A DNA stretch of 64,000 bases. Source: a virus. Where the stretch lies: the IMG/VR virus record IMGVR_UViG_3300030329_004481, one strand, 5' to 3'. Shown one piece after another: positions 1 to 64,000 of this stretch. Numbering within the stretch: position 1 is the first letter of the stretch; each line of letters begins with the position of its first letter. A model generated the notes under the pieces. It had not been told where the DNA came from. It saw only the letters and a program-made list of their open reading frames with translations, and did no database searches. The position numbers were made by a program, and so were the translations under genes.

Positions 1-869
1 AAAGTATGACCATCTTTATTTGTTAATTCTTCTGTAATACCATCAACAAAGTCAACTTTTCTAACTTCTTTAGAAACAACTTCTTCTTCTTTGCTTGGTT
101 TACCATGTTTATTGTGTTGTGCCCAAGCAATAGCATAAGCACTATCTTTTCCTACTTTACTTTTCAAAGCTTTGACTTGATCTTCTCTCCCTGGTGGAGC
201 TTTTTCTTGTAAATGTTTCTGTCTTAATTCATTGATTAAAGACTTTCTTTTCATTTCCTTTGATTCCATTTTCGGATTGATAGTCACCTTTTCCTTTTTA
301 TTTGAAAGTTTTACTTTTGGTTCTTTCTTCTCTTTCTTTTCATCTTCTATTTCATAGTCCAAACCATTACCATTTGTTTGTTGTGGTGCGGGTGGTGGTT
401 CTTCTTGAGGTTGTTCTTCACCTTCTGGTTGTTGTTCTTCTTCATCATCACCCAAACCATGTGACTTCATTGCATTTCTTAAACTGTCTTGTTGTTTTTC
501 TTGTTCTTCAGGTGGTAAAGAATCGAACACTGCTTTTGTTATATGATCTTTTTGATGATGGGCACCATGAGATTCTTCTTCATCTCCTTCTTCTTCATCG
601 CCCATTTCATCTAATCTTTTTCTTACTTCAGCTTTTACTTCAGCACTCATCTTAGTAGTTTTTGCCCACTCATCATAAGTTTTACCTTTAGCAATTTGTT
701 CTAATGCACCTTTTACAGATGTTTCCATTGTTTCTTCAACATCTTCTGTTATTTCATGTTGTAACCAATGTGGTCCACCAGTTATCTTTGTTGCTTGTGG
801 TTTAGCATTTCCACTAATGTCTGTACCACCAACGTCAATGATTTGTAAAATTGATTCTTGTAATTTCAT
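1..869 (-). CDS. Hypothetical acidic virion/internal-head-type protein, truncated at window edge
   Basis: Not in ORF track. Read manually from ATG at 869 (ATGA overlap with upstream stop), open to base 1: MKLQESILQIIDVGG...EEEQQPEGEEQPQEE...HLQEKAPPGREDQVKALKSKVGKDSAYAIAWAQHNK. Confidence 0.8.
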   Translation of the reverse strand, partial: MKLQESILQIIDVGGTDISGNAKPQATKITGGPHWLQHEITEDVEETMETSVKGALEQIAKGKTYDEWAKTTKMSAEVKAEVRKRLDEMGDEEEGDEEESHGAHHQKDHITKAVFDSLPPEEQEKQQDSLRNAMKSHGLGDDEEEQQPEGEEQPQEEPPPAPQQTNGNGLDYEIEDEKKEKKEPKVKLSNKKEKVTINPKMESKEMKRKSLINELRQKHLQEKAPPGREDQVKALKSKVGKDSAYAIAWAQHNKHGKPSKEEEVVSKEVRKVDFVDGITEELTNKDGHT

Positions 870-2251
870 CTTTTACTTCCTGAAGAATAATTTTGTGCTG
901 ATTTCAAATTTTTACTTGCATGATCAACCCTTGCACTACCAACATCTTTCTTTCTATTTGAAATCAAATCTTTATATTTTCTTGCGTATTCTTTTTTAAC
1001 TTTTGCTACTGGACCTTCTTCTTGTGCAAGTTCAACTGTACCATAGTTGTCTGCTTCACCAGTAACATCTCTTTGCATTTTATACTTATATGTATCATAT
1101 AATATTTTTTCAGAATCTTGCCCAGGAGTAGAATCTGCATATCTCTCAACCATCTCAGGTGTTCCCCACTCAACAGGTCCCATGGATTTTACATTTTGTC
1201 CAAATCTTCCATTCTCTTGTGTATCTGATGTATCCATTTTGCCGGGATGTGGACCCCAAGTAATTGATTCTAATATTTGATATAAAAATGGTCTATAAAA
1301 AAGATCACCCTTTGATGCACCAAAATCTTTTTCAATACTTTCAAAAAGTTTATCTATCTTTTTTACAGATGATTCTATTTTATTTTCTAAACCTGTATGA
1401 CCCAATTCAAACAAACACATTTTTTCAATTAAGTTATCTGTCTCTTTCATTGCTTCAACTATGGTTCTATTGTGTTTAGTTTTTGATAATGAAAGACTTC
1501 TAAGTTCAGAAAAAGTTTCTTCAACTATGGGCATATGAGAAAAGTATTCTGTTTCATATCCCATGTAATTATATTCTAAATCTTTTTCTGGTACTTCTAA
1601 TGTAATTTTATCTGGTCTAGTTGGCCATTCTTTGTCAAAAATTGCTTCTTTTAAATTCAATCCTTTTCTAACCGCTTTCATCATTCTGGTCATAGATTGT
1701 TCAGCCATTCCAGAAGGAACACCTTTTCTAAAAGATTCAATATCTCTTTCTGCTGCCGCCTTTCTCATTTTAGATGCAGACATTCCTGTAACACCTTCTG
1801 CATCTGGATCTCTTTCGCCCGCACTCACAATTCTAATTGTATCAAATTCATAGATACCATGTTTAGCTTGTTTACCATTATATTGTTCTAAAAGTTTTTT
1901 AAAGTCAGCAACTCTATCACTACCAACAACCATAACTAATTGATCATACTCATTTAATTTAACTGCCGCATCAATTGCAGATCTTATATTTGGATCAGCT
2001 TGTATAGAATTTTTAAATGAAGGAAACATCTCTCTCATGTATCCCATCTTTTGTTTATTAGACAAAGGATTCTTTTTTGGATCTTGAGATTGACTTCCAT
2101 AAACAAACAAATCAGCTTTAAATCTTCTAGCAGTATTACCAGCTGATTCAAGTAATTTACCGTGACCGATGGTTGGTGGATTAAATCTACCAAATACCAT
2201 CACTGCTGTTTTACTTTTTGATTCACGAATCAAATTTTTGTATGTCTTCAT
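866..2251 (-). CDS. HIGH-superfamily cytidylyl/adenylyltransferase-like protein with long C-terminal extension
   Basis: FGRFNPPTIGH (HxGH variant), VVGSDR, MSASKMR motifs in the first ~190 aa; N-terminus MKTYKNLIRE. Confidence 0.85.
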   Translation of the reverse strand: MKTYKNLIRESKSKTAVMVFGRFNPPTIGHGKLLESAGNTARRFKADLFVYGSQSQDPKKNPLSNKQKMGYMREMFPSFKNSIQADPNIRSAIDAAVKLNEYDQLVMVVGSDRVADFKKLLEQYNGKQAKHGIYEFDTIRIVSAGERDPDAEGVTGMSASKMRKAAAERDIESFRKGVPSGMAEQSMTRMMKAVRKGLNLKEAIFDKEWPTRPDKITLEVPEKDLEYNYMGYETEYFSHMPIVEETFSELRSLSLSKTKHNRTIVEAMKETDNLIEKMCLFELGHTGLENKIESSVKKIDKLFESIEKDFGASKGDLFYRPFLYQILESITWGPHPGKMDTSDTQENGRFGQNVKSMGPVEWGTPEMVERYADSTPGQDSEKILYDTYKYKMQRDVTGEADNYGTVELAQEEGPVAKVKKEYARKYKDLISNRKKDVGSARVDHASKNLKSAQNYSSGSKR

Positions 2252-2637
2252 TTTCCTTTTGCCTTTTTCTTATCACGTAACTTTTTTCGATAAGCCATAA
2301 CACTTCTGGCTCTTTCATTTTCATCATCTTCATCACGAGTGGAATGAGTTTTACCTCTCCACTTCATGGCGTTGTAAGCGTCTCCTTCTGGTTGTTTTTC
2401 TATCTTACCACCAGACTTTTTAAACTTATGAATTGCCAACTGTTTTCTTAATCTTTCTATATTAGATTCTTCATCAGTTGGTCCATAACCTTTTGGAGTT
2501 ACATCTGTAACTTTAAAATCTGGTTTCTTTTTAAGAGCCTTCCACTTACCATCTTTCCATTCACCTTTTATAGCATCACCTTTTTTATCAAAGTGTTTAG
2601 CAAGATGGGGTGGTAAGGACTCTAAAAAAGTTTTCAT
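2248..2637 (-). CDS. Hypothetical basic protein, candidate internal head protein
   Basis: 129 aa, stop overlaps next start; N-terminus MKTFLE. Confidence 0.7.
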   Translation of the reverse strand: MKTFLESLPPHLAKHFDKKGDAIKGEWKDGKWKALKKKPDFKVTDVTPKGYGPTDEESNIERLRKQLAIHKFKKSGGKIEKQPEGDAYNAMKWRGKTHSTRDEDDENERARSVMAYRKKLRDKKKAKGK

Positions 2638-2642
2638 TATAC

Positions 2643-2888
2643 TTATACTTTCCCTTGTTCTGCCGCTTGTTTAGCTTGATCAGCAGCATTTTTACCAGAA
2701 ATAAAACCAGCAATAATACCAACTATACCAGTAATTGCCATAGACAATAGATTAATAACATCTTTGTCTGGAGGCCTGTTTGTTTGGATTGCGTTATAAA
2801 AATCTCCTAAAGTAATGACAAACAATAATACAATAGTACCACCTGCTAACATCATTACTATCCAATCTTTCATTTCATTTCTTGACAT
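2643..2888 (-). CDS. Small two-TM membrane protein
   Basis: 81 aa, two hydrophobic segments; AGGAG RBS. Confidence 0.7.
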   Translation of the reverse strand: MSRNEMKDWIVMMLAGGTIVLLFVITLGDFYNAIQTNRPPDKDVINLLSMAITGIVGIIAGFISGKNAADQAKQAAEQGKV

Positions 2889-2898
2889 TATTTTTCTC

Positions 2899-3498
2899 CT
2901 ATTTCATATTTCTATTTGTAAAAGATTTAAATCCAGTAAATCCATAATCTTTATCAGATTTATCTCTTAAAGCATTTTCTATCAAAGCTTCTTCATGGGC
3001 CTTTTCCACTTCTGGATCTTCTTTGAGTTTCTTCAAATGTTGCATTTTATCAGCACCCTTTTTATCACCCTTATGCCCTTCATCTTTTTTAATTTTAGCA
3101 TTAGCATAATCTTCTTTTTTCATTCTTTTTTTGATCGCTTTATCTCTTGCTATCTTCCAATCATCAGAATCAACATCACCATCTTTATCATGGTCTGCTT
3201 TTTCTTCCAAATCAACTTCTTCTTTTTTTGGTTTTGCAAGTTCACGTCTCATCAAATTAAAAAATTCAGGAGCTTCGTCAATCATGTCCAAGAATTGTGT
3301 CAATACACTAATCAATACTTGTCTTTCTTGAACGGTTGTCATTGCTCCACCTTTTACCTTCTTCATAGCAGATTTGAAATAAGGTAAATCTTTCTTTTCT
3401 TTTATTAGTCCTGCGAGAACAAGTTGTCTCAACTTAGGAGACATTGCCTCGTCTTCATTTACCATAACTCCGTATGCCGTTTTTACTAAATCTTGCAT
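2899..3498 (-). CDS. Hypothetical charged protein
   Basis: 199 aa in operon context; DHDKDGDVD acidic loop, several LxE sites. Confidence 0.7.
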   Translation of the reverse strand: MQDLVKTAYGVMVNEDEAMSPKLRQLVLAGLIKEKKDLPYFKSAMKKVKGGAMTTVQERQVLISVLTQFLDMIDEAPEFFNLMRRELAKPKKEEVDLEEKADHDKDGDVDSDDWKIARDKAIKKRMKKEDYANAKIKKDEGHKGDKKGADKMQHLKKLKEDPEVEKAHEEALIENALRDKSDKDYGFTGFKSFTNRNMK

Positions 3499-3501
3499 TT
3501 T

Positions 3502-4734
3502 TTAGCTCCAGTTCTTTAACTCTACATTAAAATTATTTCTTGAGAACTCTAACCTATCGACTAACTTCACTGCCCCACCTTTTATTTTGTCTACTGCTAC
3601 AAATCCTTCTGGGGCTGTAACTTTGTATCCCGCTCCATCACGAACAAAAGTCTGTGTTAATTGTTCCATTTTTTCTAACTTAGATACTAACATCATTTTA
3701 GCATCTATCAACATATTCATTAAACTAAAGATCTTTGTGAGATCACCTTTATTTTGTAGGAAGAACTTTAAAAACTCTACTTTTTTCTGTCTTCGTATAC
3801 TCTTAGATTTATCTGTTTTTAATTTATCAATTTCCTTATCAAACTTAGTCTCTATATATTTAATCAACTCATCTATATGTCTCTTTGGATTACCTATTGT
3901 CTGTCCTACTCGTATCTTACTATTATTAAAAGTTTTAATAATCAGATTGATGTCAGATTGCTCCGCTATTGTATTTAATGTATTCGCACTTATTGTTTGA
4001 AAAGTTCTCCCTACAAGAGAAAGTATTCTTGTGATACTATCTGTATCACGTTTAGTGAATGTTGCTGTTCCAGATGCATCAGTAAACTTAGCATCTCTGA
4101 ACCATACATCCCTTGTTTTGTTTAAACTACTAATATTTATATTGAAAGAAGATTTCATATCCTCCATTTTTGTACCAGTATACATTGTATGAAATACTAT
4201 TCCCATTTTAGAATTTAGTATTTCTCTTGCCAATTGAGTTTTTAATGGTACTGCATAAACAATAGTGTTTGGTTGAAAAGTAACATATTGTTCCCCATCT
4301 ATTGTTTTCATTGCTAAATCTTCTTTAGCAAACATCATGTCACCTTGGAGTATTCCTTTTATTCCTAATTTTGGTAAATGTTGCAATGCAACTTTTAATT
4401 TTTCACCAAGTCCTGGTGGGTGATTATTATCTATATCCTGTGGTGTGTAGTTTATCTTTGGTGTTTTATTAAAAATACTTTTAGAACCAACAAAAAATTT
4501 ATTATTTTCTGGATTAATTCCTGCAAAAACTGCTGGGGCACCATCCCACTTAGTAGTTATAAAAGTATTAGTAGCAGAACTACCAGCTAGCATATCTCTA
4601 AGTGATTGAAGAAAGTTAATGGCACCTCTAGTACCTACTACTCCACCATTCAAAACCTCATCTTCTATATGTTCAAGATGAAGATTCTTTCCTTCTTTTG
4701 CTTCTTTAATTAAATGATCGCTGAAAGATTTCAT
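3502..4734 (-). CDS. RNA-ligase/capping-type nucleotidyltransferase-like protein (conserved T4-like phage hypothetical)
   Basis: TTKWDGAP (motif I KxDG), ILQGDMMF (III-like), PEGFVAVD (IV), AVKLVDR (V-like); N-terminus MKSFSDHLIKE. Confidence 0.65.
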   Translation of the reverse strand: MKSFSDHLIKEAKEGKNLHLEHIEDEVLNGGVVGTRGAINFLQSLRDMLAGSSATNTFITTKWDGAPAVFAGINPENNKFFVGSKSIFNKTPKINYTPQDIDNNHPPGLGEKLKVALQHLPKLGIKGILQGDMMFAKEDLAMKTIDGEQYVTFQPNTIVYAVPLKTQLAREILNSKMGIVFHTMYTGTKMEDMKSSFNINISSLNKTRDVWFRDAKFTDASGTATFTKRDTDSITRILSLVGRTFQTISANTLNTIAEQSDINLIIKTFNNSKIRVGQTIGNPKRHIDELIKYIETKFDKEIDKLKTDKSKSIRRQKKVEFLKFFLQNKGDLTKIFSLMNMLIDAKMMLVSKLEKMEQLTQTFVRDGAGYKVTAPEGFVAVDKIKGGAVKLVDRLEFSRNNFNVELKNWS

Positions 4735-6979
4735 GAATACTATGTGCTATGGATTTATATGATTCTTTTAAGTTATGAACTCTATCAGTTAAAAACTTCA
4801 TGTACTCTGAAACTGATTTACCTCTCTGTGAAGTTTGTTTATCTGTTTCATCTAGATCTTTCAATTGTTTTCTTGCTCTTGTCATTTCATTATTCCACCA
4901 TTTTTTTCTTGCTTTCTCAGGCCATTGATCAATATCAAATCCATGTTCTAATGCATTTCCCATGAATTGTGTTTGGACCATTTCAAAACCTGGTGAAACA
5001 CCAATACCTTTTGTTCTCACTCCCATAGTAAAGATTGGAAATTCTGTTTTTTGTCCATTACCTAAATCTTTAATAAACTTAATTGTACCATCTTTAGCAC
5101 CAGTTGCATAATCTACTTCTATTTTATCTTTTATGTTTTTCATTAAAGCCTCTTTAGCGAGACTTTTCTTTTTGTCATCTGTGTGTGTTCTAAATTGTTC
5201 ATGAACACCTTCTAACAAATCTTGAGTATCATTGCCTAACATATTCATTAATGATTGCTCATTCAATTCAGCACCTCTTGGTGGAACTCCATAAACAACA
5301 GATAACTTATCTAATGCTGGATTTTTTTCTATTCCTAATATTTGATCTAATTCCATACCATGTAAAATTTCATCTTTCATGGCACTTTCCAAACCAGAAT
5401 CACCTTTCATTGTTGTGATAAATCTATTAAAATGCTTTACATCTGCATCTCTCAAAGTAGAATATAAATCCATACCTTGATATGCAGCAATCTTTGATAA
5501 AACTTTTAATGAATTTTCATCTGGTCCTTCTCTTGGTGCCTTTTTCAACAATCCTTGATGATACTTTTCCATCTTTGATTTAAATTCTGCTCTACCTTCG
5601 GGTCCAAGATCTCTTTGAATATTTGATAAAAATTTTGGTACACCATTTTCATCATCTACCATAATATCAGTGTATTTACTTTTATCTGCCGCATCACCTA
5701 AAACTTCATCCGCATATAAACTGTAAGGTCTATCAACTATTTTATTAATAACAGACTGTGTATCTTTTTGAAATTGTTTTAATTTTTCAGGACTCAAAGC
5801 TTCATTAATATCTTTCCAGTAATTATTGGTATTAGTTGCTTCTTCAAATTTCTTAACTGTTTGCTCATCAACACCACGATCCCTCATACCTTGTGCAATT
5901 TTTCTTGAGACTTTATCATATCCACCATTATGAATTCTAATAGCACCATCCTTTTTTAAACTAACACCAACTCTTGTGCCGTCTGCTAATTTAACAAACA
6001 TATCAGCGGCTGTTCCATGTCCTGATGTTCCCATCAAAAGATTTCCTTCATCCGTATCCCATGCAACATCTTGAATATTTTCTAATCCATGTGTGTCAAT
6101 TATATTATGTGCACATGCCATACCCGCATCAACCCACTCTTTTCCGGATTTACTATTTAAAACATGGTCAGGTTGATTTACAATATTTTGTAGTTCTGCT
6201 CTAATATCATTTTCATTTCCACCTTCAAGCATTCTTTGAACTGTTCTTACTGTCATACATTCACCAGCTTGCGATACTGGGTTTCCTGCACCAATACCTC
6301 GCTCTGCTGCTTCCATTGCTCTATCTTGAGCTTGATCTCTTGTCATAGATAGAGACTCTGCAACTTTTGCAGTATCCCTTTCTTTTAATTCTTGATAATG
6401 TGGATCATCAGGAGTATTTCTTTGTAAAGGTTTTGTTGTTTCTTTTTCTGGTTGTTGTTCAGGTTCAGATTTTTCTAATGCTTTTTGTGCTAATTCATGA
6501 TCTGTTTGTTTTGGTTTCTCTACTTTAGGTTTTGGTTTAGAAACTTTTTTGGGTTTTTCACTTGGCATCTTTGAAGGAGCATGTTGAAACTTACCAGGAA
6601 TTTCTTTTTCTCCATGGTCATATGACGCAGAACTATCATTGTGAAATTTTTTATCTCTAGAAAGAAAAGAAATACCACCTTTATTTGGCATTGTTCCATT
6701 AACCCAATGCTCTGCTTGTTGCCTAGAAGGAAAATATTCTTTTTGTTTTACACCATTTCTCTGGCCAACCCAAGTACCACTATTACTTTGAAATACTACA
6801 CCCTTTTGTAATTGTTTAAATCCTTTATGCTTTCCTTGAGTTTTTTGATCCATGTGATGATCCCATTGGGCACGATGGAACGCATGAGCATTTTTTCCAA
6901 CTTGGTCCTCAGGTCTCCAAGGACCAACTGATTCATCTAACAGATCTTCAGAAAGAAATAAAGATTTGAAACTTTTCAT
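4706..6979 (-). CDS. Large hypothetical protein with putative PD-(D/E)xK-like nuclease core
   Basis: 757 aa; QAGE...TAADMFVKLADGTRVGVSLKK resembles an E...D-x(n)-SLK nuclease site; N-terminus MKSFKSLFLSE. Confidence 0.55.
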   Translation of the reverse strand: MKSFKSLFLSEDLLDESVGPWRPEDQVGKNAHAFHRAQWDHHMDQKTQGKHKGFKQLQKGVVFQSNSGTWVGQRNGVKQKEYFPSRQQAEHWVNGTMPNKGGISFLSRDKKFHNDSSASYDHGEKEIPGKFQHAPSKMPSEKPKKVSKPKPKVEKPKQTDHELAQKALEKSEPEQQPEKETTKPLQRNTPDDPHYQELKERDTAKVAESLSMTRDQAQDRAMEAAERGIGAGNPVSQAGECMTVRTVQRMLEGGNENDIRAELQNIVNQPDHVLNSKSGKEWVDAGMACAHNIIDTHGLENIQDVAWDTDEGNLLMGTSGHGTAADMFVKLADGTRVGVSLKKDGAIRIHNGGYDKVSRKIAQGMRDRGVDEQTVKKFEEATNTNNYWKDINEALSPEKLKQFQKDTQSVINKIVDRPYSLYADEVLGDAADKSKYTDIMVDDENGVPKFLSNIQRDLGPEGRAEFKSKMEKYHQGLLKKAPREGPDENSLKVLSKIAAYQGMDLYSTLRDADVKHFNRFITTMKGDSGLESAMKDEILHGMELDQILGIEKNPALDKLSVVYGVPPRGAELNEQSLMNMLGNDTQDLLEGVHEQFRTHTDDKKKSLAKEALMKNIKDKIEVDYATGAKDGTIKFIKDLGNGQKTEFPIFTMGVRTKGIGVSPGFEMVQTQFMGNALEHGFDIDQWPEKARKKWWNNEMTRARKQLKDLDETDKQTSQRGKSVSEYMKFLTDRVHNLKESYKSIAHSIHEIFQRSFN

Positions 6980-6985
6980 ACAACC

Positions 6986-9900
6986 CTATGCTTGTGATTC
7001 AGACCAACTAATCTTACCTGCCGCAAAGAATGGTGCTGATTCAGAAACACCAGAAGTATCTTGAGGCTGGACCGCTAATGTTAATAAGTCTGGGCCAGCT
7101 GGGAAAATTCCATCACCACCAAGAATACTATTACCCATTTCCAACAATGAGGAAATGTCAATTGAAGCAGATCCAGTACTTTGTTTTGTACTGTATATAG
7201 TTGTTCCATTTAATAATGTATCACCAGAACTATGTTTAATAATTTCACTCAAACTAGGATTCTGTGCTTTAATAAAAGTTAATTCACTTGGTAATGGATT
7301 TTGAATTAAAAATAATTCAGCATCTTGATTAACTGTTAAACTACAAGTCATTAGTTTTAACTGCATCCTATTAACAACTTCTCTTTCACCTAGTTTACCT
7401 GTCAAACTACTATCAACACTAGGTGCAAGTCTTATACTAACCAATGGTAATGGACGTGTTAAGTCAACTGGTAAGTTCTTTCCAGAATTAGATTCACCCA
7501 ATACAAAGACTTGTCCTGACGCAATAGAATCATAAACACCACCACCAGTTGGATCAGTTGATGTTGATGGATAACTTAAATATATTTTACTAGATGCACC
7601 ATCCACTTTTACTTGTGAAACATATGTTCCCGCAACTAAATCTTGATGAGATACTGCTTGACCAACAGTAGTTGCTGTCGCATCACTAGCACTACATTGA
7701 AATGAATAAACATAAACTCTAGAACCATCAAGTGTTATTTGTTCAAATTCAGATACTGCTGTTGAAGAAATGCTTCTTGATTGTCCTTGAGTAAATGCGA
7801 AAGGTTTACTTTGTCCAGTAAATTGATATGCTTTATCATCATCAAATCTTCCATCCATTATTACAGAAGTACCAAAGTGAAACAATGTTGGTGCCGTAGT
7901 TGCATTAGTTCCATTTTCAATTTCATATCTTGCTGGTAAGTTACCACTTCTAAAATAACTCTCATCCAATTTATTATTATGAATGTATTCATGTAGATAT
8001 CTAATATGACCTTTATTATCTTTAAAACCATATCTAATTTTACCCGCACCATACCAAGAGTAATCAATGTAAGCCATTTGAATTTTCTTAGTATTTAAAA
8101 GAAATCCAGAAAATCCATTACCATCAGCTTGATCAAGACTCCATTCTTCTTGTGGAGTTCTAACATCTTCAGTTAAAGTTGCTTTAACCGCATTCGCAGT
8201 AATACCTCTATAAGCTGGTTGAACAATCATCTTCTGATCAGAACTAACTTGAACAACTCTATATGTTTGTCCTCTAATTACTAAATTATCATTTGCATTA
8301 ACTTGAGTAGTAAAACTACAATTTTGTCCTGTGACAACTTGACTATTAGTTATAACATTAACTGTTCCTGCCAATTGCTTTGTACTACTTCTTCTAACCG
8401 CATATAGTTTTTGTCCATCAAATTCCCAGAAAAAACCATTCTGATCATCAAACATTCCTGTTCTCACAAAAGCATCTGTCCATGAATCTCTTACATAAGT
8501 TGGAAACCCTTGTGCTTTTACGTTTCCAGGTTCACCAGCCATTGTGTATGTAAAAGAAAATGGATCAGGGACTGTCGCAACAGCATGTGTTCCATTATAA
8601 TAATTAAATCCAGAATCAACAACCGCATCATTAATAAGTATAGTATCTCCAACTGCTAAGTTATGCTGTTCTTGTGTCTTAACTGTCGCCGTAGCACCAG
8701 TCGCTTTAATTAATTCAGAAACAATTCTTGGTGGATTAAAATTGATAGCAACTGATGTTTGTATACCTTTACCAGATTGATATCTAAAATACTTACGAGT
8801 TTGTCTTGTTATTTTACTATTAGGACTTGTTCCCGCGGTCATATCAACACCACCATCAAATGGTTTATGTAAAACAAAACCATCTGGTCTTAAAGCTAAC
8901 TGAGAAATATAATAATAATCAGTTTCATTTATTGTAGATGTCGCAAGATCCGCAACAGGATCAAACAATGTCATAGTATTAGCAGTTGTAATTTGATTTA
9001 CTAAATATTTTTCAACTTTTGTTCCTGTGTTTATGTAAATGGGATCATATCTTTTGAAGTTTGTTAAGAAACTTGTATCACCTGTACCTCTAATGATAAT
9101 GCTATTATTTGTTATATTAACATTACCTGTACCTCTAACTGATTTAATTACGTTTGTAGATCTTAAAAGATGATTACCAGTTTGTCCTGTTATATTAATT
9201 GGATTTCCTGCTTCTGCGTCCGCAGTACTTGTTGCTAATTTTACTGTATTGTTTCCTGTGGGAATTGCAAAAACAGTATTATTAGATCCAGCTGGAAGAA
9301 TACTTGTATTCAACTGTGAATCATAAGTAACTTCTTCACCAGTAATCAAATTATGAGGATCAGCAAATGTAATAATATCTGTTGCATTATCAATTATCGC
9401 AGATGTAACAGGATAATCTCTGAATGGAATTTGAAAACTTCCTTTCATTGTAAATGTTTGTGGAGTTGGTACTGATTCCATATCAAAAACACCATCATAT
9501 GCACCTATAAGATTAATAACATCAAATGTATGATCTTGTGTACCTGCTGATGTAAATATTTGTGTTCCTGGTGCAGCAACATCAATTGTAAATCTAAACT
9601 GCCACCACCAACCATTTGGCATTCCGCCTGGAGAAAAATTGATTGCCGCAGTAGGAGAACATGATATTGCAAGTCCTATTTTACCGCCTTGAGTTCCTAA
9701 TAAAGAATCAATGGTTAAACTTTGCCATGTACTATCTGTTCTAAATGTTCCTGTATCTGCACCACCACTTTGACCAATATTGTAATTAGTTGAACCAATA
9801 GTTAAGACAACATATTCACCGACCCAACTAAAATCACCTCTATATTCAATTTGTGTAATTGTAGCACCCACTGGAGCAAATCCTGCCGCAGTTTCTATAT

Positions 9901-12505
9901 CAAGAAAAAATGCTTGATTTGAAGCATTAGAATTTGATCCTGCTGTATCATTTGTTATTGTTGTTGCTGCTCCACCACCTGATCCTTTTACTGTAATTCT
10001 ATTATCATCGTATCTTACTACTGTATATTGTGTCGCATCAACTAATGGTAAAATTGCACTACCATTTCCAACATTATAATTTGCTGCACTATCTGCTTGA
10101 ATCTTATGATTTTCTACATAAATTGTATTATATGTTGGATTGTTTCTTTGATAACCAATATAAAATTCGGATGGCCATCTTATTATATCATCTGTATTTG
10201 GTGCTTGGTTACAAGAAATTCTAATAACATCTTGATTTATTACTTGAACTGTCGCATCAACTGATTGAGTACTAAATTGAGATGGATTTCCAGAACCATC
10301 AGCAAATCCAAATCTTTGACCTGCGGCCCAGGATGTATCATTTGCTGTTAATGTAACTTCTTGAGCATCAGGTATTCCATGTGATGGTAAATAATATGTA
10401 TTTCTATCCGCTGAAAGAACATTTGCAAACACATAAAAAATTTCACTGCTTGTTCCAGGTGTATAAGCTCCTTGTGTATAATCTATAACAAAATTTCCTG
10501 TATTTGATGTACTAGAAACTTGAGTACTATATTGTCTATTAATAGTACCATATCTTCCATTTGTTCTTTGGTTTGATAAATAAGTAAATTGTTCTGAAGG
10601 AAGAAATGAACTTGTTGGTGATCTACCTTGGAATCCAATTAAGACCGCTGGTTTTCCTTGTCCTAAACCAAATTCTCCAACTTCATTAAAATCTGATCCA
10701 CTATTGTTTAATTGTGTTTCAGTTAATGCGCTTCCTTGTGTCGTACTCATTTGAATTTGAACCATGTATCTAAATGGTCCAGGACTTGAAAACATTGTAA
10801 AAGTACCAACAGCAGAAGAACAAGATGTTGTCATGTTAAATTTTGTTTTACCATCTGTATCTACATACAAAAGTGAACTAACATTCAAACCATTAAATGC
10901 AGTTGAATTAATAGAACCAAAAGAAGATGATTGGTTTCCAGGAGCATAAACTTGTGCAGACGTACTTCCAATAGTGATATTTACCCATTCAAAACTTGAA
11001 TCAACGTCACCCGCAAGTTTAATTTGATCAATTGTCAATGTAGCTGGATTACCACCCAAAACCGCAGTGACATCGACTGCATGAACAATTGATCCTGTAC
11101 CAGAAGAACCTAAACGTTGACCGCCCGCGACATTCCAAGAAGTTGCGGTAACTCCTTGATTTGCAGTTTGAGCAGCAACACCAAAAGCAGTTGTTCTTGT
11201 TGTTCCATCAACTGATTCAACTTTATAAACTAAACCAAGTCTAGCTGGTCCATGTATATTGTTTAATGTCTGTAACTGTACTTGTGTGTTTAAACTTGAA
11301 TCAGAAAATAGTGTGAAATTATTATCATCTGTTTTTTTAACATAATAAACAACTCCGTCTTCTAAACCACCATCAGTTAAACCTTGATATGCTGTATTAA
11401 AAAGAAGTGCATACTTGTCTCTTAAACCATGTGCTTGCCAATATACATTCCAAGTACCACCATTATTCCATACAGTAGTATCAGTAATATAGTTTACATA
11501 TGTTGGTTCCCAATCATAAGAAATTATAGGTCTTTGTTTAATTGTAGCATTTTCACCTCTACCAGTATTTGCAGATGTTACAGCCAAATTTGATATGAAC
11601 AATTCTTGTGTATCAACAGTGGGTCTACCATCTGCTGCAGTTGCTATACTATTGGCTATTGTTAATGTTTTTGGTCCTACAGTATTTCTCAAATAAACTT
11701 TAGTGTTTTCTGCTAAACCATGTACTTCTTGTGTAGTAACACTAATTGTACTATTTGCTGCCGCATCAGTTACCGCACCATTTGCAATACTTACAGCCAA
11801 AGTAGAACCTTCAAAAAATTTACCTGCTGTAATTGTTGTATAACTACCACTAATATCACCAGAAGTTGGAGAAGCAACGTCTGATTCAAAGAAAAAGTTT
11901 AATGTATCTGGAACACTAGTAACAATAAAAAATCCTTCAGCGGTATAATTTGACATACCATTAACTGCAATAGGATCACCAATATTCAAACCATGGGGTA
12001 TAGTAGTTGTAACCTTAATTGCTTTACTTCCAGAAACTGCCATAGCTGAAGTAATTCCATCTATAGGAGTATCACCTGAATTACTATAAATTGTTGGTAT
12101 GTTTGCGATTTGTTGAGTAGTTTCCCATTTAGTTCCTTGTAACCCATATTCAAAGTCAGTATCAATTAGGTTCTGGGGATCTGAAATTCTTAATTTACCA
12201 ACAGGATCAATTAAATCTTCCGCAGGAGTAATTTCTGTAGATGCTTCATCAACAAAAACTTGCAAATGATCTGTCGAAGACATTGAAGTACAATCTTGTG
12301 TAAGATTCAATGTTGTTGTATTGTTTGCCGAATAGTAATAACAACCACTAAAACCAGAAGTCGCATCAGCAAAATTGTATATAATTTTATTGTCTTCTAC
12401 ATTTGTAATTAGTAAAAACTTTTCTTTAGCGTAATTACCTTTAATATTAATAGAACTTTCGGGTGCATTAAAATCATATCCACCTACTAGTAACTTCTTT
12501 GCCAT
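6986..12505 (-). CDS. Large virion structural protein (beta-rich, fibre/baseplate-associated type)
   Basis: 1839 aa, T/S/G/N-rich, repeated xxHGLxxGDx modules; KLRISDPQNLIDTDFEYGLQGTKWE segment recalled from marine T4-like structural proteins. Confidence 0.75.
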   Translation of the reverse strand: MAKKLLVGGYDFNAPESSINIKGNYAKEKFLLITNVEDNKIIYNFADATSGFSGCYYYSANNTTTLNLTQDCTSMSSTDHLQVFVDEASTEITPAEDLIDPVGKLRISDPQNLIDTDFEYGLQGTKWETTQQIANIPTIYSNSGDTPIDGITSAMAVSGSKAIKVTTTIPHGLNIGDPIAVNGMSNYTAEGFFIVTSVPDTLNFFFESDVASPTSGDISGSYTTITAGKFFEGSTLAVSIANGAVTDAAANSTISVTTQEVHGLAENTKVYLRNTVGPKTLTIANSIATAADGRPTVDTQELFISNLAVTSANTGRGENATIKQRPIISYDWEPTYVNYITDTTVWNNGGTWNVYWQAHGLRDKYALLFNTAYQGLTDGGLEDGVVYYVKKTDDNNFTLFSDSSLNTQVQLQTLNNIHGPARLGLVYKVESVDGTTRTTAFGVAAQTANQGVTATSWNVAGGQRLGSSGTGSIVHAVDVTAVLGGNPATLTIDQIKLAGDVDSSFEWVNITIGSTSAQVYAPGNQSSSFGSINSTAFNGLNVSSLLYVDTDGKTKFNMTTSCSSAVGTFTMFSSPGPFRYMVQIQMSTTQGSALTETQLNNSGSDFNEVGEFGLGQGKPAVLIGFQGRSPTSSFLPSEQFTYLSNQRTNGRYGTINRQYSTQVSSTSNTGNFVIDYTQGAYTPGTSSEIFYVFANVLSADRNTYYLPSHGIPDAQEVTLTANDTSWAAGQRFGFADGSGNPSQFSTQSVDATVQVINQDVIRISCNQAPNTDDIIRWPSEFYIGYQRNNPTYNTIYVENHKIQADSAANYNVGNGSAILPLVDATQYTVVRYDDNRITVKGSGGGAATTITNDTAGSNSNASNQAFFLDIETAAGFAPVGATITQIEYRGDFSWVGEYVVLTIGSTNYNIGQSGGADTGTFRTDSTWQSLTIDSLLGTQGGKIGLAISCSPTAAINFSPGGMPNGWWWQFRFTIDVAAPGTQIFTSAGTQDHTFDVINLIGAYDGVFDMESVPTPQTFTMKGSFQIPFRDYPVTSAIIDNATDIITFADPHNLITGEEVTYDSQLNTSILPAGSNNTVFAIPTGNNTVKLATSTADAEAGNPINITGQTGNHLLRSTNVIKSVRGTGNVNITNNSIIIRGTGDTSFLTNFKRYDPIYINTGTKVEKYLVNQITTANTMTLFDPVADLATSTINETDYYYISQLALRPDGFVLHKPFDGGVDMTAGTSPNSKITRQTRKYFRYQSGKGIQTSVAINFNPPRIVSELIKATGATATVKTQEQHNLAVGDTILINDAVVDSGFNYYNGTHAVATVPDPFSFTYTMAGEPGNVKAQGFPTYVRDSWTDAFVRTGMFDDQNGFFWEFDGQKLYAVRRSSTKQLAGTVNVITNSQVVTGQNCSFTTQVNANDNLVIRGQTYRVVQVSSDQKMIVQPAYRGITANAVKATLTEDVRTPQEEWSLDQADGNGFSGFLLNTKKIQMAYIDYSWYGAGKIRYGFKDNKGHIRYLHEYIHNNKLDESYFRSGNLPARYEIENGTNATTAPTLFHFGTSVIMDGRFDDDKAYQFTGQSKPFAFTQGQSRSISSTAVSEFEQITLDGSRVYVYSFQCSASDATATTVGQAVSHQDLVAGTYVSQVKVDGASSKIYLSYPSTSTDPTGGGVYDSIASGQVFVLGESNSGKNLPVDLTRPLPLVSIRLAPSVDSSLTGKLGEREVVNRMQLKLMTCSLTVNQDAELFLIQNPLPSELTFIKAQNPSLSEIIKHSSGDTLLNGTTIYSTKQSTGSASIDISSLLEMGNSILGGDGIFPAGPDLLTLAVQPQDTSGVSESAPFFAAGKISWSESQA

Positions 12506-13173
12506 TATCCTCCTAGTGCAATAGCCATCGCTTCGACCATCATTGGTGCTTTCTTAAATTTCTTTGTAGTATCATCATATTTCAAAGCATCTCCGTTAGT
12601 AATACCAGTTGGATCAACATCGTCCATTCCTAGTATTTTAACTTCTCCACTGCCTTTGGATGACGCAGCAACATCTGATATTCTTGAATCCATCGCAATT
12701 TTTTGTTCATTTAATTTTAATTCTAATTTATCCAATTTGTCACCCACTGTATCTAGAATGACTTCTTCAGAAATAGTAACTTCATTCTTTTGACCAACCA
12801 ATTCTCTCACAGAATGTAATTCTTTTTGGAGTTCTCTTACAACGTGAGACATTTTAGCATTTTCATTTACTTGCTTTTGTCTATCAATCGACCATTGACG
12901 TAAACTATTCAACACTTCGTGCAAAGTTTCAAGTTCTATAGTATTCTCAACGAATTCAGTATTCGATTGTTGAATGCTCTTTATAGATTCTTCAATTGAA
13001 TTAACTGAAGGCAATTGTTTATTAGTTTTAACAACAGGTTCAATAACTTCTTCTTTCAATTGAATTGGAGTAGAAGATTTTTTGACCTGAGGTTGAGGGG
13101 TCACAACCTCTTGTATTCTTGATTTAACTTTGCGTTTAACGTGTTTTTGTTTTAATTGTTCTAAAAGCATCAC
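12505..13173 (-). CDS. Coiled-coil structural/fibre-associated protein
   Basis: Heptad-rich centre; ILGMDDVD..ITNGDALKYD fibre-like repeat; C-terminal AMAIALGG; stop overlaps next start. Confidence 0.6.
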   Translation of the reverse strand: MMLLEQLKQKHVKRKVKSRIQEVVTPQPQVKKSSTPIQLKEEVIEPVVKTNKQLPSVNSIEESIKSIQQSNTEFVENTIELETLHEVLNSLRQWSIDRQKQVNENAKMSHVVRELQKELHSVRELVGQKNEVTISEEVILDTVGDKLDKLELKLNEQKIAMDSRISDVAASSKGSGEVKILGMDDVDPTGITNGDALKYDDTTKKFKKAPMMVEAMAIALGG

Positions 13174-14045
13174 TTTCCTAACATTGATAGTCCAGCTTTT
13201 AATCCTTTAATCAAGTAATATTTTCCCAACTTAACATCTGCGACTTTTGTTTTAGTCCCTTCAATACTTTTTTTATTTGCTAAGTATTGTCTCATCACTT
13301 TCATGTTAGGATTTGCAGCTTTTGGAATTTTCATTGTATCATCCCAATTAGTATATTCTAATTGTGAACCACCTTTCAATGAAATTATATATTCAACCCT
13401 ACCTTGTCCATGATCCCAATGTACAACATCTGTTACTGGAATTTTTAATTGTTGTGCGAATTGTTTAATATTTGCTGTTCCTTGATTAGCAATATTAGCT
13501 TCCTTTAAAATACCTTTAGAAGCCTCAACAATTCCATCAGTTTTATGAAAAGGATTTGGATCAAAGTCTTCAACATATTTGTTTAATTCATACTTACCAT
13601 TTGACATTCCATGAACTTGTATCTGTAATCTTTTTCTTGCTGGTTTACCATCTTTATGCAAATCAATTTTTTTCATTACTGTTTTGCCTGATGATGGTTT
13701 TCTTTGACCGAATGTGACTTCCGAATCATACGAATCTTGATCAACATCAAATCCATGAACTTTTTTTGTATGATCAACAGCATGCTGAATAGCGCTAGAA
13801 TAAGTATCATGGTAGATTTGATATTCATGTTTACTTTTTCTTTTAGCTTCATTAACAACTTTGATCGCATCATCAATTGAAATGTCCTTTTCTGAAAGGA
13901 CTTCTTGTTTTTCATTTGTTTCAGGTCTTGTTTCTGGAACTTCAACAGTAGTTGTTACTTCTGGTTGTTCTTCAGGTTGACCTTGTACAACTCTTAAAAT
14001 TGCATCATTTAAGTTTTTATACTTAGAATTATCTTCAAACCACAT
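13170..14045 (-). CDS. Hypothetical protein, first gene of late cluster
   Basis: 291 aa; AAGGAG RBS; CTAAATA late-promoter-like motif upstream. Confidence 0.75.
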   Translation of the reverse strand: MWFEDNSKYKNLNDAILRVVQGQPEEQPEVTTTVEVPETRPETNEKQEVLSEKDISIDDAIKVVNEAKRKSKHEYQIYHDTYSSAIQHAVDHTKKVHGFDVDQDSYDSEVTFGQRKPSSGKTVMKKIDLHKDGKPARKRLQIQVHGMSNGKYELNKYVEDFDPNPFHKTDGIVEASKGILKEANIANQGTANIKQFAQQLKIPVTDVVHWDHGQGRVEYIISLKGGSQLEYTNWDDTMKIPKAANPNMKVMRQYLANKKSIEGTKTKVADVKLGKYYLIKGLKAGLSMLGK

Positions 14046-14078
14046 AATAGACTCCTTGGTAAATATTTCATACTATTC

Positions 14079-14085
14079 TATTTAG
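14079..14085 (-). promoter_or_regulatory. Late (gp55-type) promoter-like motif CTAAATA
   Basis: Variant of T4 TATAAATA at the gp41/virion-cluster boundary; same motif precedes gp3 and gp18. Confidence 0.55.
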
Positions 14086-15518
14086 TTGAAGTTAAAACTC
14101 CCAAAATCTTTCTTTTGAAATTTATTATCAGTGGCTTTGTCAAATGCAGGAGTATCATCATATGCGTCCGTTTTCTTTACTTTTTTGCCACCATCAACAA
14201 CATCATTGATACCAGCTTGGGCGGTTTCTTCAAGATCAAATAGTCTCATCTTTTTTCTATCCACTCCAATCATAAACCTTTTATTAAAAGTAGGATCACT
14301 ATAACGATTTTTAAGTTGCTTAACTAACAGTTGGCCCAATTCCTCAAGTTCTTCTGTAGATATAATAGCAAACATAAAATCTGCGGTGGCGGGCAAACCA
14401 AAAGATTCAGATGTATCTTCTAATCCAATGTCTGTAGAAGTAAATCCACCTCTTGTAGTTTGTGTAGCGGAAACTACAGGTACATTATATTCAACCGCAA
14501 GGCCTCTCAATTCCTCAGCAATTGATTTAATATAAGTATATGAATTAACATATGCACCTGCTTTAATTCTAGAAGACATACAAATATTCAAATAATCAAT
14601 GAATATAATGTCTGGTCTAAAATCTCTCTTTAATGAAAGTTCATTTAGTAAACTTCTAAAATGTTGTGTACCTGCTGAAGCAGTGGGATATTCTTTAATA
14701 ATTAATTTACCTTTAGCTTTGTCTTTTAATTTTTGTACTTTAGAATCAAAAACTTCTTTAGGTAATTCTTGTATATCATCAATAGAAACATTTAAAAGAT
14801 TGGCATCAATTCTCATTGCAATCTTTTCTTCAGCCATTTCCATGGTCACATATAAAACATTCTTTCCTTCATTCAAACAATTTGCAGCAACATGACACAT
14901 GAACAATGATTTACCTACACCAGTACCAGCCAATGCAATATTTAATGTTTTATTTGGTAAACCACCTTTAGTTATCTTATTAAAATAATCTAAATCAAAT
15001 GGGATTCTTTCTTCGACCTTATGGTAGAAATCATAACGCTGATCACTATTATCAATGTAATCATGACCAATATTGGGGTCAAAAGTAACACCCAAAGCAT
15101 CTGTAAGAATCTCAGGAATAGATCCTTTAGTTTTATCAGTTTTGTTCCCAGGGCTGATAATATTAACGCTCTCCATAATCGCATTATATAATGCTCTATC
15201 TTGGCAAAAGGTTTCAGTAGTATTAAGTAACCAATCCATATCAGATTCTTCATCTTTATTTTCCTCTAAGAATCCTAGTAGTTTGATACATTTTTCAAAA
15301 TCATCTTCATGTAATCCTGTCGCTTCATTAAGATTAATTGTTAATGCTTCTCTGGTAGGTAAATTGTTATATGTTGAAACAAAACTATTAACATATTCAA
15401 ATAAAACCTTTTCAGATCTATCTTCAAAATATTCTGGTTGTAAATAAGGAAGAACCTTACGAGTGTAAGATTCGTTATAGATAATATTTTTTAAAATTAG
15501 ATGTTCTACTCTATCCAT
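14082..15518 (-). CDS. gp41: Replicative DNA helicase (T4 gp41-like)
   Basis: LAGTGVGKS Walker A, IFIDYL, SATQTTR, TSESFGLPATAD, KQLKNRY. Confidence 0.97.
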   Translation of the reverse strand: MDRVEHLILKNIIYNESYTRKVLPYLQPEYFEDRSEKVLFEYVNSFVSTYNNLPTREALTINLNEATGLHEDDFEKCIKLLGFLEENKDEESDMDWLLNTTETFCQDRALYNAIMESVNIISPGNKTDKTKGSIPEILTDALGVTFDPNIGHDYIDNSDQRYDFYHKVEERIPFDLDYFNKITKGGLPNKTLNIALAGTGVGKSLFMCHVAANCLNEGKNVLYVTMEMAEEKIAMRIDANLLNVSIDDIQELPKEVFDSKVQKLKDKAKGKLIIKEYPTASAGTQHFRSLLNELSLKRDFRPDIIFIDYLNICMSSRIKAGAYVNSYTYIKSIAEELRGLAVEYNVPVVSATQTTRGGFTSTDIGLEDTSESFGLPATADFMFAIISTEELEELGQLLVKQLKNRYSDPTFNKRFMIGVDRKKMRLFDLEETAQAGINDVVDGGKKVKKTDAYDDTPAFDKATDNKFQKKDFGSFNFN

Positions 15519-15544
15519 TGTTCTCCATGTTTAAGTTTATTATT

Positions 15545-15573
15545 ATTGTAACACAAAGAATATTCAATGTCAA
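15545..15573 (-). promoter_or_regulatory. Sigma70-type promoter for gp41
   Basis: TTGACA-N17-TACAAT with extended -10 TG. Confidence 0.8.
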
Positions 15574-15971
15574 GGCATTTGAAATAAAGCTTTTACCCAA
15601 TGTTGAGGTTTATTTCTAGCGAAGACAACCCAACCAAAATAATTAGGTTTTCTATTTCTAAAGTATTCATTTGTAAATTCATCCATTGACCCACCAGTTG
15701 TCAAAACATCGTCACATATAAGATATGGGTCTTCATCATGATTACCCGTGGCATATTCATTCAAGTGTCTGCCTAGTTCAACACCACCTCTTGGTATACC
15801 GATAGCGGCACAAAAAGGTCGTGTCTCATGTTCCATGATCATTCTCGCAATACACTTCCATTCATTAGGAAATATTGCATCACATTCGATCTTCCAATGC
15901 AACTCACCACCAGAATGACCAATGAAGTCTTCTTCTACAAACAAATAGTTTTCTCTCACATGAAATCCCAT
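15570..15971 (-). CDS. Short orotate-phosphoribosyltransferase-like type I PRTase
   Basis: FIGHSG...WKIECD, GIPRGG, LICDDVLTTGGS PRPP loop; near pyrF; start placed at TAATG overlap (alternative 15986). Confidence 0.7.
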   Translation of the reverse strand: MGFHVRENYLFVEEDFIGHSGGELHWKIECDAIFPNEWKCIARMIMEHETRPFCAAIGIPRGGVELGRHLNEYATGNHDEDPYLICDDVLTTGGSMDEFTNEYFRNRKPNYFGWVVFARNKPQHWVKALFQMP

Positions 15972-16171
15972 TATATCATCCCCCAATCATTTTCAATTTT
16001 GTCCATCTTTTTTGCAAGGTCATATCTATTTTTTCTTAATTCTCTAGCAAGTCTCATTGATGCTTCATACAAATCATAAGAACTATTTGCCAATGATATT
16101 AATTCTGTTTCTGTCATGTTATCTAAATCAATCTCTATTATATCATATTTATTTGGTTTAAATTTAAACAC
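15971..16171 (-). CDS. Hypothetical protein
   Basis: 66 aa, overlaps neighbours at both ends. Confidence 0.65.
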   Translation of the reverse strand: MFKFKPNKYDIIEIDLDNMTETELISLANSSYDLYEASMRLARELRKNRYDLAKKMDKIENDWGMI

Positions 16172-16530
16172 TATGGCAATCCTCGTTCTCTATAATGAAA
16201 AAATGATTCTGAATTATATGATTTATCGCAGATGTACATATCAAAATGAGGTTTGTTACCTACTTGCAAATCATGATACTTTACACCCCATTCTAGAAAT
16301 TGTTGCTTTGTTAATTCTGTATAATCATCACCGCTTTTACAACCTCTTGCAGTCCAATATACTATTTCATGCCCATCATCATATAAAGAGTTAATGTGAG
16401 CAATTCTATCAGGATATGGTTTTACATCACTATATGCAATTGATATGTCTTGATCTCTTAAATCATCTCTATTCTGACATATTGTACCATCAACATCAAC
16501 ATAAATTATTTTTTTCTTTTTTAATTTCAT
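16171..16530 (-). CDS. Small cap-less HAD-superfamily phosphatase
   Basis: IYVDVDGT (motif I), YWTARG (II), KP..DMYICDK (III/IV). Confidence 0.85.
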   Translation of the reverse strand: MKLKKKKIIYVDVDGTICQNRDDLRDQDISIAYSDVKPYPDRIAHINSLYDDGHEIVYWTARGCKSGDDYTELTKQQFLEWGVKYHDLQVGNKPHFDMYICDKSYNSESFFHYRERGLP

Positions 16531-17177
16531 AAACTGCCTTTTATTTTCACTAAAACTTCATTGGGGTTTTTTGCTTCTGTTACAGTTCTACCAAGAATTA
16601 TTGTACTCGCACCTTCATCTTTTGCTTCTTTAGGTGATCCTGTACGTGTTTGTCCTGATGTTTCTTTCTCAAATACTATACCAGGACAGATATATCGAAA
16701 TGACATCGGCCCAGATAGATCGAGTGATTTAATCGTTCTCAATTCTGTCACAGGACATACAAGATCTTGAAAATTACTATTTCTAAGTTTAGCCATGCAT
16801 TGTGACCAAACATTATATGATATATCTCTCAGTATTCCACGTTCTGCTTCAGGACTCCATGATGTGAGTGATACAACACCAACTAACTTTATTTGATCTG
16901 ATAGTTTTTTAAGTCTGTCAAATACATCATAACTATTGTGAGCATTGATTGACACCATCGTGCCACCGCGGTCTATGATCTTTTTGACTACTGTTTCAAC
17001 TGTATTAGGTGTATCCCATAACTTAAAATCAACAAACAGTTCTTTCTTCCAACTATCTGGCCATGCTACAATTTCATCCCATAGTAAATGATTTATCTTA
17101 AAACCATCAACATAGTCTTTGATTCTTTCTGCTAATTCTAATGATTTTTTTGTTTCAAGTGATACAAGAATTTTCAT
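16527..17177 (-). CDS. pyrF: Orotidine-5'-phosphate decarboxylase
   Basis: DFKLWDTPNT (DxKxxDxxxT), GFKI, CPGI, GQTR, IILGRTV. Confidence 0.9.
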   Translation of the reverse strand: MKILVSLETKKSLELAERIKDYVDGFKINHLLWDEIVAWPDSWKKELFVDFKLWDTPNTVETVVKKIIDRGGTMVSINAHNSYDVFDRLKKLSDQIKLVGVVSLTSWSPEAERGILRDISYNVWSQCMAKLRNSNFQDLVCPVTELRTIKSLDLSGPMSFRYICPGIVFEKETSGQTRTGSPKEAKDEGASTIILGRTVTEAKNPNEVLVKIKGSL

Positions 17178-17263
17178 AACATTCCATAACTATCCCATGT
17201 TGCGATTATATAATAAGTGCTATAGATGCACAATGAATGAAACAGAAACATTGAAAGTGTCAT
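17174..17263 (-). CDS. 29-aa hydrophobic micropeptide bridging prs and pyrF
   Basis: MTLSMFLFHSLCIYSTYYIIATWDSYGML; TAATG overlap with prs stop and ATGA overlap with pyrF start. Confidence 0.55.
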   Translation of the reverse strand: MTLSMFLFHSLCIYSTYYIIATWDSYGML

Positions 17264-18186
17264 TAGAATAAAACTGAAATAGATTCATCGTGATGTACTC
17301 TACGAATTGCTTCTGCGAATAGTTTACCAACTGAAATTAATTTTACTTTTTGATTATCATATTGAGGAATAGAATCAGTGATAGTCAGCCCAGCCATACT
17401 GGATGAGTTGATTTTCTCCATCCCTCCGTTGCTTAATACGCCATGTGTTATATATGCTCGCACTTCTTCCGCACCAACCTTCAACAGAGCTTCTGCCGCT
17501 TTTACGAGTGTTCCACCTGTGTCCACTATATCGTCTACTATTATACATTGTTTCCCCTTTACTTTACCGATTACATTCATTGCTTCACTCTCATTCGCTT
17601 TATCTCTGCGTTTGTCTATGATAGCAATGTCTAAATTAAGATCTTTTGCCATAGATCTTGCTCTTGGAACACCACCTGCATCAGGTGACACAATTAATGC
17701 ATTTCCTCCACTAACCATTGGGTGTTTCTTTAAATCTTTTACGAATAAAGGTTTAGATCTTAAATCATCAACGGGTATATCAAAAAATCCTTGTATTTGT
17801 CCTGCATGTAAATCCATTGTAAGGACTCTATCTACTCCTGCTGTTTGTAATATATTAGCACACAATTTAGCAGATATGGGTGTTCTGGCAGAAGGTTTTC
17901 TATCTTGTCTTGCATAACCATAGTAAGGCATGACTGCTGTAATTCTACCCGCACTCGCACGTTTACAAGCATCAACCACAATTAACAATTCCATTAGATT
18001 ATCATTTGCTGGATTACAAGTACTTTGTATAATAAAAACATCTTCACCACGAATATTTTCATGTATCTCACAAAAGATTTCACCATCAGCGAACCTTGTT
18101 AATTTCATTTCTGTTAATGCAATTCCTGCATAATTAGATATATGATTTGCTAATAATTTATTAGAATTTCCTGCTAGTAATTTCAT
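17263..18186 (-). CDS. prs: Ribose-phosphate pyrophosphokinase (PRPP synthetase)
   Basis: FADGE, YGYARQDRK, DLHAGQIQGFF, VSPDAGG, IDKRR, VDDIVDTGGT. Confidence 0.97.
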   Translation of the reverse strand: MKLLAGNSNKLLANHISNYAGIALTEMKLTRFADGEIFCEIHENIRGEDVFIIQSTCNPANDNLMELLIVVDACKRASAGRITAVMPYYGYARQDRKPSARTPISAKLCANILQTAGVDRVLTMDLHAGQIQGFFDIPVDDLRSKPLFVKDLKKHPMVSGGNALIVSPDAGGVPRARSMAKDLNLDIAIIDKRRDKANESEAMNVIGKVKGKQCIIVDDIVDTGGTLVKAAEALLKVGAEEVRAYITHGVLSNGGMEKINSSSMAGLTITDSIPQYDNQKVKLISVGKLFAEAIRRVHHDESISVLF

Positions 18187-18212
18187 AATAACCTTTCTAG
18201 ATATATGTGGTT

Positions 18213-18458
18213 TTACATAGCATCAGGACCTCTCACATCAATTTCTGCTATTGTATTTTTTTTATGACTCGGTTCTTTTACAAACTCAATTTTTTCCCAT
18301 TTTTCTACACGATCTTTTAAAAGAAGACAAGTCATCCATTGTTCTTCGTCTTTGTAAATACAAGTATCTCTGTCAAGTGATACTTCTTGAATTGTTCCTC
18401 CACCATCATCGTCATGTCTCCACCCAAAGTGATATGGTGGATCAACTCTAAGCTTCAT
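18213..18458 (-). CDS. Hypothetical protein
   Basis: 81 aa overlapping purC 3' end. Confidence 0.6.
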   Translation of the reverse strand: MKLRVDPPYHFGWRHDDDGGGTIQEVSLDRDTCIYKDEEQWMTCLLLKDRVEKWEKIEFVKEPSHKKNTIAEIDVRGPDAM

Positions 18459-19413
18459 TAAATTTTCTCACATACTCAGTTACAATTTTATATTTTTTCT
18501 CTACGTCTGACATTTCTTCACCATCTCTGAATGATTGTTTGTCAAGTTGTCTTTTCGGATCACCATACGGCCATATTCTCCAACTGTCATTATCGATCAC
18601 ATCTGCAATTACTAATTCATCTTGTAAAGTATATCCTACCTCAATTTTTAAATCAATTAGATTAACATTAAACTTTTTCCATGCTTTCTCTAATAACTCA
18701 AAACATGGAATCATTAATTTTTCTTTTATGTAAGTTAAAGTATCGTCATCTACCAAAGGTAATATATCAAAGATTGGATCTGATTTTATTCTCACATCTT
18801 TTGCAGAGTACAAATACCATTTATGAATATCTGGTTCAATAACAGGATCAGTGTAAACAGTATGAGTCCATTCTCCATCTCTCATATAGAGTTCTCTTGC
18901 TCGTTCCTCTGGCATCATTCTTGTAGTTGGCATCAATCCATGAGGATTATCACAATGTTCTACAGGTGGTACAATTGCATACTTATGAAAGAATTCTAGT
19001 TTTAACGGAATAAATTTATCTGAAGAACTTTTATGCGGAAATCTTTTAATATAACTGCCATATGGTTGTCTACGTATTACACATTCTAATGGTAACATTT
19101 TACAATTCTTTGCAACAAAAACATTAGGTTCTTCATCATCGCTATGAAATGCATTTGGAATATTATTTTTTGTAAGAAATTTAAATATTGATACAACTTG
19201 TTTTGTTTTGTCAACTCCTAAAGGAGTTTCTTGTTTCATTGCGGCATCGTTTGCAGTTAATGAATCTTTAGTTGTAATTTTTACAAGTTCTGAATCATGA
19301 ATACTTCCAGTAACTGGTTCTATTCTTTTTGTTTTACCTTCAGTTAGGTTAGGTTTACCGACACCTTTTCTAGCACGACCGCCTCTCGTTACGTCTTTAG
19401 TTTCTTCTGTCAT
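18448..19413 (-). CDS. purC: SAICAR synthetase
   Basis: EGKTK, LPLECVIRR, LIDLKIEVG, ADVIDNDSWRIWP, LDKQSFRD. Confidence 0.9.
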   Translation of the reverse strand: MTEETKDVTRGGRARKGVGKPNLTEGKTKRIEPVTGSIHDSELVKITTKDSLTANDAAMKQETPLGVDKTKQVVSIFKFLTKNNIPNAFHSDDEEPNVFVAKNCKMLPLECVIRRQPYGSYIKRFPHKSSSDKFIPLKLEFFHKYAIVPPVEHCDNPHGLMPTTRMMPEERARELYMRDGEWTHTVYTDPVIEPDIHKWYLYSAKDVRIKSDPIFDILPLVDDDTLTYIKEKLMIPCFELLEKAWKKFNVNLIDLKIEVGYTLQDELVIADVIDNDSWRIWPYGDPKRQLDKQSFRDGEEMSDVEKKYKIVTEYVRKFNEA

Positions 19414-20504
19414 AACCATGGCATTTGTTTATATCTATGTGCTTTAAAACAACTGTTATGTTCACCAGTAATAAAATTATTTAGAGGCTCAGGATATTCT
19501 GCAAAATCTGGTATGACATACTCCCATACTGTTTCTTGAGTAATTCCATTTATTTCAAATAATCTACCAAAAGCACTTTCACATATAAACACGTTTCCAT
19601 TCCATAATTTTTGAACACTACCCATGTATGGAGAAAAGAAAGAAGGTGGCATGTCATCCATATATGACCATACTAATTTTTTAGTTTCTAAATCATATTC
19701 TACAATTCTAGAATGATGAATAGAAGATGGTCTAATATTTCCATTATCAAAACACATCAAACCTTTGTCTGTTATGGTAGGACAATGTTGTTGTGCAACT
19801 AATGGATATTTCAATTCCCATACTACTTTTTTTGTAGTTTTATCAACTGCAATAATTCCTGATGTTGTTCTTAAACTTAGATAAATTAAATTTCCATGTT
19901 GATGAACTCCATTGATCATTGGCCAATGAAGTCTTTCTTTATAATTGTCACTATTAAAACATTCATGTATTGGATAATCTTCTATTGATAAATGTTCCCA
20001 CGCATTCCATTCCCAAACAACTTCACCATCTCTATTTACTTCTCGAATAGTATCAGAAAAAGGTCTTTGTTGAAATTCTAATGGTACTTTAGAATTAAAA
20101 AGTCCTTTACCACTTTTTACTGGAATTGGTGATGCAACTGTATAAAGTATATTGCCATTGTCTAACCATTGTACATCGTGGTGATGATACGAATCTTCAT
20201 GATCCCAAATAACATCTCCGCTTGGTGTAACTTCCATAAACCATCCACCATGCCAAAGTTCAAATGCAGGATATAAATCGGGAAATGCTTTCATACATCC
20301 AGAATAACCCAAATTACCATTTGGTAATATAACCGCATCTCTGCCTGGTCTTGTTGGAAGATTCCATTCATGAACTACTTGACCCATTATGTTAAGTAAT
20401 ACAACCTTACCATTTCCAGTTTGTGGTGCGTATAAAGTATAACCTCCTGCGGACTCAGGTTCATTTAAAGTTAATCCTAATTTTCTTCTTTTTAATGTTG
20501 TCAT
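19410..20504 (-). CDS. Arylsulfotransferase (ASST)-like beta-propeller protein
   Basis: GYTL, VVHEW, HHD, INGV, QQH, FDNG, SRIVEYD, GSVQKLWNGNVFICES; no signal peptide. Confidence 0.8.
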   Translation of the reverse strand: MTTLKRRKLGLTLNEPESAGGYTLYAPQTGNGKVVLLNIMGQVVHEWNLPTRPGRDAVILPNGNLGYSGCMKAFPDLYPAFELWHGGWFMEVTPSGDVIWDHEDSYHHHDVQWLDNGNILYTVASPIPVKSGKGLFNSKVPLEFQQRPFSDTIREVNRDGEVVWEWNAWEHLSIEDYPIHECFNSDNYKERLHWPMINGVHQHGNLIYLSLRTTSGIIAVDKTTKKVVWELKYPLVAQQHCPTITDKGLMCFDNGNIRPSSIHHSRIVEYDLETKKLVWSYMDDMPPSFFSPYMGSVQKLWNGNVFICESAFGRLFEINGITQETVWEYVIPDFAEYPEPLNNFITGEHNSCFKAHRYKQMPWL

Positions 20505-21262
20505 GCTATTTCACTTTCATGCCATTTCCTTAAAAGAAAATGACCCAATGTTGTAACTGTCATAAAAAATGTAAAACCCATGATTGTTGCTGATGCAATA
20601 AGAGCCATTACTAATGCAGTTTCCATTTCAGCTTGAGCATAAATTATCTGAACACCCAATCCACCATCTTCACTACCTGACCCAATTATAAACTCTCCTA
20701 CAATTGCACCAATTACAGAAAGTCCTGCTGATATTCGTAATCCCGCTATAATGTTTGGTATTGCTGCGGGTAATCTTAATTTATAGAATGCTACTAATCT
20801 TGACTTATTATGTAATTGAAATAGTTCTACTAAATTTATAGATGTCGACTTTAAACCTAATAGAGTATTATTAATAATAGGAAAAAGTGATATAATAAAA
20901 CTAACAATAATTACTGACTTCATTTCAAAACCAAACCATAATACTATTAACGGTGCAACTGCAACAACCGGTACTGTTTGTAAAAGAATAGCATATGGAT
21001 AAAAACTACGTTCTAGTATTTTAGACTGACTCATAATTGCTGCAACTGATATACCAATAATTATTGCAGACAAATATCCTGTTAATGCTTCTTGTATTGT
21101 TAAACTTGCACCAATTAAAACTATTTCAATGTCATTAACAAATGCTTCTGCTACTGCCATTGGTCCAGGTAACATAAATGGTAAATTATAAACTTGTGCT
21201 GCTACAGACCAAATGAATAAAAATAAAATTAAAACCAGTATAGGCGGTATTATATTTTTCAT
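20501..21262 (-). CDS. ABC transporter permease, NitT/TauT (SsuC/TauC) family
   Basis: Multiple TM segments, LQTVPVVAVAPL, KLRLPAAIP, GAIVGEF, GLG; start at MKNIIPP. Confidence 0.92.
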   Translation of the reverse strand: MKNIIPPILVLILFLFIWSVAAQVYNLPFMLPGPMAVAEAFVNDIEIVLIGASLTIQEALTGYLSAIIIGISVAAIMSQSKILERSFYPYAILLQTVPVVAVAPLIVLWFGFEMKSVIIVSFIISLFPIINNTLLGLKSTSINLVELFQLHNKSRLVAFYKLRLPAAIPNIIAGLRISAGLSVIGAIVGEFIIGSGSEDGGLGVQIIYAQAEMETALVMALIASATIMGFTFFMTVTTLGHFLLRKWHESEIA

Positions 21263-21618
21263 TGAACTCCACCAATAAAGACTTGAAAGTTTGATCCAAA
21301 AGAAATCACACAAGTTGATTTATATGATGGATGATACTCTATTATTGTATATGTTCCTGTTGCTGCATTAACATACATATCCATTCTTAATCCAACAGGA
21401 TTTTTTGCTAATCCAGTTTCACTTCTTATCTTTGTATGTTGTGTTGCTTTAAATATTAATTCTTCTTCTTTAGCATTAATTGCTATAAATGTTTCTTCTG
21501 GTGTACCACACATTATTGGTTTGTCATTCCACTCACCGGCTTGCGTAGTAGTATATAATGCCATACATAATAATAAATGCACAGCCATAAACAATGATTG
21601 TAACCATTTTATTTCCAT
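21259..21618 (-). CDS. Hypothetical exported protein inserted in ABC operon
   Basis: Hydrophobic N-terminus ending TQA, KPIMCG, second Cys near C-terminus. Confidence 0.7.
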   Translation of the reverse strand: MEIKWLQSLFMAVHLLLCMALYTTTQAGEWNDKPIMCGTPEETFIAINAKEEELIFKATQHTKIRSETGLAKNPVGLRMDMYVNAATGTYTIIEYHPSYKSTCVISFGSNFQVFIGGVQ

Positions 21619-22322
21619 GTTCTTAATTTTCCTGATATTTCATTCACTAGTTTAGTGAATTGTGATTTGGATCTTAACTTATGATCTCTTTTTTTAAATG
21701 GAATTTCAATTATATCAGTAACCTTTCCAGGTCTAGGAGACATGACAAAAACTCTATTAGATAAGTAAACTGCTTCTGCTACATTGTGAGTAACAAGTAT
21801 AGCAGTAAATTTATCTTTATTCCATAGTGAATGTAATTCTTCTTGTAAGACTTCCCTAGTCAATTCATCAACTGCAGACAAAGGTTCATCTAGTAATATA
21901 TATTCTGGATTTAAAACTAAAGATCTAGCTAATGACAATCTCATTTTCATGCCACCAGATAGTTGATGAGGATAACTTTTTTCAAATCCAGTTAATCCAA
22001 CTTTGTTTAAAACTGAACTTGCTTTATCTTCACGTTCTGACTTATTAACTTTTTCCAACTCCATCAATAACTCAACATTTCCTTGAACTGTTCTCCAAGG
22101 TAACAATGCTGAATCTTGAAAAACAAAAGCACCTTTACCTTCTTTTAAAGTGCTTCCAGTTGTAGGTTTAATCAGTCCAGCAATGATTCTCAATAAAGTA
22201 GACTTGCCACAGCCTGATGGTCCAACAATTGTAATGAACTCGCCTGTGGCAATATCTAAATCATTATTATCAAGTGCGTGAACTTCATCAAATTTCTTTG
22301 TGATGTTCGTTACACGTATCAT
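21609..22322 (-). CDS. ABC transporter ATP-binding subunit, NitT/TauT family
   Basis: GPSGCGKS, FVFQ..ALLPWRTV, LSGGM, ILLDEP, VTH, MSPRPG. Confidence 0.96.
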   Translation of the reverse strand: MIRVTNITKKFDEVHALDNNDLDIATGEFITIVGPSGCGKSTLLRIIAGLIKPTTGSTLKEGKGAFVFQDSALLPWRTVQGNVELLMELEKVNKSEREDKASSVLNKVGLTGFEKSYPHQLSGGMKMRLSLARSLVLNPEYILLDEPLSAVDELTREVLQEELHSLWNKDKFTAILVTHNVAEAVYLSNRVFVMSPRPGKVTDIIEIPFKKRDHKLRSKSQFTKLVNEISGKLRTWK

Positions 22323-22325
22323 GAT

Positions 22326-23261
22326 CTATTTGAAACAACCCTTCTTAAAGGATGTGTCATAAGATGAATGAGGATCAAAACTAGCAGGAAGTACATTCAC
22401 TTCTTTCATTTGATTTGCTAATTCAACCCAACGATTAGGATCTTGACATCCAATCTTACTCCAATCCTTTGGTAAGAAATCACGCTTCATAAGTTCAAGT
22501 GCATTATTATGAATTTCAGCATTTACTTTCTTACTCTTAGATAGAATAAAATCTCTTGTTGGTTTTGGATCAATCAAAGATTTAGGAAATGAAATACTTA
22601 ACCTGTCAACTACTGCTTGAACTAATTCAGGATTTTCTTTAATTAGTTTATCAGTTGTAAACAATACACTATAAGGTCTGTATCCCAATTCCTCAATAGT
22701 AATTTGTTCAGTTGCTACACCTTTTGCTGCCAATCTAGCAGGAAGAAAAAGTGAATACCCTTGCTGAAATTGTTGTGGTGTTCTTGCAAACAATCCCAAG
22801 TCTCCTGTCAATGGAAACTCTTTAACTGCATTCAATTGATACTTTTGCTTAACCCACTTCCAATAGGTGACACCCATCTTGACCGCAAATGGCCTACCAT
22901 CCAAATCTTTTACTGACTTAACACCAGTATTAGGATGATATACTAAAGTATAAGGAACATGATTGAGACTTACAAAAATACCTTTAAGTCCTGCTCCCTT
23001 TGCATTGGCCGTCATTACACTATCAGATGCTTGAAGTCCAAACTCAACTTGACCAGATGCTACCATTTGAGTAGTATTTACTTTTGGTCCACCAGATTTA
23101 ACTTTGATTGTTACATCATCATGATATTGATTATCAAACTCTGCTTGCCAATATCCACTTTGATTTCCTTGTGGAAACCAATCCATCAACAATGTTACTT
23201 CTTTTGCGAAAGCACTTGTTGTGAATACAAGTGCCACTAAACTAATTAGAATTTTTTTCAT
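22326..23261 (-). CDS. ABC substrate-binding protein, NMT1/THI5-like
   Basis: Signal peptide ending AFA; VTLLMDWFPQGNQSGYWQA, SGGP, SVKDLDG. Confidence 0.85.
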   Translation of the reverse strand: MKKILISLVALVFTTSAFAKEVTLLMDWFPQGNQSGYWQAEFDNQYHDDVTIKVKSGGPKVNTTQMVASGQVEFGLQASDSVMTANAKGAGLKGIFVSLNHVPYTLVYHPNTGVKSVKDLDGRPFAVKMGVTYWKWVKQKYQLNAVKEFPLTGDLGLFARTPQQFQQGYSLFLPARLAAKGVATEQITIEELGYRPYSVLFTTDKLIKENPELVQAVVDRLSISFPKSLIDPKPTRDFILSKSKKVNAEIHNNALELMKRDFLPKDWSKIGCQDPNRWVELANQMKEVNVLPASFDPHSSYDTSFKKGCFK

Positions 23262-23273
23262 ATTATCCTTTCA

Positions 23274-24332
23274 TTATTTAACTGGAAATTTAGAAGTCAC
23301 GCCCTTAACAAAAAACTGCATTGTTTCCAATTCAGGTCTTGCAAGAACGCCTGCTTTAATTTTGGAACCATCCTGTTTGGTGACTCCTTGATCAAATGGA
23401 TAGTATGTACCCATCTTGTCGTTGATCCAATCCATTTTGATTGTCTCAACTTTGTTTACAACTTCGCCAGGCACGTTCTTACCCCAAGGAGAAAGACCTA
23501 CACAATTCTTTTCTATTCCCCATGCCCATCGTTGGCCCATCTTTAGTTTGCCCTCTGCAAGTTGATCTACAATATGTTTATAAAGTAAATTCCAGTTGAA
23601 CATCATACCTGTGATGTAACTATTAGGGCCAAATTGTCCCATAGGTGCATCATTACCCATACTCCAAACACCATCTAATTTTTCTGCCAATGTAACTACA
23701 GATGGTGAATCCGTAGTGGTAAACAAAATGTCATTACCTTGTTCTGCAAGAACTTTTGCCGCATCCATATCTTTAGGTGGATCAAACCATGAATTAATCC
23801 ATACAATCTCAACTTCAATATCAGGATTTACAGATTGAGCACCAATAGTTAATGCGTTGATGTTACGAATAATTTCTGGAATTGGGTGAGAACCAACAAC
23901 TCCAATCTTATTCGTTTTAGTCATCATACCTGCAGCAATACCTGAAAGGTATCTTGCTTGAAATGAGTGACAAACATAATTGTCCATGTTTGTATCATTG
24001 CCTTTATAACCTGTGGCATGCATGAAGATTGTCTTCTTGTTCTTTGCAGATGCACGAACCATAGGTTCCATGTAACCAAATGATGTTGCAAAAACAATAT
24101 CATGTTTTCTTGCAAGTTTTTTGAAAACTCTTTCACTATCTGCTTCAGGCACAGACTCTACACCTTCAACTGCATATCCATGTTTTGTGAGAGATTTGAA
24201 TCCATCTGAATGTCTCATTGACCAACCACCATCGTTTGATGGTCCCACCAGAACATAACCAACACTAATATCTTTTGCTACCAAACTAAAAGCAAAAGTA
24301 AGAGTAACTAAACTAAGAATTAATTTTTTCAT
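23274..24332 (-). CDS. BMP/PnrA-family purine nucleobase/nucleoside-binding protein
   Basis: Signal peptide without lipobox Cys; VGPSNDGGW, ESVPE, FATSFGYM, HATGY, IPEIIRNINA, SWFDP. Confidence 0.9.
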   Translation of the reverse strand: MKKLILSLVTLTFAFSLVAKDISVGYVLVGPSNDGGWSMRHSDGFKSLTKHGYAVEGVESVPEADSERVFKKLARKHDIVFATSFGYMEPMVRASAKNKKTIFMHATGYKGNDTNMDNYVCHSFQARYLSGIAAGMMTKTNKIGVVGSHPIPEIIRNINALTIGAQSVNPDIEVEIVWINSWFDPPKDMDAAKVLAEQGNDILFTTTDSPSVVTLAEKLDGVWSMGNDAPMGQFGPNSYITGMMFNWNLLYKHIVDQLAEGKLKMGQRWAWGIEKNCVGLSPWGKNVPGEVVNKVETIKMDWINDKMGTYYPFDQGVTKQDGSKIKAGVLARPELETMQFFVKGVTSKFPVK

Positions 24333-24360
24333 TTGTCTCCTTCCGAGAATAATAAATCAA

Positions 24361-24384
24361 ACGGTGAGTCTTCCAACTCACCGC
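24361..24384 (-). promoter_or_regulatory. GNRA-capped hairpin upstream of BMP gene (weak terminator or mRNA stabiliser)
   Basis: GCGGTGAGTT-GGAA-GACTCACCGT followed by TTGATTTATT. Confidence 0.6.
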
Positions 24385-24406
24385 ATTAAATAACTATATA
24401 GGTTTT

Positions 24407-24628
24407 TTATTTCTGTGAATAAATCCCCCATAATACCCAAACAGCAACTAAACCTACGAGTCCTTCGCTTCCAAGTTGCTTAACAATACCTACAACAGAA
24501 CCCACAACATCTATTCCTAAGAATGGTACTGCGGCACCGAATAGGATTTGAAGCACTACTCCAAGTGCAATAAGTGCTAGGCCGATTTCTGTAATGGATC
24601 GAATCCATCCAAGAACTTTATCTATCAT
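24407..24628 (-). CDS. Small membrane protein
   Basis: 73 aa, very hydrophobic, Gly-rich; AAGGAG RBS. Confidence 0.8.
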   Translation of the reverse strand: MIDKVLGWIRSITEIGLALIALGVVLQILFGAAVPFLGIDVVGSVVGIVKQLGSEGLVGLVAVWVLWGIYSQK

Positions 24629-24649
24629 TTTTGTCTCCTTATTTAAAAA

Positions 24650-25123
24650 TTAAACGGGTGCGTTCCACCATTGTTCCCATGGAAAATGAATCCATAGATC
24701 TTCGGTATCTTTCGCAACCTCTTTGACATAATATGTTGGTTCAAAATCACATTCATTGTTCCACCAAAGGCTCGCAAACCTTACATCCACTGGCAATTCC
24801 AATGGAGAATTTTTACGTGGACCTTTAATCCAACCCTGCATTTTTGCAAATGTTTTTCCTGAATCACATATATCATCAACAATTAAAACCCTTTCATCAG
24901 TAGGTTTTGGCAAATAGTCTTCCCATTCTGGAAAGTCTCTTAATGACGATTTAACAGGTTTAAACGGTTTTTTAAACCAATGAGATAACATAACTCCAGG
25001 AGTCAAACCACCCCTAGATAAACCAACGATCACATTGGGATTAAAATTGTCTAAAACAATATCCCTAGCGAGAACATTAACGTCTCGACGCATTTCTTCC
25101 CAACTATACCATAACTTCTTCAT
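24650..25123 (-). CDS. Purine phosphoribosyltransferase (xanthine-guanine PRT-like)
   Basis: YSWEE, VGLSRGGLTPG, VLIVDDICDSGKT, WIHFPWE. Confidence 0.88.
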   Translation of the reverse strand: MKKLWYSWEEMRRDVNVLARDIVLDNFNPNVIVGLSRGGLTPGVMLSHWFKKPFKPVKSSLRDFPEWEDYLPKPTDERVLIVDDICDSGKTFAKMQGWIKGPRKNSPLELPVDVRFASLWWNNECDFEPTYYVKEVAKDTEDLWIHFPWEQWWNAPV

Positions 25124-26162
25124 CGGTTACCTCACTTTCTTCAATTAAGTGACTACCATCTCCATATGAGAATTCTTTTTCACAAGCCTTATCAATTTTA
25201 TTTAATAAATCTTCTGTGAAAAATCTTTCCGGATCTTTATAGATCTCTTTTCCATAAAACATTTTACCATCTATCTCAAACCTATTTGCAACTTTTTTAA
25301 TAATATCATACTTAGTTGCAATATCGAGTAGTCCATAGTATTTATCTAATCCCTTTTCATAGGTTAATAAAGTATCAACCATTCTATTCTCAATTGTAAA
25401 TCTAGATTTATAAGTTTTACAATGAATTATATTACCAATAACTTCTGTTCCAACCTTTTCTTTTTTCTTTCCAAGAAAAATAATTGATGAAGCTAAATAT
25501 TTTAGACCTTTACCACCTGCTATTTCTTTTGTTGCATACATTGATCCAACTGCATCATAGGTATGTTGTGTAATCACAAGTGGAACTTCAGCCTCTCCAC
25601 ATTTAAATGTCATTATTTTTAATGCCGCCTTGAGCAATTTTGAATCTTGCATATTTGCTACATGATGTCCCTCAAGTGTATTTTCCATTTGCTTTTTTGC
25701 AACTAATCCACCCATAGAATCCAAAACACATAGTAATGGTTTTTTATCTTTATCTTTTTTATACTCATCTAAGATCTGAGCCATTTGTGTTCCCCATTCT
25801 TCAATTATACCAATGGGTAAAAATATCATTCTATCTGTTGGGATTCCTCTATCTGTTAACATTTTCTGTGTTATTGCTAACTCTGTATCACAATATATTA
25901 CATTTCCTTCTGGGTTAGCATCAAGAAAATTCTTACACATACTAAGTGCAAAAAATGTTTTGCCTGTTGCACTTTCACCAGCAAAACAAGTTACTTTGTT
26001 TCCAGGAAGACCTTTAAAAATACTACCTGAAAGTATTGCATTAACAATATAAGATCCTGTATCAACCCAATATGGAACATCAGCACTTTCAAGTCCTTCA
26101 GAAGCAAGAGATACAAGAGGATTCTTTGTAATATTTTTTACCGTATCAAAAAAAGTATTCAT
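25104..26162 (-). CDS. uvsX: RecA-like recombinase UvsX
   Basis: DTGSY..NAILSG, AGESATGKT, VLDSMG, GGKGLKYLAS, KSRFT, GLDKYYGL. Confidence 0.93.
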   Translation of the reverse strand: MNTFFDTVKNITKNPLVSLASEGLESADVPYWVDTGSYIVNAILSGSIFKGLPGNKVTCFAGESATGKTFFALSMCKNFLDANPEGNVIYCDTELAITQKMLTDRGIPTDRMIFLPIGIIEEWGTQMAQILDEYKKDKDKKPLLCVLDSMGGLVAKKQMENTLEGHHVANMQDSKLLKAALKIMTFKCGEAEVPLVITQHTYDAVGSMYATKEIAGGKGLKYLASSIIFLGKKKEKVGTEVIGNIIHCKTYKSRFTIENRMVDTLLTYEKGLDKYYGLLDIATKYDIIKKVANRFEIDGKMFYGKEIYKDPERFFTEDLLNKIDKACEKEFSYGDGSHLIEESEVTDEEVMV

Positions 26163-26422
26163 TTATTTTCTCCTTTCGGTTGTCTTGGTTTGCGGGGTTT
26201 TCTAGGTTTTTTATTTTGATTTGTTTTAGGTGAGTCTGGTTGTTTTTTTGCTCTTGGTTTGCGGGGTTTCTTTGGTTTCTTTTTCTCAACTATCTTTTCA
26301 TAACCTTCATCAGTAGTTGTTGGTTCTTTTTCTTCTGGTTCATGATTAGGCATATTCTTCACTTCTTCAAGTGGAACAACCTTTCCACCAAACCATGACA
26401 TAATCTTTTCAATGATACTCAT
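26159..26422 (-). CDS. Small protein with Lys/Arg/Pro-rich tail
   Basis: Duplicated KKPRKPR motif. Confidence 0.7.
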   Translation of the reverse strand: MSIIEKIMSWFGGKVVPLEEVKNMPNHEPEEKEPTTTDEGYEKIVEKKKPKKPRKPRAKKQPDSPKTNQNKKPRKPRKPRQPKGENK

Positions 26423-26431
26423 TTATTCCTT

Positions 26432-28951
26432 TCATCCAAAAAATGATTCTAATGTTGCTTTTCTTTCTGTCTCCCAACCAATGGTATCTAAAATAATTTT
26501 AAGTGGATCTAAAAATGATTTTGTAAACTGCAAATCATAATCAATATATTTTTCCAATTGAAATTCTTTAGGGAATGTATTTAACATTGCGATAACATTA
26601 TCAGTAGTGGGATTTGGAGTTTTCAAATAAGTGTATTTTATTTTTTCTCCTTCTTGAATTGATTGATATTTACTATTCAATTTATGTTTGCGAATCATAT
26701 CATTGTATATGATTGCTCCACGAATATGAAGTGGCGTCCCTTTTTTGTAAAGCTGGTTTGGATCATAATACTTATTGACCCCTTGTACAGATCTAGGAAA
26801 AGAAACATCTTCAATAGGAAGACTTTTAAATGCTTGTTTAAATTCTTCAATGAAATCTAACATTGCAGATTCATCTTGATTCATGATAATATCAATTGCT
26901 TCTCTCAACTTCTCACGACACGCAGAAGGTGTAGAAGATTTAACTGCTTCAATGCCCATCATTTTAATTTTGGGAGTTTTATATCTAACACCCTCATTAT
27001 CATAGACATTTAACATATATCTTTTCTTCGCAGTCCAGATACCTTTGTCTGATAATCCTTCACGCTTCATGAACATTTTTTGTTCATAAGCATTCATGTA
27101 ATTAAAAAGATTCTCAAAAGAATTATTTATAACATCTTGAAGTTTTCCATCACAAACTTTATCTAGAAAGTCAATGACTTTTTCTTTATCAGAAGTATCA
27201 CCAAAAACATTATTAACTAATTTATCAAGAACAACATATATAGAATCTGTATCACTAGCAATAACATAATCAACACCTTCTGTTTTCAACAACTTATTTA
27301 AAAAGTTGTTAACATCTCTTTCAACCCACTGGATTGAAAGTTGACCTGCTTTGGTAACTGCTTCAGCTTGTCTAACATCATAGAATCTGAAATATTGATT
27401 ACCTAAAGCGCCATAAGCAGAATTAAGAGAAACTTTCTTAGCCATCTGCAAATTTTTAAACTTGTCAATTCTATTTGATATTTCCTTTGTTTTGTTTATC
27501 TCATATTCCTTCTGTGCTTCAATCATTTGTTCTTTGTATTGAACACGATTATCATACATATTCTGCATCATCTCTGGAAGGAACCCATGAATTTCTCTCT
27601 TGAAAAATTGACCATTGGGAGTCATACAAAGATTATATTGTTTTAAAATAGAAGTATCAAGTTTTTGTTTTAGTAATGTTTCAACACTAATTTGATCCTT
27701 TAATATTTGAATATCATTTGGTAGTCTTTCCTCAATTAATGTTTCTGGTGAAATGTTATACTGCATAATTAAATGAGGATACAGACTATTCAAATCAAAA
27801 GAAACAACCCAATCATGTTTACCAACTTGAGGATTTTTGACATAGGCACCCGCATATGCGGAATCTTTAATATTTTTTTCCTTTTGTGGAATAACAATAT
27901 TATTCATTCTCAAATAATTAAAAGCAAGAATATCCCACATTCTCACTTGCTTAAAGACATCTTCAAAATTTGATTTAGCGTCATAAGAAAGAACAACAGC
28001 TTGCTCAACCAATCTTTTCTTATCTTCAATCTGCTCAACCAATTCCACGTCTTTAATATTGTAATCAATAAACTTCTGATAATCTAGTTTGTACAATTGA
28101 TGTAATGTTTCAAATTCAGAATAGTCTAACTTCTTTTCACCAAGTTCAACATGAGCAATATGATCTAGTCTATATGATTCTTGATTTGTGAATGTAAACT
28201 TTTTATAAAGATCAAGATAATCTAGAATTGCTATACCAGTTAAGTTGTAAGTTTGCATCCACTTACCACCCATACCAGCAACCTTTGATTCTCTAACATA
28301 ACTCCAAGGAGACAATTGCCTACAGAATTTTTCACCAAACAGATTTGTAATTCTATTAACAAGATATGGAATATCAAAAAACTTAACATTCCATCCAGTT
28401 ACAATGTCTGGTGATATTCTTTTCCAATGATCAACAAATGTATTGACCAAACCATCTTCTGTTTCACATTTAATATATCTAACATCTTCTCTTGTATTGT
28501 GATAATCACCACAACCAATTACAATAAAATCTTTACCGCATTTCATTGTAATAGCAGTTATTTGTTCTCTCGCTTCTTCTGGTTTAGGAAATCCAGATTC
28601 AGATCCAACCTCAATATCAATGTATAAAACTTTGATACTTTCAAAATCATAATCAACTGTTGCACCAGGATACTCATCAGAAAGATAACAATACATCCAA
28701 CTAGTGAAACCAAAGATTTCAAAGTTTTCTATAGTGTCATACTTTTGAATAAATTCTTTTGCATCTGCAATATTTCCAAAGTCCATTTTAGAAACATTGG
28801 CACCAGACAATGTTTTATATTTTGATTCTTCTTTTGATGGAACGAATAGGGAAGGAGAATATTCAATTCTGTTTTTGAAGGGAACTCCATCTTTGATACC
28901 TCGTTCTAAAACGAAGTTCCCATACTGAGAAACATTTGTGTAGAATTTCAT
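26432..28951 (-). CDS. gp43: Family B DNA polymerase (T4 gp43-like)
   Basis: DIE exo I, GWNVKFFD, SFDLNSLYP, KVSLNSAYG, SDTDS, KKRY; no intein. Confidence 0.98.
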   Translation of the reverse strand: MKFYTNVSQYGNFVLERGIKDGVPFKNRIEYSPSLFVPSKEESKYKTLSGANVSKMDFGNIADAKEFIQKYDTIENFEIFGFTSWMYCYLSDEYPGATVDYDFESIKVLYIDIEVGSESGFPKPEEAREQITAITMKCGKDFIVIGCGDYHNTREDVRYIKCETEDGLVNTFVDHWKRISPDIVTGWNVKFFDIPYLVNRITNLFGEKFCRQLSPWSYVRESKVAGMGGKWMQTYNLTGIAILDYLDLYKKFTFTNQESYRLDHIAHVELGEKKLDYSEFETLHQLYKLDYQKFIDYNIKDVELVEQIEDKKRLVEQAVVLSYDAKSNFEDVFKQVRMWDILAFNYLRMNNIVIPQKEKNIKDSAYAGAYVKNPQVGKHDWVVSFDLNSLYPHLIMQYNISPETLIEERLPNDIQILKDQISVETLLKQKLDTSILKQYNLCMTPNGQFFKREIHGFLPEMMQNMYDNRVQYKEQMIEAQKEYEINKTKEISNRIDKFKNLQMAKKVSLNSAYGALGNQYFRFYDVRQAEAVTKAGQLSIQWVERDVNNFLNKLLKTEGVDYVIASDTDSIYVVLDKLVNNVFGDTSDKEKVIDFLDKVCDGKLQDVINNSFENLFNYMNAYEQKMFMKREGLSDKGIWTAKKRYMLNVYDNEGVRYKTPKIKMMGIEAVKSSTPSACREKLREAIDIIMNQDESAMLDFIEEFKQAFKSLPIEDVSFPRSVQGVNKYYDPNQLYKKGTPLHIRGAIIYNDMIRKHKLNSKYQSIQEGEKIKYTYLKTPNPTTDNVIAMLNTFPKEFQLEKYIDYDLQFTKSFLDPLKIILDTIGWETERKATLESFFG

Positions 28952-29125
28952 TTAATAATGTGGATATTGTTTTGTGTCTATTCCTAACTTGTTTAATTTA
29001 TTATAACACGAAGTTATCTGTTTGTCAATCCAAGTTTTCTTAGATTGAAACATTCCTAATGCAAATAGAACTTGCAAGTAACATAATATAAAAAATCTAT
29101 TTAACGCCAACCAAACCTTTTTCAT
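28952..29125 (-). CDS. 57-aa single-TM protein overlapping the peptidase 3' end
   Basis: Read manually: MKKVWLALNRFFILCYLQVLFALGMFQSKKTWIDKQITSCYNKLNKLGIDTKQYPHY; stop abuts gp43 ATG. Confidence 0.55.
   Translation of the reverse strand: MKKVWLALNRFFILCYLQVLFALGMFQSKKTWIDKQITSCYNKLNKLGIDTKQYPHY
29000..29028 (-). promoter_or_regulatory. Sigma70-type promoter for gp43
   Basis: Perfect TTGACA-N17-TATAAT with extended TG. Confidence 0.85.
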
Positions 29126-29570
29126 ATTTGACCTTACCTTTCTGCTTCAATGCCGTAAGCACGTCTTTTCGGTTAGATCCGTCCCTTTTATATGAACAGT
29201 GAATCCAACCTGAATTTGGGTCAACACCATCATAAAACTCAAGAATTAATTGATCGAAATCGAGATTGTCTCGAATCCATTTTGCTAAATCAGGATTAGA
29301 AATGGAATAACTTTCAAAGTCTGCCGCCTCACCCTTACAGTGCTGACTCTTAGAACTACCACCGACCGCCTTATTTAAGTCAGGAGATCTGTAGCCTGAA
29401 TTCAAAGTAATAACACCATGTTCTTCTCTAATAGGTTGTAGGATTTTATGTGAAAGTACAACTAGGTTCACCAAATGCTCGTCATCTTTTGGTGAATTAT
29501 CAATTGCCATTCTGTCGGCAGTTGAGCTTTTAACAAACTCATTTAAATGGAAGTTTTTACTCAATCTCAT
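29097..29570 (-). CDS. Peptidase M15A-family cell-wall hydrolase (candidate endolysin)
   Basis: LSKNFHLNEF, SGYRS, SQHCKGEAAD, DFDQLILE, WIHCS. Confidence 0.9.
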   Translation of the reverse strand: MRLSKNFHLNEFVKSSTADRMAIDNSPKDDEHLVNLVVLSHKILQPIREEHGVITLNSGYRSPDLNKAVGGSSKSQHCKGEAADFESYSISNPDLAKWIRDNLDFDQLILEFYDGVDPNSGWIHCSYKRDGSNRKDVLTALKQKGKVKYEKGLVGVK

Positions 29571-30265
29571 TTTGGATACCCCTCTATAGTGAAAGTTAAT
29601 TTTTTTAGTAATTCTTTTTTTCTTTTTTTATTTGCATTAAAAAAGACATACCTATACTTTTGTGCTCGGTCCTCATAGTATATATTATCTTCACCATATT
29701 CTGATTTTAATTTTTCAGTTCTATTCTTATGACCCCTATATTTATCAGTAATACTCGCGGGATGTAGATCTAAACCTTTTATTCTAATATCTTTAATTGA
29801 TTTTGTTTTACCAATGTAATACCAATTAGTGCATTGATAAACAATACCAAGATGATTCATTGTTGAATCTGCATAAGATACAATTATTTCTTTATCTAAT
29901 TTTTTAAGAGAGTTTCCTATAAGAAAAGATTCACCATTTTTTGGAACAGAATCATCAACCCAAAGCCTAGTTAGCTCATATACATTGTCTGCTTCTTCTT
30001 CACCACAAATAGATTTTAATATAGGATTATAGGCGGGAACTCCATAACAAATTACACCTTTTAAAGTGCCTCCAAAGAACCCGCCATTTTCGAATATACC
30101 ATACGCCTTAGAACATGGAGCAGCACGATGTAAGTAATGATTTTCAATTACTATATTAAGCGCTGCTTTTGTTTCTATAGGTTCTACAGTATAATTATTC
30201 TTTGAAAGCCCCGATTGGTATTTCACGTGGTTCTTTACCTTCTGGAAAAATCTTTTCCAATTCAA
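29567..30265 (-). CDS. Mom-like DNA modification protein (GNAT fold)
   Basis: HYLH, GVICYG, ELTRLW, ESFLIG, VSYAD, HLGIVYQCTNW; start uncertain (possibly GTG at 30226). Confidence 0.8.
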   Translation of the reverse strand: MNWKRFFQKVKNHVKYQSGLSKNNYTVEPIETKAALNIVIENHYLHRAAPCSKAYGIFENGGFFGGTLKGVICYGVPAYNPILKSICGEEEADNVYELTRLWVDDSVPKNGESFLIGNSLKKLDKEIIVSYADSTMNHLGIVYQCTNWYYIGKTKSIKDIRIKGLDLHPASITDKYRGHKNRTEKLKSEYGEDNIYYEDRAQKYRYVFFNANKKRKKELLKKLTFTIEGYPK

Positions 30266-30671
30266 TTGTTAACATACCATCAATTAAGTCAGCATGTTTA
30301 ACTTCAATATCATCAGAAAGAGTCCAAGACTTTTTAAAAGATCTTTTTGCAATTCCTTGATGAACATATTCTTTATCATTATCATCTTTAGAATCTTTTG
30401 ATTCTACAGTAAGAACACCATCTTCAAGATGAACTCTAATATCATCTTTTGAAAATCCCGCAACCGCAAGTTCAATGACATATACATTATCACCGTCCTT
30501 ACGCAAATTGTAAGGTGGAAAATTTGTATTCATTGAATGTTGAACTGCACCCCAATCACGAGTCAATGCATCGAACATTCGATCAAAACCGACTGTGACG
30601 TTGTACAATTCTTTCGGGAAGTTATATTTCATGTCCGCAAGAGAACGGGCATTTGCGATTGATTTAACCAT
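30195..30671 (-). CDS. Small heat-shock protein Hsp20 (IbpA-like)
   Basis: VGFDRMF, FPPYN, IELAVAGF, HQGIAKRSF, DGMLTIELE. Confidence 0.95.
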   Translation of the reverse strand: MVKSIANARSLADMKYNFPKELYNVTVGFDRMFDALTRDWGAVQHSMNTNFPPYNLRKDGDNVYVIELAVAGFSKDDIRVHLEDGVLTVESKDSKDDNDKEYVHQGIAKRSFKKSWTLSDDIEVKHADLIDGMLTIELEKIFPEGKEPREIPIGAFKE

Positions 30672-30698
30672 AATACTCCTTTATTAAGCGAGTGTTAT
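30670..30698 (-). promoter_or_regulatory. ROSE-like RNA thermometer sequestering the hsp20 RBS
   Basis: ATAAC-ACTC(G)CTT-AATA-AAGGAGT-ATTATG: UCGCU with bulged G pairs with the AGGAG Shine-Dalgarno. Confidence 0.7.
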
Positions 30699-30729
30699 AA
30701 AAATGAAGACCCGACCATCGGCATCTTCA
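30699..30729 (-). terminator. Terminator-like hairpin between small ORF and hsp20
   Basis: TGAAGATGCCGA-TGG-TCGGGTCTTCA then TTTTT; begins at the small ORF's TGA. Confidence 0.55.
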
Positions 30730-30852
30730 GTCACGAAATCCTTCACCTTTCATGAAGTGATGGATTCGATGTTTAAAAACTATCCAATATAATTCAATGA
30801 GTGAATCTGCTGCATAAGTGCCAGCTTCTACCACTAATTTATATTTAACCAT
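30727..30852 (-). CDS. 41-aa ORF upstream of hsp20
   Basis: MVKYKLVVEAGTYAADSLIELYWIVFKHRIHHFMKGEGFRD; no clear RBS. Confidence 0.5.
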   Translation of the reverse strand: MVKYKLVVEAGTYAADSLIELYWIVFKHRIHHFMKGEGFRD

Positions 30853-30881
30853 ATTATACCCCTATTTATATCAAATGTCAA
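30853..30881 (-). promoter_or_regulatory. Sigma70 promoter with nested late promoter
   Basis: TTGACA-N17-TATAAT; TATAAATA inside the spacer (30863-30870). Confidence 0.85.
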
Positions 30882-30886
30882 GTTTT

Positions 30887-31525
30887 TTAGAAAGAATAAT
30901 TAAATTCTTTGATCTCATACCAAAAATATTCCCCAATCATATCATGTATATCATCTGTATACAAGTTTTTATATTTGTCTTGTGTTACTGGTCCAACATT
31001 TATATGTGAAATCTTTGGAATAGTATAACCTCTAAAAATATTATTTAAATATTCTTGTAAATTTTCTATAGGAATAATATGATCTGCAATTATTTCTCCA
31101 TCAATTTTATAATAATTTATGCCAGTATTTAATGTACCATTTGAATTTCTATATTCATAACAAAAATCTTTGAAGGATTTTAATGATGATAAAGAATATC
31201 CATCATTAGTTCCCTTTGTTTTTAATTTTCTTGAATGAAAATATTTACTAGCTAACAAATTCCAAGGATTTCTCACAGTGACAATTTTCTCCATCATGTC
31301 CCACCATTGAGGAATTGTTTTTTTCAAATCAATTGCATACATATGATGAGAAATTATACAATCACTTTCTAATTTTATTTTTTCTTCATAAGGTTCACTT
31401 GTCAGATATGGTCTATTATTTTGTTTAGCAAAATTGATAATCCATTCAGTCATACTAAGACTAGCTGTTTTTGGATTTCTTAAATAACAAAAAAATTTCC
31501 CAGGAGGAAATACAATACTTGTCAA
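30887..31525 (-). CDS. Sulfotransferase family 2-like (PAPS-dependent) protein
   Basis: RNPKTASLS (5'-PSB), VRNPW..LASKY (3'-PB), IENLQE, HIN. Confidence 0.8.
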   Translation of the reverse strand: MTSIVFPPGKFFCYLRNPKTASLSMTEWIINFAKQNNRPYLTSEPYEEKIKLESDCIISHHMYAIDLKKTIPQWWDMMEKIVTVRNPWNLLASKYFHSRKLKTKGTNDGYSLSSLKSFKDFCYEYRNSNGTLNTGINYYKIDGEIIADHIIPIENLQEYLNNIFRGYTIPKISHINVGPVTQDKYKNLYTDDIHDMIGEYFWYEIKEFNYSF

Positions 31526-32049
31526 GTTTTTCCTGTTGATCCAAATCCACCATCACGGTCTGTCTTTTGACCAGGTACCTCATCTGTTTGACTAAAAGAA
31601 TAATTCAATGTCTTAACTAATTCACCTTGAGCATATCTTTCACCTGCTTTAATTTGTCTCGCAGTATTAGAACTATTATACAAAATTAAAAAACATGGAT
31701 CAACATAATCACTATCAATTACTCCCTCACCATTTGCTAAAAGTAATCCTTGTTTTAATGCAACACTTGATCTAACGTGTATCCTAAGAGAATAACCTTT
31801 TGGAATATCAAAAATCAAACCAGTAGGAATTAACATCCTCTCTTGTGGATAAATCATTACATAAGCAAAACCATTCTTATCAGGTCTTGTTGCTCTTGCT
31901 TGTTTTTTCTCTGGATCATCTAACCATAAACGAATTTGCTCATCATGAAAAAATGAATAGATATCAAAACAAGCAGATCCTTTAGTTGCAAAAACTGGAT
32001 CAATTACATTGTCTCTTTGCTTATAATATTTAAGACTCGGCGTTGCCAT
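31522..32049 (-). CDS. dut: Trimeric dUTPase
   Basis: GSACFD, IPTG, RSS, GVIDSDY, RYAQ, RDGGFGSTG. Confidence 0.95.
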   Translation of the reverse strand: MATPSLKYYKQRDNVIDPVFATKGSACFDIYSFFHDEQIRLWLDDPEKKQARATRPDKNGFAYVMIYPQERMLIPTGLIFDIPKGYSLRIHVRSSVALKQGLLLANGEGVIDSDYVDPCFLILYNSSNTARQIKAGERYAQGELVKTLNYSFSQTDEVPGQKTDRDGGFGSTGKT

Positions 32050-32452
32050 TATCACTCCTTCTTTTATTTCCAATATTATATTTTGGAGTTAACTCCCATT
32101 CATCTTTTTCTTTGAAAGAAAGAATTTTTAATTGATTTAATGCAACCTTCTCTTGTATTCTTGTTTCATCAATGATATTTAACAAACCCCAATCTGATAA
32201 CAATCCAACGATTGTGTTTCTTCTTGCTTTATCATTGTCTGAAAAATTAGAAGGTTTACCATCTAAAGCAAACAATTCTTTAAAATGAACTATATAATAT
32301 TTTCCTTGTTTATGAAGGATGTGACAAGACTGATATAAGACTTTTTCTTTTTTTGAAGGGATGCCGATTCTGGTAAGTGTTTCCTTTATCTTCAAGAAAT
32401 CATCAGAACCTTTCAACTCAACTTCAATTAAATCATCGACTACATTAAACAT
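32030..32452 (-). CDS. regA: Translational repressor RegA
   Basis: DDFLKIKETLTRIGI, LYQSCHILHKQGKYYIVHFKELFALDG. Confidence 0.97.
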   Translation of the reverse strand: MFNVVDDLIEVELKGSDDFLKIKETLTRIGIPSKKEKVLYQSCHILHKQGKYYIVHFKELFALDGKPSNFSDNDKARRNTIVGLLSDWGLLNIIDETRIQEKVALNQLKILSFKEKDEWELTPKYNIGNKRRSDNGNAES

Positions 32453-32484
32453 AATACCTCCAATAGTAAATTATATATTTAAAA

Positions 32485-32492
32485 TATTTATA
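32485..32492 (-). promoter_or_regulatory. Late promoter consensus upstream of regA
   Basis: Intergenic TATAAATA. Confidence 0.55.
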
Positions 32493-32494
32493 AT

Positions 32495-32890
32495 TTACTT
32501 ACTTTTGGAAGTACCACCCCTTTCAAATGATTTTTTTATTGTTTCAAAATCTTCATCAGAAATAATGTCTAAAACATCCTTCGCCTTTTGGTTTGAATAA
32601 TTAAAATACTGTTTTAAAATTTCAAGCTTATCTTCTTTCAAAGACTTATGCCACTTGGAGAACCTTTTCTTTGGACGAATCGAATGTAGAAGATAATCAT
32701 TCTGCATCTTTTTATCCAAGTCATGTCTCAAATTCATTTCATTAGCATAGAGAACTGTATCAGCAAAGTATCCCAACCCTCTATTAATAATGAAAGGATT
32801 GTATTCTTTTTCAAGAATACCTTTATCATCATCCTTGAGAAGATTTTTCTTCCCAAAGTTTATATCATTTATAAAATCAAACGGCGACAT
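32495..32890 (-). CDS. gp62: Clamp loader small subunit
   Basis: PFDFINDIN, YNPFIINRGL, YANEMN, KKRFSKW, YFNYS..KA. Confidence 0.93.
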   Translation of the reverse strand: MSPFDFINDINFGKKNLLKDDDKGILEKEYNPFIINRGLGYFADTVLYANEMNLRHDLDKKMQNDYLLHSIRPKKRFSKWHKSLKEDKLEILKQYFNYSNQKAKDVLDIISDEDFETIKKSFERGGTSKSK

Positions 32891-34229
32891 AGTATTCTAT
32901 TTGTCCATCCCATTCTAATTCAACTGATGGGTGATTTCTAAGATATTGTCTATAAGGTGAAAAGTCAATACCAACTCCCCAACCTATAAACTTCATGATT
33001 TCATTCTTACTTACTTTACCATGTCTATCTATAAATGTCAAGATTTTTTTAACTGATTGACTTCTATCAGTAACAGATTTTAGTTCACCAATTGCTTTAT
33101 CAATCATTTTATTGTGTGTTTTAATTCTATTAGACCACGCCATATTATGCTTTACATGATATAATGTTTCTTCTGCATATTGATTTCTATAGTCAACATC
33201 TGTCAAGTAACGATCCATCAAATCTACTAATTGATCTTCATTATAAAATTTACCACATTCAGCACCCAACTCACTAAACAATTCTCTATTCTCATCACTA
33301 CTCTGATACAAATATGGTAGGCCTTGAATCATACCATCTTGTGCAGAAATTGCCCAACGGTTTCCACATAGAACACCAAAAGAACATCTATGTAATTTTT
33401 CATAATATTCTTTTTTAGAATCGACTCCTTCTATATCAAAGTAATCTTCATCTTTCTTATCTGCTAGTGAACACCAAACTGTAAAGTCTTGTCTTTTTTC
33501 TCTAAGTTTTCTAATAGCACTTAGAAACATTGGATAGTTTCTATATGCTTGTGGTCTATGATTAAATACAATTACCTTTTCTGGTTCTCTACATATATCA
33601 TCAGAGATATCTGATTCATTAACACCAATATATTGTGCAGTCATAATTGATTTTAATTTATTTAATGTTTCTGTATTAAAATAAGTTTCTGCTTCATTTA
33701 AAATGTTGCCAATTTGTGTTTCAGTATTTAATCCACAAGAAGACATTTCCAAAGTTCCCATCATATTATATGGAAAATAAGTTTTTGCATACTTAGCAAA
33801 TTCTTTTGTTTCAGTCCAATGACAATATCCAACAATTGGAATCTTACCAAAGTGAGTAGCATTTGCTAAGAAGTTTGAAATATTAACTGTCCATTCTGGT
33901 AAATGAGAATATACAAAATCAAAGTCTTTATGTTTCCAATTTACAATTCTAGACCATGCACTATAGTCAAAATGACCACGCATTGAGTTTGGATATGTTG
34001 GTAATTCAAGTTGGTATTGTTTCACATTAGGAAGATTCAATAAACTAGAATAAGAAGTCAATGGTACATGCCAAATTAAATCATCTCTTATTTTACCAAT
34101 TTCTCTTACTATATCAGAAAAAAATTTTACAAAAGAATCTTTATCAATATGTTTTTGATAAGTTATATTTGGAACTACCAAAACTTGATAACAATTCTTT
34201 TTAACTTCTACATCATAAAAAAGACTCAT
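32877..34229 (-). CDS. GT-B-fold glycosyltransferase-like protein
   Basis: DFVYSHLPE, IVGYCHW, VIVFNHR...RNY, EYYEKL, SAQDGMIQGLPY. Confidence 0.7.
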   Translation of the reverse strand: MSLFYDVEVKKNCYQVLVVPNITYQKHIDKDSFVKFFSDIVREIGKIRDDLIWHVPLTSYSSLLNLPNVKQYQLELPTYPNSMRGHFDYSAWSRIVNWKHKDFDFVYSHLPEWTVNISNFLANATHFGKIPIVGYCHWTETKEFAKYAKTYFPYNMMGTLEMSSCGLNTETQIGNILNEAETYFNTETLNKLKSIMTAQYIGVNESDISDDICREPEKVIVFNHRPQAYRNYPMFLSAIRKLREKRQDFTVWCSLADKKDEDYFDIEGVDSKKEYYEKLHRCSFGVLCGNRWAISAQDGMIQGLPYLYQSSDENRELFSELGAECGKFYNEDQLVDLMDRYLTDVDYRNQYAEETLYHVKHNMAWSNRIKTHNKMIDKAIGELKSVTDRSQSVKKILTFIDRHGKVSKNEIMKFIGWGVGIDFSPYRQYLRNHPSVELEWDGQIEYYVAV

Positions 34230-35386
34230 CTTATTATATCAATTTTATCAATATTATCTACACTCCAAAATTCTAGATCTTTTCTCAATCTACCATCTGC
34301 TCTAACAGACTCCCATCTTCTTTGTGCTTTGTTTTTCCACCACTTAACAATGTTATCAAAATAATAATTGTCAAAGTTTGATTTCTTTTCTAGTTTATCA
34401 GTCTCACCAAAAATATATTCCTTTGTATTAGCAAAACCATAATCAGAAACATAGTATCTTTTTTGTGTAGTGATAGCCATCTTTTCTTTTATGATTCCCA
34501 TTAAAGCATTGTATTTTTGCATATCATGAGTTTTTAGATTTTCTTTGAGAATGGAAAGAATTTTTGCTTGAGTTCTAAACTTTCTGCTTGTAGGTATCTC
34601 TTGATCATCTGGAACAAGTGGACCACCATTTCTTTCTTCAAGATTTAAACGAATCTTTTTATAAATCTCATCTGATAAATTTAAAAGTAATTTGCTATCA
34701 GTATCACCTTTATATCTGATGTAAGGTTTTAAACCATCATACTGACTTGTTCCTTTTATAGATCCATACAAAGATGTTGTTTCAAAAAACAATGCTTCCA
34801 TTTGATCATATTTGTTATTTACATATTCCCTAAGTTCATGACAAACACAAATAAGAGCAATTAATTTTCCACCAAGACAATTAAATCCAAATGGTTGTGA
34901 AGGAACAATATTAAATCCATTTACAAAATGTTTATTAGCAAGTTTTAATGGAGTCTGTTTAACATTGAAAAATACATTTCTTGGTTTGATATTAATAACG
35001 GGAGAACCCAATTTAATAAAACCAACATACTTGCCAGTTGTCTTTTCTTTAATTCCAAAGCGTGAAGACCTGCCGGGGGAATTATCTGCGTTGAATGATG
35101 CTGTTAATTCCAAAAGTGTTGTATAATCTTTTGTCAACATTTTTCCCTCGGCAGGTTTATCTGAAGTATGGATAATTTCAAATTCCATATCTTCAGGAGC
35201 TAGGTCTGGGTTGTCAAACAAATCACCCTCTGGACCTAACCCAAATAGCGAAAGAGAACTTGGTAGCTCTTCCATTCTCTTACGCTTCTTATATCTATAG
35301 TACGCTTCTATGTCAGCAAATTCATCATAGAAACCAACATAATCATTATAGATACTTATTGTTTCTTCTTTACTTAAAGCTAGCAT
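34226..35386 (-). CDS. DUF4338/DruA-like protein
   Basis: GKYVGFIKLGSPV..PRN, IVPSQPFGFNCLGGKLIAL..HELR, ETTSLYG..SQYDG. Confidence 0.7.
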   Translation of the reverse strand: MLALSKEETISIYNDYVGFYDEFADIEAYYRYKKRKRMEELPSSLSLFGLGPEGDLFDNPDLAPEDMEFEIIHTSDKPAEGKMLTKDYTTLLELTASFNADNSPGRSSRFGIKEKTTGKYVGFIKLGSPVINIKPRNVFFNVKQTPLKLANKHFVNGFNIVPSQPFGFNCLGGKLIALICVCHELREYVNNKYDQMEALFFETTSLYGSIKGTSQYDGLKPYIRYKGDTDSKLLLNLSDEIYKKIRLNLEERNGGPLVPDDQEIPTSRKFRTQAKILSILKENLKTHDMQKYNALMGIIKEKMAITTQKRYYVSDYGFANTKEYIFGETDKLEKKSNFDNYYFDNIVKWWKNKAQRRWESVRADGRLRKDLEFWSVDNIDKIDIIR

Positions 35387-36308
35387 CAGCCATAATCTCT
35401 GTTAAACAAGCGGCCATGTTAAGTTCTTGATCTGCAACAAATGCCGCTTTATATTGATAATCTGCAAGTGTAATAATAACTTGAGGAATTGAATTTTCTT
35501 GTACTTTAGTATTTAGCGCTTCATATAACTTTTTAAATATTTTTGTGGAATCATTATCTAAATTTTCAGCGACCCACTTTCTCATATCATTGAACTTTTT
35601 ATCTTTGAGAAGATCCATTAATTCTTCAATAGATTTATCAGAAATATTTGCAAGGATACCCGAATCAATTTCACCAGAAACACTATACCTTTGAAGTTCA
35701 TTCAAACATCTTCTAAAGTCTGGAAAATATTTATTGACTAGTTCAACAAGAACTTGTTGATTATACTTCACTCCTTCTTCTTCAAGAATGGTACATATTC
35801 TTTTGAAGAAAGAAGAAGCGATTGTTGGGGAATCTTTCTTAGCAATTTTATAATCAACAACCGCACATCTAGAATGAATTGGATCAATGATTCTATTTTT
35901 AAAATTACAAGTAAAGATAAAGGAACAATTGGAAGAAAACCTTTCAATAAAACCACGCATAGCAGGTTGTGTGGATGAAGGATTTAAATAATCAGCTTCA
36001 TCTATGATAACAACTTTTCTACCACCTGTCATAGAAACAGATGAACAATATTGATCTAATTTAGATCTCAAAAGATCAATACCAGATTCTTCAGAACCAT
36101 TTATAATGATGTAATCTGAATTAGTTTCTTTACAAAGTGCAACCGCAGATGTAGTCTTACCAATACCTGCTCCACCAGAAAGTAAAAGATTTGGAACATG
36201 ATTTTTGTCTACAAATTCTTGTAGAGAATCTTTAATAGTATTTGGAAGGATACAATCTTGAATTGTTTGTGGTCTATACTTTTCTACCCAAAGGATGTCT
36301 TTATTCAT
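35370..36308 (-). CDS. gp44: Clamp loader large subunit
   Basis: LWVEKYRP, GGAGIGKTT, IIDEAD, SRC, FPDFRR. Confidence 0.97.
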   Translation of the reverse strand: MNKDILWVEKYRPQTIQDCILPNTIKDSLQEFVDKNHVPNLLLSGGAGIGKTTSAVALCKETNSDYIIINGSEESGIDLLRSKLDQYCSSVSMTGGRKVVIIDEADYLNPSSTQPAMRGFIERFSSNCSFIFTCNFKNRIIDPIHSRCAVVDYKIAKKDSPTIASSFFKRICTILEEEGVKYNQQVLVELVNKYFPDFRRCLNELQRYSVSGEIDSGILANISDKSIEELMDLLKDKKFNDMRKWVAENLDNDSTKIFKKLYEALNTKVQENSIPQVIITLADYQYKAAFVADQELNMAACLTEIMADASFK

Positions 36309-36475
36309 GCTCCTATTTTTGTTTCAGTTATTTCAATAAATTCTAACGCAGGATTATTTTTTACAATTTTAGCTTCAGCATTAACTTCTTTTTTTGTTTT
36401 AAAGATTCTTGTCAATCTCATTGAAGAATTCTTTCTCTTAAATACTAAGTTATAATGCTTAACTTGTTTAGCCAT
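36305..36475 (-). CDS. 56-aa hypothetical basic protein
   Basis: Read manually MAKQVKHYNLVFKRKNSSMRLTRIFKTKKE...; AGGAGG RBS; ATGA overlap with gp44. Confidence 0.7.
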   Translation of the reverse strand: MAKQVKHYNLVFKRKNSSMRLTRIFKTKKEVNAEAKIVKNNPALEFIEITETKIGA

Positions 36476-36486
36476 ACAACCTCCTA

Positions 36487-37149
36487 TTAACTATAGCTTG
36501 AAGATGATTCTGTTGCAATCCAATACTCAACACCAACACCTTTTGATTTAAAGTGTGCAATACCTCTGGATGAGATTTGAACATCATAATCATCTCTCAT
36601 TAATTTTAAGTTTTCATGTTTGAAAACAACTTTAAAGTTTTTGTCAGTATCACCAACTTCAATACCAACTTCATCTGTAGATGAATTATTAACATCCATT
36701 ACAGTTAGTTCCATTTTAGATCCATTACCAACAACTCCAATTTCTGGAAGATGTAGAACTGCTGCCGCTCTGAGCAAAGAATCTAAATCTGATTGTGTCA
36801 ACTCAAAAGCAATATCTGCTTGAGGAAACTCAATATCTTTCTCAGGTGGAGAAACAAACATACTTGGATCAGCATAAACATACTTAACTCTTTTCTTACC
36901 CTCAATCATTTTTACATGATTACCATTAAACTCAAATGTAGGTTTATTGAACATTGACAAAGTTCCAAGGAATTTGTTAAGTTCATACACCGCAAAGTCT
37001 TGAGGAAAGTTTTCTTTGACAGTCGCCCTCGCCAAAATATTTTTTTGCGGAGATACTGTTTTTAATTCTTGACCTGTTTTAAAAGCCAAGGATTGATTGA
37101 TCTCTGAAAAGTTTTTCAGAATGTCTTGTGTTTCTTTAGATAGTTCCAT
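36487..37149 (-). CDS. gp45: Sliding clamp
   Basis: MELSKET..ILKNFSEINQS, FAVYELNKFL, ENLKLM..DYDV, YWIATE. Confidence 0.96.
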   Translation of the reverse strand: MELSKETQDILKNFSEINQSLAFKTGQELKTVSPQKNILARATVKENFPQDFAVYELNKFLGTLSMFNKPTFEFNGNHVKMIEGKKRVKYVYADPSMFVSPPEKDIEFPQADIAFELTQSDLDSLLRAAAVLHLPEIGVVGNGSKMELTVMDVNNSSTDEVGIEVGDTDKNFKVVFKHENLKLMRDDYDVQISSRGIAHFKSKGVGVEYWIATESSSSYS

Positions 37150-37159
37150 ATTTCACCTT

Positions 37160-37498
37160 TTAGAATGGATTTTCAATTGTCTTTAATTTAATTGTATCAT
37201 CTGTTTCTTCATTTGTCAAGTTTTTTTCTTCACCTTGCATGAACGCATAATAATACATCAGAACAACATAATGTAATGTCTTAAAAAGATCCTTTTTATT
37301 CTTACCTTCTTTTTTTCCAAATCTAACAAGATATTTTAATGCCGCACCACGACAAAATTCTTCCGCAATTCCTATATGAGAAAACAAATCTTGTATTTGA
37401 AAATCTTCTGCATTTTTTTCACTAACATAATGTGCAGAATAAGTTGAACTTATATAATCTTCTAAAAGACCTATAATTTCTTTTTCCTTATATTTCAC
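37160..37498 (-). CDS. Conserved phage protein, DUF3310-like
   Basis: STYSAHY, FCRGAALKY..RFGKK, DLFK..HY. Confidence 0.7.
   Translation of the reverse strand: MKYKEKEIIGLLEDYISSTYSAHYVSEKNAEDFQIQDLFSHIGIAEEFCRGAALKYLVRFGKKEGKNKKDLFKTLHYVVLMYYYAFMQGEEKNLTNEETDDTIKLKTIENPF
37191..37219 (-). promoter_or_regulatory. Sigma70-type promoter for gp45, embedded in upstream gene
   Basis: AAAAAAC-TTGACA-N17-TACAAT. Confidence 0.75.
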
Positions 37499-38418
37499 TT
37501 TATCCTTCTAGATTTCTTCTTCTTTAATTCTTCTTCACGTTTTTCTTTGAATGGACGTGTTTCCAAATCCATACCATGAGAAGCATATTGTAATTGACCA
37601 AGATCTTTCATGTTACCATTGAAAACAAAATGACCAACATGCTGAATAACCATCCAAGGACATAACCAAACACTCAATCCCATCTTTCTAACCAATTGAC
37701 AAAACATATAATCTTCAGAAAGATAGCGGTCAGAATTATTTGACGCACCTTCACCCATCCATACATCATTGTCTATGATAGTATCAAAATAAGCATGAAT
37801 ATATCTATCACCTTTGAAATGTTCTGTTCTATTATGATCTGGTTTATATGAATATTTTGGATATGTTTCTTTAAATTTTTCAAAAACAGATCTATGTATC
37901 ATCATAAATCCAGTTCCTGTTTCTAATACATCAACAGGTTCAATTAATGAAATTCTACTATTACCTCCTGTTGGATTAAAAACAAAATCACCTGTATATT
38001 TTTCTAAATCTAACGGACTATTATCACCCAAACCTGCATCAACCGCATTCCTTACCTTTTCCCAAGCAATAGTTTTCTTTGGATAAGGACCACCGATAAC
38101 TGGATGTTTATCTTTATCACATAATGCAGCAAGAGAAATTAAGTCATTCGGATCCCAAGATATATCAGAATCAACAAACATCAAATGAGTATATTGTTCT
38201 GCTCTTAAAAATTCATCAACTAAATAATTTCTTGCTCTTGTTATAAGAGACTCATTAAACAAATAAAAGAATTTAAGATCTATACCATACCTTGCAGCAA
38301 GAGTTGTAGTGTCAATTGCAGATCTAGTGTACATACCAGAACACATGCCACCATACATTGGAGTTGCAACAAATATATGTTTTTGTCTTAATTCTTCAAC
38401 AGATATTTTAATTTCCAT
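37495..38418 (-). CDS. GT-A-fold glycosyltransferase-like protein
   Basis: FVATPMYGG, ESLITRARN, FVDSD (DxD), GTGFMMI, LSEDYMFC. Confidence 0.8.
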   Translation of the reverse strand: MEIKISVEELRQKHIFVATPMYGGMCSGMYTRSAIDTTTLAARYGIDLKFFYLFNESLITRARNYLVDEFLRAEQYTHLMFVDSDISWDPNDLISLAALCDKDKHPVIGGPYPKKTIAWEKVRNAVDAGLGDNSPLDLEKYTGDFVFNPTGGNSRISLIEPVDVLETGTGFMMIHRSVFEKFKETYPKYSYKPDHNRTEHFKGDRYIHAYFDTIIDNDVWMGEGASNNSDRYLSEDYMFCQLVRKMGLSVWLCPWMVIQHVGHFVFNGNMKDLGQLQYASHGMDLETRPFKEKREEELKKKKSRRIK

Positions 38419-38441
38419 AGGCTTACCTTCACGAGAGCATT

Positions 38442-38470
38442 AAAAAAGTGATGGGGAAATACCCATCACT
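38442..38470 (-). terminator. Rho-independent terminator after the AAA+ ATPase gene
   Basis: AGTGATGGG-TATTTC-CCCATCACT then T-run. Confidence 0.85.
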
Positions 38471-38477
38471 CTATTTA

Positions 38478-39656
38478 TTAGAATGGATTAAGATCAGAAT
38501 CTTCTGTTAATTCAGGTTCTTCTTGTTTCACTTCTTCAGGTTTGTCATTCACATCTGCATCAACTTTAGTATACAGATCTTTAAATGAAGTTTTAGTTTC
38601 TTCATCAAACCTATTGATACACAATTCAATTGCTTGAAGTCTATCACCAAAGATAGAATACGCTTTACAAATATGAGCCAAGCGTCTTGTAGCAATAATT
38701 TCATCCACGCCACCATCATAAAAAGTTTTGCGAATAATATCAGACCATGAAACAAGTTTTGCTGCAAAGTCTGGATCTGGACATCCAAGCGAATCCAAGA
38801 GCTTTGTAACAATATTTTTTTCAACCGCAACAGAAGGATATTCTTGTTCAATGGTAATTGGAAATCTTTCAAGGAAAGCTTCATTCATAATATTTGTACC
38901 AATGAATCTACCATCTTCACTACCTTTACCTTTAGTATTAGCAGTTGCTACAACATTAAAACCATGACTAGGTTCAACCCAACGATTTACTTTTTTCAAG
39001 TAAACACCCTTACCTTCAAGTACAGGTTGTAAACAAGCAATTTTCATAGTTGCATAATCAATCTCATCTAAAAGAAGAAGTGCACCACGCTCCATAGCTT
39101 TTACAACTGGACCATCTTCCCAAATGGTTTGACCATCAACTAAAGTATAATGACCTAACAGATCATCTTCGTCAGTTTCAGCAGTAATATTAATTCTGAA
39201 AAGTTCTCTTTTCAGTTCTGCAGCAACTTGCTCAACCATCATGGTTTTACCATTACCAGAAAGTCCTTGAATCCACACAGGATAAAATTGTCCAGATTTG
39301 ACAATTCTAGCAAGGTTTTTATAGAAACCAAACTTGACATAGTTTGGATCTTTTGAAGGAACATATACAGGAGTTGTATCAACAACAGGAACAGGATTTT
39401 TAATCATAGGTTGTTCCAATGAAACTTCAGGATTAATAGGTACAACTTGAGCAACCATTTGTGGTCCATCAAATGCAGGAATCTGGAATTGATTTCTAGC
39501 AACACGAAACTTTGGATTGACAAACCAAGTCGCAGTCTTGCGACCCATTTCACTTGCCAACTCCAAGGCTTCTGTTTTTGAGATAATAGAGCGACCAAAT
39601 CGCTCTTGAGCTTTGTTGAAAAAATCAATTTGATAGTCTTTGAATTTAGTCATCAT
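38478..39656 (-). CDS. MoxR-type AAA+ ATPase ('CobS-like')
   Basis: GLSGNGKT, ETDEDDLLG, LLLDEID, ATANTKG, AFLERF, TRRL. Confidence 0.9.
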   Translation of the reverse strand: MMTKFKDYQIDFFNKAQERFGRSIISKTEALELASEMGRKTATWFVNPKFRVARNQFQIPAFDGPQMVAQVVPINPEVSLEQPMIKNPVPVVDTTPVYVPSKDPNYVKFGFYKNLARIVKSGQFYPVWIQGLSGNGKTMMVEQVAAELKRELFRINITAETDEDDLLGHYTLVDGQTIWEDGPVVKAMERGALLLLDEIDYATMKIACLQPVLEGKGVYLKKVNRWVEPSHGFNVVATANTKGKGSEDGRFIGTNIMNEAFLERFPITIEQEYPSVAVEKNIVTKLLDSLGCPDPDFAAKLVSWSDIIRKTFYDGGVDEIIATRRLAHICKAYSIFGDRLQAIELCINRFDEETKTSFKDLYTKVDADVNDKPEEVKQEEPELTEDSDLNPF

Positions 39657-39694
39657 ATTTCATTGGATGAAGGTTAATCAATCATTGTATATAC

Positions 39695-39723
39695 AGGATA
39701 CCACAGGGAAACGTCAATGTCAA
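39695..39723 (-). promoter_or_regulatory. Sigma70-type early promoter
   Basis: AAAAAAC-TTGACA-N17-TATCCT, extended TG. Confidence 0.75.
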
Positions 39724-39728
39724 GTTTT

Positions 39729-42194
39729 TTATGCCGCAATCTTATCAATCATTGAATTGAGAATGACTCGGTTGGAAAGTCTGTTGCCGACCATCTTCTT
39801 GAAGGCGGTCTTGATTTGACCCTTGGTCGCATCTTCAGCAAGTCCGTCTAGGTTAGTATCTTCAAGTCCGCGCATCTTATCAATATTGATAAAATATCTT
39901 TCATCATATCCATGAGTATTTTCAACTCCAACAGAACCTTTCTTAAATGATTCAGAATATTTCTGCCAATCATTATTATCAAAATCCCAGAATCCACGTT
40001 GTTTCCACCATCTGCGAGGTGCCAAGAAAATTCCAAGGACATTTATACCAGTTGATGCTTTGACATATTTCAGAAGATCTTCAGTTTGAGAAGCACCAAG
40101 ATCAAAAGTTTTTCCATTTCTACATTTGATAAATGCTCTATGATTCCCACCATAACTGTATCTTCTTCTGGCCGCAATAGGATGATACCCATTCACAAAA
40201 TAATTTCCATAGTTCTGATTTAATCTTGAGTCTCTATATTGATCACCAGTATCAACCCATTTATCACCAAAATCAATCATTGCGTGTGAAGTTCTTGATT
40301 CACCATCAGTAAGATAAACCGCATTAACAATTTCTGCACCAGTTGATTTTTTAAACTCATAAACAATTGATGGAGTAAGAATAATTGAATCATCAAGTGG
40401 AGTACCACCGAGACCAAAAGAATGTGGACATTTTAATTGTGGACCAAATGCGCCCCATCCATATCTATTTCCAATTGAATTTCCAAGTCCAAGAAAATAT
40501 TTTGCACCTTTCTGAAATTCTCTTTTATTCATTCTACTTGAAAGAATATTTAAGAGATGAAAATCACCAGGAAAAATATCACCCTTCTTTGGATTTGTAA
40601 TTCTTTCTTTAATATATTTTTCAGAATTATAATCTTCTCTATAATTGATGTTTGTATGTTGTCTGTTTCGTCGACCATAAGCATCTGAAAACATATAAAC
40701 CTCAAATGAGATTTGAACTTTTTCACAAAATGCAGCAAGAACTAAACATTGTTCTACAGTTTCAGAAATACAATTAGACATTGATCCAGACCAATCAATG
40801 AAAAGTAAAAGTCCATGATTTTTACCATCTGGAAGAACAGTCATTTTTTTGAAAATATCTTCACTATAGCGATACTTGAAAAGATTTCCAGAATCAATGA
40901 TTCCAGTTTTTGCTGTCATTGCACGGGCATGTTGTCCTGCCGCTTTCTTCATTTCAAATTCTTTAGCAAGATAGTTAATGACTTTAGAATGCTTAGTTCT
41001 AAAATTCTTCCATAGATCATTCAACAAATTAGATGCTTCACCAGAAGCACCCCAGCCATCTGTATCTTTTCCATTATATATACCATGATCTGTTGAAGTC
41101 TGTTCTTCAATATGTGTAATCATTTCTTTATAATCAACAATATATTGATTAAGATTAAAATCAGGTTCATTCAAATAAAGATAGTCAGGAGAATTTGCAG
41201 ACTCCGCAAGTAAATCACCTTGATTACTTTCCCATTCTTGATCAGTATATGAAAAAGGTTCAACTTTACTTGCATCAGTTATACCACGATCAGGTGTACC
41301 AAATCCGCCTTTAGGTCCAGTTTGAATTTGTTCAGAATCTTTACCTTCATTTTTTTCTTCGTCAGATTCATCTTGAATATTATTTGATGAAGAATTATTT
41401 TCAGATGATTCACCATCATTTTTTTGACCAGGCCCATCTTGTGTTTGATCTGATTCATTTTCTTCTTCACCTTCACATGAAGGATTGTTACTATCAGAAG
41501 ACTCACCATCGTCATCTGAATTCATTTCCATTGAATCATCATTACCTTCTAATCTTTCAGAAGGATCATTACTTTCATCACCATATTGATTATTAAATGA
41601 ATCTTCAAAATCTTCATGTTGATCAGTGTCAGATTCGTGATCTTTTGAATAGTTCCAAAGTTTTTCAACAACATCAAGAACCTCAGCAAATGTTTCAGTT
41701 CTTTCAACCATCTCAACATATTCACGTTCTTCGTCAGAAAATTCAATGTCAAGGGCAGTTCCACATTTTGTATAAAGATTGATTCTGTCAATCAATTTCA
41801 ATTCATTTAGATCCATTCCTCTGACACCAAAAAAATCTTCTTTGAGAAGTTTGTCATAACCCTCAACCATTTGCTTACCCGCACCAGGAAACTTTCTCTT
41901 GATCTTCTTTTCAATTCTGGCGTCCTCAACTACATTAACAAATGATTTGTAACCTGGACCCCTATCAGAAGGAGTCTGGTGCCAACCATCTTCAGGTGTA
42001 TATCTGGCGTGTCCAACTTCATGAGAACACATCAGGTCATATACAGGACCATTCATCCATTTATATACAGGGAGTAGGAGTTTGCGGTTCTTGAGATCAA
42101 ACATGGCTGTGTCATATTTACCATGTTGAACATCAAGATTTTCTTCCGCCATGAGTTTGGCGACTAGGGATTTGGTTTCTCTCAAATCAGACAT
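39729..42194 (-). CDS. HExxH metallopeptidase-like + vWA domain protein (MoxR partner)
   Basis: HEVGH, NVVEDARIE, acidic linker, IDWSGSM MIDAS, GGTPL, LTDGE; start at MSDLRE after GAGG. Confidence 0.85.
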   Translation of the reverse strand: MSDLRETKSLVAKLMAEENLDVQHGKYDTAMFDLKNRKLLLPVYKWMNGPVYDLMCSHEVGHARYTPEDGWHQTPSDRGPGYKSFVNVVEDARIEKKIKRKFPGAGKQMVEGYDKLLKEDFFGVRGMDLNELKLIDRINLYTKCGTALDIEFSDEEREYVEMVERTETFAEVLDVVEKLWNYSKDHESDTDQHEDFEDSFNNQYGDESNDPSERLEGNDDSMEMNSDDDGESSDSNNPSCEGEEENESDQTQDGPGQKNDGESSENNSSSNNIQDESDEEKNEGKDSEQIQTGPKGGFGTPDRGITDASKVEPFSYTDQEWESNQGDLLAESANSPDYLYLNEPDFNLNQYIVDYKEMITHIEEQTSTDHGIYNGKDTDGWGASGEASNLLNDLWKNFRTKHSKVINYLAKEFEMKKAAGQHARAMTAKTGIIDSGNLFKYRYSEDIFKKMTVLPDGKNHGLLLFIDWSGSMSNCISETVEQCLVLAAFCEKVQISFEVYMFSDAYGRRNRQHTNINYREDYNSEKYIKERITNPKKGDIFPGDFHLLNILSSRMNKREFQKGAKYFLGLGNSIGNRYGWGAFGPQLKCPHSFGLGGTPLDDSIILTPSIVYEFKKSTGAEIVNAVYLTDGESRTSHAMIDFGDKWVDTGDQYRDSRLNQNYGNYFVNGYHPIAARRRYSYGGNHRAFIKCRNGKTFDLGASQTEDLLKYVKASTGINVLGIFLAPRRWWKQRGFWDFDNNDWQKYSESFKKGSVGVENTHGYDERYFINIDKMRGLEDTNLDGLAEDATKGQIKTAFKKMVGNRLSNRVILNSMIDKIAA

Positions 42195-42233
42195 AGGAAT
42201 CCTCAATGGGTTTATCAATCATTTTACAGGTAT

Positions 42234-42262
42234 AGTATACCACAGGTGGGGGAAGAAGTCAA
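42234..42262 (-). promoter_or_regulatory. Sigma70-type early promoter (proximal of tandem pair)
   Basis: AAAAAAC-TTGACT-N17-TATACT, extended TG. Confidence 0.8.
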
Positions 42263-42322
42263 GTTTTTTGAAAACCTTAACAATTTCAATACTTTAGTGA
42301 TATCTCTCATTTCCATAACAAC

Positions 42323-42351
42323 AGGATACCATAAATATTTAGAGAAGTCAA
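42323..42351 (-). promoter_or_regulatory. Sigma70-type early promoter (distal of tandem pair)
   Basis: AAAAAAC-TTGACT-N17-TATCCT, extended TG. Confidence 0.7.
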
Positions 42352-42365
42352 GTTTTTTGACCAAT

Positions 42366-42462
42366 TGGCTCCCGGGGAAGGATTCGAACCTTCACGTCCT
42401 CGTCCTGCAACAAAGACAGACCCTAAACAGTGGCCCGTGTCTACCAGTTTCACCACCCGAGA
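42366..42462 (-). tRNA. Atypical tRNA-Asn(GTT), 97 nt, long variable arm, encoded CCA
   Basis: Acceptor TCTCGGG/CCCGGGA, G73, CCA; D arm GTG-AAACTGGTAGA-CAC; anticodon loop CT-GTT-TA; 9-bp V stem; T arm GAAGG-TTCGAAT-CCTTC. Confidence 0.85.
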
Positions 42463-42513
42463 GTCAATTGGTCAATATCAAAAAAGCAACATAAACATTG
42501 AGAATAAGTAAAG

Positions 42514-42645
42514 CTACTTCAACCAAGTTTCTTCTTCCAGATGTTTAGACTCATGTTCTTTTAATTCTTCAACATCTGTAAAAATTTCATCACATTCAAA
42601 ACAACTATTAAAACCATGCTTTTCATAGAAGTCTTGTTGCGTCAT
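42514..42645 (-). CDS. 43-aa C2H2 zinc-finger microprotein
   Basis: MTQQDFYEKHGFNSCFECDEIFTDVEELKEHESKHLEEETWLK matches C-x2-C-x3-F-x5-L-x2-H-x3-H; ATGA overlap with upstream gene. Confidence 0.75.
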   Translation of the reverse strand: MTQQDFYEKHGFNSCFECDEIFTDVEELKEHESKHLEEETWLK

Positions 42646-43517
42646 ATTAGATTTGCTTTCTTCATTCCATCGATCATTCTTGTAACACCAATTCCGCCAC
42701 CAAACCTTGGTACAAAATCATGTTCCAAAAATTCATCTAATTCTTTTAATACTCTTTCTTCACCAAATAATTCATAAAGTAAATTTGCATAACCGCCGTC
42801 AGATATTGTATGAAATTGTTCTCTCATCATATCCACATCATCAGCTCTTTCTGCAGAACCAATTGTTTCTTGCCCACCAATAATTACATCACATTTTAAT
42901 GCGGCCATTCCACCAGTAGATAAAGGTGTAGGGTCTTTTTTCATATTCCAGAATGGTGAGGTTGTGTAAGGGAAGTGTGTGAGGAAAAATACGTCTCCGT
43001 ATTCATTATACATATCTGACTCATGTTTAGCGGTAAGTAAGTTGTCAGATGCTGTATACTTACCGCACATCGATAAATAATTACCACCAGGGAAGTGGTC
43101 CGTATATGGTGCCCTTCCATGATCGCACTTAAATCCTAAATGAACGAGTAACTCATCTTCCATCTTAATTAAATCATCAAATGTACCAGGCATTTCAAAT
43201 TCAAACATTGGAAATATAATTTCATGCCTACCAGGTATTGGATTTGGTTCTTGTCTATAACTAGTACTTACACAAAAACAACCAGGAATTTCTGGTCTTG
43301 TAAGCAATTCATATTCTAGCCACATCTGGCCAGTTTGAGGTAGTGGCCAAATTTCACCATTGTATTCGTATGTCGCAACTGTAGTTGGATCTTCACAAGC
43401 GGCAAGAATAGATAATCTATTTTGTGTGTGAACTTCTACAAAGTTTTTAGAAAGAAAAAATTCTCTGAGGCGGGATGTAACAGTAGTGAAATCGTTTGGA
43501 TCAATCAATGATGTCAT
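42642..43517 (-). CDS. Class IIb aminoacyl-tRNA synthetase catalytic domain (AsnRS-like) lacking the anticodon-binding domain
   Basis: Motif 1 LREFF..KNFVEVHT; QTGQMWLE; motif 2 SYRQE..RH..FPMFEFE; ETIGSAER; motif 3 GGGIGVTRM; only 291 aa. Confidence 0.88.
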   Translation of the reverse strand: MTSLIDPNDFTTVTSRLREFFLSKNFVEVHTQNRLSILAACEDPTTVATYEYNGEIWPLPQTGQMWLEYELLTRPEIPGCFCVSTSYRQEPNPIPGRHEIIFPMFEFEMPGTFDDLIKMEDELLVHLGFKCDHGRAPYTDHFPGGNYLSMCGKYTASDNLLTAKHESDMYNEYGDVFFLTHFPYTTSPFWNMKKDPTPLSTGGMAALKCDVIIGGQETIGSAERADDVDMMREQFHTISDGGYANLLYELFGEERVLKELDEFLEHDFVPRFGGGIGVTRMIDGMKKANLI

Positions 43518-43542
43518 AAAATTCCTTTCGAGATTTCTTTTT

Positions 43543-43550
43543 TATTTATA
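43543..43550 (-). promoter_or_regulatory. Late promoter consensus upstream of AsnRS-like gene
   Basis: Intergenic TATAAATA about 25 nt before ATG. Confidence 0.6.
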
Positions 43551-43555
43551 CGATT

Positions 43556-44212
43556 TCAATTCTCTGGATCATAAGATTTGCCTACATCTTTTCCAAATTC
43601 TGTAAAATAACTTAAATCAGTTTCTTTTGCTATTCTATTCTCAACTGAATATACTGTTTGATCTATTAAATAACCTGGATTCTTTTTAAGTCTATTAAAA
43701 GTAAATGCAACATCACTCCAAACAATTCTATTATTTGGATAACAGAAAAAATTACCATCATCCATTTTAAAAAAATGTCCACATTTATGTTCAGGGTCTT
43801 CAGAAAAATTAACATCTAAATTGCCCGCTTTGTTTTCAAAACCCCAATCTAGAGTGAACATATATTCACCCCAATGTTTTTTTCCACTATGGTCTACTAG
43901 TTCTGCTCTCTTTCTCGCAAGTCTTTCTCTCACATTAACATCAATGTATGGTGAAAAACAATCCCAATAATGATGCATATCTAGATCATAAACTGGTGCA
44001 TCTTTTTTCCAACAAAAAGCAGTTATAGGTCTTCTAGTCCAATTAACTCCATTTTCTAATAAACATTCAAATAGTGGAACTCTATGTTCAATACTTGCTA
44101 CTGAATGAATATCAACTACTGAATACTGTCCTTGTCCTTTACTATGATCATACAAATATTCATCCCTTATAAAACAATTTATACAAGGAATATTATGATT
44201 TAAGTATGACAC
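43556..44212 (-). CDS. Conserved hypothetical phage protein
   Basis: SYLNHNIP, WDCFS, YMFTLDW, EHKCGH, GNFFCYPNNRI; GTG start overlapping upstream TAG. Confidence 0.75.
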   Translation of the reverse strand: MSYLNHNIPCINCFIRDEYLYDHSKGQGQYSVVDIHSVASIEHRVPLFECLLENGVNWTRRPITAFCWKKDAPVYDLDMHHYWDCFSPYIDVNVRERLARKRAELVDHSGKKHWGEYMFTLDWGFENKAGNLDVNFSEDPEHKCGHFFKMDDGNFFCYPNNRIVWSDVAFTFNRLKKNPGYLIDQTVYSVENRIAKETDLSYFTEFGKDVGKSYDPEN

Positions 44213-44448
44213 TAAACTGAAGCATGTGCAATAGGTGACAAAGATGTTTCCCAACCGCCAATAACAATTGCTCCTGTATCTGGATGAGTTAATACTTTAT
44301 ATTCACCATCAACGTCCCATGTATCATCAACTAAGTTTGGTTTATCCACAAAGAGTGTAATAGTACCATCTTTATCTTGGGCATACCATTTCCACTTATC
44401 ATCAACCATAAATTCAAACCTAATACGTTTCTTCTCTGTATTCTCCAT
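44212..44448 (-). CDS. Hypothetical protein
   Basis: 78 aa, WYAQDKDG. Confidence 0.65.
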   Translation of the reverse strand: MENTEKKRIRFEFMVDDKWKWYAQDKDGTITLFVDKPNLVDDTWDVDGEYKVLTHPDTGAIVIGGWETSLSPIAHASV

Positions 44449-44620
44449 TTGACCTCATTGTTGTATAGTTGTTTGAGTTTTGATCATAAGAATCAAATAC
44501 ACCATCTTCATAATCTTGCAATTCTTCTGTAGAACCATTTCTAACAATAGTATTTAATTGTTGAGTTATGTTTCTTTGCTTTTTATGTAAATGTCTTTTT
44601 TCGATTTTAGATTTGGCCAT
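44420..44620 (-). CDS. Hypothetical protein
   Basis: 66 aa overlapping neighbours. Confidence 0.6.
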   Translation of the reverse strand: MAKSKIEKRHLHKKQRNITQQLNTIVRNGSTEELQDYEDGVFDSYDQNSNNYTTMRSNGEYREETY

Positions 44621-45125
44621 TCTTTCTCATCCTTTTAATATTATTTTTTCTTTTTTTCATTGCTTGTTTTAAAGTAAAATTTGAAACACTCCAAAAAAAT
44701 TCATTACCTTCCATATGTTCCATTTCATGTTGAAATATTTTAGAAGATAATCCATTAAACACCGCACCTTTTGTTGAACCATCACGGACTTCAAACTGTG
44801 CTTTAATTGATTCTGCTCTCCGGACTGCAAGAACTAGACCAGGGTAGGATAAACAACCTTCTCTTTGATAAGTTGTTTCTTCACTCTTTTCAACTATTTC
44901 AGGATTAAAAACTACAATAGGTTTATTATCCCAAAACATAGCAAAGACTGATAAAGGAATACCAACTTGATTTGCAGATAAGCCAATACCTTTATGGTCT
45001 AACATACTTTCAATCAAATCTTTACTAAGTTCTTCAGGATCACGTTGAGGTGATTCCCAATTGAATTGGTCTGGTGGAGTATATAATATTTCTTCTTTTT
45101 CATTAACTAGAGGTAGGACGCTCAT
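44607..45125 (-). CDS. def: Peptide deformylase
   Basis: GIGLSANQVG, EGCLS, QHEMEH. Confidence 0.93.
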   Translation of the reverse strand: MSVLPLVNEKEEILYTPPDQFNWESPQRDPEELSKDLIESMLDHKGIGLSANQVGIPLSVFAMFWDNKPIVVFNPEIVEKSEETTYQREGCLSYPGLVLAVRRAESIKAQFEVRDGSTKGAVFNGLSSKIFQHEMEHMEGNEFFWSVSNFTLKQAMKKRKNNIKRMRKNGQI

Positions 45126-46836
45126 AATCTGCTATTTGGCTAAAATAATTTTTCTTTTCAAATTTAATCACACTTCGGAATTTATCATATAGGACTTCAC
45201 CTTTATGACTTATTACAAATGTATTAATATCTTTGTCTAAAGAATTAATCAATTTTAAAAATTCCTCCGTACCATTACTATCCAATGATGAATCAAATAC
45301 TTCATCTAATATCAGAAGATTTGTATTCATACTGTTTTTAATCTTAGCTACTTGTCTCCAAGAGAAAAGCAATGCTAAATCAATTCTCATCTTTTCACCT
45401 TCACTAAAAGATGAGTAACTAAAGTCATCTCTATACCTAGATTTTATTGTCTCATTAAAATTTTCATCCAATTCAAATGATATGAAAAAATCTAATGCAG
45501 AAAGATTTCTTTGTATGCACTTATTTATAATTGGAAGATAGGTTTTTATAATACGAGATTTAATTCCACTATCTTTTAATATTGAACTTGCTACATTATG
45601 TATCTCCTTTGTTTTATATTCATCTTTAAGTAGTGATTCCAATCTTATTAATTTATCTTTATAAACTTCCAGTTGCTCATTTTCTTCATCTATCCTACCA
45701 ACTTCAGAAAGTTCTGACAATTCTGTTTTAATTTTTTCTATATATTTTTGTAATGCTGATATTGATTGTAGGTTTTTATTAATTTCTAATTGTACATCAT
45801 TAATTTGAGTTTGATATTCAGATATGTCATTTAATGATTTCTCTGTATCTGAAATCTCTTTCCACAATTCTTCTAAGCCAGTTGTTTGTTCTTTTACTCT
45901 AGACTGTTTATCTTTAATTTGTTCTTCTCTAAAAATTTCATCTATTGCTTGTTTACAAGTTGGACAGTCTGAATTTTCTTCATAAAAATGAATCTCATGT
46001 TCTTTTGATTTTATACTATCTTCTACCCTATCTTTTAACTTATCTAATTTCTTTTTTCTACTTTCTATCTTTTGAACATTACCCATACGACTAAGTGTAA
46101 CTTGTACTTCTTCTTGATGTTTATCATTCAAATGTGCATACTCTTGAATCTGATCTTCTGACTCTTTTATTTTTTGTTCATTGTCTTTAATCAATTTCTG
46201 ATTATCTTGTCTCAAAGAATCAATATAATTATTTTGTACTTCAATTGAATGTTCTACTTTTTGTTTATCAAAATCAAGATCATCTATATTGTTTTTATTT
46301 TCACTAACTCTATCTTTTAACAAAGTATTCATTTTACTGAATATTTGAATATCCAAAAGATCTTCTATAATAGTTCTTCTATCTTTATCTTTCAATTGCA
46401 TAAAAGGAACAAATGTAGAACTTCCTAATATGACAACTTGAGTAAATGATTTATAATTAAATTGTAATATTGATTTTTCTAAAAACTCTTGATAGTCTCT
46501 TGAATGGGAATCTTGATTTAATAATTTTTGATTACATTTAATTTCAAATATGTTGGGTTTAATTCCCCTTGATACTTGATAAAAATTATTACCAATAGAA
46601 AATTCAATTTCAACTAATGCTCCTTTTTCATTTATTGTATTAATTAGTTGTGGTTTATTGATGTTTCTAAAAGCCTTCCCAAACAAAGCAAAACATAGCG
46701 CATCAAGTATTGTTGACTTGCCCGCACCATTCTCACCTATTATTAATGTTGTTGGAGATTTGTCTAGAATTACTTCAATAGGATTGTTACCAGTGGACAA
46801 AAAATTTGTCCACTTAATTTTTTTAAAATGTATCAA
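45103..46836 (-). CDS. gp46: Recombination nuclease ATPase subunit (Rad50-like)
   Basis: GENGAGKS, CPTC zinc hook, FSEGEK, ILDEVFDSSLD, ISH. Confidence 0.97.
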   Translation of the reverse strand: MIHFKKIKWTNFLSTGNNPIEVILDKSPTTLIIGENGAGKSTILDALCFALFGKAFRNINKPQLINTINEKGALVEIEFSIGNNFYQVSRGIKPNIFEIKCNQKLLNQDSHSRDYQEFLEKSILQFNYKSFTQVVILGSSTFVPFMQLKDKDRRTIIEDLLDIQIFSKMNTLLKDRVSENKNNIDDLDFDKQKVEHSIEVQNNYIDSLRQDNQKLIKDNEQKIKESEDQIQEYAHLNDKHQEEVQVTLSRMGNVQKIESRKKKLDKLKDRVEDSIKSKEHEIHFYEENSDCPTCKQAIDEIFREEQIKDKQSRVKEQTTGLEELWKEISDTEKSLNDISEYQTQINDVQLEINKNLQSISALQKYIEKIKTELSELSEVGRIDEENEQLEVYKDKLIRLESLLKDEYKTKEIHNVASSILKDSGIKSRIIKTYLPIINKCIQRNLSALDFFISFELDENFNETIKSRYRDDFSYSSFSEGEKMRIDLALLFSWRQVAKIKNSMNTNLLILDEVFDSSLDSNGTEEFLKLINSLDKDINTFVISHKGEVLYDKFRSVIKFEKKNYFSQIADYERPTSS

Positions 46837-47060
46837 TTATCCTCATTTAATAATTCTGGTTTTGGTTGAAATTTTTCATTTCTTTTTTTAAGTATGTAAT
46901 CCAAATGATCTGTAATAATAATATTCACCATTTTATTAAAGGTGACATCTCGCTCATGTGCTTTTCTAGCAATTTTTAAAAATGTATCATCTTCCATCTC
47001 AACAGGAACAGATACCCATGCTTCTTCATCTTTATTAGGATTTGTGTGTGAGTCTTTCAT
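46833..47060 (-). CDS. Hypothetical protein, possibly ribbon-helix-helix
   Basis: VSVPVEMEDDTFLKIARKAHERDVTFNKMVNII. Confidence 0.6.
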   Translation of the reverse strand: MKDSHTNPNKDEEAWVSVPVEMEDDTFLKIARKAHERDVTFNKMVNIIITDHLDYILKKRNEKFQPKPELLNEDN

Positions 47061-47062
47061 TA

Positions 47063-48127
47063 TTACTCCAAGTTAAATTCAGTTTGTAATGATTCATTAT
47101 ATAAGTCTTTCATCAAAAAGTCAAGTTTTTCTTTATCGACCTCTGTTTCCAAGGCCTCAATGTACTTTGAGACTATTGACATAGTGTCTTCTGCGGACTC
47201 AATGTCTTCCATTCCTTCTTCCATGAAGATGTCAGAAAGATTGTCAACAACCATTACATTTATTGGATCACATTCTTCCACCTTTTGTACTAATCTTTCA
47301 AGTAGGTATGCATCACTTTTTTTCTCAACAACAATTTTAACATAACAACCTTTATAGTCTGAATAATCTTGATTAACAATATCTGTAAAGTCTTTATTTT
47401 CATCATTATAATAAATCTTTTTGTATATGACCCTTTCATTAGGAATAAATTCTAACTCTCTTGTTTCAGTATCAAAGATGTGAAATCCTTTTTTATCAGC
47501 ATAGTCTTGCCATGTTAATTCATAAGGGGTTCCAAGATAATAAACATTTCCATTGTCAGATTTATGATGAAAGTGTCCACTCAAAACAGTATCAAATTTT
47601 TTAAACATTTCTGTTTCCATACCATTATTACAATATGCTCCTTTGTACATTTCAAAACCATTAATTTCAAAATGACCAAACATTATTGATGAACTACTAT
47701 CCTTCATAGAATCTAAACACAATTGATAATTTTCAGAATTAATCCACGGCATGAATAAAATATTTAAACCATCAAATTCCATTTCACATGGTTCACCATA
47801 AACATTAAAATTATATTCTCTTAATAAGAGATCTGTGCTAGCAACATCATTTGTGTTTTTATAATATATGTCGTGATTACCCAAAATAAAATGACAGTTA
47901 AAGTTTTTGCATACATCAAAGAAGTCCTTTTTCCAAGTTGTTAAAGTGTGAAAGTTTATAAATTTTCTTCTATCAAATAAATCACCCAAATGAATGATTG
48001 TGTCTATTTCTCTTTCTTTTACTGTAGGGAAGAATTGATTTTTATAAAAATTTAAAAAATAATCATTGAATATTGTAGAGTCATTTCTTGCACCTGCATG
48101 TGTGTCAGTCAACAATGCTATTTGCAT
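47063..48127 (-). CDS. gp47: Recombination nuclease subunit (Mre11-like)
   Basis: TDTHAG, HLGDLFD, GNHD, FGHFE, SGHFH; start at MQIALL. Confidence 0.96.
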   Translation of the reverse strand: MQIALLTDTHAGARNDSTIFNDYFLNFYKNQFFPTVKEREIDTIIHLGDLFDRRKFINFHTLTTWKKDFFDVCKNFNCHFILGNHDIYYKNTNDVASTDLLLREYNFNVYGEPCEMEFDGLNILFMPWINSENYQLCLDSMKDSSSSIMFGHFEINGFEMYKGAYCNNGMETEMFKKFDTVLSGHFHHKSDNGNVYYLGTPYELTWQDYADKKGFHIFDTETRELEFIPNERVIYKKIYYNDENKDFTDIVNQDYSDYKGCYVKIVVEKKSDAYLLERLVQKVEECDPINVMVVDNLSDIFMEEGMEDIESAEDTMSIVSKYIEALETEVDKEKLDFLMKDLYNESLQTEFNLE

Positions 48128-48641
48128 TCTCTCTCCTTTTTGTTTTCTTCTTTTTATATTGCTCAAAACTTTCAATGAAATCATATATCTCAGAAAATTT
48201 ATCCATGGTAACTTGATCTGTTGCAGAAGTAACTTGATCTGCATCAACATAATCAACATTATCTTCTAAAAATCTATTCTTATCTATTGTTTTATATTTA
48301 ATATATAATTGCTTTTTTTCTTTTTGAATTCTTCTTAGAAAAGCATAATAGATAATTTGTGTAAAATATGAGAATGGGTTTTTAGATTTCTCTGGATCAA
48401 AGTTATTTACATATTGTAAACAGTTTTCAATACCATCAGAAATCATATCATCTTTAAATGCATAATTAATAAAATTAGGTCTATGTGATAGTCTTTCTGC
48501 TATTAACATAAAACACTCACCAATATAATCTGATAGGTCTGGTGGGGTTGTTCCAAGTTCAACAGACTTTAGGTATTTTTCTCTATGAATTTGTATTTCT
48601 TCAAAAAACCTTTGATTGTTAACATAATGTTTAGACGCCAT
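48105..48641 (-). CDS. gp55: Late transcription sigma factor
   Basis: HYVNN, YIGECF..IAERLS.RPNFINY, DMISDGIEN, NPFSYFTQI. Confidence 0.97.
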   Translation of the reverse strand: MASKHYVNNQRFFEEIQIHREKYLKSVELGTTPPDLSDYIGECFMLIAERLSHRPNFINYAFKDDMISDGIENCLQYVNNFDPEKSKNPFSYFTQIIYYAFLRRIQKEKKQLYIKYKTIDKNRFLEDNVDYVDADQVTSATDQVTMDKFSEIYDFIESFEQYKKKKTKRRENANSIVD

Positions 48642-48674
48642 GAATACTCCTTGTTATATTTTTTAATTAAGTAT

Positions 48675-48703
48675 AGTATATCATAGCAAATTAAAATAGT
48701 CAA
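48675..48703 (-). promoter_or_regulatory. Sigma70-type promoter for gp55 operon
   Basis: TTGACT-N17-TATACT. Confidence 0.8.
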
Positions 48704-48718
48704 GATTCTTATTTTAAC

Positions 48719-48746
48719 TTGACAATTAAAAATACTACGCTATAAT
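48719..48746 (+). promoter_or_regulatory. Divergent sigma70-type promoter firing antisense into uvsW
   Basis: TTGACA-N16-TATAAT on plus strand. Confidence 0.65.
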
Positions 48747-48753
48747 GTCAGTG

Positions 48754-50277
48754 TTATCCTTTGAAGTTGATATTACGTATCTTGTAAGGAAAGTTCTCTT
48801 CGTTGTATAATTGTATTCTGTCTTTTAAATGATTTAATGTATAGTTTGTTCTTTTCTTCCATGTTAAATCATCACTAATATCATATAAGGTTGCTATTTC
48901 TTTTGATTCACTTTTACGCAACCCCCTTCCAATAGATTGTAAATTCCTTATCCTTGATTTAGAAGGAGAAGCGAACACAATGTTATGGAGATTCCTAATA
49001 TTGATGCCAGTACTATATACACCATAACTTGCCACGATAATGGCGTTTTTTGATTGTTCTGTAATTCCTCTAAACTGCTCTCTTTGTTCTGTAGCAGTTC
49101 CTCCGTAAATAAAAAAGACTTTTCTATTATCATCACAACTCCCTTTAATCATCTGATATAGATCATTTCCATGTTCCACAAGAGAAAATAGAATTAAACT
49201 ATTTCCTTTTAGCGTCAATGCTAAATTCTTAATAAAAGTATTTCTATTTTCATTTGATGTAAGAAAATTCAATTCTTCTCTATATGTATGTTTTTTTACA
49301 GATTCACATATATCATCTGTATATTGAAGAACCAAAGATTCTATTTTGAAAGGTGATAGTATCTTTTTTTCTATGAGATCTTTAGTTGTTGTTGATCTAT
49401 AAACCTTTCCAAATAAACCCTCTAGTACTAATTTGTGTGTTTGTGTTCCATCTAATGTTCCTGTACAACCTATTCTATAATCAGCATTTATACACTTGGT
49501 CATTATACTTGTAAGAGATTTAGACTTAAATCCATGTGCTTCATCTCCAAACACTGCATCAAATTGGGAAAAGTAATTTTCCTTCATTTTATATATACTC
49601 TGCCAAGTAGAGATGATGATAGGTTTTTCTGATACTTTATCTTGACCCGCATATACTACATGACAATTTTCTTTATTTGACCAACCATTGTTTTTAGAGT
49701 AGTCTCCAAAATCAGTATACATTTGAGATGTTAATGATGTTGTGGGTACAACTAATAATATTTTTTGTTTATCTAATACGTCTTGAAGATATCTAATGAG
49801 AAGATATAGTATAAATGATTTACCAGAAGCAGTTGGTGAAACTAATAACATTCTTTTAAAAATTACACCTGTTCTCATTGCATCAAATTGATAATCATGA
49901 GGATCAAAAGGAAGATTTAAATTTATAACATAATCAAATAAATCTTCATCAGATACTTTAATATATTCTTGTATTTGACTGACATATGGATAATTTCTTT
50001 TTTTAGCAAATGATTCAACATATGGAAGCAACCCATAATATAATTTTTGATCATAAGCACTAAACAGTCTTATCTTACCATCCCATAGTTTATTTCTAAA
50101 CGCTGGCATGAACTGAAACCCTGGAACACTAAACGTAAAGTAATCTGTCAATTCTTGTAAAACTGATGGATTTGATTTTACTCTAATGTACGCTTCATTT
50201 ATTTTTGATATGAATATGGTGTCAACATTATCCCTTAGTTGGTTCACCACCTTTGAACTTATGCCACTCGATTGCAT
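48754..50277 (-). CDS. uvsW: UvsW SF2 helicase
   Basis: WDGKIRLF, SPTASGKS, GDEAH, TGTL, LQSIGRGLR; exact start uncertain. Confidence 0.96.
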   Translation of the reverse strand: MQSSGISSKVVNQLRDNVDTIFISKINEAYIRVKSNPSVLQELTDYFTFSVPGFQFMPAFRNKLWDGKIRLFSAYDQKLYYGLLPYVESFAKKRNYPYVSQIQEYIKVSDEDLFDYVINLNLPFDPHDYQFDAMRTGVIFKRMLLVSPTASGKSFILYLLIRYLQDVLDKQKILLVVPTTSLTSQMYTDFGDYSKNNGWSNKENCHVVYAGQDKVSEKPIIISTWQSIYKMKENYFSQFDAVFGDEAHGFKSKSLTSIMTKCINADYRIGCTGTLDGTQTHKLVLEGLFGKVYRSTTTKDLIEKKILSPFKIESLVLQYTDDICESVKKHTYREELNFLTSNENRNTFIKNLALTLKGNSLILFSLVEHGNDLYQMIKGSCDDNRKVFFIYGGTATEQREQFRGITEQSKNAIIVASYGVYSTGINIRNLHNIVFASPSKSRIRNLQSIGRGLRKSESKEIATLYDISDDLTWKKRTNYTLNHLKDRIQLYNEENFPYKIRNINFKG

Positions 50278-50665
50278 TCCTAATATTCCATGTCCTTTGA
50301 GACAATTCTTTTATTATTGCTTCAATGTATTTTACTTTTTGTTCTTGTAATAAGATTTTTGATTTCACTTCTTGGTATTTTTCATCACCATCTATAAAAG
50401 CATTTATGTCGTCTTTATGTTTTAATTTAGCATTAAAAACTTCATTACTATTTTCATCTATACTTATACCATTATAATATGCCCATAATTTTTTTCTTTG
50501 GATTGTTACTTGTGATTCCAAATATTTTAAAGATAGAATTTCTACATTGAGTAGTTTCCAATATTTGTTATGTAACTCTGGTATTTTTAAGGATTCAGAA
50601 TCTAAATCATATGGATCAATCTTAGAGTCATTATCCCATAACCCTTCAATATCTTCAATTTTCAT
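50228..50665 (-). CDS. uvsY: Recombination mediator UvsY
   Basis: WDNDSKID...ESLKIPELHNKY, YYNG, IRNAIEW; synteny with uvsW. Confidence 0.9.
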   Translation of the reverse strand: MKIEDIEGLWDNDSKIDPYDLDSESLKIPELHNKYWKLLNVEILSLKYLESQVTIQRKKLWAYYNGISIDENSNEVFNAKLKHKDDINAFIDGDEKYQEVKSKILLQEQKVKYIEAIIKELSQRTWNIRNAIEWHKFKGGEPTKG

Positions 50666-50672
50666 AATGTAA

Positions 50673-51209
50673 TTAATCGTTAAGTGTTTCTATATCAAAT
50701 GACCTATATGTGAATGTTGCATCAGCTTGTAAATATTGAATGTCTTCATTATTAGTATCAAATGTCAAGCTAGTTAATTGTGTGGGAAAAGCATCTTTAA
50801 AAGTAAATTTTAAATTTGCTGTTGATGCTCCTGATAAAATTAACAGTACCGCATCAGATATTACACCACTCTCTGGACCAAGATTTTGTGGATCACTTTT
50901 TTGTACTTCTTTATACTGATCAAAGTTGTCTGGAAAACCTAAACCTTTCATCCATTCAAATATTTCAATATAATTTTTCATATCTTCATCAATAATAAAT
51001 CTTATTAATAATTCTTGAAACTCTATTCTATCACCTGGTAATGGTATAGCAGTGAATGGAGTTTGTACTGGTATTCCTTGTAAACTAATACCTGGAAGTG
51101 TTACACCTTGACAAAAGTATTCTACATTAGGTAGTTTGTTAACGGCAAACTGAAACCCAACGGGAGAAAGGTAACTGAAATTATCTGGTGTATATTTTAA
51201 CTTTGCCAT
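50673..51209 (-). CDS. gp3: Tail completion/sheath stabiliser (gp3-like)
   Basis: YLSPVGFQF, PNVEYFCQ..LPG, FIIDEDMKNY, SDAVL, DAFP; CTAAATA at 51218-51224. Confidence 0.85.
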   Translation of the reverse strand: MAKLKYTPDNFSYLSPVGFQFAVNKLPNVEYFCQGVTLPGISLQGIPVQTPFTAIPLPGDRIEFQELLIRFIIDEDMKNYIEIFEWMKGLGFPDNFDQYKEVQKSDPQNLGPESGVISDAVLLILSGASTANLKFTFKDAFPTQLTSLTFDTNNEDIQYLQADATFTYRSFDIETLND

Positions 51210-51232
51210 ATTATAATTATTTAGGTAGGCAT

Positions 51233-51270
51233 AAAAAAAGGAGAGCCCCAAGAAAAATAGGCTCTCCTTT
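51233..51270 (-). terminator. Rho-independent terminator after gp23
   Basis: AAAGGAGAGCC...GGCTCTCCTTT plus T-run. Confidence 0.88.
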
Positions 51271-51281
51271 GCAAATCAAGA

Positions 51282-52637
51282 TTACATCAAGTTTGTAATC
51301 TTAACCATTCTGTAGTACACATTTTGGTTAGTAGCACCAAGTGTACCATCGATGTCAATTGCACCACTTGCAGCGGATGTAGCGAAAGGATTAGCTACCA
51401 TGCCATAACGAGTTTTAAACCCGATTCTTGGCTGGAAGTTATCTTCACCAATTGCTCTTACCATTTGCAACGGAACATAAGGACAATAGAAAATACCCGC
51501 ATCGTATGGGCTTGATCCTTTGTAACCTACAATCATGTAGTTTGTTGTAGCATTTGCAGCAAATGGATCAATGTAAACACGATAGCGACCGTTAAGAACA
51601 CCAGCAAAAGTATTACCAGTATCATCAACATTAATTCCGGTTTGGAGAGCTGGTGTGTAATCAAGTACTCCAGCCATCTGAAGTGCGGACGCAACGTCTG
51701 AAGAACAGATAATCATATTACCTTTTCCTCTACGTGTATCTTTTGCGATCGCATTAGCTTCACGTTCGATTTGGAACATCAAACCTTTGAATTTTTCTAC
51801 TGACCATCTACCATTAGAATCTGTATCAAGATCAAAAGTACCACCAGATGTTGTACCATACTCAGCTCCAGGCTTAGCGGAAGCACCAATTGATCTTACA
51901 ACTTCTCTGTTGATCTCAGCAAGAATTTCAGCGGAAAGAATATTAGCCAATTCTGTCTCAGCATCCAACCCATGGATAGCTTTCAAGTCTTGAGCCAATT
52001 CCATTGAATATGCACCTTTGAGTGCTCTACTCATTGCTGTTACAGTGACCTTCTCAATTGAGAAAGACATTTCTGGGAATCCATCACCATTAACTTGAGG
52101 ATCATTAGCACCTCTAAGTTCAGCGTTTTGCCTTGACATACCGCCATAGGTCATGTATCCACTTTCAGCAGGATTAGCACCTGTCTGTGTATTTTCTGCA
52201 TTTGTATTAGCAGAAGCGAATGAAGTGTTAGCTTCATTAAAGAGAGCTTCATCACCTGGGTGAGTGCTAGATCCACTATAAGCACCATAACGTGCTCTCA
52301 TAGCGAAAATAAGTCCAGTAGGACCTGTCATTGGTTGAACACCGCAGATGTCATAAGCAACCAAGTTTGGCATCGCACGTCTTACGAGTGAGATTAAAAC
52401 TGGATCGTAGATATCTACAGGACCATTACCAGCAGTAGAATTAGATCCGGCCATATACATTCCAGGACCAGACTCATTCAAGAGTCCCATTCCACCATTT
52501 TGTTCTCTCAAAGATCTCTCCTGATTCTCCAAGATAACTGCAGTTACCTGCTTTTTATATGGGTCTTTGATTTCATCCAACTCTGGATGATTGATCACAG
52601 GAGCCCACTTTTTTTGAATTTCTTCAGCGATATACAT
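51282..52637 (-). CDS. gp23: Major capsid protein
   Basis: KWAPV, LENQ, LVRRAMPNL, GVQPMTGPTG, ELAQDLKAIHG, FQPRIGFKTRYG. Confidence 0.99.
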   Translation of the reverse strand: MYIAEEIQKKWAPVINHPELDEIKDPYKKQVTAVILENQERSLREQNGGMGLLNESGPGMYMAGSNSTAGNGPVDIYDPVLISLVRRAMPNLVAYDICGVQPMTGPTGLIFAMRARYGAYSGSSTHPGDEALFNEANTSFASANTNAENTQTGANPAESGYMTYGGMSRQNAELRGANDPQVNGDGFPEMSFSIEKVTVTAMSRALKGAYSMELAQDLKAIHGLDAETELANILSAEILAEINREVVRSIGASAKPGAEYGTTSGGTFDLDTDSNGRWSVEKFKGLMFQIEREANAIAKDTRRGKGNMIICSSDVASALQMAGVLDYTPALQTGINVDDTGNTFAGVLNGRYRVYIDPFAANATTNYMIVGYKGSSPYDAGIFYCPYVPLQMVRAIGEDNFQPRIGFKTRYGMVANPFATSAASGAIDIDGTLGATNQNVYYRMVKITNLM

Positions 52638-52658
52638 TTTATCTCCTAAAGTTTGTTA

Positions 52659-53912
52659 TTACTTATTTGTTCTACCCAACATATCAAGATACGCTTGCAT
52701 TGAAGACTCTCTTGATTCTGCTTGAACATTTTCAATTTCTTCATTCAATTCCTCAGGTGTTGATGTTGTTTCTTCAACTACATCTTCACTCTGAACCACG
52801 TCTGTTTGTGGAAAATAAGATTCCTTCAACATATTTAATTTAGCTTTGAATTGTTCTTCATTTTCAAACTCAACACCTTCAGACAAATCTGAAATTTTTT
52901 GTTTTTGTGTATCTGCGAGATCTACACAAACATCATTAATCAAAGATTCTTTTGTTGATTCTTTGAGATTAGTTTTCAATTCTACATTCTTTTCAATTTG
53001 CTCATTTAATTTGCCTTCAAGTTCTTCGACCTTCTCAAACAAATCATCTACAATATCAATTTTTTCTTCTGGAACATCAATATAATGTTCTTTGAAAAGA
53101 TTTCTCAATCCATTCATGAAGTCCTCAGTCAATTCGTTTCTGATACCTTTTTCAATTGCAAGTTCATTCTCTTTCATCCATTCTTCGACAACATAGTTAA
53201 GATAGTTGTCTACCTTTTCAACCATTTCTGCTTGAAAGTTCTTTGTGGATTGTTCAATTTCTTCAAGGTATTCTTCCTCAATTTGTGTCACTCTTTTGTT
53301 GACTTCTTCAACAACTTTTGACTTAACTGCGGCCTCAAAAATTCCTTTTGCTTTTTCTTTAAAATCTTCAGAAAGTTCTTCACCAGCAATAGCTTGAATG
53401 TCAGACTCAGTGTCCAATTCAATCTCATCAGCTGTTAAGTCTTTTCTTGAGTAAAGAATTTTTTCTTGTGCTTCGGCAACAACTTCTTCATCAGAAGTTT
53501 CTTTATTCAATTCTTGTAGATCAAGTTCTACAACATCTTGAATAAGTCCGAATTTTTCTGAAAGTTCATCTTTTGACATAGTTTTCATCATGTCATAAAT
53601 TTGAGCAACCATTCCATTTTTTGTAAGGGATTTTGAAATGGTTTCAGTTGCTTCTTCTTCAGAAATTTCTTCTCCGTCCTGCTCTGATTGCTCATGAGCT
53701 GGTTTAACTGAACTTCCTTGAGTTGGTTGAGAACTGTCACCCGCAGACTTGTCTGCTTTTCTAGCTGGTGCTTTTTTAGTTCCTGGTTCCAACTTACTAG
53801 CTTTTCCAGTATTAGGATCATCCCCACCTAAATCTGATACCCCTGCAGGAGCTTCATTTAGCTCATCCGAGGGAGCTTGTTCAGTTACTTCTTGTTCTTG
53901 ATCATTTAACAT
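52659..53912 (-). CDS. gp22: Prohead core scaffold
   Basis: Glu-rich; LSEDFKEKA..IFEAAV, VDNYLNYVVEEW, LKESYF. Confidence 0.93.
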   Translation of the reverse strand: MLNDQEQEVTEQAPSDELNEAPAGVSDLGGDDPNTGKASKLEPGTKKAPARKADKSAGDSSQPTQGSSVKPAHEQSEQDGEEISEEEATETISKSLTKNGMVAQIYDMMKTMSKDELSEKFGLIQDVVELDLQELNKETSDEEVVAEAQEKILYSRKDLTADEIELDTESDIQAIAGEELSEDFKEKAKGIFEAAVKSKVVEEVNKRVTQIEEEYLEEIEQSTKNFQAEMVEKVDNYLNYVVEEWMKENELAIEKGIRNELTEDFMNGLRNLFKEHYIDVPEEKIDIVDDLFEKVEELEGKLNEQIEKNVELKTNLKESTKESLINDVCVDLADTQKQKISDLSEGVEFENEEQFKAKLNMLKESYFPQTDVVQSEDVVEETTSTPEELNEEIENVQAESRESSMQAYLDMLGRTNK

Positions 53913-53958
53913 AGTTCGCTCCTACTTTGTTATACAAATAAAAATTGCGTATTAATAT

Positions 53959-53976
53959 TATTTATAATTATTTATA
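53959..53976 (-). promoter_or_regulatory. Tandem late promoters upstream of gp22/gp23
   Basis: TATAAATA at 53959-53966 and 53969-53976. Confidence 0.7.
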
Positions 53977-54619
53977 GTTTAGAAATAAAATCTCTAAACG
54001 CATTTAATTTAGATTCTTCTAAATGAATCATTGACGCTTTCTTAATACTTTTCATATATTTATTTATTTCAGTTTCTTTAATTATTCCATTATCCCAAAT
54101 CCATTCTTTACCTTCCATAATACCTTCTACAAAAGCATTTGGAGCAGATGGATCTGCAACAATGTCTGCAGCAGTTGAAAGATAAAAATCATTTCCTACC
54201 ACGTTACCATTCTTAGATGGTGTCAAAGAACCCATTCCTCTAGATGATACTCCTAGAGTAGCACCCGCATTAATTAGTTCTCTAACAATGTTACCATTTG
54301 GTGTACCTAATATCTTAGCTTCACCAATAAAGTCATTACCTTCTTTTGTTAAGTTGGTAATCATATGTGAAACTCTATCAAGATTTACAGTTGGTCCGTC
54401 TGGATGTCCAAGCTCACCAAATGCTCTATTCTTAGTTACATATTCTTTATTATATCTTTTAACTTCATTTTCCAAAACAGGCAAAGGATAAGTTCTTTTG
54501 TTTCTATTCATTTGTTCCGCTTGCATAAAAATGCCACGAATTTTATAACTTGTTTTACCGTCTTTACCTTCTTCAGAAATATATTCTAAGTGTTCTGACA
54601 TTTCTGTAATTAACTTCAT
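53972..54619 (-). CDS. gp21: Prohead protease
   Basis: MKLITE, AFGELGHP, VSH, GVSSRGMGS, DIVADPSAP. Confidence 0.98.
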   Translation of the reverse strand: MKLITEMSEHLEYISEEGKDGKTSYKIRGIFMQAEQMNRNKRTYPLPVLENEVKRYNKEYVTKNRAFGELGHPDGPTVNLDRVSHMITNLTKEGNDFIGEAKILGTPNGNIVRELINAGATLGVSSRGMGSLTPSKNGNVVGNDFYLSTAADIVADPSAPNAFVEGIMEGKEWIWDNGIIKETEINKYMKSIKKASMIHLEESKLNAFRDFISKL

Positions 54620-55026
54620 TTCTTTGCCCTCATTTTTGAGATTCTATCTTTACGTTTTGAAATCAGATCCCTATACATTTTGCCTCCAGGTCTAGTAAAA
54701 GCGGACATCTTGGCTTTTTGTGCGGGAGTATTTTTTAACCTATCAACCATTTTTTCTATTTGTGCTTTTGCTCCAGGACTTTGTTTTTGTAATTTAGAAG
54801 CACTTAAATCTTTTCTCACTCTTAATTTAAGAGCAGTCAAAAATTTTCTTCTTGCTTGTTTTCTAAGTGCTTCTTTACCGCCTGTAGGTATTGCTCTATT
54901 TTTATTTCTTCTCAACCCCGCAATCCTTTTAGGTTTTGAGCGTTGAAAGTGAATCTTTCTTTTAAATCTTTGTGTAGCTGTTAAAGCTTCTTCTAGTTCT
55001 AATTTGAAAGATTGAAATGTTTTCAT
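54616..55026 (-). CDS. Basic prohead core protein (gp68 position)
   Basis: Synteny; very K/R-rich; N-terminus MKTFQSFKLE. Confidence 0.65.
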   Translation of the reverse strand: MKTFQSFKLELEEALTATQRFKRKIHFQRSKPKRIAGLRRNKNRAIPTGGKEALRKQARRKFLTALKLRVRKDLSASKLQKQSPGAKAQIEKMVDRLKNTPAQKAKMSAFTRPGGKMYRDLISKRKDRISKMRAKK

Positions 55027-55391
55027 GCAGATACCGATTGTGGAGCATTCAAAACTTCGCCAGTAGGTTGTCCTGTTACTGGGTCCATTACTTGAATTAC
55101 ACTGTCAGGTTGAACTGGTTCTTGTATTTCTGGTTCTTGATTACTCATCTGATCAATTACTTCACCAGTGGGTTGACCATTTGTAGGATCTACTACTTGC
55201 ATTTCCTGTTCTGGTTGTTCACCATCAACAGGTGCATCTTTAAACAATGTCTGTGCTATTTCAGCTTTTCTTACTTCTAACTCATCCATTGATCTTTTAC
55301 TAAGAAGACCAAGAACACTTTCCCTGGCTCTATTATTGTCTCCTGTCATAATTGCGGAAACTACGTCACTTGTACTAAATTCATTATCCAT
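55023..55391 (-). CDS. Acidic prohead core protein (gp67 position)
   Basis: Synteny after portal; internal repeat QVVDPTNGQPTGEV / QVMDPVTGQPTGEV. Confidence 0.65.
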   Translation of the reverse strand: MDNEFSTSDVVSAIMTGDNNRARESVLGLLSKRSMDELEVRKAEIAQTLFKDAPVDGEQPEQEMQVVDPTNGQPTGEVIDQMSNQEPEIQEPVQPDSVIQVMDPVTGQPTGEVLNAPQSVSA

Positions 55392-55405
55392 TAAATCTCC
55401 TTTTA

Positions 55406-56989
55406 TTAATATTGACCAAATCCACCTGATTGTTGGTCATCTGTCTGATTATATTTAGGATCATTTTGCTCTTGAGACATTTCTGAATCAAGTCTATCCT
55501 GTTCTTCCTCAGTTTGTCTTAGAATCTTATTTCTAACAAACTTATGTGAATAATATTTTCCAGCATATTCATCCATATCTCTAAGAAGGTTTGCTCTATT
55601 TTGTAATAACTCTGATTCTTTTAATTCAGAGAAATGAGAATCTTTTTCAAATTGATAATGAATTCCCTCTTTTATTTTAGCCCAATCTTCTTTAGCGATA
55701 ACTGTTTTTAATCTTAATTGTTTTTCTAAAAGATTATCAAACAATGTAGTGAATTTTTTTCTAAGTCTTTCAATGAATCTTGTGAACTTTAATTCATCTC
55801 TAGTAATTTCTGTTGCTCTACCTAAAGTAAAACTAGCATCAGTTTCTAATCTAGATATTGGCACATTTAATGCTTTGTATAGTTTTCTTTGAAAGTATTC
55901 AATATCTTCAATTTCACCAAGATTTTGACCACCAGGTAAAGTTGTAATTTCTGTTCCTCTACCACCTTCACGTCTTGGAAGCCAGTAGTCTTCTAACATG
56001 GTCATTACTTTTCTATCATCTCTAACTTCACCAGTTTCAGCATTATAAATTAATTTATTTTTATAGCGCTGCATAATATCTCTAAGATACTGTTCTGCTT
56101 TCATTTTTGGTAAGTTACCAACATCAATATAAAATATTCTTCTTTCAGGTGCTCTTGAAATTCTGTAAATAACAAGTGAGTCTTCAATCATTCTTAATTG
56201 ATTGAGAGGTTTAATTGCTTTATGTAAATGTGATATAACCATTTTTCTTCCTGCATTGGTTACACCAGATCCCGCATAAGCAACCATATCAGGTGCTATT
56301 CTAATTTGTTTTCTTGTATAGTCACTACCATTAACTGGCATTCCACCTTTAGAATCTTGTATTTGTGGTTTTTCACTATACAAATAATATTCATAATATT
56401 CACCAGACAAATCTCTTTTTACTGAAGCACCATCTGGTACTCTTTGATCTTTACCTCTTTTCTCTCTAACTTTTCTTATTTTTAAAGGATCAACATATCT
56501 TAATTCTTGTAATCCTGCAGTTGGTTCATCAGGATTAATAACACATTGATAATATATTCTACCATCAATGTACCATTTTCTAAAAATATCATATCCATTA
56601 TTGTCAAAATCAAGAAGTCTCATTATTTCATTAAATTCAACAATAATTCTATCTTTAATTTTTGAAGATAAATTTAAACCTTCTAAAGAAATAGAAACTG
56701 GTGGAACTTCTCTGCCTGTGATAATTGATTCATTAATAATATCATCAATAGCCATGTCAACTTCAGGTTGTAGAGTCATAGTTCTGTATCTATTAATTAG
56801 ATCAGACTCATTTTTTGCAGTACCTTCCATATCAATGTAAGTACCATACGCTCCACCCGCTGACATTCCAAGAGATGATGCTACATCATAAGTGCCTTCT
56901 AAATCATCTGGTTTAGCAAAAGCTAAAACAGGTTGATCAGGTTCATCAGGTTTTCCAATTTTAAATCCAAATAAATTTATTTGTGCCAT
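55406..56989 (-). CDS. gp20: Portal vertex protein
   Basis: LFGF, WYIDGR, IYRISRAPERRIFYIDVGN, EDYWLPRREG, EITRDELKF. Confidence 0.99.
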   Translation of the reverse strand: MAQINLFGFKIGKPDEPDQPVLAFAKPDDLEGTYDVASSLGMSAGGAYGTYIDMEGTAKNESDLINRYRTMTLQPEVDMAIDDIINESIITGREVPPVSISLEGLNLSSKIKDRIIVEFNEIMRLLDFDNNGYDIFRKWYIDGRIYYQCVINPDEPTAGLQELRYVDPLKIRKVREKRGKDQRVPDGASVKRDLSGEYYEYYLYSEKPQIQDSKGGMPVNGSDYTRKQIRIAPDMVAYAGSGVTNAGRKMVISHLHKAIKPLNQLRMIEDSLVIYRISRAPERRIFYIDVGNLPKMKAEQYLRDIMQRYKNKLIYNAETGEVRDDRKVMTMLEDYWLPRREGGRGTEITTLPGGQNLGEIEDIEYFQRKLYKALNVPISRLETDASFTLGRATEITRDELKFTRFIERLRKKFTTLFDNLLEKQLRLKTVIAKEDWAKIKEGIHYQFEKDSHFSELKESELLQNRANLLRDMDEYAGKYYSHKFVRNKILRQTEEEQDRLDSEMSQEQNDPKYNQTDDQQSGGFGQY

Positions 56990-56998
56990 AATATATTC

Positions 56999-57619
56999 CT
57001 AGCCAGAGTTATTGTTAGTAGGTTGAATAGATTCAATTACTGTACTTTTTGGGTTTATAGTATCTGTATCAGGAGTTGATCTTCTATAATTAGTATTCAT
57101 ATACTGATAATCAAAAGTACAAGTAAATTCCTCTATCGCACTTGACGCATCCCATGAAACAGCTATATCTGTTAACGTCACTGGGAAAAGTCCATATAAT
57201 ATATATGACTTAATTAAATTACCATTTTTTGAATATTGATTAACTGTTGCTTCTGAAAGGTAATCAAGTTTTGCAGGATTATTTTTAGATATTTTTTCTG
57301 TTCCTAATTTTTCAAAACCACTAACGTGATCAGCCCATCTTTCTAATCCATTTCTCAATTCAAAATCCTCATCATTTATAAATGTACAAGTCCATTGTGG
57401 ATAAGTTCTTTCACCAGCAAATTTAAATCCTCTACCAAGAAATGATACATTCATTGATGTTGTAATTGAAGCTGGAAGAAAGGTACTTTTTGCAGTCCAA
57501 GATGTCTTTTTTAATTCAACTGGTATGGGCGAAGGAAACTTTAATTGTACATCAAATAAAGCGGCCCTCGCGCCACCATGTTCTAACGCTTGCGTTTTGA
57601 ATTCTTCTATGCTGAACAT
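56999..57619 (-). CDS. gp19: Tail tube protein paralogue 3
   Basis: GGARAALF, FLGR..KFAGERTY..WT.TFINDEDF, LFP, IEEFTCTF.Y. Confidence 0.88.
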   Translation of the reverse strand: MFSIEEFKTQALEHGGARAALFDVQLKFPSPIPVELKKTSWTAKSTFLPASITTSMNVSFLGRGFKFAGERTYPQWTCTFINDEDFELRNGLERWADHVSGFEKLGTEKISKNNPAKLDYLSEATVNQYSKNGNLIKSYILYGLFPVTLTDIAVSWDASSAIEEFTCTFDYQYMNTNYRRSTPDTDTINPKSTVIESIQPTNNNSG

Positions 57620-57631
57620 TAAATAAAACCA

Positions 57632-58171
57632 TTATACAGATGCAATTACTGTATTTCCACTTGGACTTGTTTTTTCAGTAAAATAATCATATCTAAATGT
57701 TATTGTATATTCTTGAAACCCTTCAGTGCTCCAATCCAAAGCCAAATCACCAACTGAAATAGGAAACGCATTTACTAATGAATATGTATTACCTTTACTT
57801 CCATCTTTATGAAGTTGAGTTATAGTATAGGTTTTGTAGTTAGTATTATTATGATCTCCATAACCTGTTGATCTACTACCTTCTCTTTTTCCAGATAATT
57901 TTTCCATTCTGTTAACTATAGTTTTTCTCAAGTCACCATCATCATTTAAAATTGTAATTGTCCATGGATCATATGTTCTATAACCTGCTAATTTAGTTGC
58001 ACGACCTCTCCAATTAATAGGAATAACATTTATATTATGTCCTGGCAATTGACCAGATCGAATCATATACTCATCTTTTGCTGCAATTTCTCCACCTGTG
58101 ATCGCGAACAATGTAGGTCTTGCACCACCACTAGCGAGTGCTGTTTTTAATTCTGTTACACTAAAAGCCAT
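57632..58171 (-). CDS. gp19: Tail tube protein paralogue 2
   Basis: GGARPTLF, WRGR..KLAGYRTYDPWTITILND, AFP, YTITFRYDYF. Confidence 0.88.
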   Translation of the reverse strand: MAFSVTELKTALASGGARPTLFAITGGEIAAKDEYMIRSGQLPGHNINVIPINWRGRATKLAGYRTYDPWTITILNDDGDLRKTIVNRMEKLSGKREGSRSTGYGDHNNTNYKTYTITQLHKDGSKGNTYSLVNAFPISVGDLALDWSTEGFQEYTITFRYDYFTEKTSPSGNTVIASV

Positions 58172-58198
58172 TTTTTTATTCCTTTTTTAGAAAATTAA

Positions 58199-58855
58199 TC
58201 AACCTGACGACCCGCTAGGTCCGGCATCACCTGAACCACCAACACCCCCAAGGCCAGTACTAGTAGAATATGAATTACCATGATCCGCATATGTATATTG
58301 CCATGTACAAGTAAATGTTTCAATTGTATTTACTGCATCATGACTTAAATCAATTGGTGAAACAGAACTTGGCCATAGACCTTTAAGATCAACTTTTGTA
58401 ACTGGTATTGAATTTCCAGTAGTTGAATCTTTTTTATCGTCTAATGAAAAAGAAGTAATAGTTGCTGAACCTAACATAGCGCTATGTGCTATACTTCCGG
58501 CTCCTCTAACGTTACCAACTGTTGAATTAATTTGTTCCATCCACCTTTCAATTCCAACTCTAATTTTCATACCTTCATCATTCAAAATGGTAGTTGTCCA
58601 ATCCCCAAATGTTGTGTCTCCTGCAAAATAAACAGTTCTGCCAAAATACGAAACAGGAATTTCTCCTATATTATATCCTGGCATTGCTGTAGAATTAACA
58701 AGAAAGCGAAATTGTGATCCATTATCGTCACTATCATTTAAACCCGTTGTAGTGATTGATGATGGTACAGTAATATTTACTTCAAATAGATTAGCTCTCG
58801 CACCAGATTTTGTAATGTTTCCAACAAAGGAATCTACACTAAACTTTGTTGCCAT
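58199..58855 (-). CDS. gp19: Tail tube protein paralogue 1
   Basis: GARANLFEV, YFGR..FAGDTTF.DWTTTILNDE, LWP, IETFTCTW.Y. Confidence 0.88.
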   Translation of the reverse strand: MATKFSVDSFVGNITKSGARANLFEVNITVPSSITTTGLNDSDDNGSQFRFLVNSTAMPGYNIGEIPVSYFGRTVYFAGDTTFGDWTTTILNDEGMKIRVGIERWMEQINSTVGNVRGAGSIAHSAMLGSATITSFSLDDKKDSTTGNSIPVTKVDLKGLWPSSVSPIDLSHDAVNTIETFTCTWQYTYADHGNSYSTSTGLGGVGGSGDAGPSGSSG

Positions 58856-58865
58856 TTATCTCTCC

Positions 58866-61103
58866 TTATTGTACTACTTCATTAAATGCAACACCAGTTC
58901 TAACTGCCACAAAACTAAGTTCAACAAAGTTGATGGATCTTGCTGGTTTCACATAAATTGCACCAACAAATTGATTTGAGTCAATTACTTGTGGTGTATT
59001 ATTTGATTCATCACACACTACCAAGAAATCTGTAATACCACCTCTTGCTTGAATATCTCTCAAGAAAGGATCAACAATAGAAACAAACTGTGATCTTGTG
59101 AAATCATCATTGAATTCAAAGAGTGCTTGTTCTGCCGCTTGTGAAATAGATTTCTCAAGTGTTATGAAAAGTTGTCTTACATTAATTCTATCAAAAGCAT
59201 TTGGTTTTGACAATAATGTTTTGTCTCCAAAAAGAACAGTTCCTTGTCCTGGAAATCTAACTACAGAATTAATACCCTTTGTGTAAAGTTTATCTCTATC
59301 TGCAGAAGATGGATTCCATGCAAGATCACCAACATTTCTAAGATTTCCTCTAGAAAAACCTGCTGGTGAAAAGAATGCTCCAGCTGTTTCTGATGTCAAG
59401 ACTGTTAGTCCAGCAATGTCAGCGTTTAATGGAATAAATCTATCTGTTTGGTTATGTCTATCAAATTGTTTTTTCCAACCAGAATCAACTACACCATAAG
59501 AAGAACTTGGTAAAGCGTTTCTAAATGCGACAACCGCATTAGCTTTATCTGCATTTCCTACAACATCTGATTTTTCAGGAGAAACAAAAGCCATACAATC
59601 TTTTCTGTATTCAGCAACATTTGTTATAATATGTGAAGCAACTGTTGAATTAGCCTCACCAGCAAATAGTACTGATACTGAAGTATCTGATGCTTCTTTA
59701 AATTTATCCCAACCTGCTGTATAATCTGCATTGGATAAATTTTGCAATCCATCTATTCCACCATTAAAAGAATATGTTGCTACCTTACCACAAGCTGGAA
59801 ATTTAACTGATCCTGCTGCATTTGATCCCCAAGATGATTCTGTACTATCATTAGAATTTTTAGTACTAATAGATCCTGATGGATGTGACATAAACCAAAC
59901 AAACCTATCATTGTTTAATTTATTCTTATAATAGTCTGGTGAATTTTTTGCAACAGAAACATTAAAATACTTTTGAATCTGTGTACCAGCAGTTGATGAT
60001 GTTCTTGTTGTTCCCCACATTCCAGTTTCATCAACTATTACAATATGAACTTCATCATTTGAAGCTCCAATGTTTTCACAAAATTGTGATGTTGTTGGTG
60101 CTTCCGCTTGTGTTTGAGAACTTCCAGGTGAACAAGCATATTCCCATTGTCTATTAAATGTTTTACTTGTCACTGCTGTTTTTGCTTTTGATACAAGTGT
60201 TAAAGCCGTATCAGATGCTATTGATGCAACTTTTAATCTTACTGAATTTGATGCATCATCTGTTACAGTAATAAAATCTCCAGGTTGTACTTGTCTTGTA
60301 AAAAATGTTCCAGTACCAGTTACCGATTTACTATTAACTGCAACTGATATTGTACCAAAAATAGCACTTGAATCTGATTCAAATCCAGAAGTTTTATAAA
60401 CATTCATACTTACTGTAGTTTGTGCTGTTACTGATGATGCTCCAGGTGTTTGTACAACATATGCAGTATCAGTTCCAGTTGTATTCATAACATTATTAAC
60501 TAAGTATTTTTCAGCACCAATCCAAATTGTATCATTGTCTCTGACTTCTTCATAAAAGTTGGCATCTGTACTAGACAATAATCCAGTTGTTCCATCAATT
60601 GTTATTGAACCAGTTAATGTCCCAGATTCTTTGTCTGGACCACAAATAGATATTTTTAAAGCGTTACCTCTTTGTCCCGCCCATTTTGCTACAAAAGGAC
60701 CATAAGTTCCATTTTCACTTCCACCAGTCGATGGATCATAATTAACTTCATAACCTTCTTGATTTTTAATTAGTACTGTTGCACCCTCTTGTGTTGCACC
60801 ATACGTTGTATTTGCTGTGGATGCATTTCTTGCTGAAGTGTTAGCAATTCTTGAAACTTCTACAGTACCTCCGTATGAAAGAAAGTTTGCACATGAATAA
60901 TATGAAACAAATGTACTTTCATCTGGAATGTAAAATTGGTCGTCTAATTGGGATACTGTTGAAACTCTACCTCTTGCTGGATCTTCGATTGGACCCCAAA
61001 GGAAAGGCCCGGAAAACCCACCTTGCGTTGTGGCTATAGTAGGTACGACAGTAGTTAAGTCTATCTCTCTAGTGAGTACACCAGGGCTTACTGTGAATGG
61101 CAT
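58866..61103 (-). CDS. gp18: Tail sheath protein
   Basis: SPGVLTREIDLT, F.WGP, NFLSYG, SPAGFSRG, FDRINVR, KPARSINF. Confidence 0.97.
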   Translation of the reverse strand: MPFTVSPGVLTREIDLTTVVPTIATTQGGFSGPFLWGPIEDPARGRVSTVSQLDDQFYIPDESTFVSYYSCANFLSYGGTVEVSRIANTSARNASTANTTYGATQEGATVLIKNQEGYEVNYDPSTGGSENGTYGPFVAKWAGQRGNALKISICGPDKESGTLTGSITIDGTTGLLSSTDANFYEEVRDNDTIWIGAEKYLVNNVMNTTGTDTAYVVQTPGASSVTAQTTVSMNVYKTSGFESDSSAIFGTISVAVNSKSVTGTGTFFTRQVQPGDFITVTDDASNSVRLKVASIASDTALTLVSKAKTAVTSKTFNRQWEYACSPGSSQTQAEAPTTSQFCENIGASNDEVHIVIVDETGMWGTTRTSSTAGTQIQKYFNVSVAKNSPDYYKNKLNNDRFVWFMSHPSGSISTKNSNDSTESSWGSNAAGSVKFPACGKVATYSFNGGIDGLQNLSNADYTAGWDKFKEASDTSVSVLFAGEANSTVASHIITNVAEYRKDCMAFVSPEKSDVVGNADKANAVVAFRNALPSSSYGVVDSGWKKQFDRHNQTDRFIPLNADIAGLTVLTSETAGAFFSPAGFSRGNLRNVGDLAWNPSSADRDKLYTKGINSVVRFPGQGTVLFGDKTLLSKPNAFDRINVRQLFITLEKSISQAAEQALFEFNDDFTRSQFVSIVDPFLRDIQARGGITDFLVVCDESNNTPQVIDSNQFVGAIYVKPARSINFVELSFVAVRTGVAFNEVVQ

Positions 61104-61127
61104 TTTTTTCTCCTATAAATATAATTA

Positions 61128-61134
61128 TATTTAG
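61128..61134 (-). promoter_or_regulatory. Late-promoter-like CTAAATA upstream of gp18
   Basis: Intergenic, about 25 nt before ATG. Confidence 0.5.
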
Positions 61135-61200
61135 TTGACTTTTAGCGTGTTAAGTATAGTTCTCTCAACCTACCAATAGTTCACGTATCTAATATATTTA

Positions 61201-62835
61201 TCAAATTTCGGAGTTCCAGTATTTACCAGAACGAAATTCTTGCCATCCATGATATTCGGTAGGATCTAATTCATCTTCAAAACCATCATTGTAAAAACCT
61301 AAAGGAAGGGAATGTTCATCATTCATTCGCTCTTGTTGTTCCAACAATTCTTTTCTAATATCTGAATTTGTTATTTCTTTAAAATATCTTTGATTAACCA
61401 ACCAACCAAATAAAACTAGACACATTACTAAGTCATCATTATATCCTTCTTCTGCTTGATAAGAAGTTCCTTTTTCAGCAAATGTCATAAATTCAGATAT
61501 AATATCAAAATCTTCAATAAGTAAATGATCTTTTTCTATTAGTTCTTTTAAAGTTGAACAACCCATTCTTTTCACTGCTTTGGATGTGACAATTCCAACT
61601 CTTGAATTTTTCTTAAATCCACCACTAACTTCTTGTCCACCATGTGCTGCTGATGTTATTATTGTATTTTCATATTCTATATCATAATATAAAATATCAG
61701 CAACCTGATTTCCATTTCCATTTGTTTCCACTAAAGCATAAGATCCATTATATTTTTTAGATATTTGTTCAACCACATGAGGAAATATGATTGGTGATAT
61801 TTCATTATTTCTATATTTTGCAACAACTTTATATGGTATTTGTGTAACATCTATAATTAGAAATGCAGAATAATCTTGGCCAATGCCTGAAGCAGTGTCA
61901 ACTAAAGTACAATAGATATGTCCCTTTTGCGGTTCTTCATATACATCAAGTTCTTCTTGTTTTCTTACTGGATTTCTATATGGCATGTTTCTTAATTTAT
62001 TTGGATCAATTAAAGTGTTTGTAGATCCTAAAAATTCACATTCAAATTCTTGTCTCCATTGTCTTTCACTTGTGTTATCAATTGTTTGTTTTTTCCATGC
62101 TTCATCTCTACCAGGAACATCATTCCAATTAATAGCAAATGGTATATAATTGTTTCTTTTTTCTTCCGCGTCAATCCACATCTTATAAAACTTATTCATT
62201 CCATTAGGAGTTGATACAATAAAAACTTTTGTAGATTGACCAGATGAAATAGTAGGATATACAGAGTCAAAAAATTCTTCTGCTAAAGATGGTGGATCAA
62301 CGTGTGCAAACTCATCAAGAAAAATTACATTAAATGAAGATCCTCGAACCGCAGATGATGATGTTGCTGCTGCCATTACTTTACTTCCATTTTCTAATTC
62401 GATATTACCTTTATTCCAAACTGTTATTCCTTGTTGTAACCAAGATGGTAAATGTTCAAAAGACATTTGCAATCTACTTAAAAGTTCTCTAGCAAGTGAG
62501 CCTTTGTTTGCAAGAATTCCAACTTGCACACTTTCATTAAAAAGTATATAATGTAAAAGGTAAGAAATGATTGTAGTTGATTTTCCAGACTGTCTAGGAA
62601 GTTTTGAAATTACAAATCTATTATTATGAAAGGTTTGAATCATCCTTTCTTGATATTCATATAATTTAAAAGGAACTAACCCGTGATCTACATGAACAAT
62701 TTGAACATAGTTTTCTATGAAGTATTGTGGATCAGTTGAACATTTAATTAATTCTTTTACTTGTTCAGGTGTAAAATTTATCTGAACATTTGAATTTTTT
62801 AAATTTGGATTACCAAGATAATTTTCAGAGGGCAT
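61201..62835 (-). CDS. gp17: Terminase large subunit
   Basis: YLGNPNLK, PRQSGKST, FLDEFAH, STPNG, QEFEC, DDLVM. Confidence 0.98.
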   Translation of the reverse strand: MPSENYLGNPNLKNSNVQINFTPEQVKELIKCSTDPQYFIENYVQIVHVDHGLVPFKLYEYQERMIQTFHNNRFVISKLPRQSGKSTTIISYLLHYILFNESVQVGILANKGSLARELLSRLQMSFEHLPSWLQQGITVWNKGNIELENGSKVMAAATSSSAVRGSSFNVIFLDEFAHVDPPSLAEEFFDSVYPTISSGQSTKVFIVSTPNGMNKFYKMWIDAEEKRNNYIPFAINWNDVPGRDEAWKKQTIDNTSERQWRQEFECEFLGSTNTLIDPNKLRNMPYRNPVRKQEELDVYEEPQKGHIYCTLVDTASGIGQDYSAFLIIDVTQIPYKVVAKYRNNEISPIIFPHVVEQISKKYNGSYALVETNGNGNQVADILYYDIEYENTIITSAAHGGQEVSGGFKKNSRVGIVTSKAVKRMGCSTLKELIEKDHLLIEDFDIISEFMTFAEKGTSYQAEEGYNDDLVMCLVLFGWLVNQRYFKEITNSDIRKELLEQQERMNDEHSLPLGFYNDGFEDELDPTEYHGWQEFRSGKYWNSEI

Positions 62836-63059
62836 TAATTTTTTACAATAAACTCAACTTCATTATTATTAATTTTTGCGGTAACTAATGTGTGTAAATC
62901 TTCTTTAATTGTAGATATATCTGTTTGTATTGAACTAATTCTTTCATTAATTACCGCAATATCCGATTTGTGGGTAACAACTTCCAATGACATCCATCCC
63001 ACCAAAGTTAAAGTAGCAGTGAGAAATATTGGTTCTACTAGTTTCCAATGTTCTGTCAT
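62835..63059 (-). CDS. Small protein with one TM segment and coiled coil
   Basis: 74 aa; stop overlaps gp17 start. Confidence 0.65.
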   Translation of the reverse strand: MTEHWKLVEPIFLTATLTLVGWMSLEVVTHKSDIAVINERISSIQTDISTIKEDLHTLVTAKINNNEVEFIVKN

Positions 63060-63073
63060 ATAAAACTTTAATA

Positions 63074-63361
63074 TTAACTTCCGTATGTTCCCATTGCATT
63101 ACTTGCATATGAAACAGAAGTTAAACTTGCTCCTGATCCAGTTGCAGCAATTGTGTCAGCTGGTGCTTTTCTAACAAGTAATGAATTACCTGCAGGAATT
63201 ATCAAAGTTCCGCTATTACCTGAACCATTTGTAACACTACCATCTAATGTTATTGTTACTGCCGCTCCAGCTGATGCTGCACACCAAACCATGGTTGCAT
63301 TAGAGAGAGTGGTTGCTGACCCTCCTGCATCTTGTGTTCCTTTTATACTAATTGCGTCCAT
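63074..63361 (-). CDS. Small Ala/Ser/Gly-rich beta protein, probably structural
   Basis: 95 aa; TATAAATA at 63381-63388 upstream. Confidence 0.7.
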   Translation of the reverse strand: MDAISIKGTQDAGGSATTLSNATMVWCAASAGAAVTITLDGSVTNGSGNSGTLIIPAGNSLLVRKAPADTIAATGSGASLTSVSYASNAMGTYGS

Positions 63362-63388
63362 ATTATTTTTTCCTTTTAAATATTTATA

Positions 63389-64000
63389 TTAACTCTTTGT
63401 TCTATACATTGAAGTCCAACCTGTGTCAGTATTGACGTAAACAAGCACAAAAGATGCACCATTTGTTGCTAGTGTAAGATCTACAGTATCTGCATTAATT
63501 TTATGACTATTCCTATCAATAGTAATATTATTAGTTGATGAATCATGACCGGCATCAACAATTTCTATTTGATCTCCCATAGAAGCGGATGCAGGTAATG
63601 TCATTGTTAAACCAGAACTTGGAGTATAAGTATCAACTAATAGTCTATCACCAGCAGATGCGGTATAATTTGTAGTTTTTAACTGCCAAGGTGAAATTCC
63701 ACCAGAGCCTGCTAAGTATGCTTTAATAGATTGTTGTGTTGCTAAAGCGGTATCACTATCTGATGCAAAATTATCTTCATCTAAAATTCTATCAACTCTT
63801 GAACCAGTTGAAAGACTTATTCCATATTCTGAAATATTAAGTTCTTCTGTTCCAGCTACACCAACACTTACGTTTGCATTTGTTCCTGAATCTGATATTG
63901 AAACATTAGATGATAGAACTTTAATTGAAGGTGCCACACCAGAATCAATATATGCTTTAATAGATTGTTGTGTTGCTAAAGCACTATCTGAATTTGTTGC
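63389..64000 (-). CDS. Tail-fibre-like protein C-terminus (5' truncated)
   Basis: Frame stays open to base 64000; repeated SD(S/T)ALATQQSIKAY; C-terminal YTASAGD..VDT..TMTLPAS..GD..GW domain. Confidence 0.8.
   Translation of the reverse strand, partial: ATNSDSALATQQSIKAYIDSGVAPSIKVLSSNVSISDSGTNANVSVGVAGTEELNISEYGISLSTGSRVDRILDEDNFASDSDTALATQQSIKAYLAGSGGISPWQLKTTNYTASAGDRLLVDTYTPSSGLTMTLPASASMGDQIEIVDAGHDSSTNNITIDRNSHKINADTVDLTLATNGASFVLVYVNTDTGWTSMYRTKS

Follow-up and report, generated by a model that had tools for sequence, protein, structure and literature searches.

Here we identify, in a 64,000-nucleotide stretch of the IMG/VR virus record IMGVR_UViG_3300030329_004481 (the window), an island of modular auxiliary metabolic genes of a marine T4-like phage that likely raises nucleotide supply in replication by salvage and not by de novo synthesis, a reading to which we assign a probability of about two in three. 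At that level the carrier as a whole is best explained as an abundant, uncultured phage of ~245 kb infecting a diderm host. The phage probably has its host take up bases from outside to build nucleotides. Its gene set, with a complete importer, a PRPP synthetase, salvage enzymes and a purine-base receptor, extends past the lone nutrient-binding genes so far known in phages. Every gene named in the original prediction is present at positions 15570-25123 on the minus strand between uvsX and gp41, and most neighbouring island genes are joined by stop/start overlaps of 1-20 nt. Family matches were drawn from Pfam, NCBIfam and PHROGs, and the features of the island and its flanks are as follows.

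14082-15518: gp41-like DnaB helicase, flanking the island
15545..15573 (-): sigma-70-like promoter in the PRT138-gp41 spacer (11/12 match, extended TG; pattern match only)
15570..15971 (-): PRT138, of a ~132-aa PRTase-like family (ORF 15570-15986, likely true ATG at 15971; Pfam Pribosyltran 24.2 bits, under the 26.3 cut-off)
15971..16171 (-): o66, small ORF
16171..16530 (-): HAD-family small phosphatase-like protein (phrog_1238 at 1.8e-24; DVDGT motif)
16527..17177 (-): pyrF, OMP decarboxylase-like (Pfam OMPdecase 76.5 bits)
17263..18186 (-): prs, class I ribose-phosphate diphosphokinase (PRPP synthetase; three Pfam domains)
18213..18458 (-): o81, conserved small ORF linked to purC (to purM in relatives)
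18448..19419 (-): purC, divergent SAICAR synthetase with an insertion (Pfam SAICAR_synt 114 bits)
19410..20504 (-): ASST-like six-bladed propeller enzyme (PF05935 92.6 bits)
20501..21262 (-): ABC permease, 253 aa from the ATG at 21262 (Pfam BPD_transp_1 88.8 bits)
21259..21618 (-): o119, small protein with a hydrophobic N-terminus, conserved within the ABC operon (sequence inspection)
21609..22322 (-): ABC ATPase, NitT/TauT type (ABC_tran 103.7 bits)
22326..23261 (-): NMT1/SsuA-like periplasmic binding protein (Pfam NMT1 67.3 bits)
23274..24332 (-): BMP, predicted periplasmic purine-base-binding protein (Pfam Bmp 152.7 bits)
24361..24384 (-): terminator-like or stabilising hairpin between o73 and BMP (10-bp stem, then a T-rich tail; pattern match only)
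24407..24628 (-): o73, conserved 73-aa hydrophobic peptide, apparently with two TM helices (sequence inspection)
24650..25123 (-): PRT157, short XGPRT-type purine phosphoribosyltransferase (Pfam Pribosyltran 52.9 bits)
25104-26162: uvsX/RecA, flanking the island
26432-28951: gp43, beyond uvsX

This gene block is real and turns up repeatedly in phages. An identical PRT157 protein is encoded by at least 24 contigs from different samples, the longest of 244,604 bp, and the gene order gp43-o87-uvsX-PRT157-...-purC is common to 23 of the 24 contigs read. IMG/VR contig L173 carries the stretch from the ASST-like gene through the PRT138-gp41 junction at 89-96% nucleotide identity, zero-difference contigs of the independent DNA run X6 bridge both island junctions, and the same arrangement recurs in 18 DNA runs spanning at least 8 studies. 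These contigs, L173 and run X6 rule out the host-phage chimera that the original prediction had admitted as a possibility, and we rejected any mis-join that would place the island outside the phage genome as exceedingly improbable. Such an artefact would fit the finding that no cultured phage matches the island, the contrast between the closest uvsX in IMG/VR (only 56% identical) and the island genes (85-96% relatives there), and the placement of the island elsewhere, after phoH and S21, in related contigs, but it is further contradicted by a GC content that does not differ between island and flanks and by the start of PRT157, which overlaps the stop of uvsX by 20 nt across the junction. In cyanophage records and other loci uvsX and gp41 are adjacent.

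Comparison of close strains indicates how the island is built. The island is a mosaic of modules and not one fixed pathway, because close strains do without purC and pyrF, which are thus dispensable cassettes: a variant in run X11 joins 18194 to 19405 and has lost o81 along with purC, and pyrF is missing from a strain variant that joins 16516 to 17263. The o81 product is 82% identical in loci L081 and L082. The equivalent site in related phages additionally holds GMP reductase, purM and an APRT-type PRTase, in support of the nucleotide theme. Single pur/pyr genes (pyrE, purM, purC) and prs occur scattered in cyanophages and other phages, and these resemble the island genes as phage copies of single nucleotide-pathway enzymes near replication genes; here, in contrast, 8 or more of them stand together with two uptake systems, and the cluster recurs as a mosaic island over several phage lineages. 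Auxiliary pur/pyr genes have been described in phages (PMC4022391), our search returned phage prs matches, and we found no publication that describes the cassette.

We examined the purine module formed by PRT157, o73 and BMP. PRT157 matches the purine PRTase of PDB 1vdm at 3.9e-11 as well as Sulfolobus GpT-1/2, and lies upstream of BMP in 53 of the 67 viral loci with enough flank. Between the two genes, o73 is kept at 76-94% in many loci and had no family match in Pfam, NCBIfam and PHROGs profile searches. BMP matches PDB 3s99, in which adenine is modelled, at 1e-64 and AtzT 6pi5 (guanine) at 2.6e-62. Alignment to these solved purine-base binding proteins, whose ligand contacts have been described (PMC6834077), reveals conservation of the contact residues, including a stacking Trp/Tyr, a TSFG motif, PEIIRN and a Trp, with Asp at the Asn220 position as in 3s99. 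BMP carries a Sec-type signal peptide without a lipobox, and a relative is encoded on at least 222 IMG/VR contigs; across these contigs the export signal and the residues that contact the ligand are kept. Judged by these alignments, BMP is related to purine-base binders and not to nucleoside binders, a correction to the proposed uptake of external bases or nucleosides.

A cellular counterpart of this module is found in SAR11. One Pelagibacteraceae single-cell genome (locus L221) encodes an ATPase, two BPD_transp_2 permeases, a BMP and a PRTase together, and its BMP and PRTase share 38% and 31% identity with their phage counterparts (E 7e-12 for the PRTase). A 'transporter + purine PRTase' assimilation step is near-universal in SAR11 (PMC11698098), and the phage BMP/PRT157 pairing together with the SAR11 locus matches this step. 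SAR11, 3s99, AtzT and the phage share the same binding-protein family with conserved purine contacts, and SAR11 shares the pairing with a short PRTase, supporting BMP and PRT157 as a predicted purine-capture and salvage pair. Unlike the SAR11 locus, the phage lacks the tandem-ABC ATPase and both BPD_transp_2 permeases and adds the conserved two-TM peptide, and its BMP belongs to an ancient, diverged lineage, for which no cellular relative found exceeds 43% identity. BMP would be exported to the periplasm, bind free purine bases and hand them to a host BMP/CUT2-type ABC permease, and PRT157 would use PRPP to trap the base, once imported, in the form of a nucleoside monophosphate, each protein with a presumed base specificity. 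The island encodes no cognate permease or ATPase for BMP, which could not plausibly use the neighbouring NitT/TauT-type permease and would have to rely on a host CUT2-type transporter. Docking on that permease is an assumption, because the closest cellular BMP is only 36-43% identical.

The missing permease and ATPase, the low identity to any cellular homologue found and the conserved two-TM peptide always alongside would also suit a BMP that is no transport component and would instead sequester or sense purines in the periplasm, or serve as a surface or exclusion factor, with PRT157 merely recycling bases from degraded host nucleic acids. We consider this improbable, as the SAR11 locus pairs the binding protein and PRTase with a full transporter, ligand contacts and export signal persist across the viral contigs, and cyanophage PstS offers a precedent for an orphan phage binding protein that uses a host permease. 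PstS, found in cyanophages and pelagimyophages, is a phage-encoded phosphate-binding protein. Like PstS, BMP is an orphan periplasmic binding protein in marine T4-like phage, and each is presumed to dock on a host ABC permease and raise uptake of a nutrient limiting phage DNA synthesis. The purine-capture system differs from PstS in the ligand class of the BMP family, which is purine bases, in the hard-wiring of BMP to the trapping enzyme PRT157, and in the additional complete importer (binding protein, ATPase and permease) that PstS-type phage genes lack.

The remaining nucleotide genes would act on and around PRPP. Prs is canonical (NF002320 462 bits against a cut-off of 297) and would, as first proposed, supply PRPP to the PRTases, raising the co-substrate of every phosphoribosyltransferase in the island. 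PyrF, PurC and the HAD phosphatase are divergent. PyrF reaches 83.4 bits with TIGR01740, under the 92.3 cut-off, and retains the catalytic motifs DFKLWD (DxKxxD) and C-terminal GR, which align to solved ODCases. PurC falls under the TIGR00081 cut-off, with the SAICAR domain of human PAICS as its closest solved relative (1.3e-32), and the HAD-like protein scores 21 bits with HAD_PNKP, under cut-off. PRT138 has a PRPP loop, DDVLTTGGS, and an invariant IPRGG, and belongs to a family very abundant in phages, with more than 3,000 metagenomic homologues. It had no NCBIfam or PDB sequence match and fell under the cut-off of every OPRT and PRTase model; in an AF2 model of pLDDT 64, the top Foldseek matches are OPRT/UMPS and XGPRT, weak fold similarities at E >= 1.9e-3. 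PRT138 also occurs without pyrF in several lineages. The label 'pyrE-like' is therefore unproven, and we regard PRT138 as a type I PRTase-like protein and an unproven candidate OPRT. PyrF and PRT138 could push orotate via OMP to UMP, and the HAD phosphatase and PurC may relieve other steps. The view of uptake feeding a PRPP hub for both purine and pyrimidine pools is largely supported as nucleotide supply, but a single hub fed by one transporter is too tidy. The adjoining o66 matched no Pfam or PHROGs family, and tblastn of the fetched loci gave no relative.

The NMT1 ABC system, originally counted as part of nucleotide uptake, is a complete importer but a separate cassette whose true partner is the ASST-like enzyme, predicted to be cytoplasmic because it lacks a signal peptide. 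The NMT1 binding protein has a signal peptide and a best PDB match to 4nmy at 2.4e-7; the ATPase is nearest the SaoA, TauB and NtrCD models and the permease the SaoP, NtrB, SsuC and TauC models, all under cut-off. The same 253-aa permease gene is called on L174, and homologues of o119, which had no match in Pfam, NCBIfam and PHROGs profile searches, lie between ATPase and permease in L006, L008 and L081. Roseobacter and Salmonella proteins that adjoin transporters share 48-55% identity with the ASST-like enzyme. In marine Roseobacters (L262, L263) this enzyme stands with an NMT1-type ABC importer under a LacI-family regulator, the same four parts of enzyme, permease, ATPase and NMT1 binding protein as in the phage, and the two are linked in two further genomes. 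The phage cassette differs in gene order, lacks the regulator and has the extra o119, a small protein predicted to be exported; no close similarity to the Roseobacter counterparts was detected for its binding protein and permease. With o119 and the ASST-like enzyme, the phage binding protein, permease and ATPase would form a self-sufficient importer with a cytoplasmic cargo-processing enzyme, probably taken from a cellular operon under a LacI-family regulator.

Genomic contexts of this cassette point either to a nucleobase-like compound or to an organosulfate as cargo. The LacI-family regulators, the uracil/xanthine (NCS2) permease that adjoins the LacI and ASST-like pair of Salmonella STM3632 (L256; 54% identical), and the nucleoside hydrolase near homologues in other genomes, where cyclic amidohydrolases also occur, point to the former, and the cargo is most likely a nucleobase-like N-heterocycle. 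Possible, though the less favoured reading, is organosulfur use, in which the importer takes up an aromatic sulfate ester or sulfonate, a cytoplasmic PAPS-independent sulfotransferase uses it as sulfuryl donor, for example in phage tailoring chemistry, and nucleotide supply is left to the BMP/PRTase, Prs and PyrF genes alone. SsuA_fam is the sole curated match of the binding protein, at 48 bits against a cut-off of 163, and SsuC, TauC and NtrB are among the nearest permease models. A single-sequence search of the PDB with the enzyme gave no match; the family profile matches both sulfotransferase 9kf4 (4.8e-18) and AssT of E. coli (3elq; 7.9e-15), and the histidine of a conserved QQH aligns at the sulfo-histidine position. 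In Marinimicrobia, homologues are flanked by PAPS reductase and ATP sulfurylase, with sulfatases close by, and this setting, the weak SsuA-family match and the kept sulfo-histidine favour an organosulfate. However, every sulfur-family score is far under cut-off, the closest cellular homologues are under LacI-family and not typical sulfur regulators, the Salmonella partner and the neighbouring hydrolases fit nucleobases, and in phage loci the cassette is always embedded among nucleotide genes. The enzyme shares the propeller fold family and histidine position of E. coli AssT and 9kf4, but is ~200 residues shorter than periplasmic AssT, lacks its signal peptide, and has importers as genomic partners, together with LacI-family regulators in relatives.

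The expression timing that a role in replication implies is presumed. The overall promoter count shows no excess over shuffled expectation. In two metatranscriptomes, RNA-library contigs are identical to BMP, o73/PRT157, NMT1, ATPase and permease, for which contaminating DNA is a possible source; RNA-library cover of the island genes is uneven, and DNA depth is flat.

Every ORF between 14 kb and 29 kb is carried on the minus strand, and within this block the island (15570-25123) is flanked by uvsX/RecA (25104-26162) on one side and a gp41-type DnaB helicase (14082-15518) on the other, with gp43 (26432-28951) directly beyond uvsX. Matches to Pfam, NCBIfam and PHROGs models bear out the gene list of the original prediction. 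Read in the direction of transcription from uvsX to gp41, the order is PRT157 (a phosphoribosyltransferase-like gene), o73 (a small ORF encoding a peptide with two transmembrane segments), the BMP periplasmic binding protein, the NMT1 binding protein, an ATPase, o119, a permease, an ASST-like enzyme, purC, o81, prs, pyrF, a HAD-like gene, o66 and PRT138 (a second phosphoribosyltransferase-like gene). Most adjacent island genes overlap by 1-20 nt, and GC content does not differ between the island interior and exterior. The most likely permease start is the ATG at 21262, giving a protein of 253 aa that matches the gene call on contig L174, and the most likely PRT138 start is the ATG at 15971, as seen in relatives.

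Island genes and their domain matches
PRT157, minus strand: phosphoribosyltransferase-like; Pribosyltran, 52.9 bits (cut-off 26.3)
BMP, minus strand: periplasmic binding protein; Pfam Bmp, 152.7 bits (gathering cut-off 24.1)
NMT1, minus strand: NMT1 binding protein, 67.3 bits
Permease, minus strand: BPD_transp_1, 253 aa
ASST-like, minus strand: ASST-like enzyme; PF05935, 92.6 bits
purC, 18448-19419, minus strand: Pfam, 114 bits (cut-off 20)
prs, minus strand: NF002320, 462 bits (cut-off 297)
pyrF, minus strand: Pfam, 76.5 bits (cut-off 27)

Megablast of the island DNA against cultured and GenBank phages returned no match, and the uvsX product shares no more than 54% identity with its counterpart in OM43 phage Melnitz and 51% with those of cyanophages; this divergence and the missing cultured match therefore indicate a new marine T4-like lineage. 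We considered whether the island could be a host-phage chimeric assembly, an alternative raised in the original prediction, and examined both of its ends. In IMG/VR, uvsX relatives reach 56% identity at best, which is insufficient to confirm the uvsX-side junction. The exact PRT157 protein occurs in 69 blocks of the contig collection, and 23 of the 24 contigs read, judged against the gene neighbourhood of the first place shown, have the common order gp43-o87-uvsX-PRT157-o73-BMP-NMT1-ATPase-o119-permease-ASST-purC, including one contig of 244,604 bp and one 125,854-bp Tara scaffold. The opposite end recurs in IMG/VR contig L173, which retains ASST...prs...HAD...PRT138-gp41 at 89-96% nucleotide identity. 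Near-identical DNA is present in 18 DNA runs from at least eight studies spanning 2014-2025, and in the independent run X6 zero-difference contigs bridge both the PRT138/gp41 junction (13900-16220) and the PRT157/uvsX junction (24912-26500). The shared-neighbourhood contigs, L173 and the X6 contigs refute a chimeric origin. The best cellular relatives of BMP among the matches listed are 36-43% identical and spread across Alpha-, Beta- and Gammaproteobacteria, a range from which no host could be assigned.

Two metatranscriptome runs that share their samples with DNA runs X6 and X7 contain contigs identical to BMP, o73/PRT157, NMT1, ATPase, permease, uvsX and o87. In summed RNA word depth BMP stands far above the other regions, whereas DNA depth is flat. 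These contigs are weak evidence that the island is transcribed because contaminating DNA in the RNA libraries could give identical contigs, and a lack of RNA-contig cover over other island parts is not evidence of silence. The shared strand and overlaps with replication genes suggest early or middle expression; a promoter scan of the island gave a count not above the shuffled expectation.

The PRT157-BMP pair is the invariant core of the island. BMP relatives occur on at least 222 IMG/VR contigs. Of the 67 loci that extend far enough upstream, 53 have PRT157 directly upstream of BMP, usually with o73 between them, and in other lineages the PRT157-o73-BMP trio is located between gp43 and uvsX. 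The BMP N-terminus encodes a Sec-type signal peptide that lacks a lipobox cysteine, and the protein should therefore be soluble in the periplasm of a diderm host. Among solved structures, the nearest across residues 16-350 are 3s99 (E 1e-64) and AtzT (6pi5, E 2.6e-62). The affinity of AtzT is 110 nM for guanine and 2.5 µM for adenine, whereas pyrimidine bases bind at 620 µM or more weakly and GTP does not bind (>8 mM); the deposited 3s99 structure holds adenine in its pocket (PMC6834077). In an alignment on which ligand-contact numbering was mapped by eye, BMP keeps the stacking aromatic residue (Trp for Tyr45), the Ser-Phe of TSFG, the Glu-x3-Asn of PEIIRN and, in NSWFDP, the second stacking residue, a Trp; the changed positions are Asn218, now Thr, and Asn220, now Asp, the latter change also found in adenine-bound 3s99. 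Since its solved relatives bind bases and most of its contact residues are conserved, the most plausible reading of BMP is that it binds purine bases and not nucleosides. For BMP, the uptake of bases/nucleosides originally proposed for the island thus narrows to the base component.

PRT157 carries the PRPP-binding loop VLIVDDICDSGKT, aligns with 1vdm (3.9e-11) and is assigned by sequence to the short XGPRT/archaeal purine PRTase group. It reaches none of the NCBIfam equivalogs of defined base specificity, scoring 37.5 bits with the XPRT model NF006613 against a cut-off of 138. A comparable arrangement occurs in SAR11, where a Pelagibacteraceae single-cell genome (L221) encodes a tandem-ABC ATPase, two BPD_transp_2 permeases and one of these cellular BMP relatives, followed by a PRTase gene in convergent orientation whose product shares 31% identity with PRT157. 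This step, an uptake transporter plus a purine PRTase, is reported to be nearly universal in SAR11 (PMC11698098). The phage route copies the capture (BMP) and trapping (PRT157) parts, but the membrane parts are absent: a domain search of the island found neither the BPD_transp_2 (CUT2-type) permeases nor the tandem ABC ATPase that the SAR11 locus has. By analogy, BMP would dock on a host permease, following the precedent of PstS as an orphan phage binding protein that uses one. We also weighed whether BMP instead feeds the adjacent NitT/TauT permease, and rejected this arrangement because most BMP-carrying phages lack the importer cassette and cellular BMPs pair with permeases of a different family, BPD_transp_2.

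The downstream enzymes are assigned with differing degrees of certainty. Prs has three domains, exceeds the cut-off of TIGR01251 (385 bits versus 113) as well as that of its subfamily model NF002320, and is a canonical class I ribose-phosphate diphosphokinase. PyrF is OMP decarboxylase-like: alignment to solved ODCases shows the DxKxxD motif intact as DFKLWD, along with the Lys upstream of it and a Gly-Arg at the C-terminal end, and the protein scores 83.4 bits with TIGR01740, slightly under the 92.3 cut-off. PurC scores 65 bits with TIGR00081 (cut-off 190), aligns with SAICAR synthetase over two segments that an insertion of ~90 residues separates, and has the SAICAR synthetase domain of human PAICS as its closest solved relative. 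As a separate observation, the phage protein is nearer to this domain of animal PAICS than to bacterial PurC.

PRT138 is the weakest gene assignment of the island. The protein has DDVLTTGGS as its PRPP loop, shares an IPRGG motif that is invariant, and has more than 3,000 metagenomic homologues. It has no match in NCBIfam, PyrE models included, reaches 24.2 bits with Pfam Pribosyltran (cut-off 26.3), and found no significant PDB match in single-sequence or profile searches, the best profile hit being an OPRT at E 0.29. An AF2 model built from 37 sequences has a pLDDT of 64, compared with 44 for the single-sequence model, and Foldseek with the former retrieved only type I PRTases, all at E >= 1.9e-3; in this low-confidence model UMPS/OPRT (TM 0.54-0.58) is slightly ahead of XGPRT (about 0.5). 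Among 22 loci, 12 have PRT138 and pyrF as neighbours or at most ~2 kb apart (in L040 and L066 the two genes have changed places), and in the remaining loci pyrF is absent and an APRT-type PRTase is adjacent. The gene is a fair candidate for OPRT. The original 'pyrE-like' label goes further than the sequence models allow, as no OPRT model was reached.

The second transport system of the island is a complete NitT/TauT-type importer, comprising the NMT1 binding protein with its signal peptide, the ATPase, o119 with a hydrophobic N-terminus, and the permease, all likewise called on L174. The NMT1 protein has 4nmy as its best PDB match (2.4e-7), and importer components fall far below the cut-offs of substrate-specific models for taurine, sulfonate, nitrate and HMP/FAMP. 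The adjoining ASST-like enzyme differs from E. coli AssT, which is periplasmic by virtue of a signal peptide, in having no hydrophobic N-terminal sequence. Its family profile matches 9kf4, a sulfotransferase (4.8e-18), and AssT of E. coli (3elq, 7.9e-15). In the family H240, part of a QQH motif, varies hardly at all; it aligns with the QH(D) histidine of 9kf4, falls in the stretch aligned to 3elq chain positions 432-515, and is probably the sulfo-histidine.

The ASST-like family comprises 6,792 cluster representatives (E <= 0.001) and occurs in three of 401 sampled Pseudomonadota genomes, two of which have uninformative neighbours (a tgt gene and a TctC receptor), while the third was not drawn on for any conclusion. 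In the Roseobacter group, a 55%-identical homologue belongs to an operon of ASST-like, permease, ATPase and NMT1 genes with a divergent LacI-family regulator, and in two other genomes the gene lies beside NMT1-type ABC systems with LacI-family regulators, a nucleoside hydrolase, an isochorismatase-family gene and DHOase-like amidohydrolases nearby. In Salmonella Infantis (L256:7778-11442, AFYI01000003.1), STM3632, annotated 'hypothetical' and 54% identical to the phage enzyme, has a LacI-family regulator on one side and a uracil/xanthine (NCS2) permease on the other. This ASST-like/permease pair was not found in E. coli genomes, and an 'Escherichia phage' match to the ASST-like query is probably carried Salmonella DNA. 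Marinimicrobia encode two ASST-like paralogues between PAPS reductase and ATP sulfurylase, with sulfatases close by. From these linked cellular contexts we conclude that the importer cassette is a unit borrowed from cells, with the ASST-like enzyme as its fourth member. Its cargo is somewhat more probably a nucleobase-like N-heterocycle, which we rank above an organosulfate, itself a minority but serious candidate. We tentatively propose, at a probability of about three in ten, that the phage cassette, the Roseobacter operon and the Salmonella locus represent an uncharacterised widespread pathway in which a cytoplasmic ASST-fold enzyme would process an imported nucleobase-like compound, such that two independent base-uptake routes of the phage may feed a PRPP-driven salvage hub.

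Phage auxiliary genes are known to raise nucleotide synthesis, and uptake is known to be raised by single binding proteins, PstS among them. The island unites these ideas by placing a predicted purine-base receptor with a base-trapping enzyme, a PRPP synthetase and a whole ABC importer. Phage nucleotide genes and orphan binding proteins are known; what is new here is the combination, in which a putative purine receptor linked with its PRTase is joined by an entire importer whose partner enzyme is uncharacterised. A literature search found no paper describing the island, and a survey of pelagimyophages lists other nucleotide genes, with the transporter, BMP and PRTase not among them. Carrier phages are abundant across many marine metagenomes, and infection would make cells stronger sinks for dissolved purines, and perhaps for pyrimidines; recent work showed that Prochlorococcus, SAR11 and other plankton cross-feed on these compounds (PMC11698098). 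We further flag three uncharacterised families: the ASST-like enzyme, which in Roseobacters and Salmonella is tied to importers, the 132-aa PRTase-like protein, which is very abundant, and the conserved two-transmembrane peptide.

Comparison across lineages reveals variable gene content at this site. In related phage contigs the island follows phoH and S21 and ends at a truncated AsnRS-like gene positioned directly after PRT138 on the opposite strand. The window instead carries its AsnRS-like class II aaRS gene (291 aa, without an anticodon-binding domain) at 42642-43517, and this displacement indicates that the genome is rearranged relative to those contigs. Other lineages insert different genes at the same spot: a marine-subtype ammonium transporter between o75 and BMP (L081:3902-5131, also L082; TIGR03644, 551 bits versus 514), purM and a DIOX_N/2OG-Fe(II) oxygenase on the same L081 contig, and GMP reductase (474 bits versus 397) and an APRT-type PRTase (218 versus 143) flanking PRT157-BMP (L048:8528-9520 and 12282-12836; L051:8208-9470), with isocitrate lyase as a further flanking gene in L051. 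In run X11, close strains cleanly lack either purC and o81 (18195-19404), with a joint at 18194->19405, or pyrF (16517-17262), with a joint at 16516->17263 that carries 11 replacement letters. These variable insertions and losses argue that the island is a hot spot assembled from cassettes. Upstream of gp43, at 29097-30671, gene calls on the identical contig L174 mark a Peptidase_M15_3 protein, a Mom-like protein and an HSP20 small heat-shock protein. In Salipiger (L262:13342-17055), the ASST-like/ABC operon has a further NMT1-type ABC system as its neighbour, after which comes a DIOX_N/2OG-Fe(II) oxygenase, and the Pfam domain pair of this oxygenase is that of the oxygenase inserted in the L081 phage cassette.

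Follow-up and report, generated by a model that had tools for sequence, protein, structure and literature searches.

A stand-alone AsnRS-like enzyme and its captive tRNA in marine T4-like phages, with a possible tie to pyrimidine synthesis

Introduction

Several paralogues of aminoacyl-tRNA synthetases have lost the anticodon domain and act on non-canonical acceptors: EpmA (GenX/PoxA), derived from LysRS, lysylates EF-P, and GluQRS (YadB), a GluRS paralogue, modifies tRNA-Asp, being an enzyme without anticodon domain that works on a GUN tRNA. The archaeal asparagine synthetase AS-AR (PDB 3P8T, 3REU, 1NNH) and the bacterial AsnA likewise consist of a stand-alone class IIb-like core of ~290 aa that has no anticodon domain. 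Transfer RNAs also serve as carriers beyond decoding, as in the ND-AspRS/GatCAB transamidosome, in tetrapyrrole synthesis (Glu-tRNA) and in cell-wall synthesis (non-proteinogenic tRNA-Gly) (PMC2330236, PMC9976931). Asparagine identity resides in the anticodon and G73, and GatCAB relies on the U1-A72 pair and the D loop (PMC9976931, PMC2811023), the latter being read by the tail of GatB (PMC2811023).

Here we describe a phage locus in which a synthetase-like enzyme, called X, is followed by an unusual tRNA, called the captive tRNA. X is distant from EpmA and GluQRS and its amino-acid pocket appears to differ from theirs, and no link to EF-P or queuosine was seen. The captive tRNA resembles GatCAB substrates in its U1-A72 and G73 but differs from known carrier tRNAs in its class II (Leu-like) body, in the pyrimidine at position 37 and in its genetic tie to a pyrimidine-linked synthetase-like enzyme. 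With respect to the CarAB, PyrB and PyrC entry into pyrimidine synthesis, X is joined to PyrD, PyrE and PyrF through common operons or gene fusions where PyrB and CarB are missing, yet it is not homologous to transcarbamoylases, to the ATP-grasp CPSase or to amidohydrolases. Neither X nor the captive tRNA was the subject of any study that the literature searches brought up; the family is annotated just as "tRNA ligase", and Sullivan et al. (2010) merely list a "T4-GC 194 tRNA ligase".

Organization of the locus

The window, that is the whole stretch of 64,000 nt analyzed here (IMG/VR record IMGVR_UViG_3300030329_004481), carries the parts of the locus listed in Table 1. A megablast search with the locus gave no close DNA relative among GenBank phages. 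An earlier note on this DNA had placed the module behind a late motif. The exact match before X stands and 9 of the 10 copies of TATAAATA in the window lie on the coding strand; however, 8.9 copies are expected, so the motif is not enriched and is to be taken as a lead only.

Table 1. Features of the enzyme-tRNA locus in the window.
Feature	Position	Strand	Evidence or remark
T4-late-promoter-like motif TATAAATA	43543..43550	(-)	Exact match; 25 nt 5' of the enzyme ATG
X, stand-alone class IIb aaRS-like core, 291 aa	42642..43517	(-)	Pfam, PHROG, AF2, structural matches
Acidic C2H2 zinc-finger-like ORF, 43 aa, accessory	42514..42645	(-)	ORF list, weak Pfam match
Captive tRNA, 97 nt, anticodon GUU	42366..42462	(-)	ARAGORN, Rfam, covariance model

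Sequence, fold and pocket of X

X belongs to PHROG 29758 (E 7e-103; function unannotated) and matches the Pfam family PF00152 (tRNA-synt_2, D/K/N) with E 2e-16 over residues 12–287. The match begins at position 27 of the 308 of the profile and the protein begins at the motif-1 helix, with neither a Pfam match to the OB-fold (PF01336) nor room for one, which confirms the earlier description of a class IIb core devoid of an anticodon-binding domain. No partner protein carrying a split anticodon domain was found; the genes upstream of X differ between loci, which indicates that no such partner exists.

The predicted structure (AF2, pLDDT 95) has AsnRS as its top structural matches (Z 28.0, 22–24% identity), and AsnRS is also the best sequence-profile match (E 1e-15, PDB profiles). 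The likeness to the catalytic domain of AsnRS (class IIb; PDB 2XTI, 8H53, 1X54, 9SH8) comprises the intact class II motifs 2 and 3, the QxxLE signature and the motif-2 Glu. In profile alignments the pocket residues of X (the Leu and Glu of QxxLE and the motif-2-strand Glu, E106) align with those of Brugia AsnRS (TQSSQLYLE), whereas archaeal AspRS shows QSPQLY-KQ, and the earlier view that QTGQMWLE is AsnRS-like and not AspRS-like therefore holds. The ATP-binding arginines R88, R224 and R280 as well as Q61, Q64, L67, E68 and E106 are near-invariant in the family, and the catalytic motifs hardly differ between the phage, CPR, Bacteroidota and fused forms. Judging from the fold and the pocket residues, X would bind asparagine and ATP in the manner of AsnRS and yield Asn-AMP. 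On the other hand, X differs from AsnRS in the missing OB-fold, in the substituted proline of motif 1 (EVHTQ), in its score on NCBIfam asnS TIGR00457 (22.2 bits against a curated cut-off of 342.6 bits) and in its genomic setting, which includes pyrimidine operons and genomes that also encode a canonical AsnRS. The match to EpmA is distant (E 1e-4, Z 23.8), and neither efp nor epmB was seen in the neighbourhoods of X examined. The family is strongly acidic (median pI 4.8), which neither favours nor excludes tRNA binding and counts against the reading preferred below.

The captive tRNA

ARAGORN calls the tRNA of the window Asn/GTT and the Rfam tRNA model gives it 33.3 bits (gathering score 29), in support of the long-variable-arm tRNA(GUU) reported before. 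It joins a D arm like that of tRNA-Leu and a long variable arm (an insertion of ~22 nt in the variable region) to the acceptor of tRNA-Asn (U1-A72, G73), has U37 and encodes its CCA. An A31-G39 mismatch is confined to this copy, the anticodon stems of its relatives being perfect over 5 bp. Covariation was found for 20 of 24 pairs across the relatives, with a strongly conserved acceptor stem as opposed to a freely covarying anticodon stem. Among 47 unique captive tRNA sequences, G34, U35, U1, A72 and G73 are present in all and U36 in 44, whereas U33 is kept in 39 and a purine at position 37 in 11; variation is seen at positions 32, 33, 37 and 38 and none at the acceptor end. As a control, the other, ordinary tRNAs at the same phage loci keep both U33 and purine-37 (70/70). 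The frequent breaks at these two positions argue against ordinary decoding by the captive tRNA.

The captive tRNAs are 79–109 nt long with a covarying variable arm, which is not the class I body of a canonical bacterial tRNA-Asn, whose variable loop has 4–5 nt and whose purine at position 37 is t6A. This arm ranges from ~5 nt to ~10 bp among relatives and in one case a D-loop hairpin is present instead; such variability makes it unlikely that the arm is the specific recognition handle, and to that extent weakens the interpretation in the earlier note. A GUC anticodon occurs in three lineages with an unchanged acceptor stem (the ARAGORN GTC calls are real for L034, L041, L042 and L048); the enzyme pocket is also unchanged in these lineages and the enzymes of L033 and L034 are near-identical. 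Other ARAGORN calls on the longest tRNAs (Asp(ATC), Ile, Glu, Asn(ATT) and '???') were discarded as misfolds, the covariance alignment giving GTT.

The Leu-like character of the body is also apparent in that model R1 gives cellular tRNA-Leu 60–78 bits. An identity as tRNA-Leu was rejected on account of the discriminator (G73, where Leu has A73) and the GUU anticodon, and the matches of model R1 in CPR genomes and huge phages, considered as further chimeric tRNAs, are really ordinary tRNA-Leu. The enlarged, Leu-like D loop, together with the long variable arm, could impede GatCAB, in which the tail of GatB reads the D loop (PMC2811023); this too speaks against the reading preferred below.

Linkage of X and the captive tRNA in phages

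The enzyme-tRNA cassette is conserved in marine T4-like phages. With the covariance model, the tRNA was found directly 3' of X in 76 of the 86 phage loci with the enzyme, at a spacing of 7–180 nt, and conversely a tRNA-first scan located X upstream in all 113 assessable loci and no tRNA without X. This pairing persists while gene neighbourhoods change widely. The linkage of X to an atypical long-arm tRNA-Asn, proposed earlier from a single locus, is thus observed from both directions, the opposite outcome (no linkage) not having been found. X is present in the cultured Prochlorococcus phages P-SSM2, P-SSM5 and P-SSM7 and in hundreds of ocean-phage loci, in a family of at least 8000 protein clusters at 90% identity; neither ARAGORN nor model R1 detected any other tRNA in P-SSM2. 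Huge phages carry X without the captive tRNA, their matches to model R1 being the tRNA-Leu mentioned above. Tight physical linkage alone could hold the tRNA and X together, which is a further point against the preferred reading.

X in bacteria

In bacteria X clusters with PyrE, PyrD and PyrF, in Chitinophagales lies in one operon together with pyrD and pyrE-F, and is also fused to pyrimidine enzymes (PyrD-X and X-PyrF); no pyr genes lie next to X in the phage window or cassettes, which speaks against the reading preferred below. Genomes were scanned for X with profile A4, profile A3 being too diverse. In 151 Chitinophagales genomes, all 5 with X fall among the 20 that are pyrB-negative and none among the 131 with pyrB, a phyletic pattern based on 5–8 possibly related MAGs with statistics that ignore kinship. 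The five genomes lack CarB and any ATCase match, and all have a canonical asnS. X is therefore wired into bacterial pyrimidine synthesis and phyletically replaces the entry by CPSase and ATCase, an association seen in gene order and gene content, from which we infer a corresponding chemistry. Its presence in pyrimidine operons of genomes without the usual first enzymes suggests that X is a new metabolic enzyme with a tRNA of its own and not a simple tRNA charger.

In CPR bacteria X is sporadic (6/301 and 7/201 genomes, 2–3.5%). The CPR genomes with X lack asnS, and the acceptor stem of the tRNA-Asn that they encode is the same as in the captive tRNA; in 22 CPR loci X adjoins the tRNA-modifying gene dus. 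The idea that X stands in for an absent AsnRS in CPR bacteria was rejected as a general rule in view of these low counts and the presence of GatB. X as a purely de novo pyrimidine enzyme was rejected as well for the complete CPR genomes G001 to G003, which carry X but no PyrD or PyrF, showing that a pyrimidine role is not the whole story.

Possible functions of the enzyme-tRNA pair

The reading that we prefer, if only tentatively, is that X is an asparagine-activating ligase tied to pyrimidine-ring synthesis and that its tRNA partner is non-ribosomal. The main job of the family would then be metabolic rather than translational. The captive tRNA could receive its amino acid from a class IIb synthetase of the host (ND-AspRS or AsnRS), which fits the invariant G34-U35-(U/C)36 and G73, and be amidated by GatCAB, which fits the invariant U1-A72; X, having no anticodon reader, would act at the acceptor end, either taking asparagine off or putting it on, and the tRNA would be a private carrier, on which activated asparagine reaches the phage nucleotide supply. 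Of the options that the earlier note had listed, a supply of Asn-tRNA for non-ribosomal use fits best, given the breaks at U33 and purine-37 and the pyrimidine-operon context. If a metabolic role is true, it would mean a new carbamoyl-phosphate-independent entry to pyrimidines in bacteria, symbionts and viruses, and a new case of a tRNA as metabolic carrier.

A possible reaction is Asn + CO2 + ATP to dihydroorotate via an N-carboxyanhydride (NCA) followed by closure onto the side-chain amide; carbamoyl-aspartate would be the alternative product of an equivalent route. Aminoacyl-AMP reacts rapidly with CO2 to give an NCA at the CO2 levels of the ocean (PMC4262824). The full version of this proposal, in which X is a pyrimidine-ring synthase (Asn-AMP, CO2 capture and ring closure to dihydroorotate) that replaces CPSase, ATCase and possibly DHOase, fed in ocean phages by a non-ribosomal tRNA loaded by host ND-AspRS and GatCAB, is doubtful as a whole; if true, it would lead from aspartate to pyrimidines by way of a tRNA.

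A serious rival, although we consider it somewhat less probable than the asparagine-activating ligase, is a private translational pair in which X, as an anticodon-blind AsnRS, charges the captive tRNA for AAY codons through the acceptor stem and G73, independently of host ND-AspRS/GatCAB. The reciprocal linkage, the AsnRS-like pocket and nearest fold, the conserved motif-2 loop of X, the contrast between the conserved acceptor stem and the freely covarying anticodon stem, the retention of GUU in most tRNA copies and the acceptor stem shared with tRNA-Asn in asnS-less CPR genomes are all in agreement with it. Against it, X is fused to or in operons with pyrimidine enzymes and, in Chitinophagales, is found only in genomes without pyrB that already have a canonical AsnRS; U33 is absent in 17% and purine-37 in 77% of the unique tRNAs compared to 0/70 for the other phage tRNAs; if an unchanged enzyme charged the GUC variants, Asp codons would be read as Asn; X is rare in CPR bacteria, where GatCAB is present; and X works without the captive tRNA in huge phages. 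The orthogonal pair bypassing GatCAB that the earlier note had put forward is therefore not established. Were it correct, the locus would hold a natural minimal anticodon-blind synthetase-tRNA pair, relevant to genetic-code engineering and to phage takeover of translation.

X and the tRNA might instead be unrelated neighbours, with X purely metabolic and the tRNA a remoulded tRNA-Asn derived from tRNA-Leu, charged by the host, that serves the Asn codons of an AT-rich phage and is held in place by tight linkage. The captive tRNA bears the full known Asn identity set and could be charged by host enzymes, X functions in bacteria and in huge phages that do not have it, and the genes are closely spaced. 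This account is nevertheless unlikely: a tRNA without X was never found in the assessable loci despite the changing neighbourhoods, and the anticodon loop violates decoding rules that other phage tRNAs respect.

Asparagine supply, in which X would be an ammonia-dependent asparagine synthetase of the AS-AR/AsnA type and the tRNA would raise tRNA-Asn capacity, appears quite improbable. X does share with AS-AR and AsnA the size, the stand-alone core and tRNA independence in at least some contexts, and it matches AS-AR in profile (3p8t, E 6e-7) and structure (Z 24.2). True AsnRS is closer by both measures, however, and the AS-AR profile match is limited to residues 51–152. Pfam and NCBIfam scans (E <= 0.1) returned tRNA-synt_2, aspS and asnS only, with no match to AsnA (PF03590/TIGR00669), and AsnA chains were absent from the PDB profile matches. 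At pocket positions occupied by Lys and Asp in AspRS, X carries Leu and Glu; free asparagine would be of no use for translation in asnS-less CPR bacteria, and the complementarity with pyrB would be unexplained unless asparagine were a pyrimidine precursor.

Finally, a tRNA-modifying paralogue that attaches its activated amino acid to some base or ribose within the tRNA and not to A76 has a precedent in GluQRS and would suit the dus neighbours, but it is highly improbable since it is the acceptor end that is invariant, whereas positions 32, 33, 37 and 38 vary, and it leaves the pyrimidine-operon context unexplained.

The zinc-finger-like ORF

The earlier note had included a zinc-finger microprotein in the module. 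The coupled C2H2 ORF is real, its ATG overlapping the TGA of the enzyme gene (ATGA), which suggests translational coupling, and its zf-C2H2 match is weak (Pfam, E 9e-4, under the gathering score). A core role is not supported: besides the window, the ORF is kept only in L016–L019, at 65% identity and in the same position (two lineages in all), and is missing from the other ~40 phage lineages examined. In the preferred reading of X as an asparagine-activating ligase, it would be an optional add-on. Metatranscriptome contigs of relatives span parts of X, a kind of match uninformative about transcription, ends and tRNA processing, and one contig of a relative runs across the boundary of X and the zinc-finger-like ORF.

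Organization of the locus

The window derives from an uncultured marine T4-like phage, with gp46-like, peptide deformylase and CobT-like genes among the neighbors of X, the 291-aa class IIb synthetase-like enzyme. X, a coupled 43-aa ORF and a tRNA with anticodon GTT, the three parts described in the earlier note, are all found on the minus strand. X matched Pfam tRNA-synt_2 (D/K/N) with an E-value of 2e-16 over residues 12–287 and the functionally uncharacterized family PHROG 29758 with 7e-103; the NCBIfam asnS and aspS models score it at ~22–24 bits only, both cut-offs being >340 bits. A Pfam search of the 291-aa protein detected no anticodon-binding domain, as the note had also proposed. Its late-type motif was recovered before X, although the motif is not enriched across the window. 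The tRNA, read as GTT by both ARAGORN and Rfam, carries a ~22-nt variable-region insertion and an encoded CCA.

Features of the cassette and its upstream neighbor in the window
Feature	Position	Strand	Remarks
232-aa ORF upstream of X	43556-44254	minus	PHROG 3704 (label 'ferredoxin', category auxiliary metabolic genes), E 6e-46; no Pfam match
TATAAATA motif	25 nt upstream of X ATG	minus	sequence match
X, 291-aa ORF	42642-43517	minus	Pfam tRNA-synt_2 (D/K/N), PHROG 29758
43-aa ORF	42514-42645	minus	C2H2 zinc-finger-like; own ATG overlaps TGA of X as ATGA
tRNA, 97 nt	42366-42462	minus	ARAGORN + Rfam, anticodon GTT; 51 nt downstream of 43-aa ORF

Conservation of the cassette

The X family is very large, comprising at least 8000 clusters at 90% identity and at least 687 representatives at 50% identity, with at least 599 loci in IMG/VR. 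By tblastn it was found in three huge uncultured phages and in the Prochlorococcus phages P-SSM2, P-SSM5 and P-SSM7 (54–58% identity, annotated 'tRNA ligase'), all three of the latter harboring a tRNA-Asn(GTT) of 86–88 nt directly 3′ of X amid varying flanking genes. A covariance model built on 18 of the tRNAs, with compensatory changes in 20 of 24 pairs, placed the element on the same strand 7–180 nt 3′ of X in 76 of 86 phage loci. Conversely, searching IMG/VR for a D arm of the Leu type combined with a GTT anticodon returned 120 stretches, seven of which had a contig end too near for judgement; X lay no more than 400 nt upstream in the other 113, none of which held the tRNA without X. This reverse test is cleaner evidence of linkage than the count starting from X, and the association of homologues with the atypical tRNA is thus reciprocal. 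In huge phages, CPR bacteria and Bacteroidota, X occurs with no such tRNA, so that the dependence is one-way, the tRNA requiring X but not the reverse. The main rival to a metabolic role, a private translational AsnRS–tRNA pair, is a simple account of these phage data. The zinc-finger microprotein that the earlier note had counted in its module fared less well: outside the window the 43-aa C2H2 ORF is kept in one other lineage only (L016–L019, identical position, 65% identity), and it is accessory to the cassette.

One clade of X (L021, L050, L065) lacks the downstream tRNA and has the conserved ETIGSAER motif as ETIGSAQR (Gln for Glu). In the IMG/VR contigs L060, L064, L066, L078 and L079, X has a phage-encoded tmRNA gene (tag ending ...LAA) within 1–3 kb, with tRNA-Ala and tRNA-Asp near tmRNA/X in L064, L066 and L079.

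A chimeric tRNA

Among 47 unique sequences of the tRNA (79–109 nt, CCA encoded in 45), U1, A72, G73, G34 and U35 are fixed and position 36 is U in 44 and C in three. The D arm and general body are tRNA-Leu-like (the covariance model gives cellular tRNA-Leu 60–78 bits) and the acceptor stem, UCYGGGG...G73, is that of ordinary bacterial tRNA-Asn, e.g., in Saccharibacteria; the class-II-shaped tRNA-Asn(GTT) first described in the window is indeed atypical. Its variable arm differs widely among relatives, from ~5 nt up to a helix of ~10 bp, and in L006 (3940–4036), a close relative of the window cassette, this arm is absent, a ~22-nt hairpin occupies the D loop and the anticodon loop is UUGUUGG. 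The anticodon loop is aberrant, with U33 in 39/47 and a purine at 37 in 11/47, whereas all 70 ordinary tRNAs from the same phage loci keep both, a loss that a private translational pair leaves unexplained. The conservation of G34-U35-U36 in a rule-breaking loop suggests that the triplet is read by a protein and, since X has no anticodon reader, the protein in question would be one of the host's class IIb synthetases. The identity rules in the literature fit such reading: Asn identity consists of the anticodon and G73, U36 or C36 being tolerated by ND-AspRS, and bacterial GatCAB uses the U1-A72 pair together with the D loop (PMC9976931, PMC2811023). The tRNA is thus non-canonical with protein-recognition elements of the Asn type. 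GUC variants have an unchanged acceptor stem and stand beside a near-identical enzyme (L033 vs. L034); Asn loaded onto them by X would cause miscoding in translation, whereas in a non-ribosomal use they would be harmless.

In L186, a huge phage (LR756508.1) with X and no chimeric tRNA, ordinary tRNA-Leu and tRNA-Asn, the chimera's two parental types, are separated by 20 nt (481228–481410).

Fold and pocket of the enzyme

The AF2 model of X has a pLDDT of 95, and AsnRS ranked first by profile as well as in the two structural searches; AsnA was not among the matches of either kind.

Closest relatives of X in profile and structural searches
Match	Profile E	VIA Z	Identity
AsnRS	1e-15	28.0	22-24%
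Archaeal AspRS	4e-14	26.9	
AS-AR (archaeal asparagine synthetase)	6e-7 (partial)	24.2	
GenX/EpmA	1e-4	23.8	
LysRS		about 23.5	

X retains intact class II motifs 2 and 3. In alignments its PLPQTGQMWLE loop falls on TQSSQLYLE of AsnRS, Leu occupying the position of the AspRS substrate-binding Lys and Glu following, which bears out the earlier reading of QTGQMWLE as AsnRS-like; likewise, the motif-2 strand carries the Glu of AsnRS (E106), where AspRS has Asp. In AspRS the discriminating residues are Lys198 and Asp233. X thus resembles AsnRS, its nearest match, in fold and pocket and differs from it in having no anticodon-binding domain. Sequence and model are most economically read as those of an enzyme that binds Asn and ATP and makes Asn-AMP.

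Pyrimidine context in bacteria

Longer family members are fusions, PyrD-X (P0125) and X-PyrF (P0129), with 48–53% identity to the window protein, on contigs that also encode PyrE and PyrF or PyrD. At eight loci in Bacteroidota MAGs (Chitinophagales, Aureispira, Saprospiraceae), X is preceded by a divergently oriented gene that fuses PyrE and PyrF and lies on the other strand; in five of these, PyrD sits between the two, on the X strand. Five X-positive Chitinophagales genomes (G490–G494, 4.3–6.9 Mb) checked in detail gave zero matches to ATCase (control genomes positive 14/14) and lacked CarB (top match 83 bits vs. cut-off 1027), and all encode a canonical full-length AsnRS. Both this AsnRS alongside X and the pyrimidine context are left unexplained by a private translational pair. 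Among 151 genomes evenly drawn from the order, X occurs in five, all within the 20 pyrB-negative genomes and none among the 131 pyrB-positive ones (hypergeometric P ~2.5e-5, uncorrected for relatedness); its distribution is thus complementary to that of pyrB and carB. The 15 other pyrB-negative genomes carry no X. ATCase is likewise absent from X-positive G517, G528 and G604, and carbamoyl-phosphate synthetase from G490–G494, which suggests arginine auxotrophy or an alternative carbamoyl source.

CPR bacteria carry X sporadically (6/301 and 7/201 genomes), in a conserved dus-X-dnaX order in 22 loci of diverse Patescibacteria (among L087–L158); in L099 a PyrF-like ORF sits between X and dnaX. 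All five X-positive CPR genomes examined lack asnS and have gatB, and three of them, two being complete-chromosome records, miss PyrD and PyrF. These data fit neither the metabolic nor the translational model well. Catalytic motifs are near-identical across fused, phage, CPR and Bacteroidota forms, and a single chemistry is therefore expected everywhere.

Proposed role and earlier records

We infer that X, by forming Asn-AMP, may contribute to pyrimidine ring supply, and that the tRNA may act as a carrier of activated Asn, loaded by host enzymes and used by X. More speculatively, Asn-AMP made by X would capture CO2, as aminoacyl-adenylates need only minutes to become N-carboxyanhydrides at the CO2 levels of the ocean (PMC4262824). 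Attack of the side-chain amide on the carbamate carbonyl would next yield dihydroorotate and restore the alpha-carboxylate, which would account for a ureide ring built via alpha-carboxyl activation in an AsnRS-type site.

No functional study of X or its tRNA was found in the literature searched; both genes are already deposited and annotated in databases, the enzyme appearing as 'T4-GC 194 tRNA ligase' (Sullivan et al., 2010). In P-SSM2 (L002, NC_006883.2) RefSeq places the tRNA-Asn PSSM2_199 at 164094–164179, within the CDS PSSM2_205, whereas by both ARAGORN and the covariance model it lies at 162083–162171, directly 3′ of the 'tRNA ligase'; the RefSeq position looks like a coordinate error.
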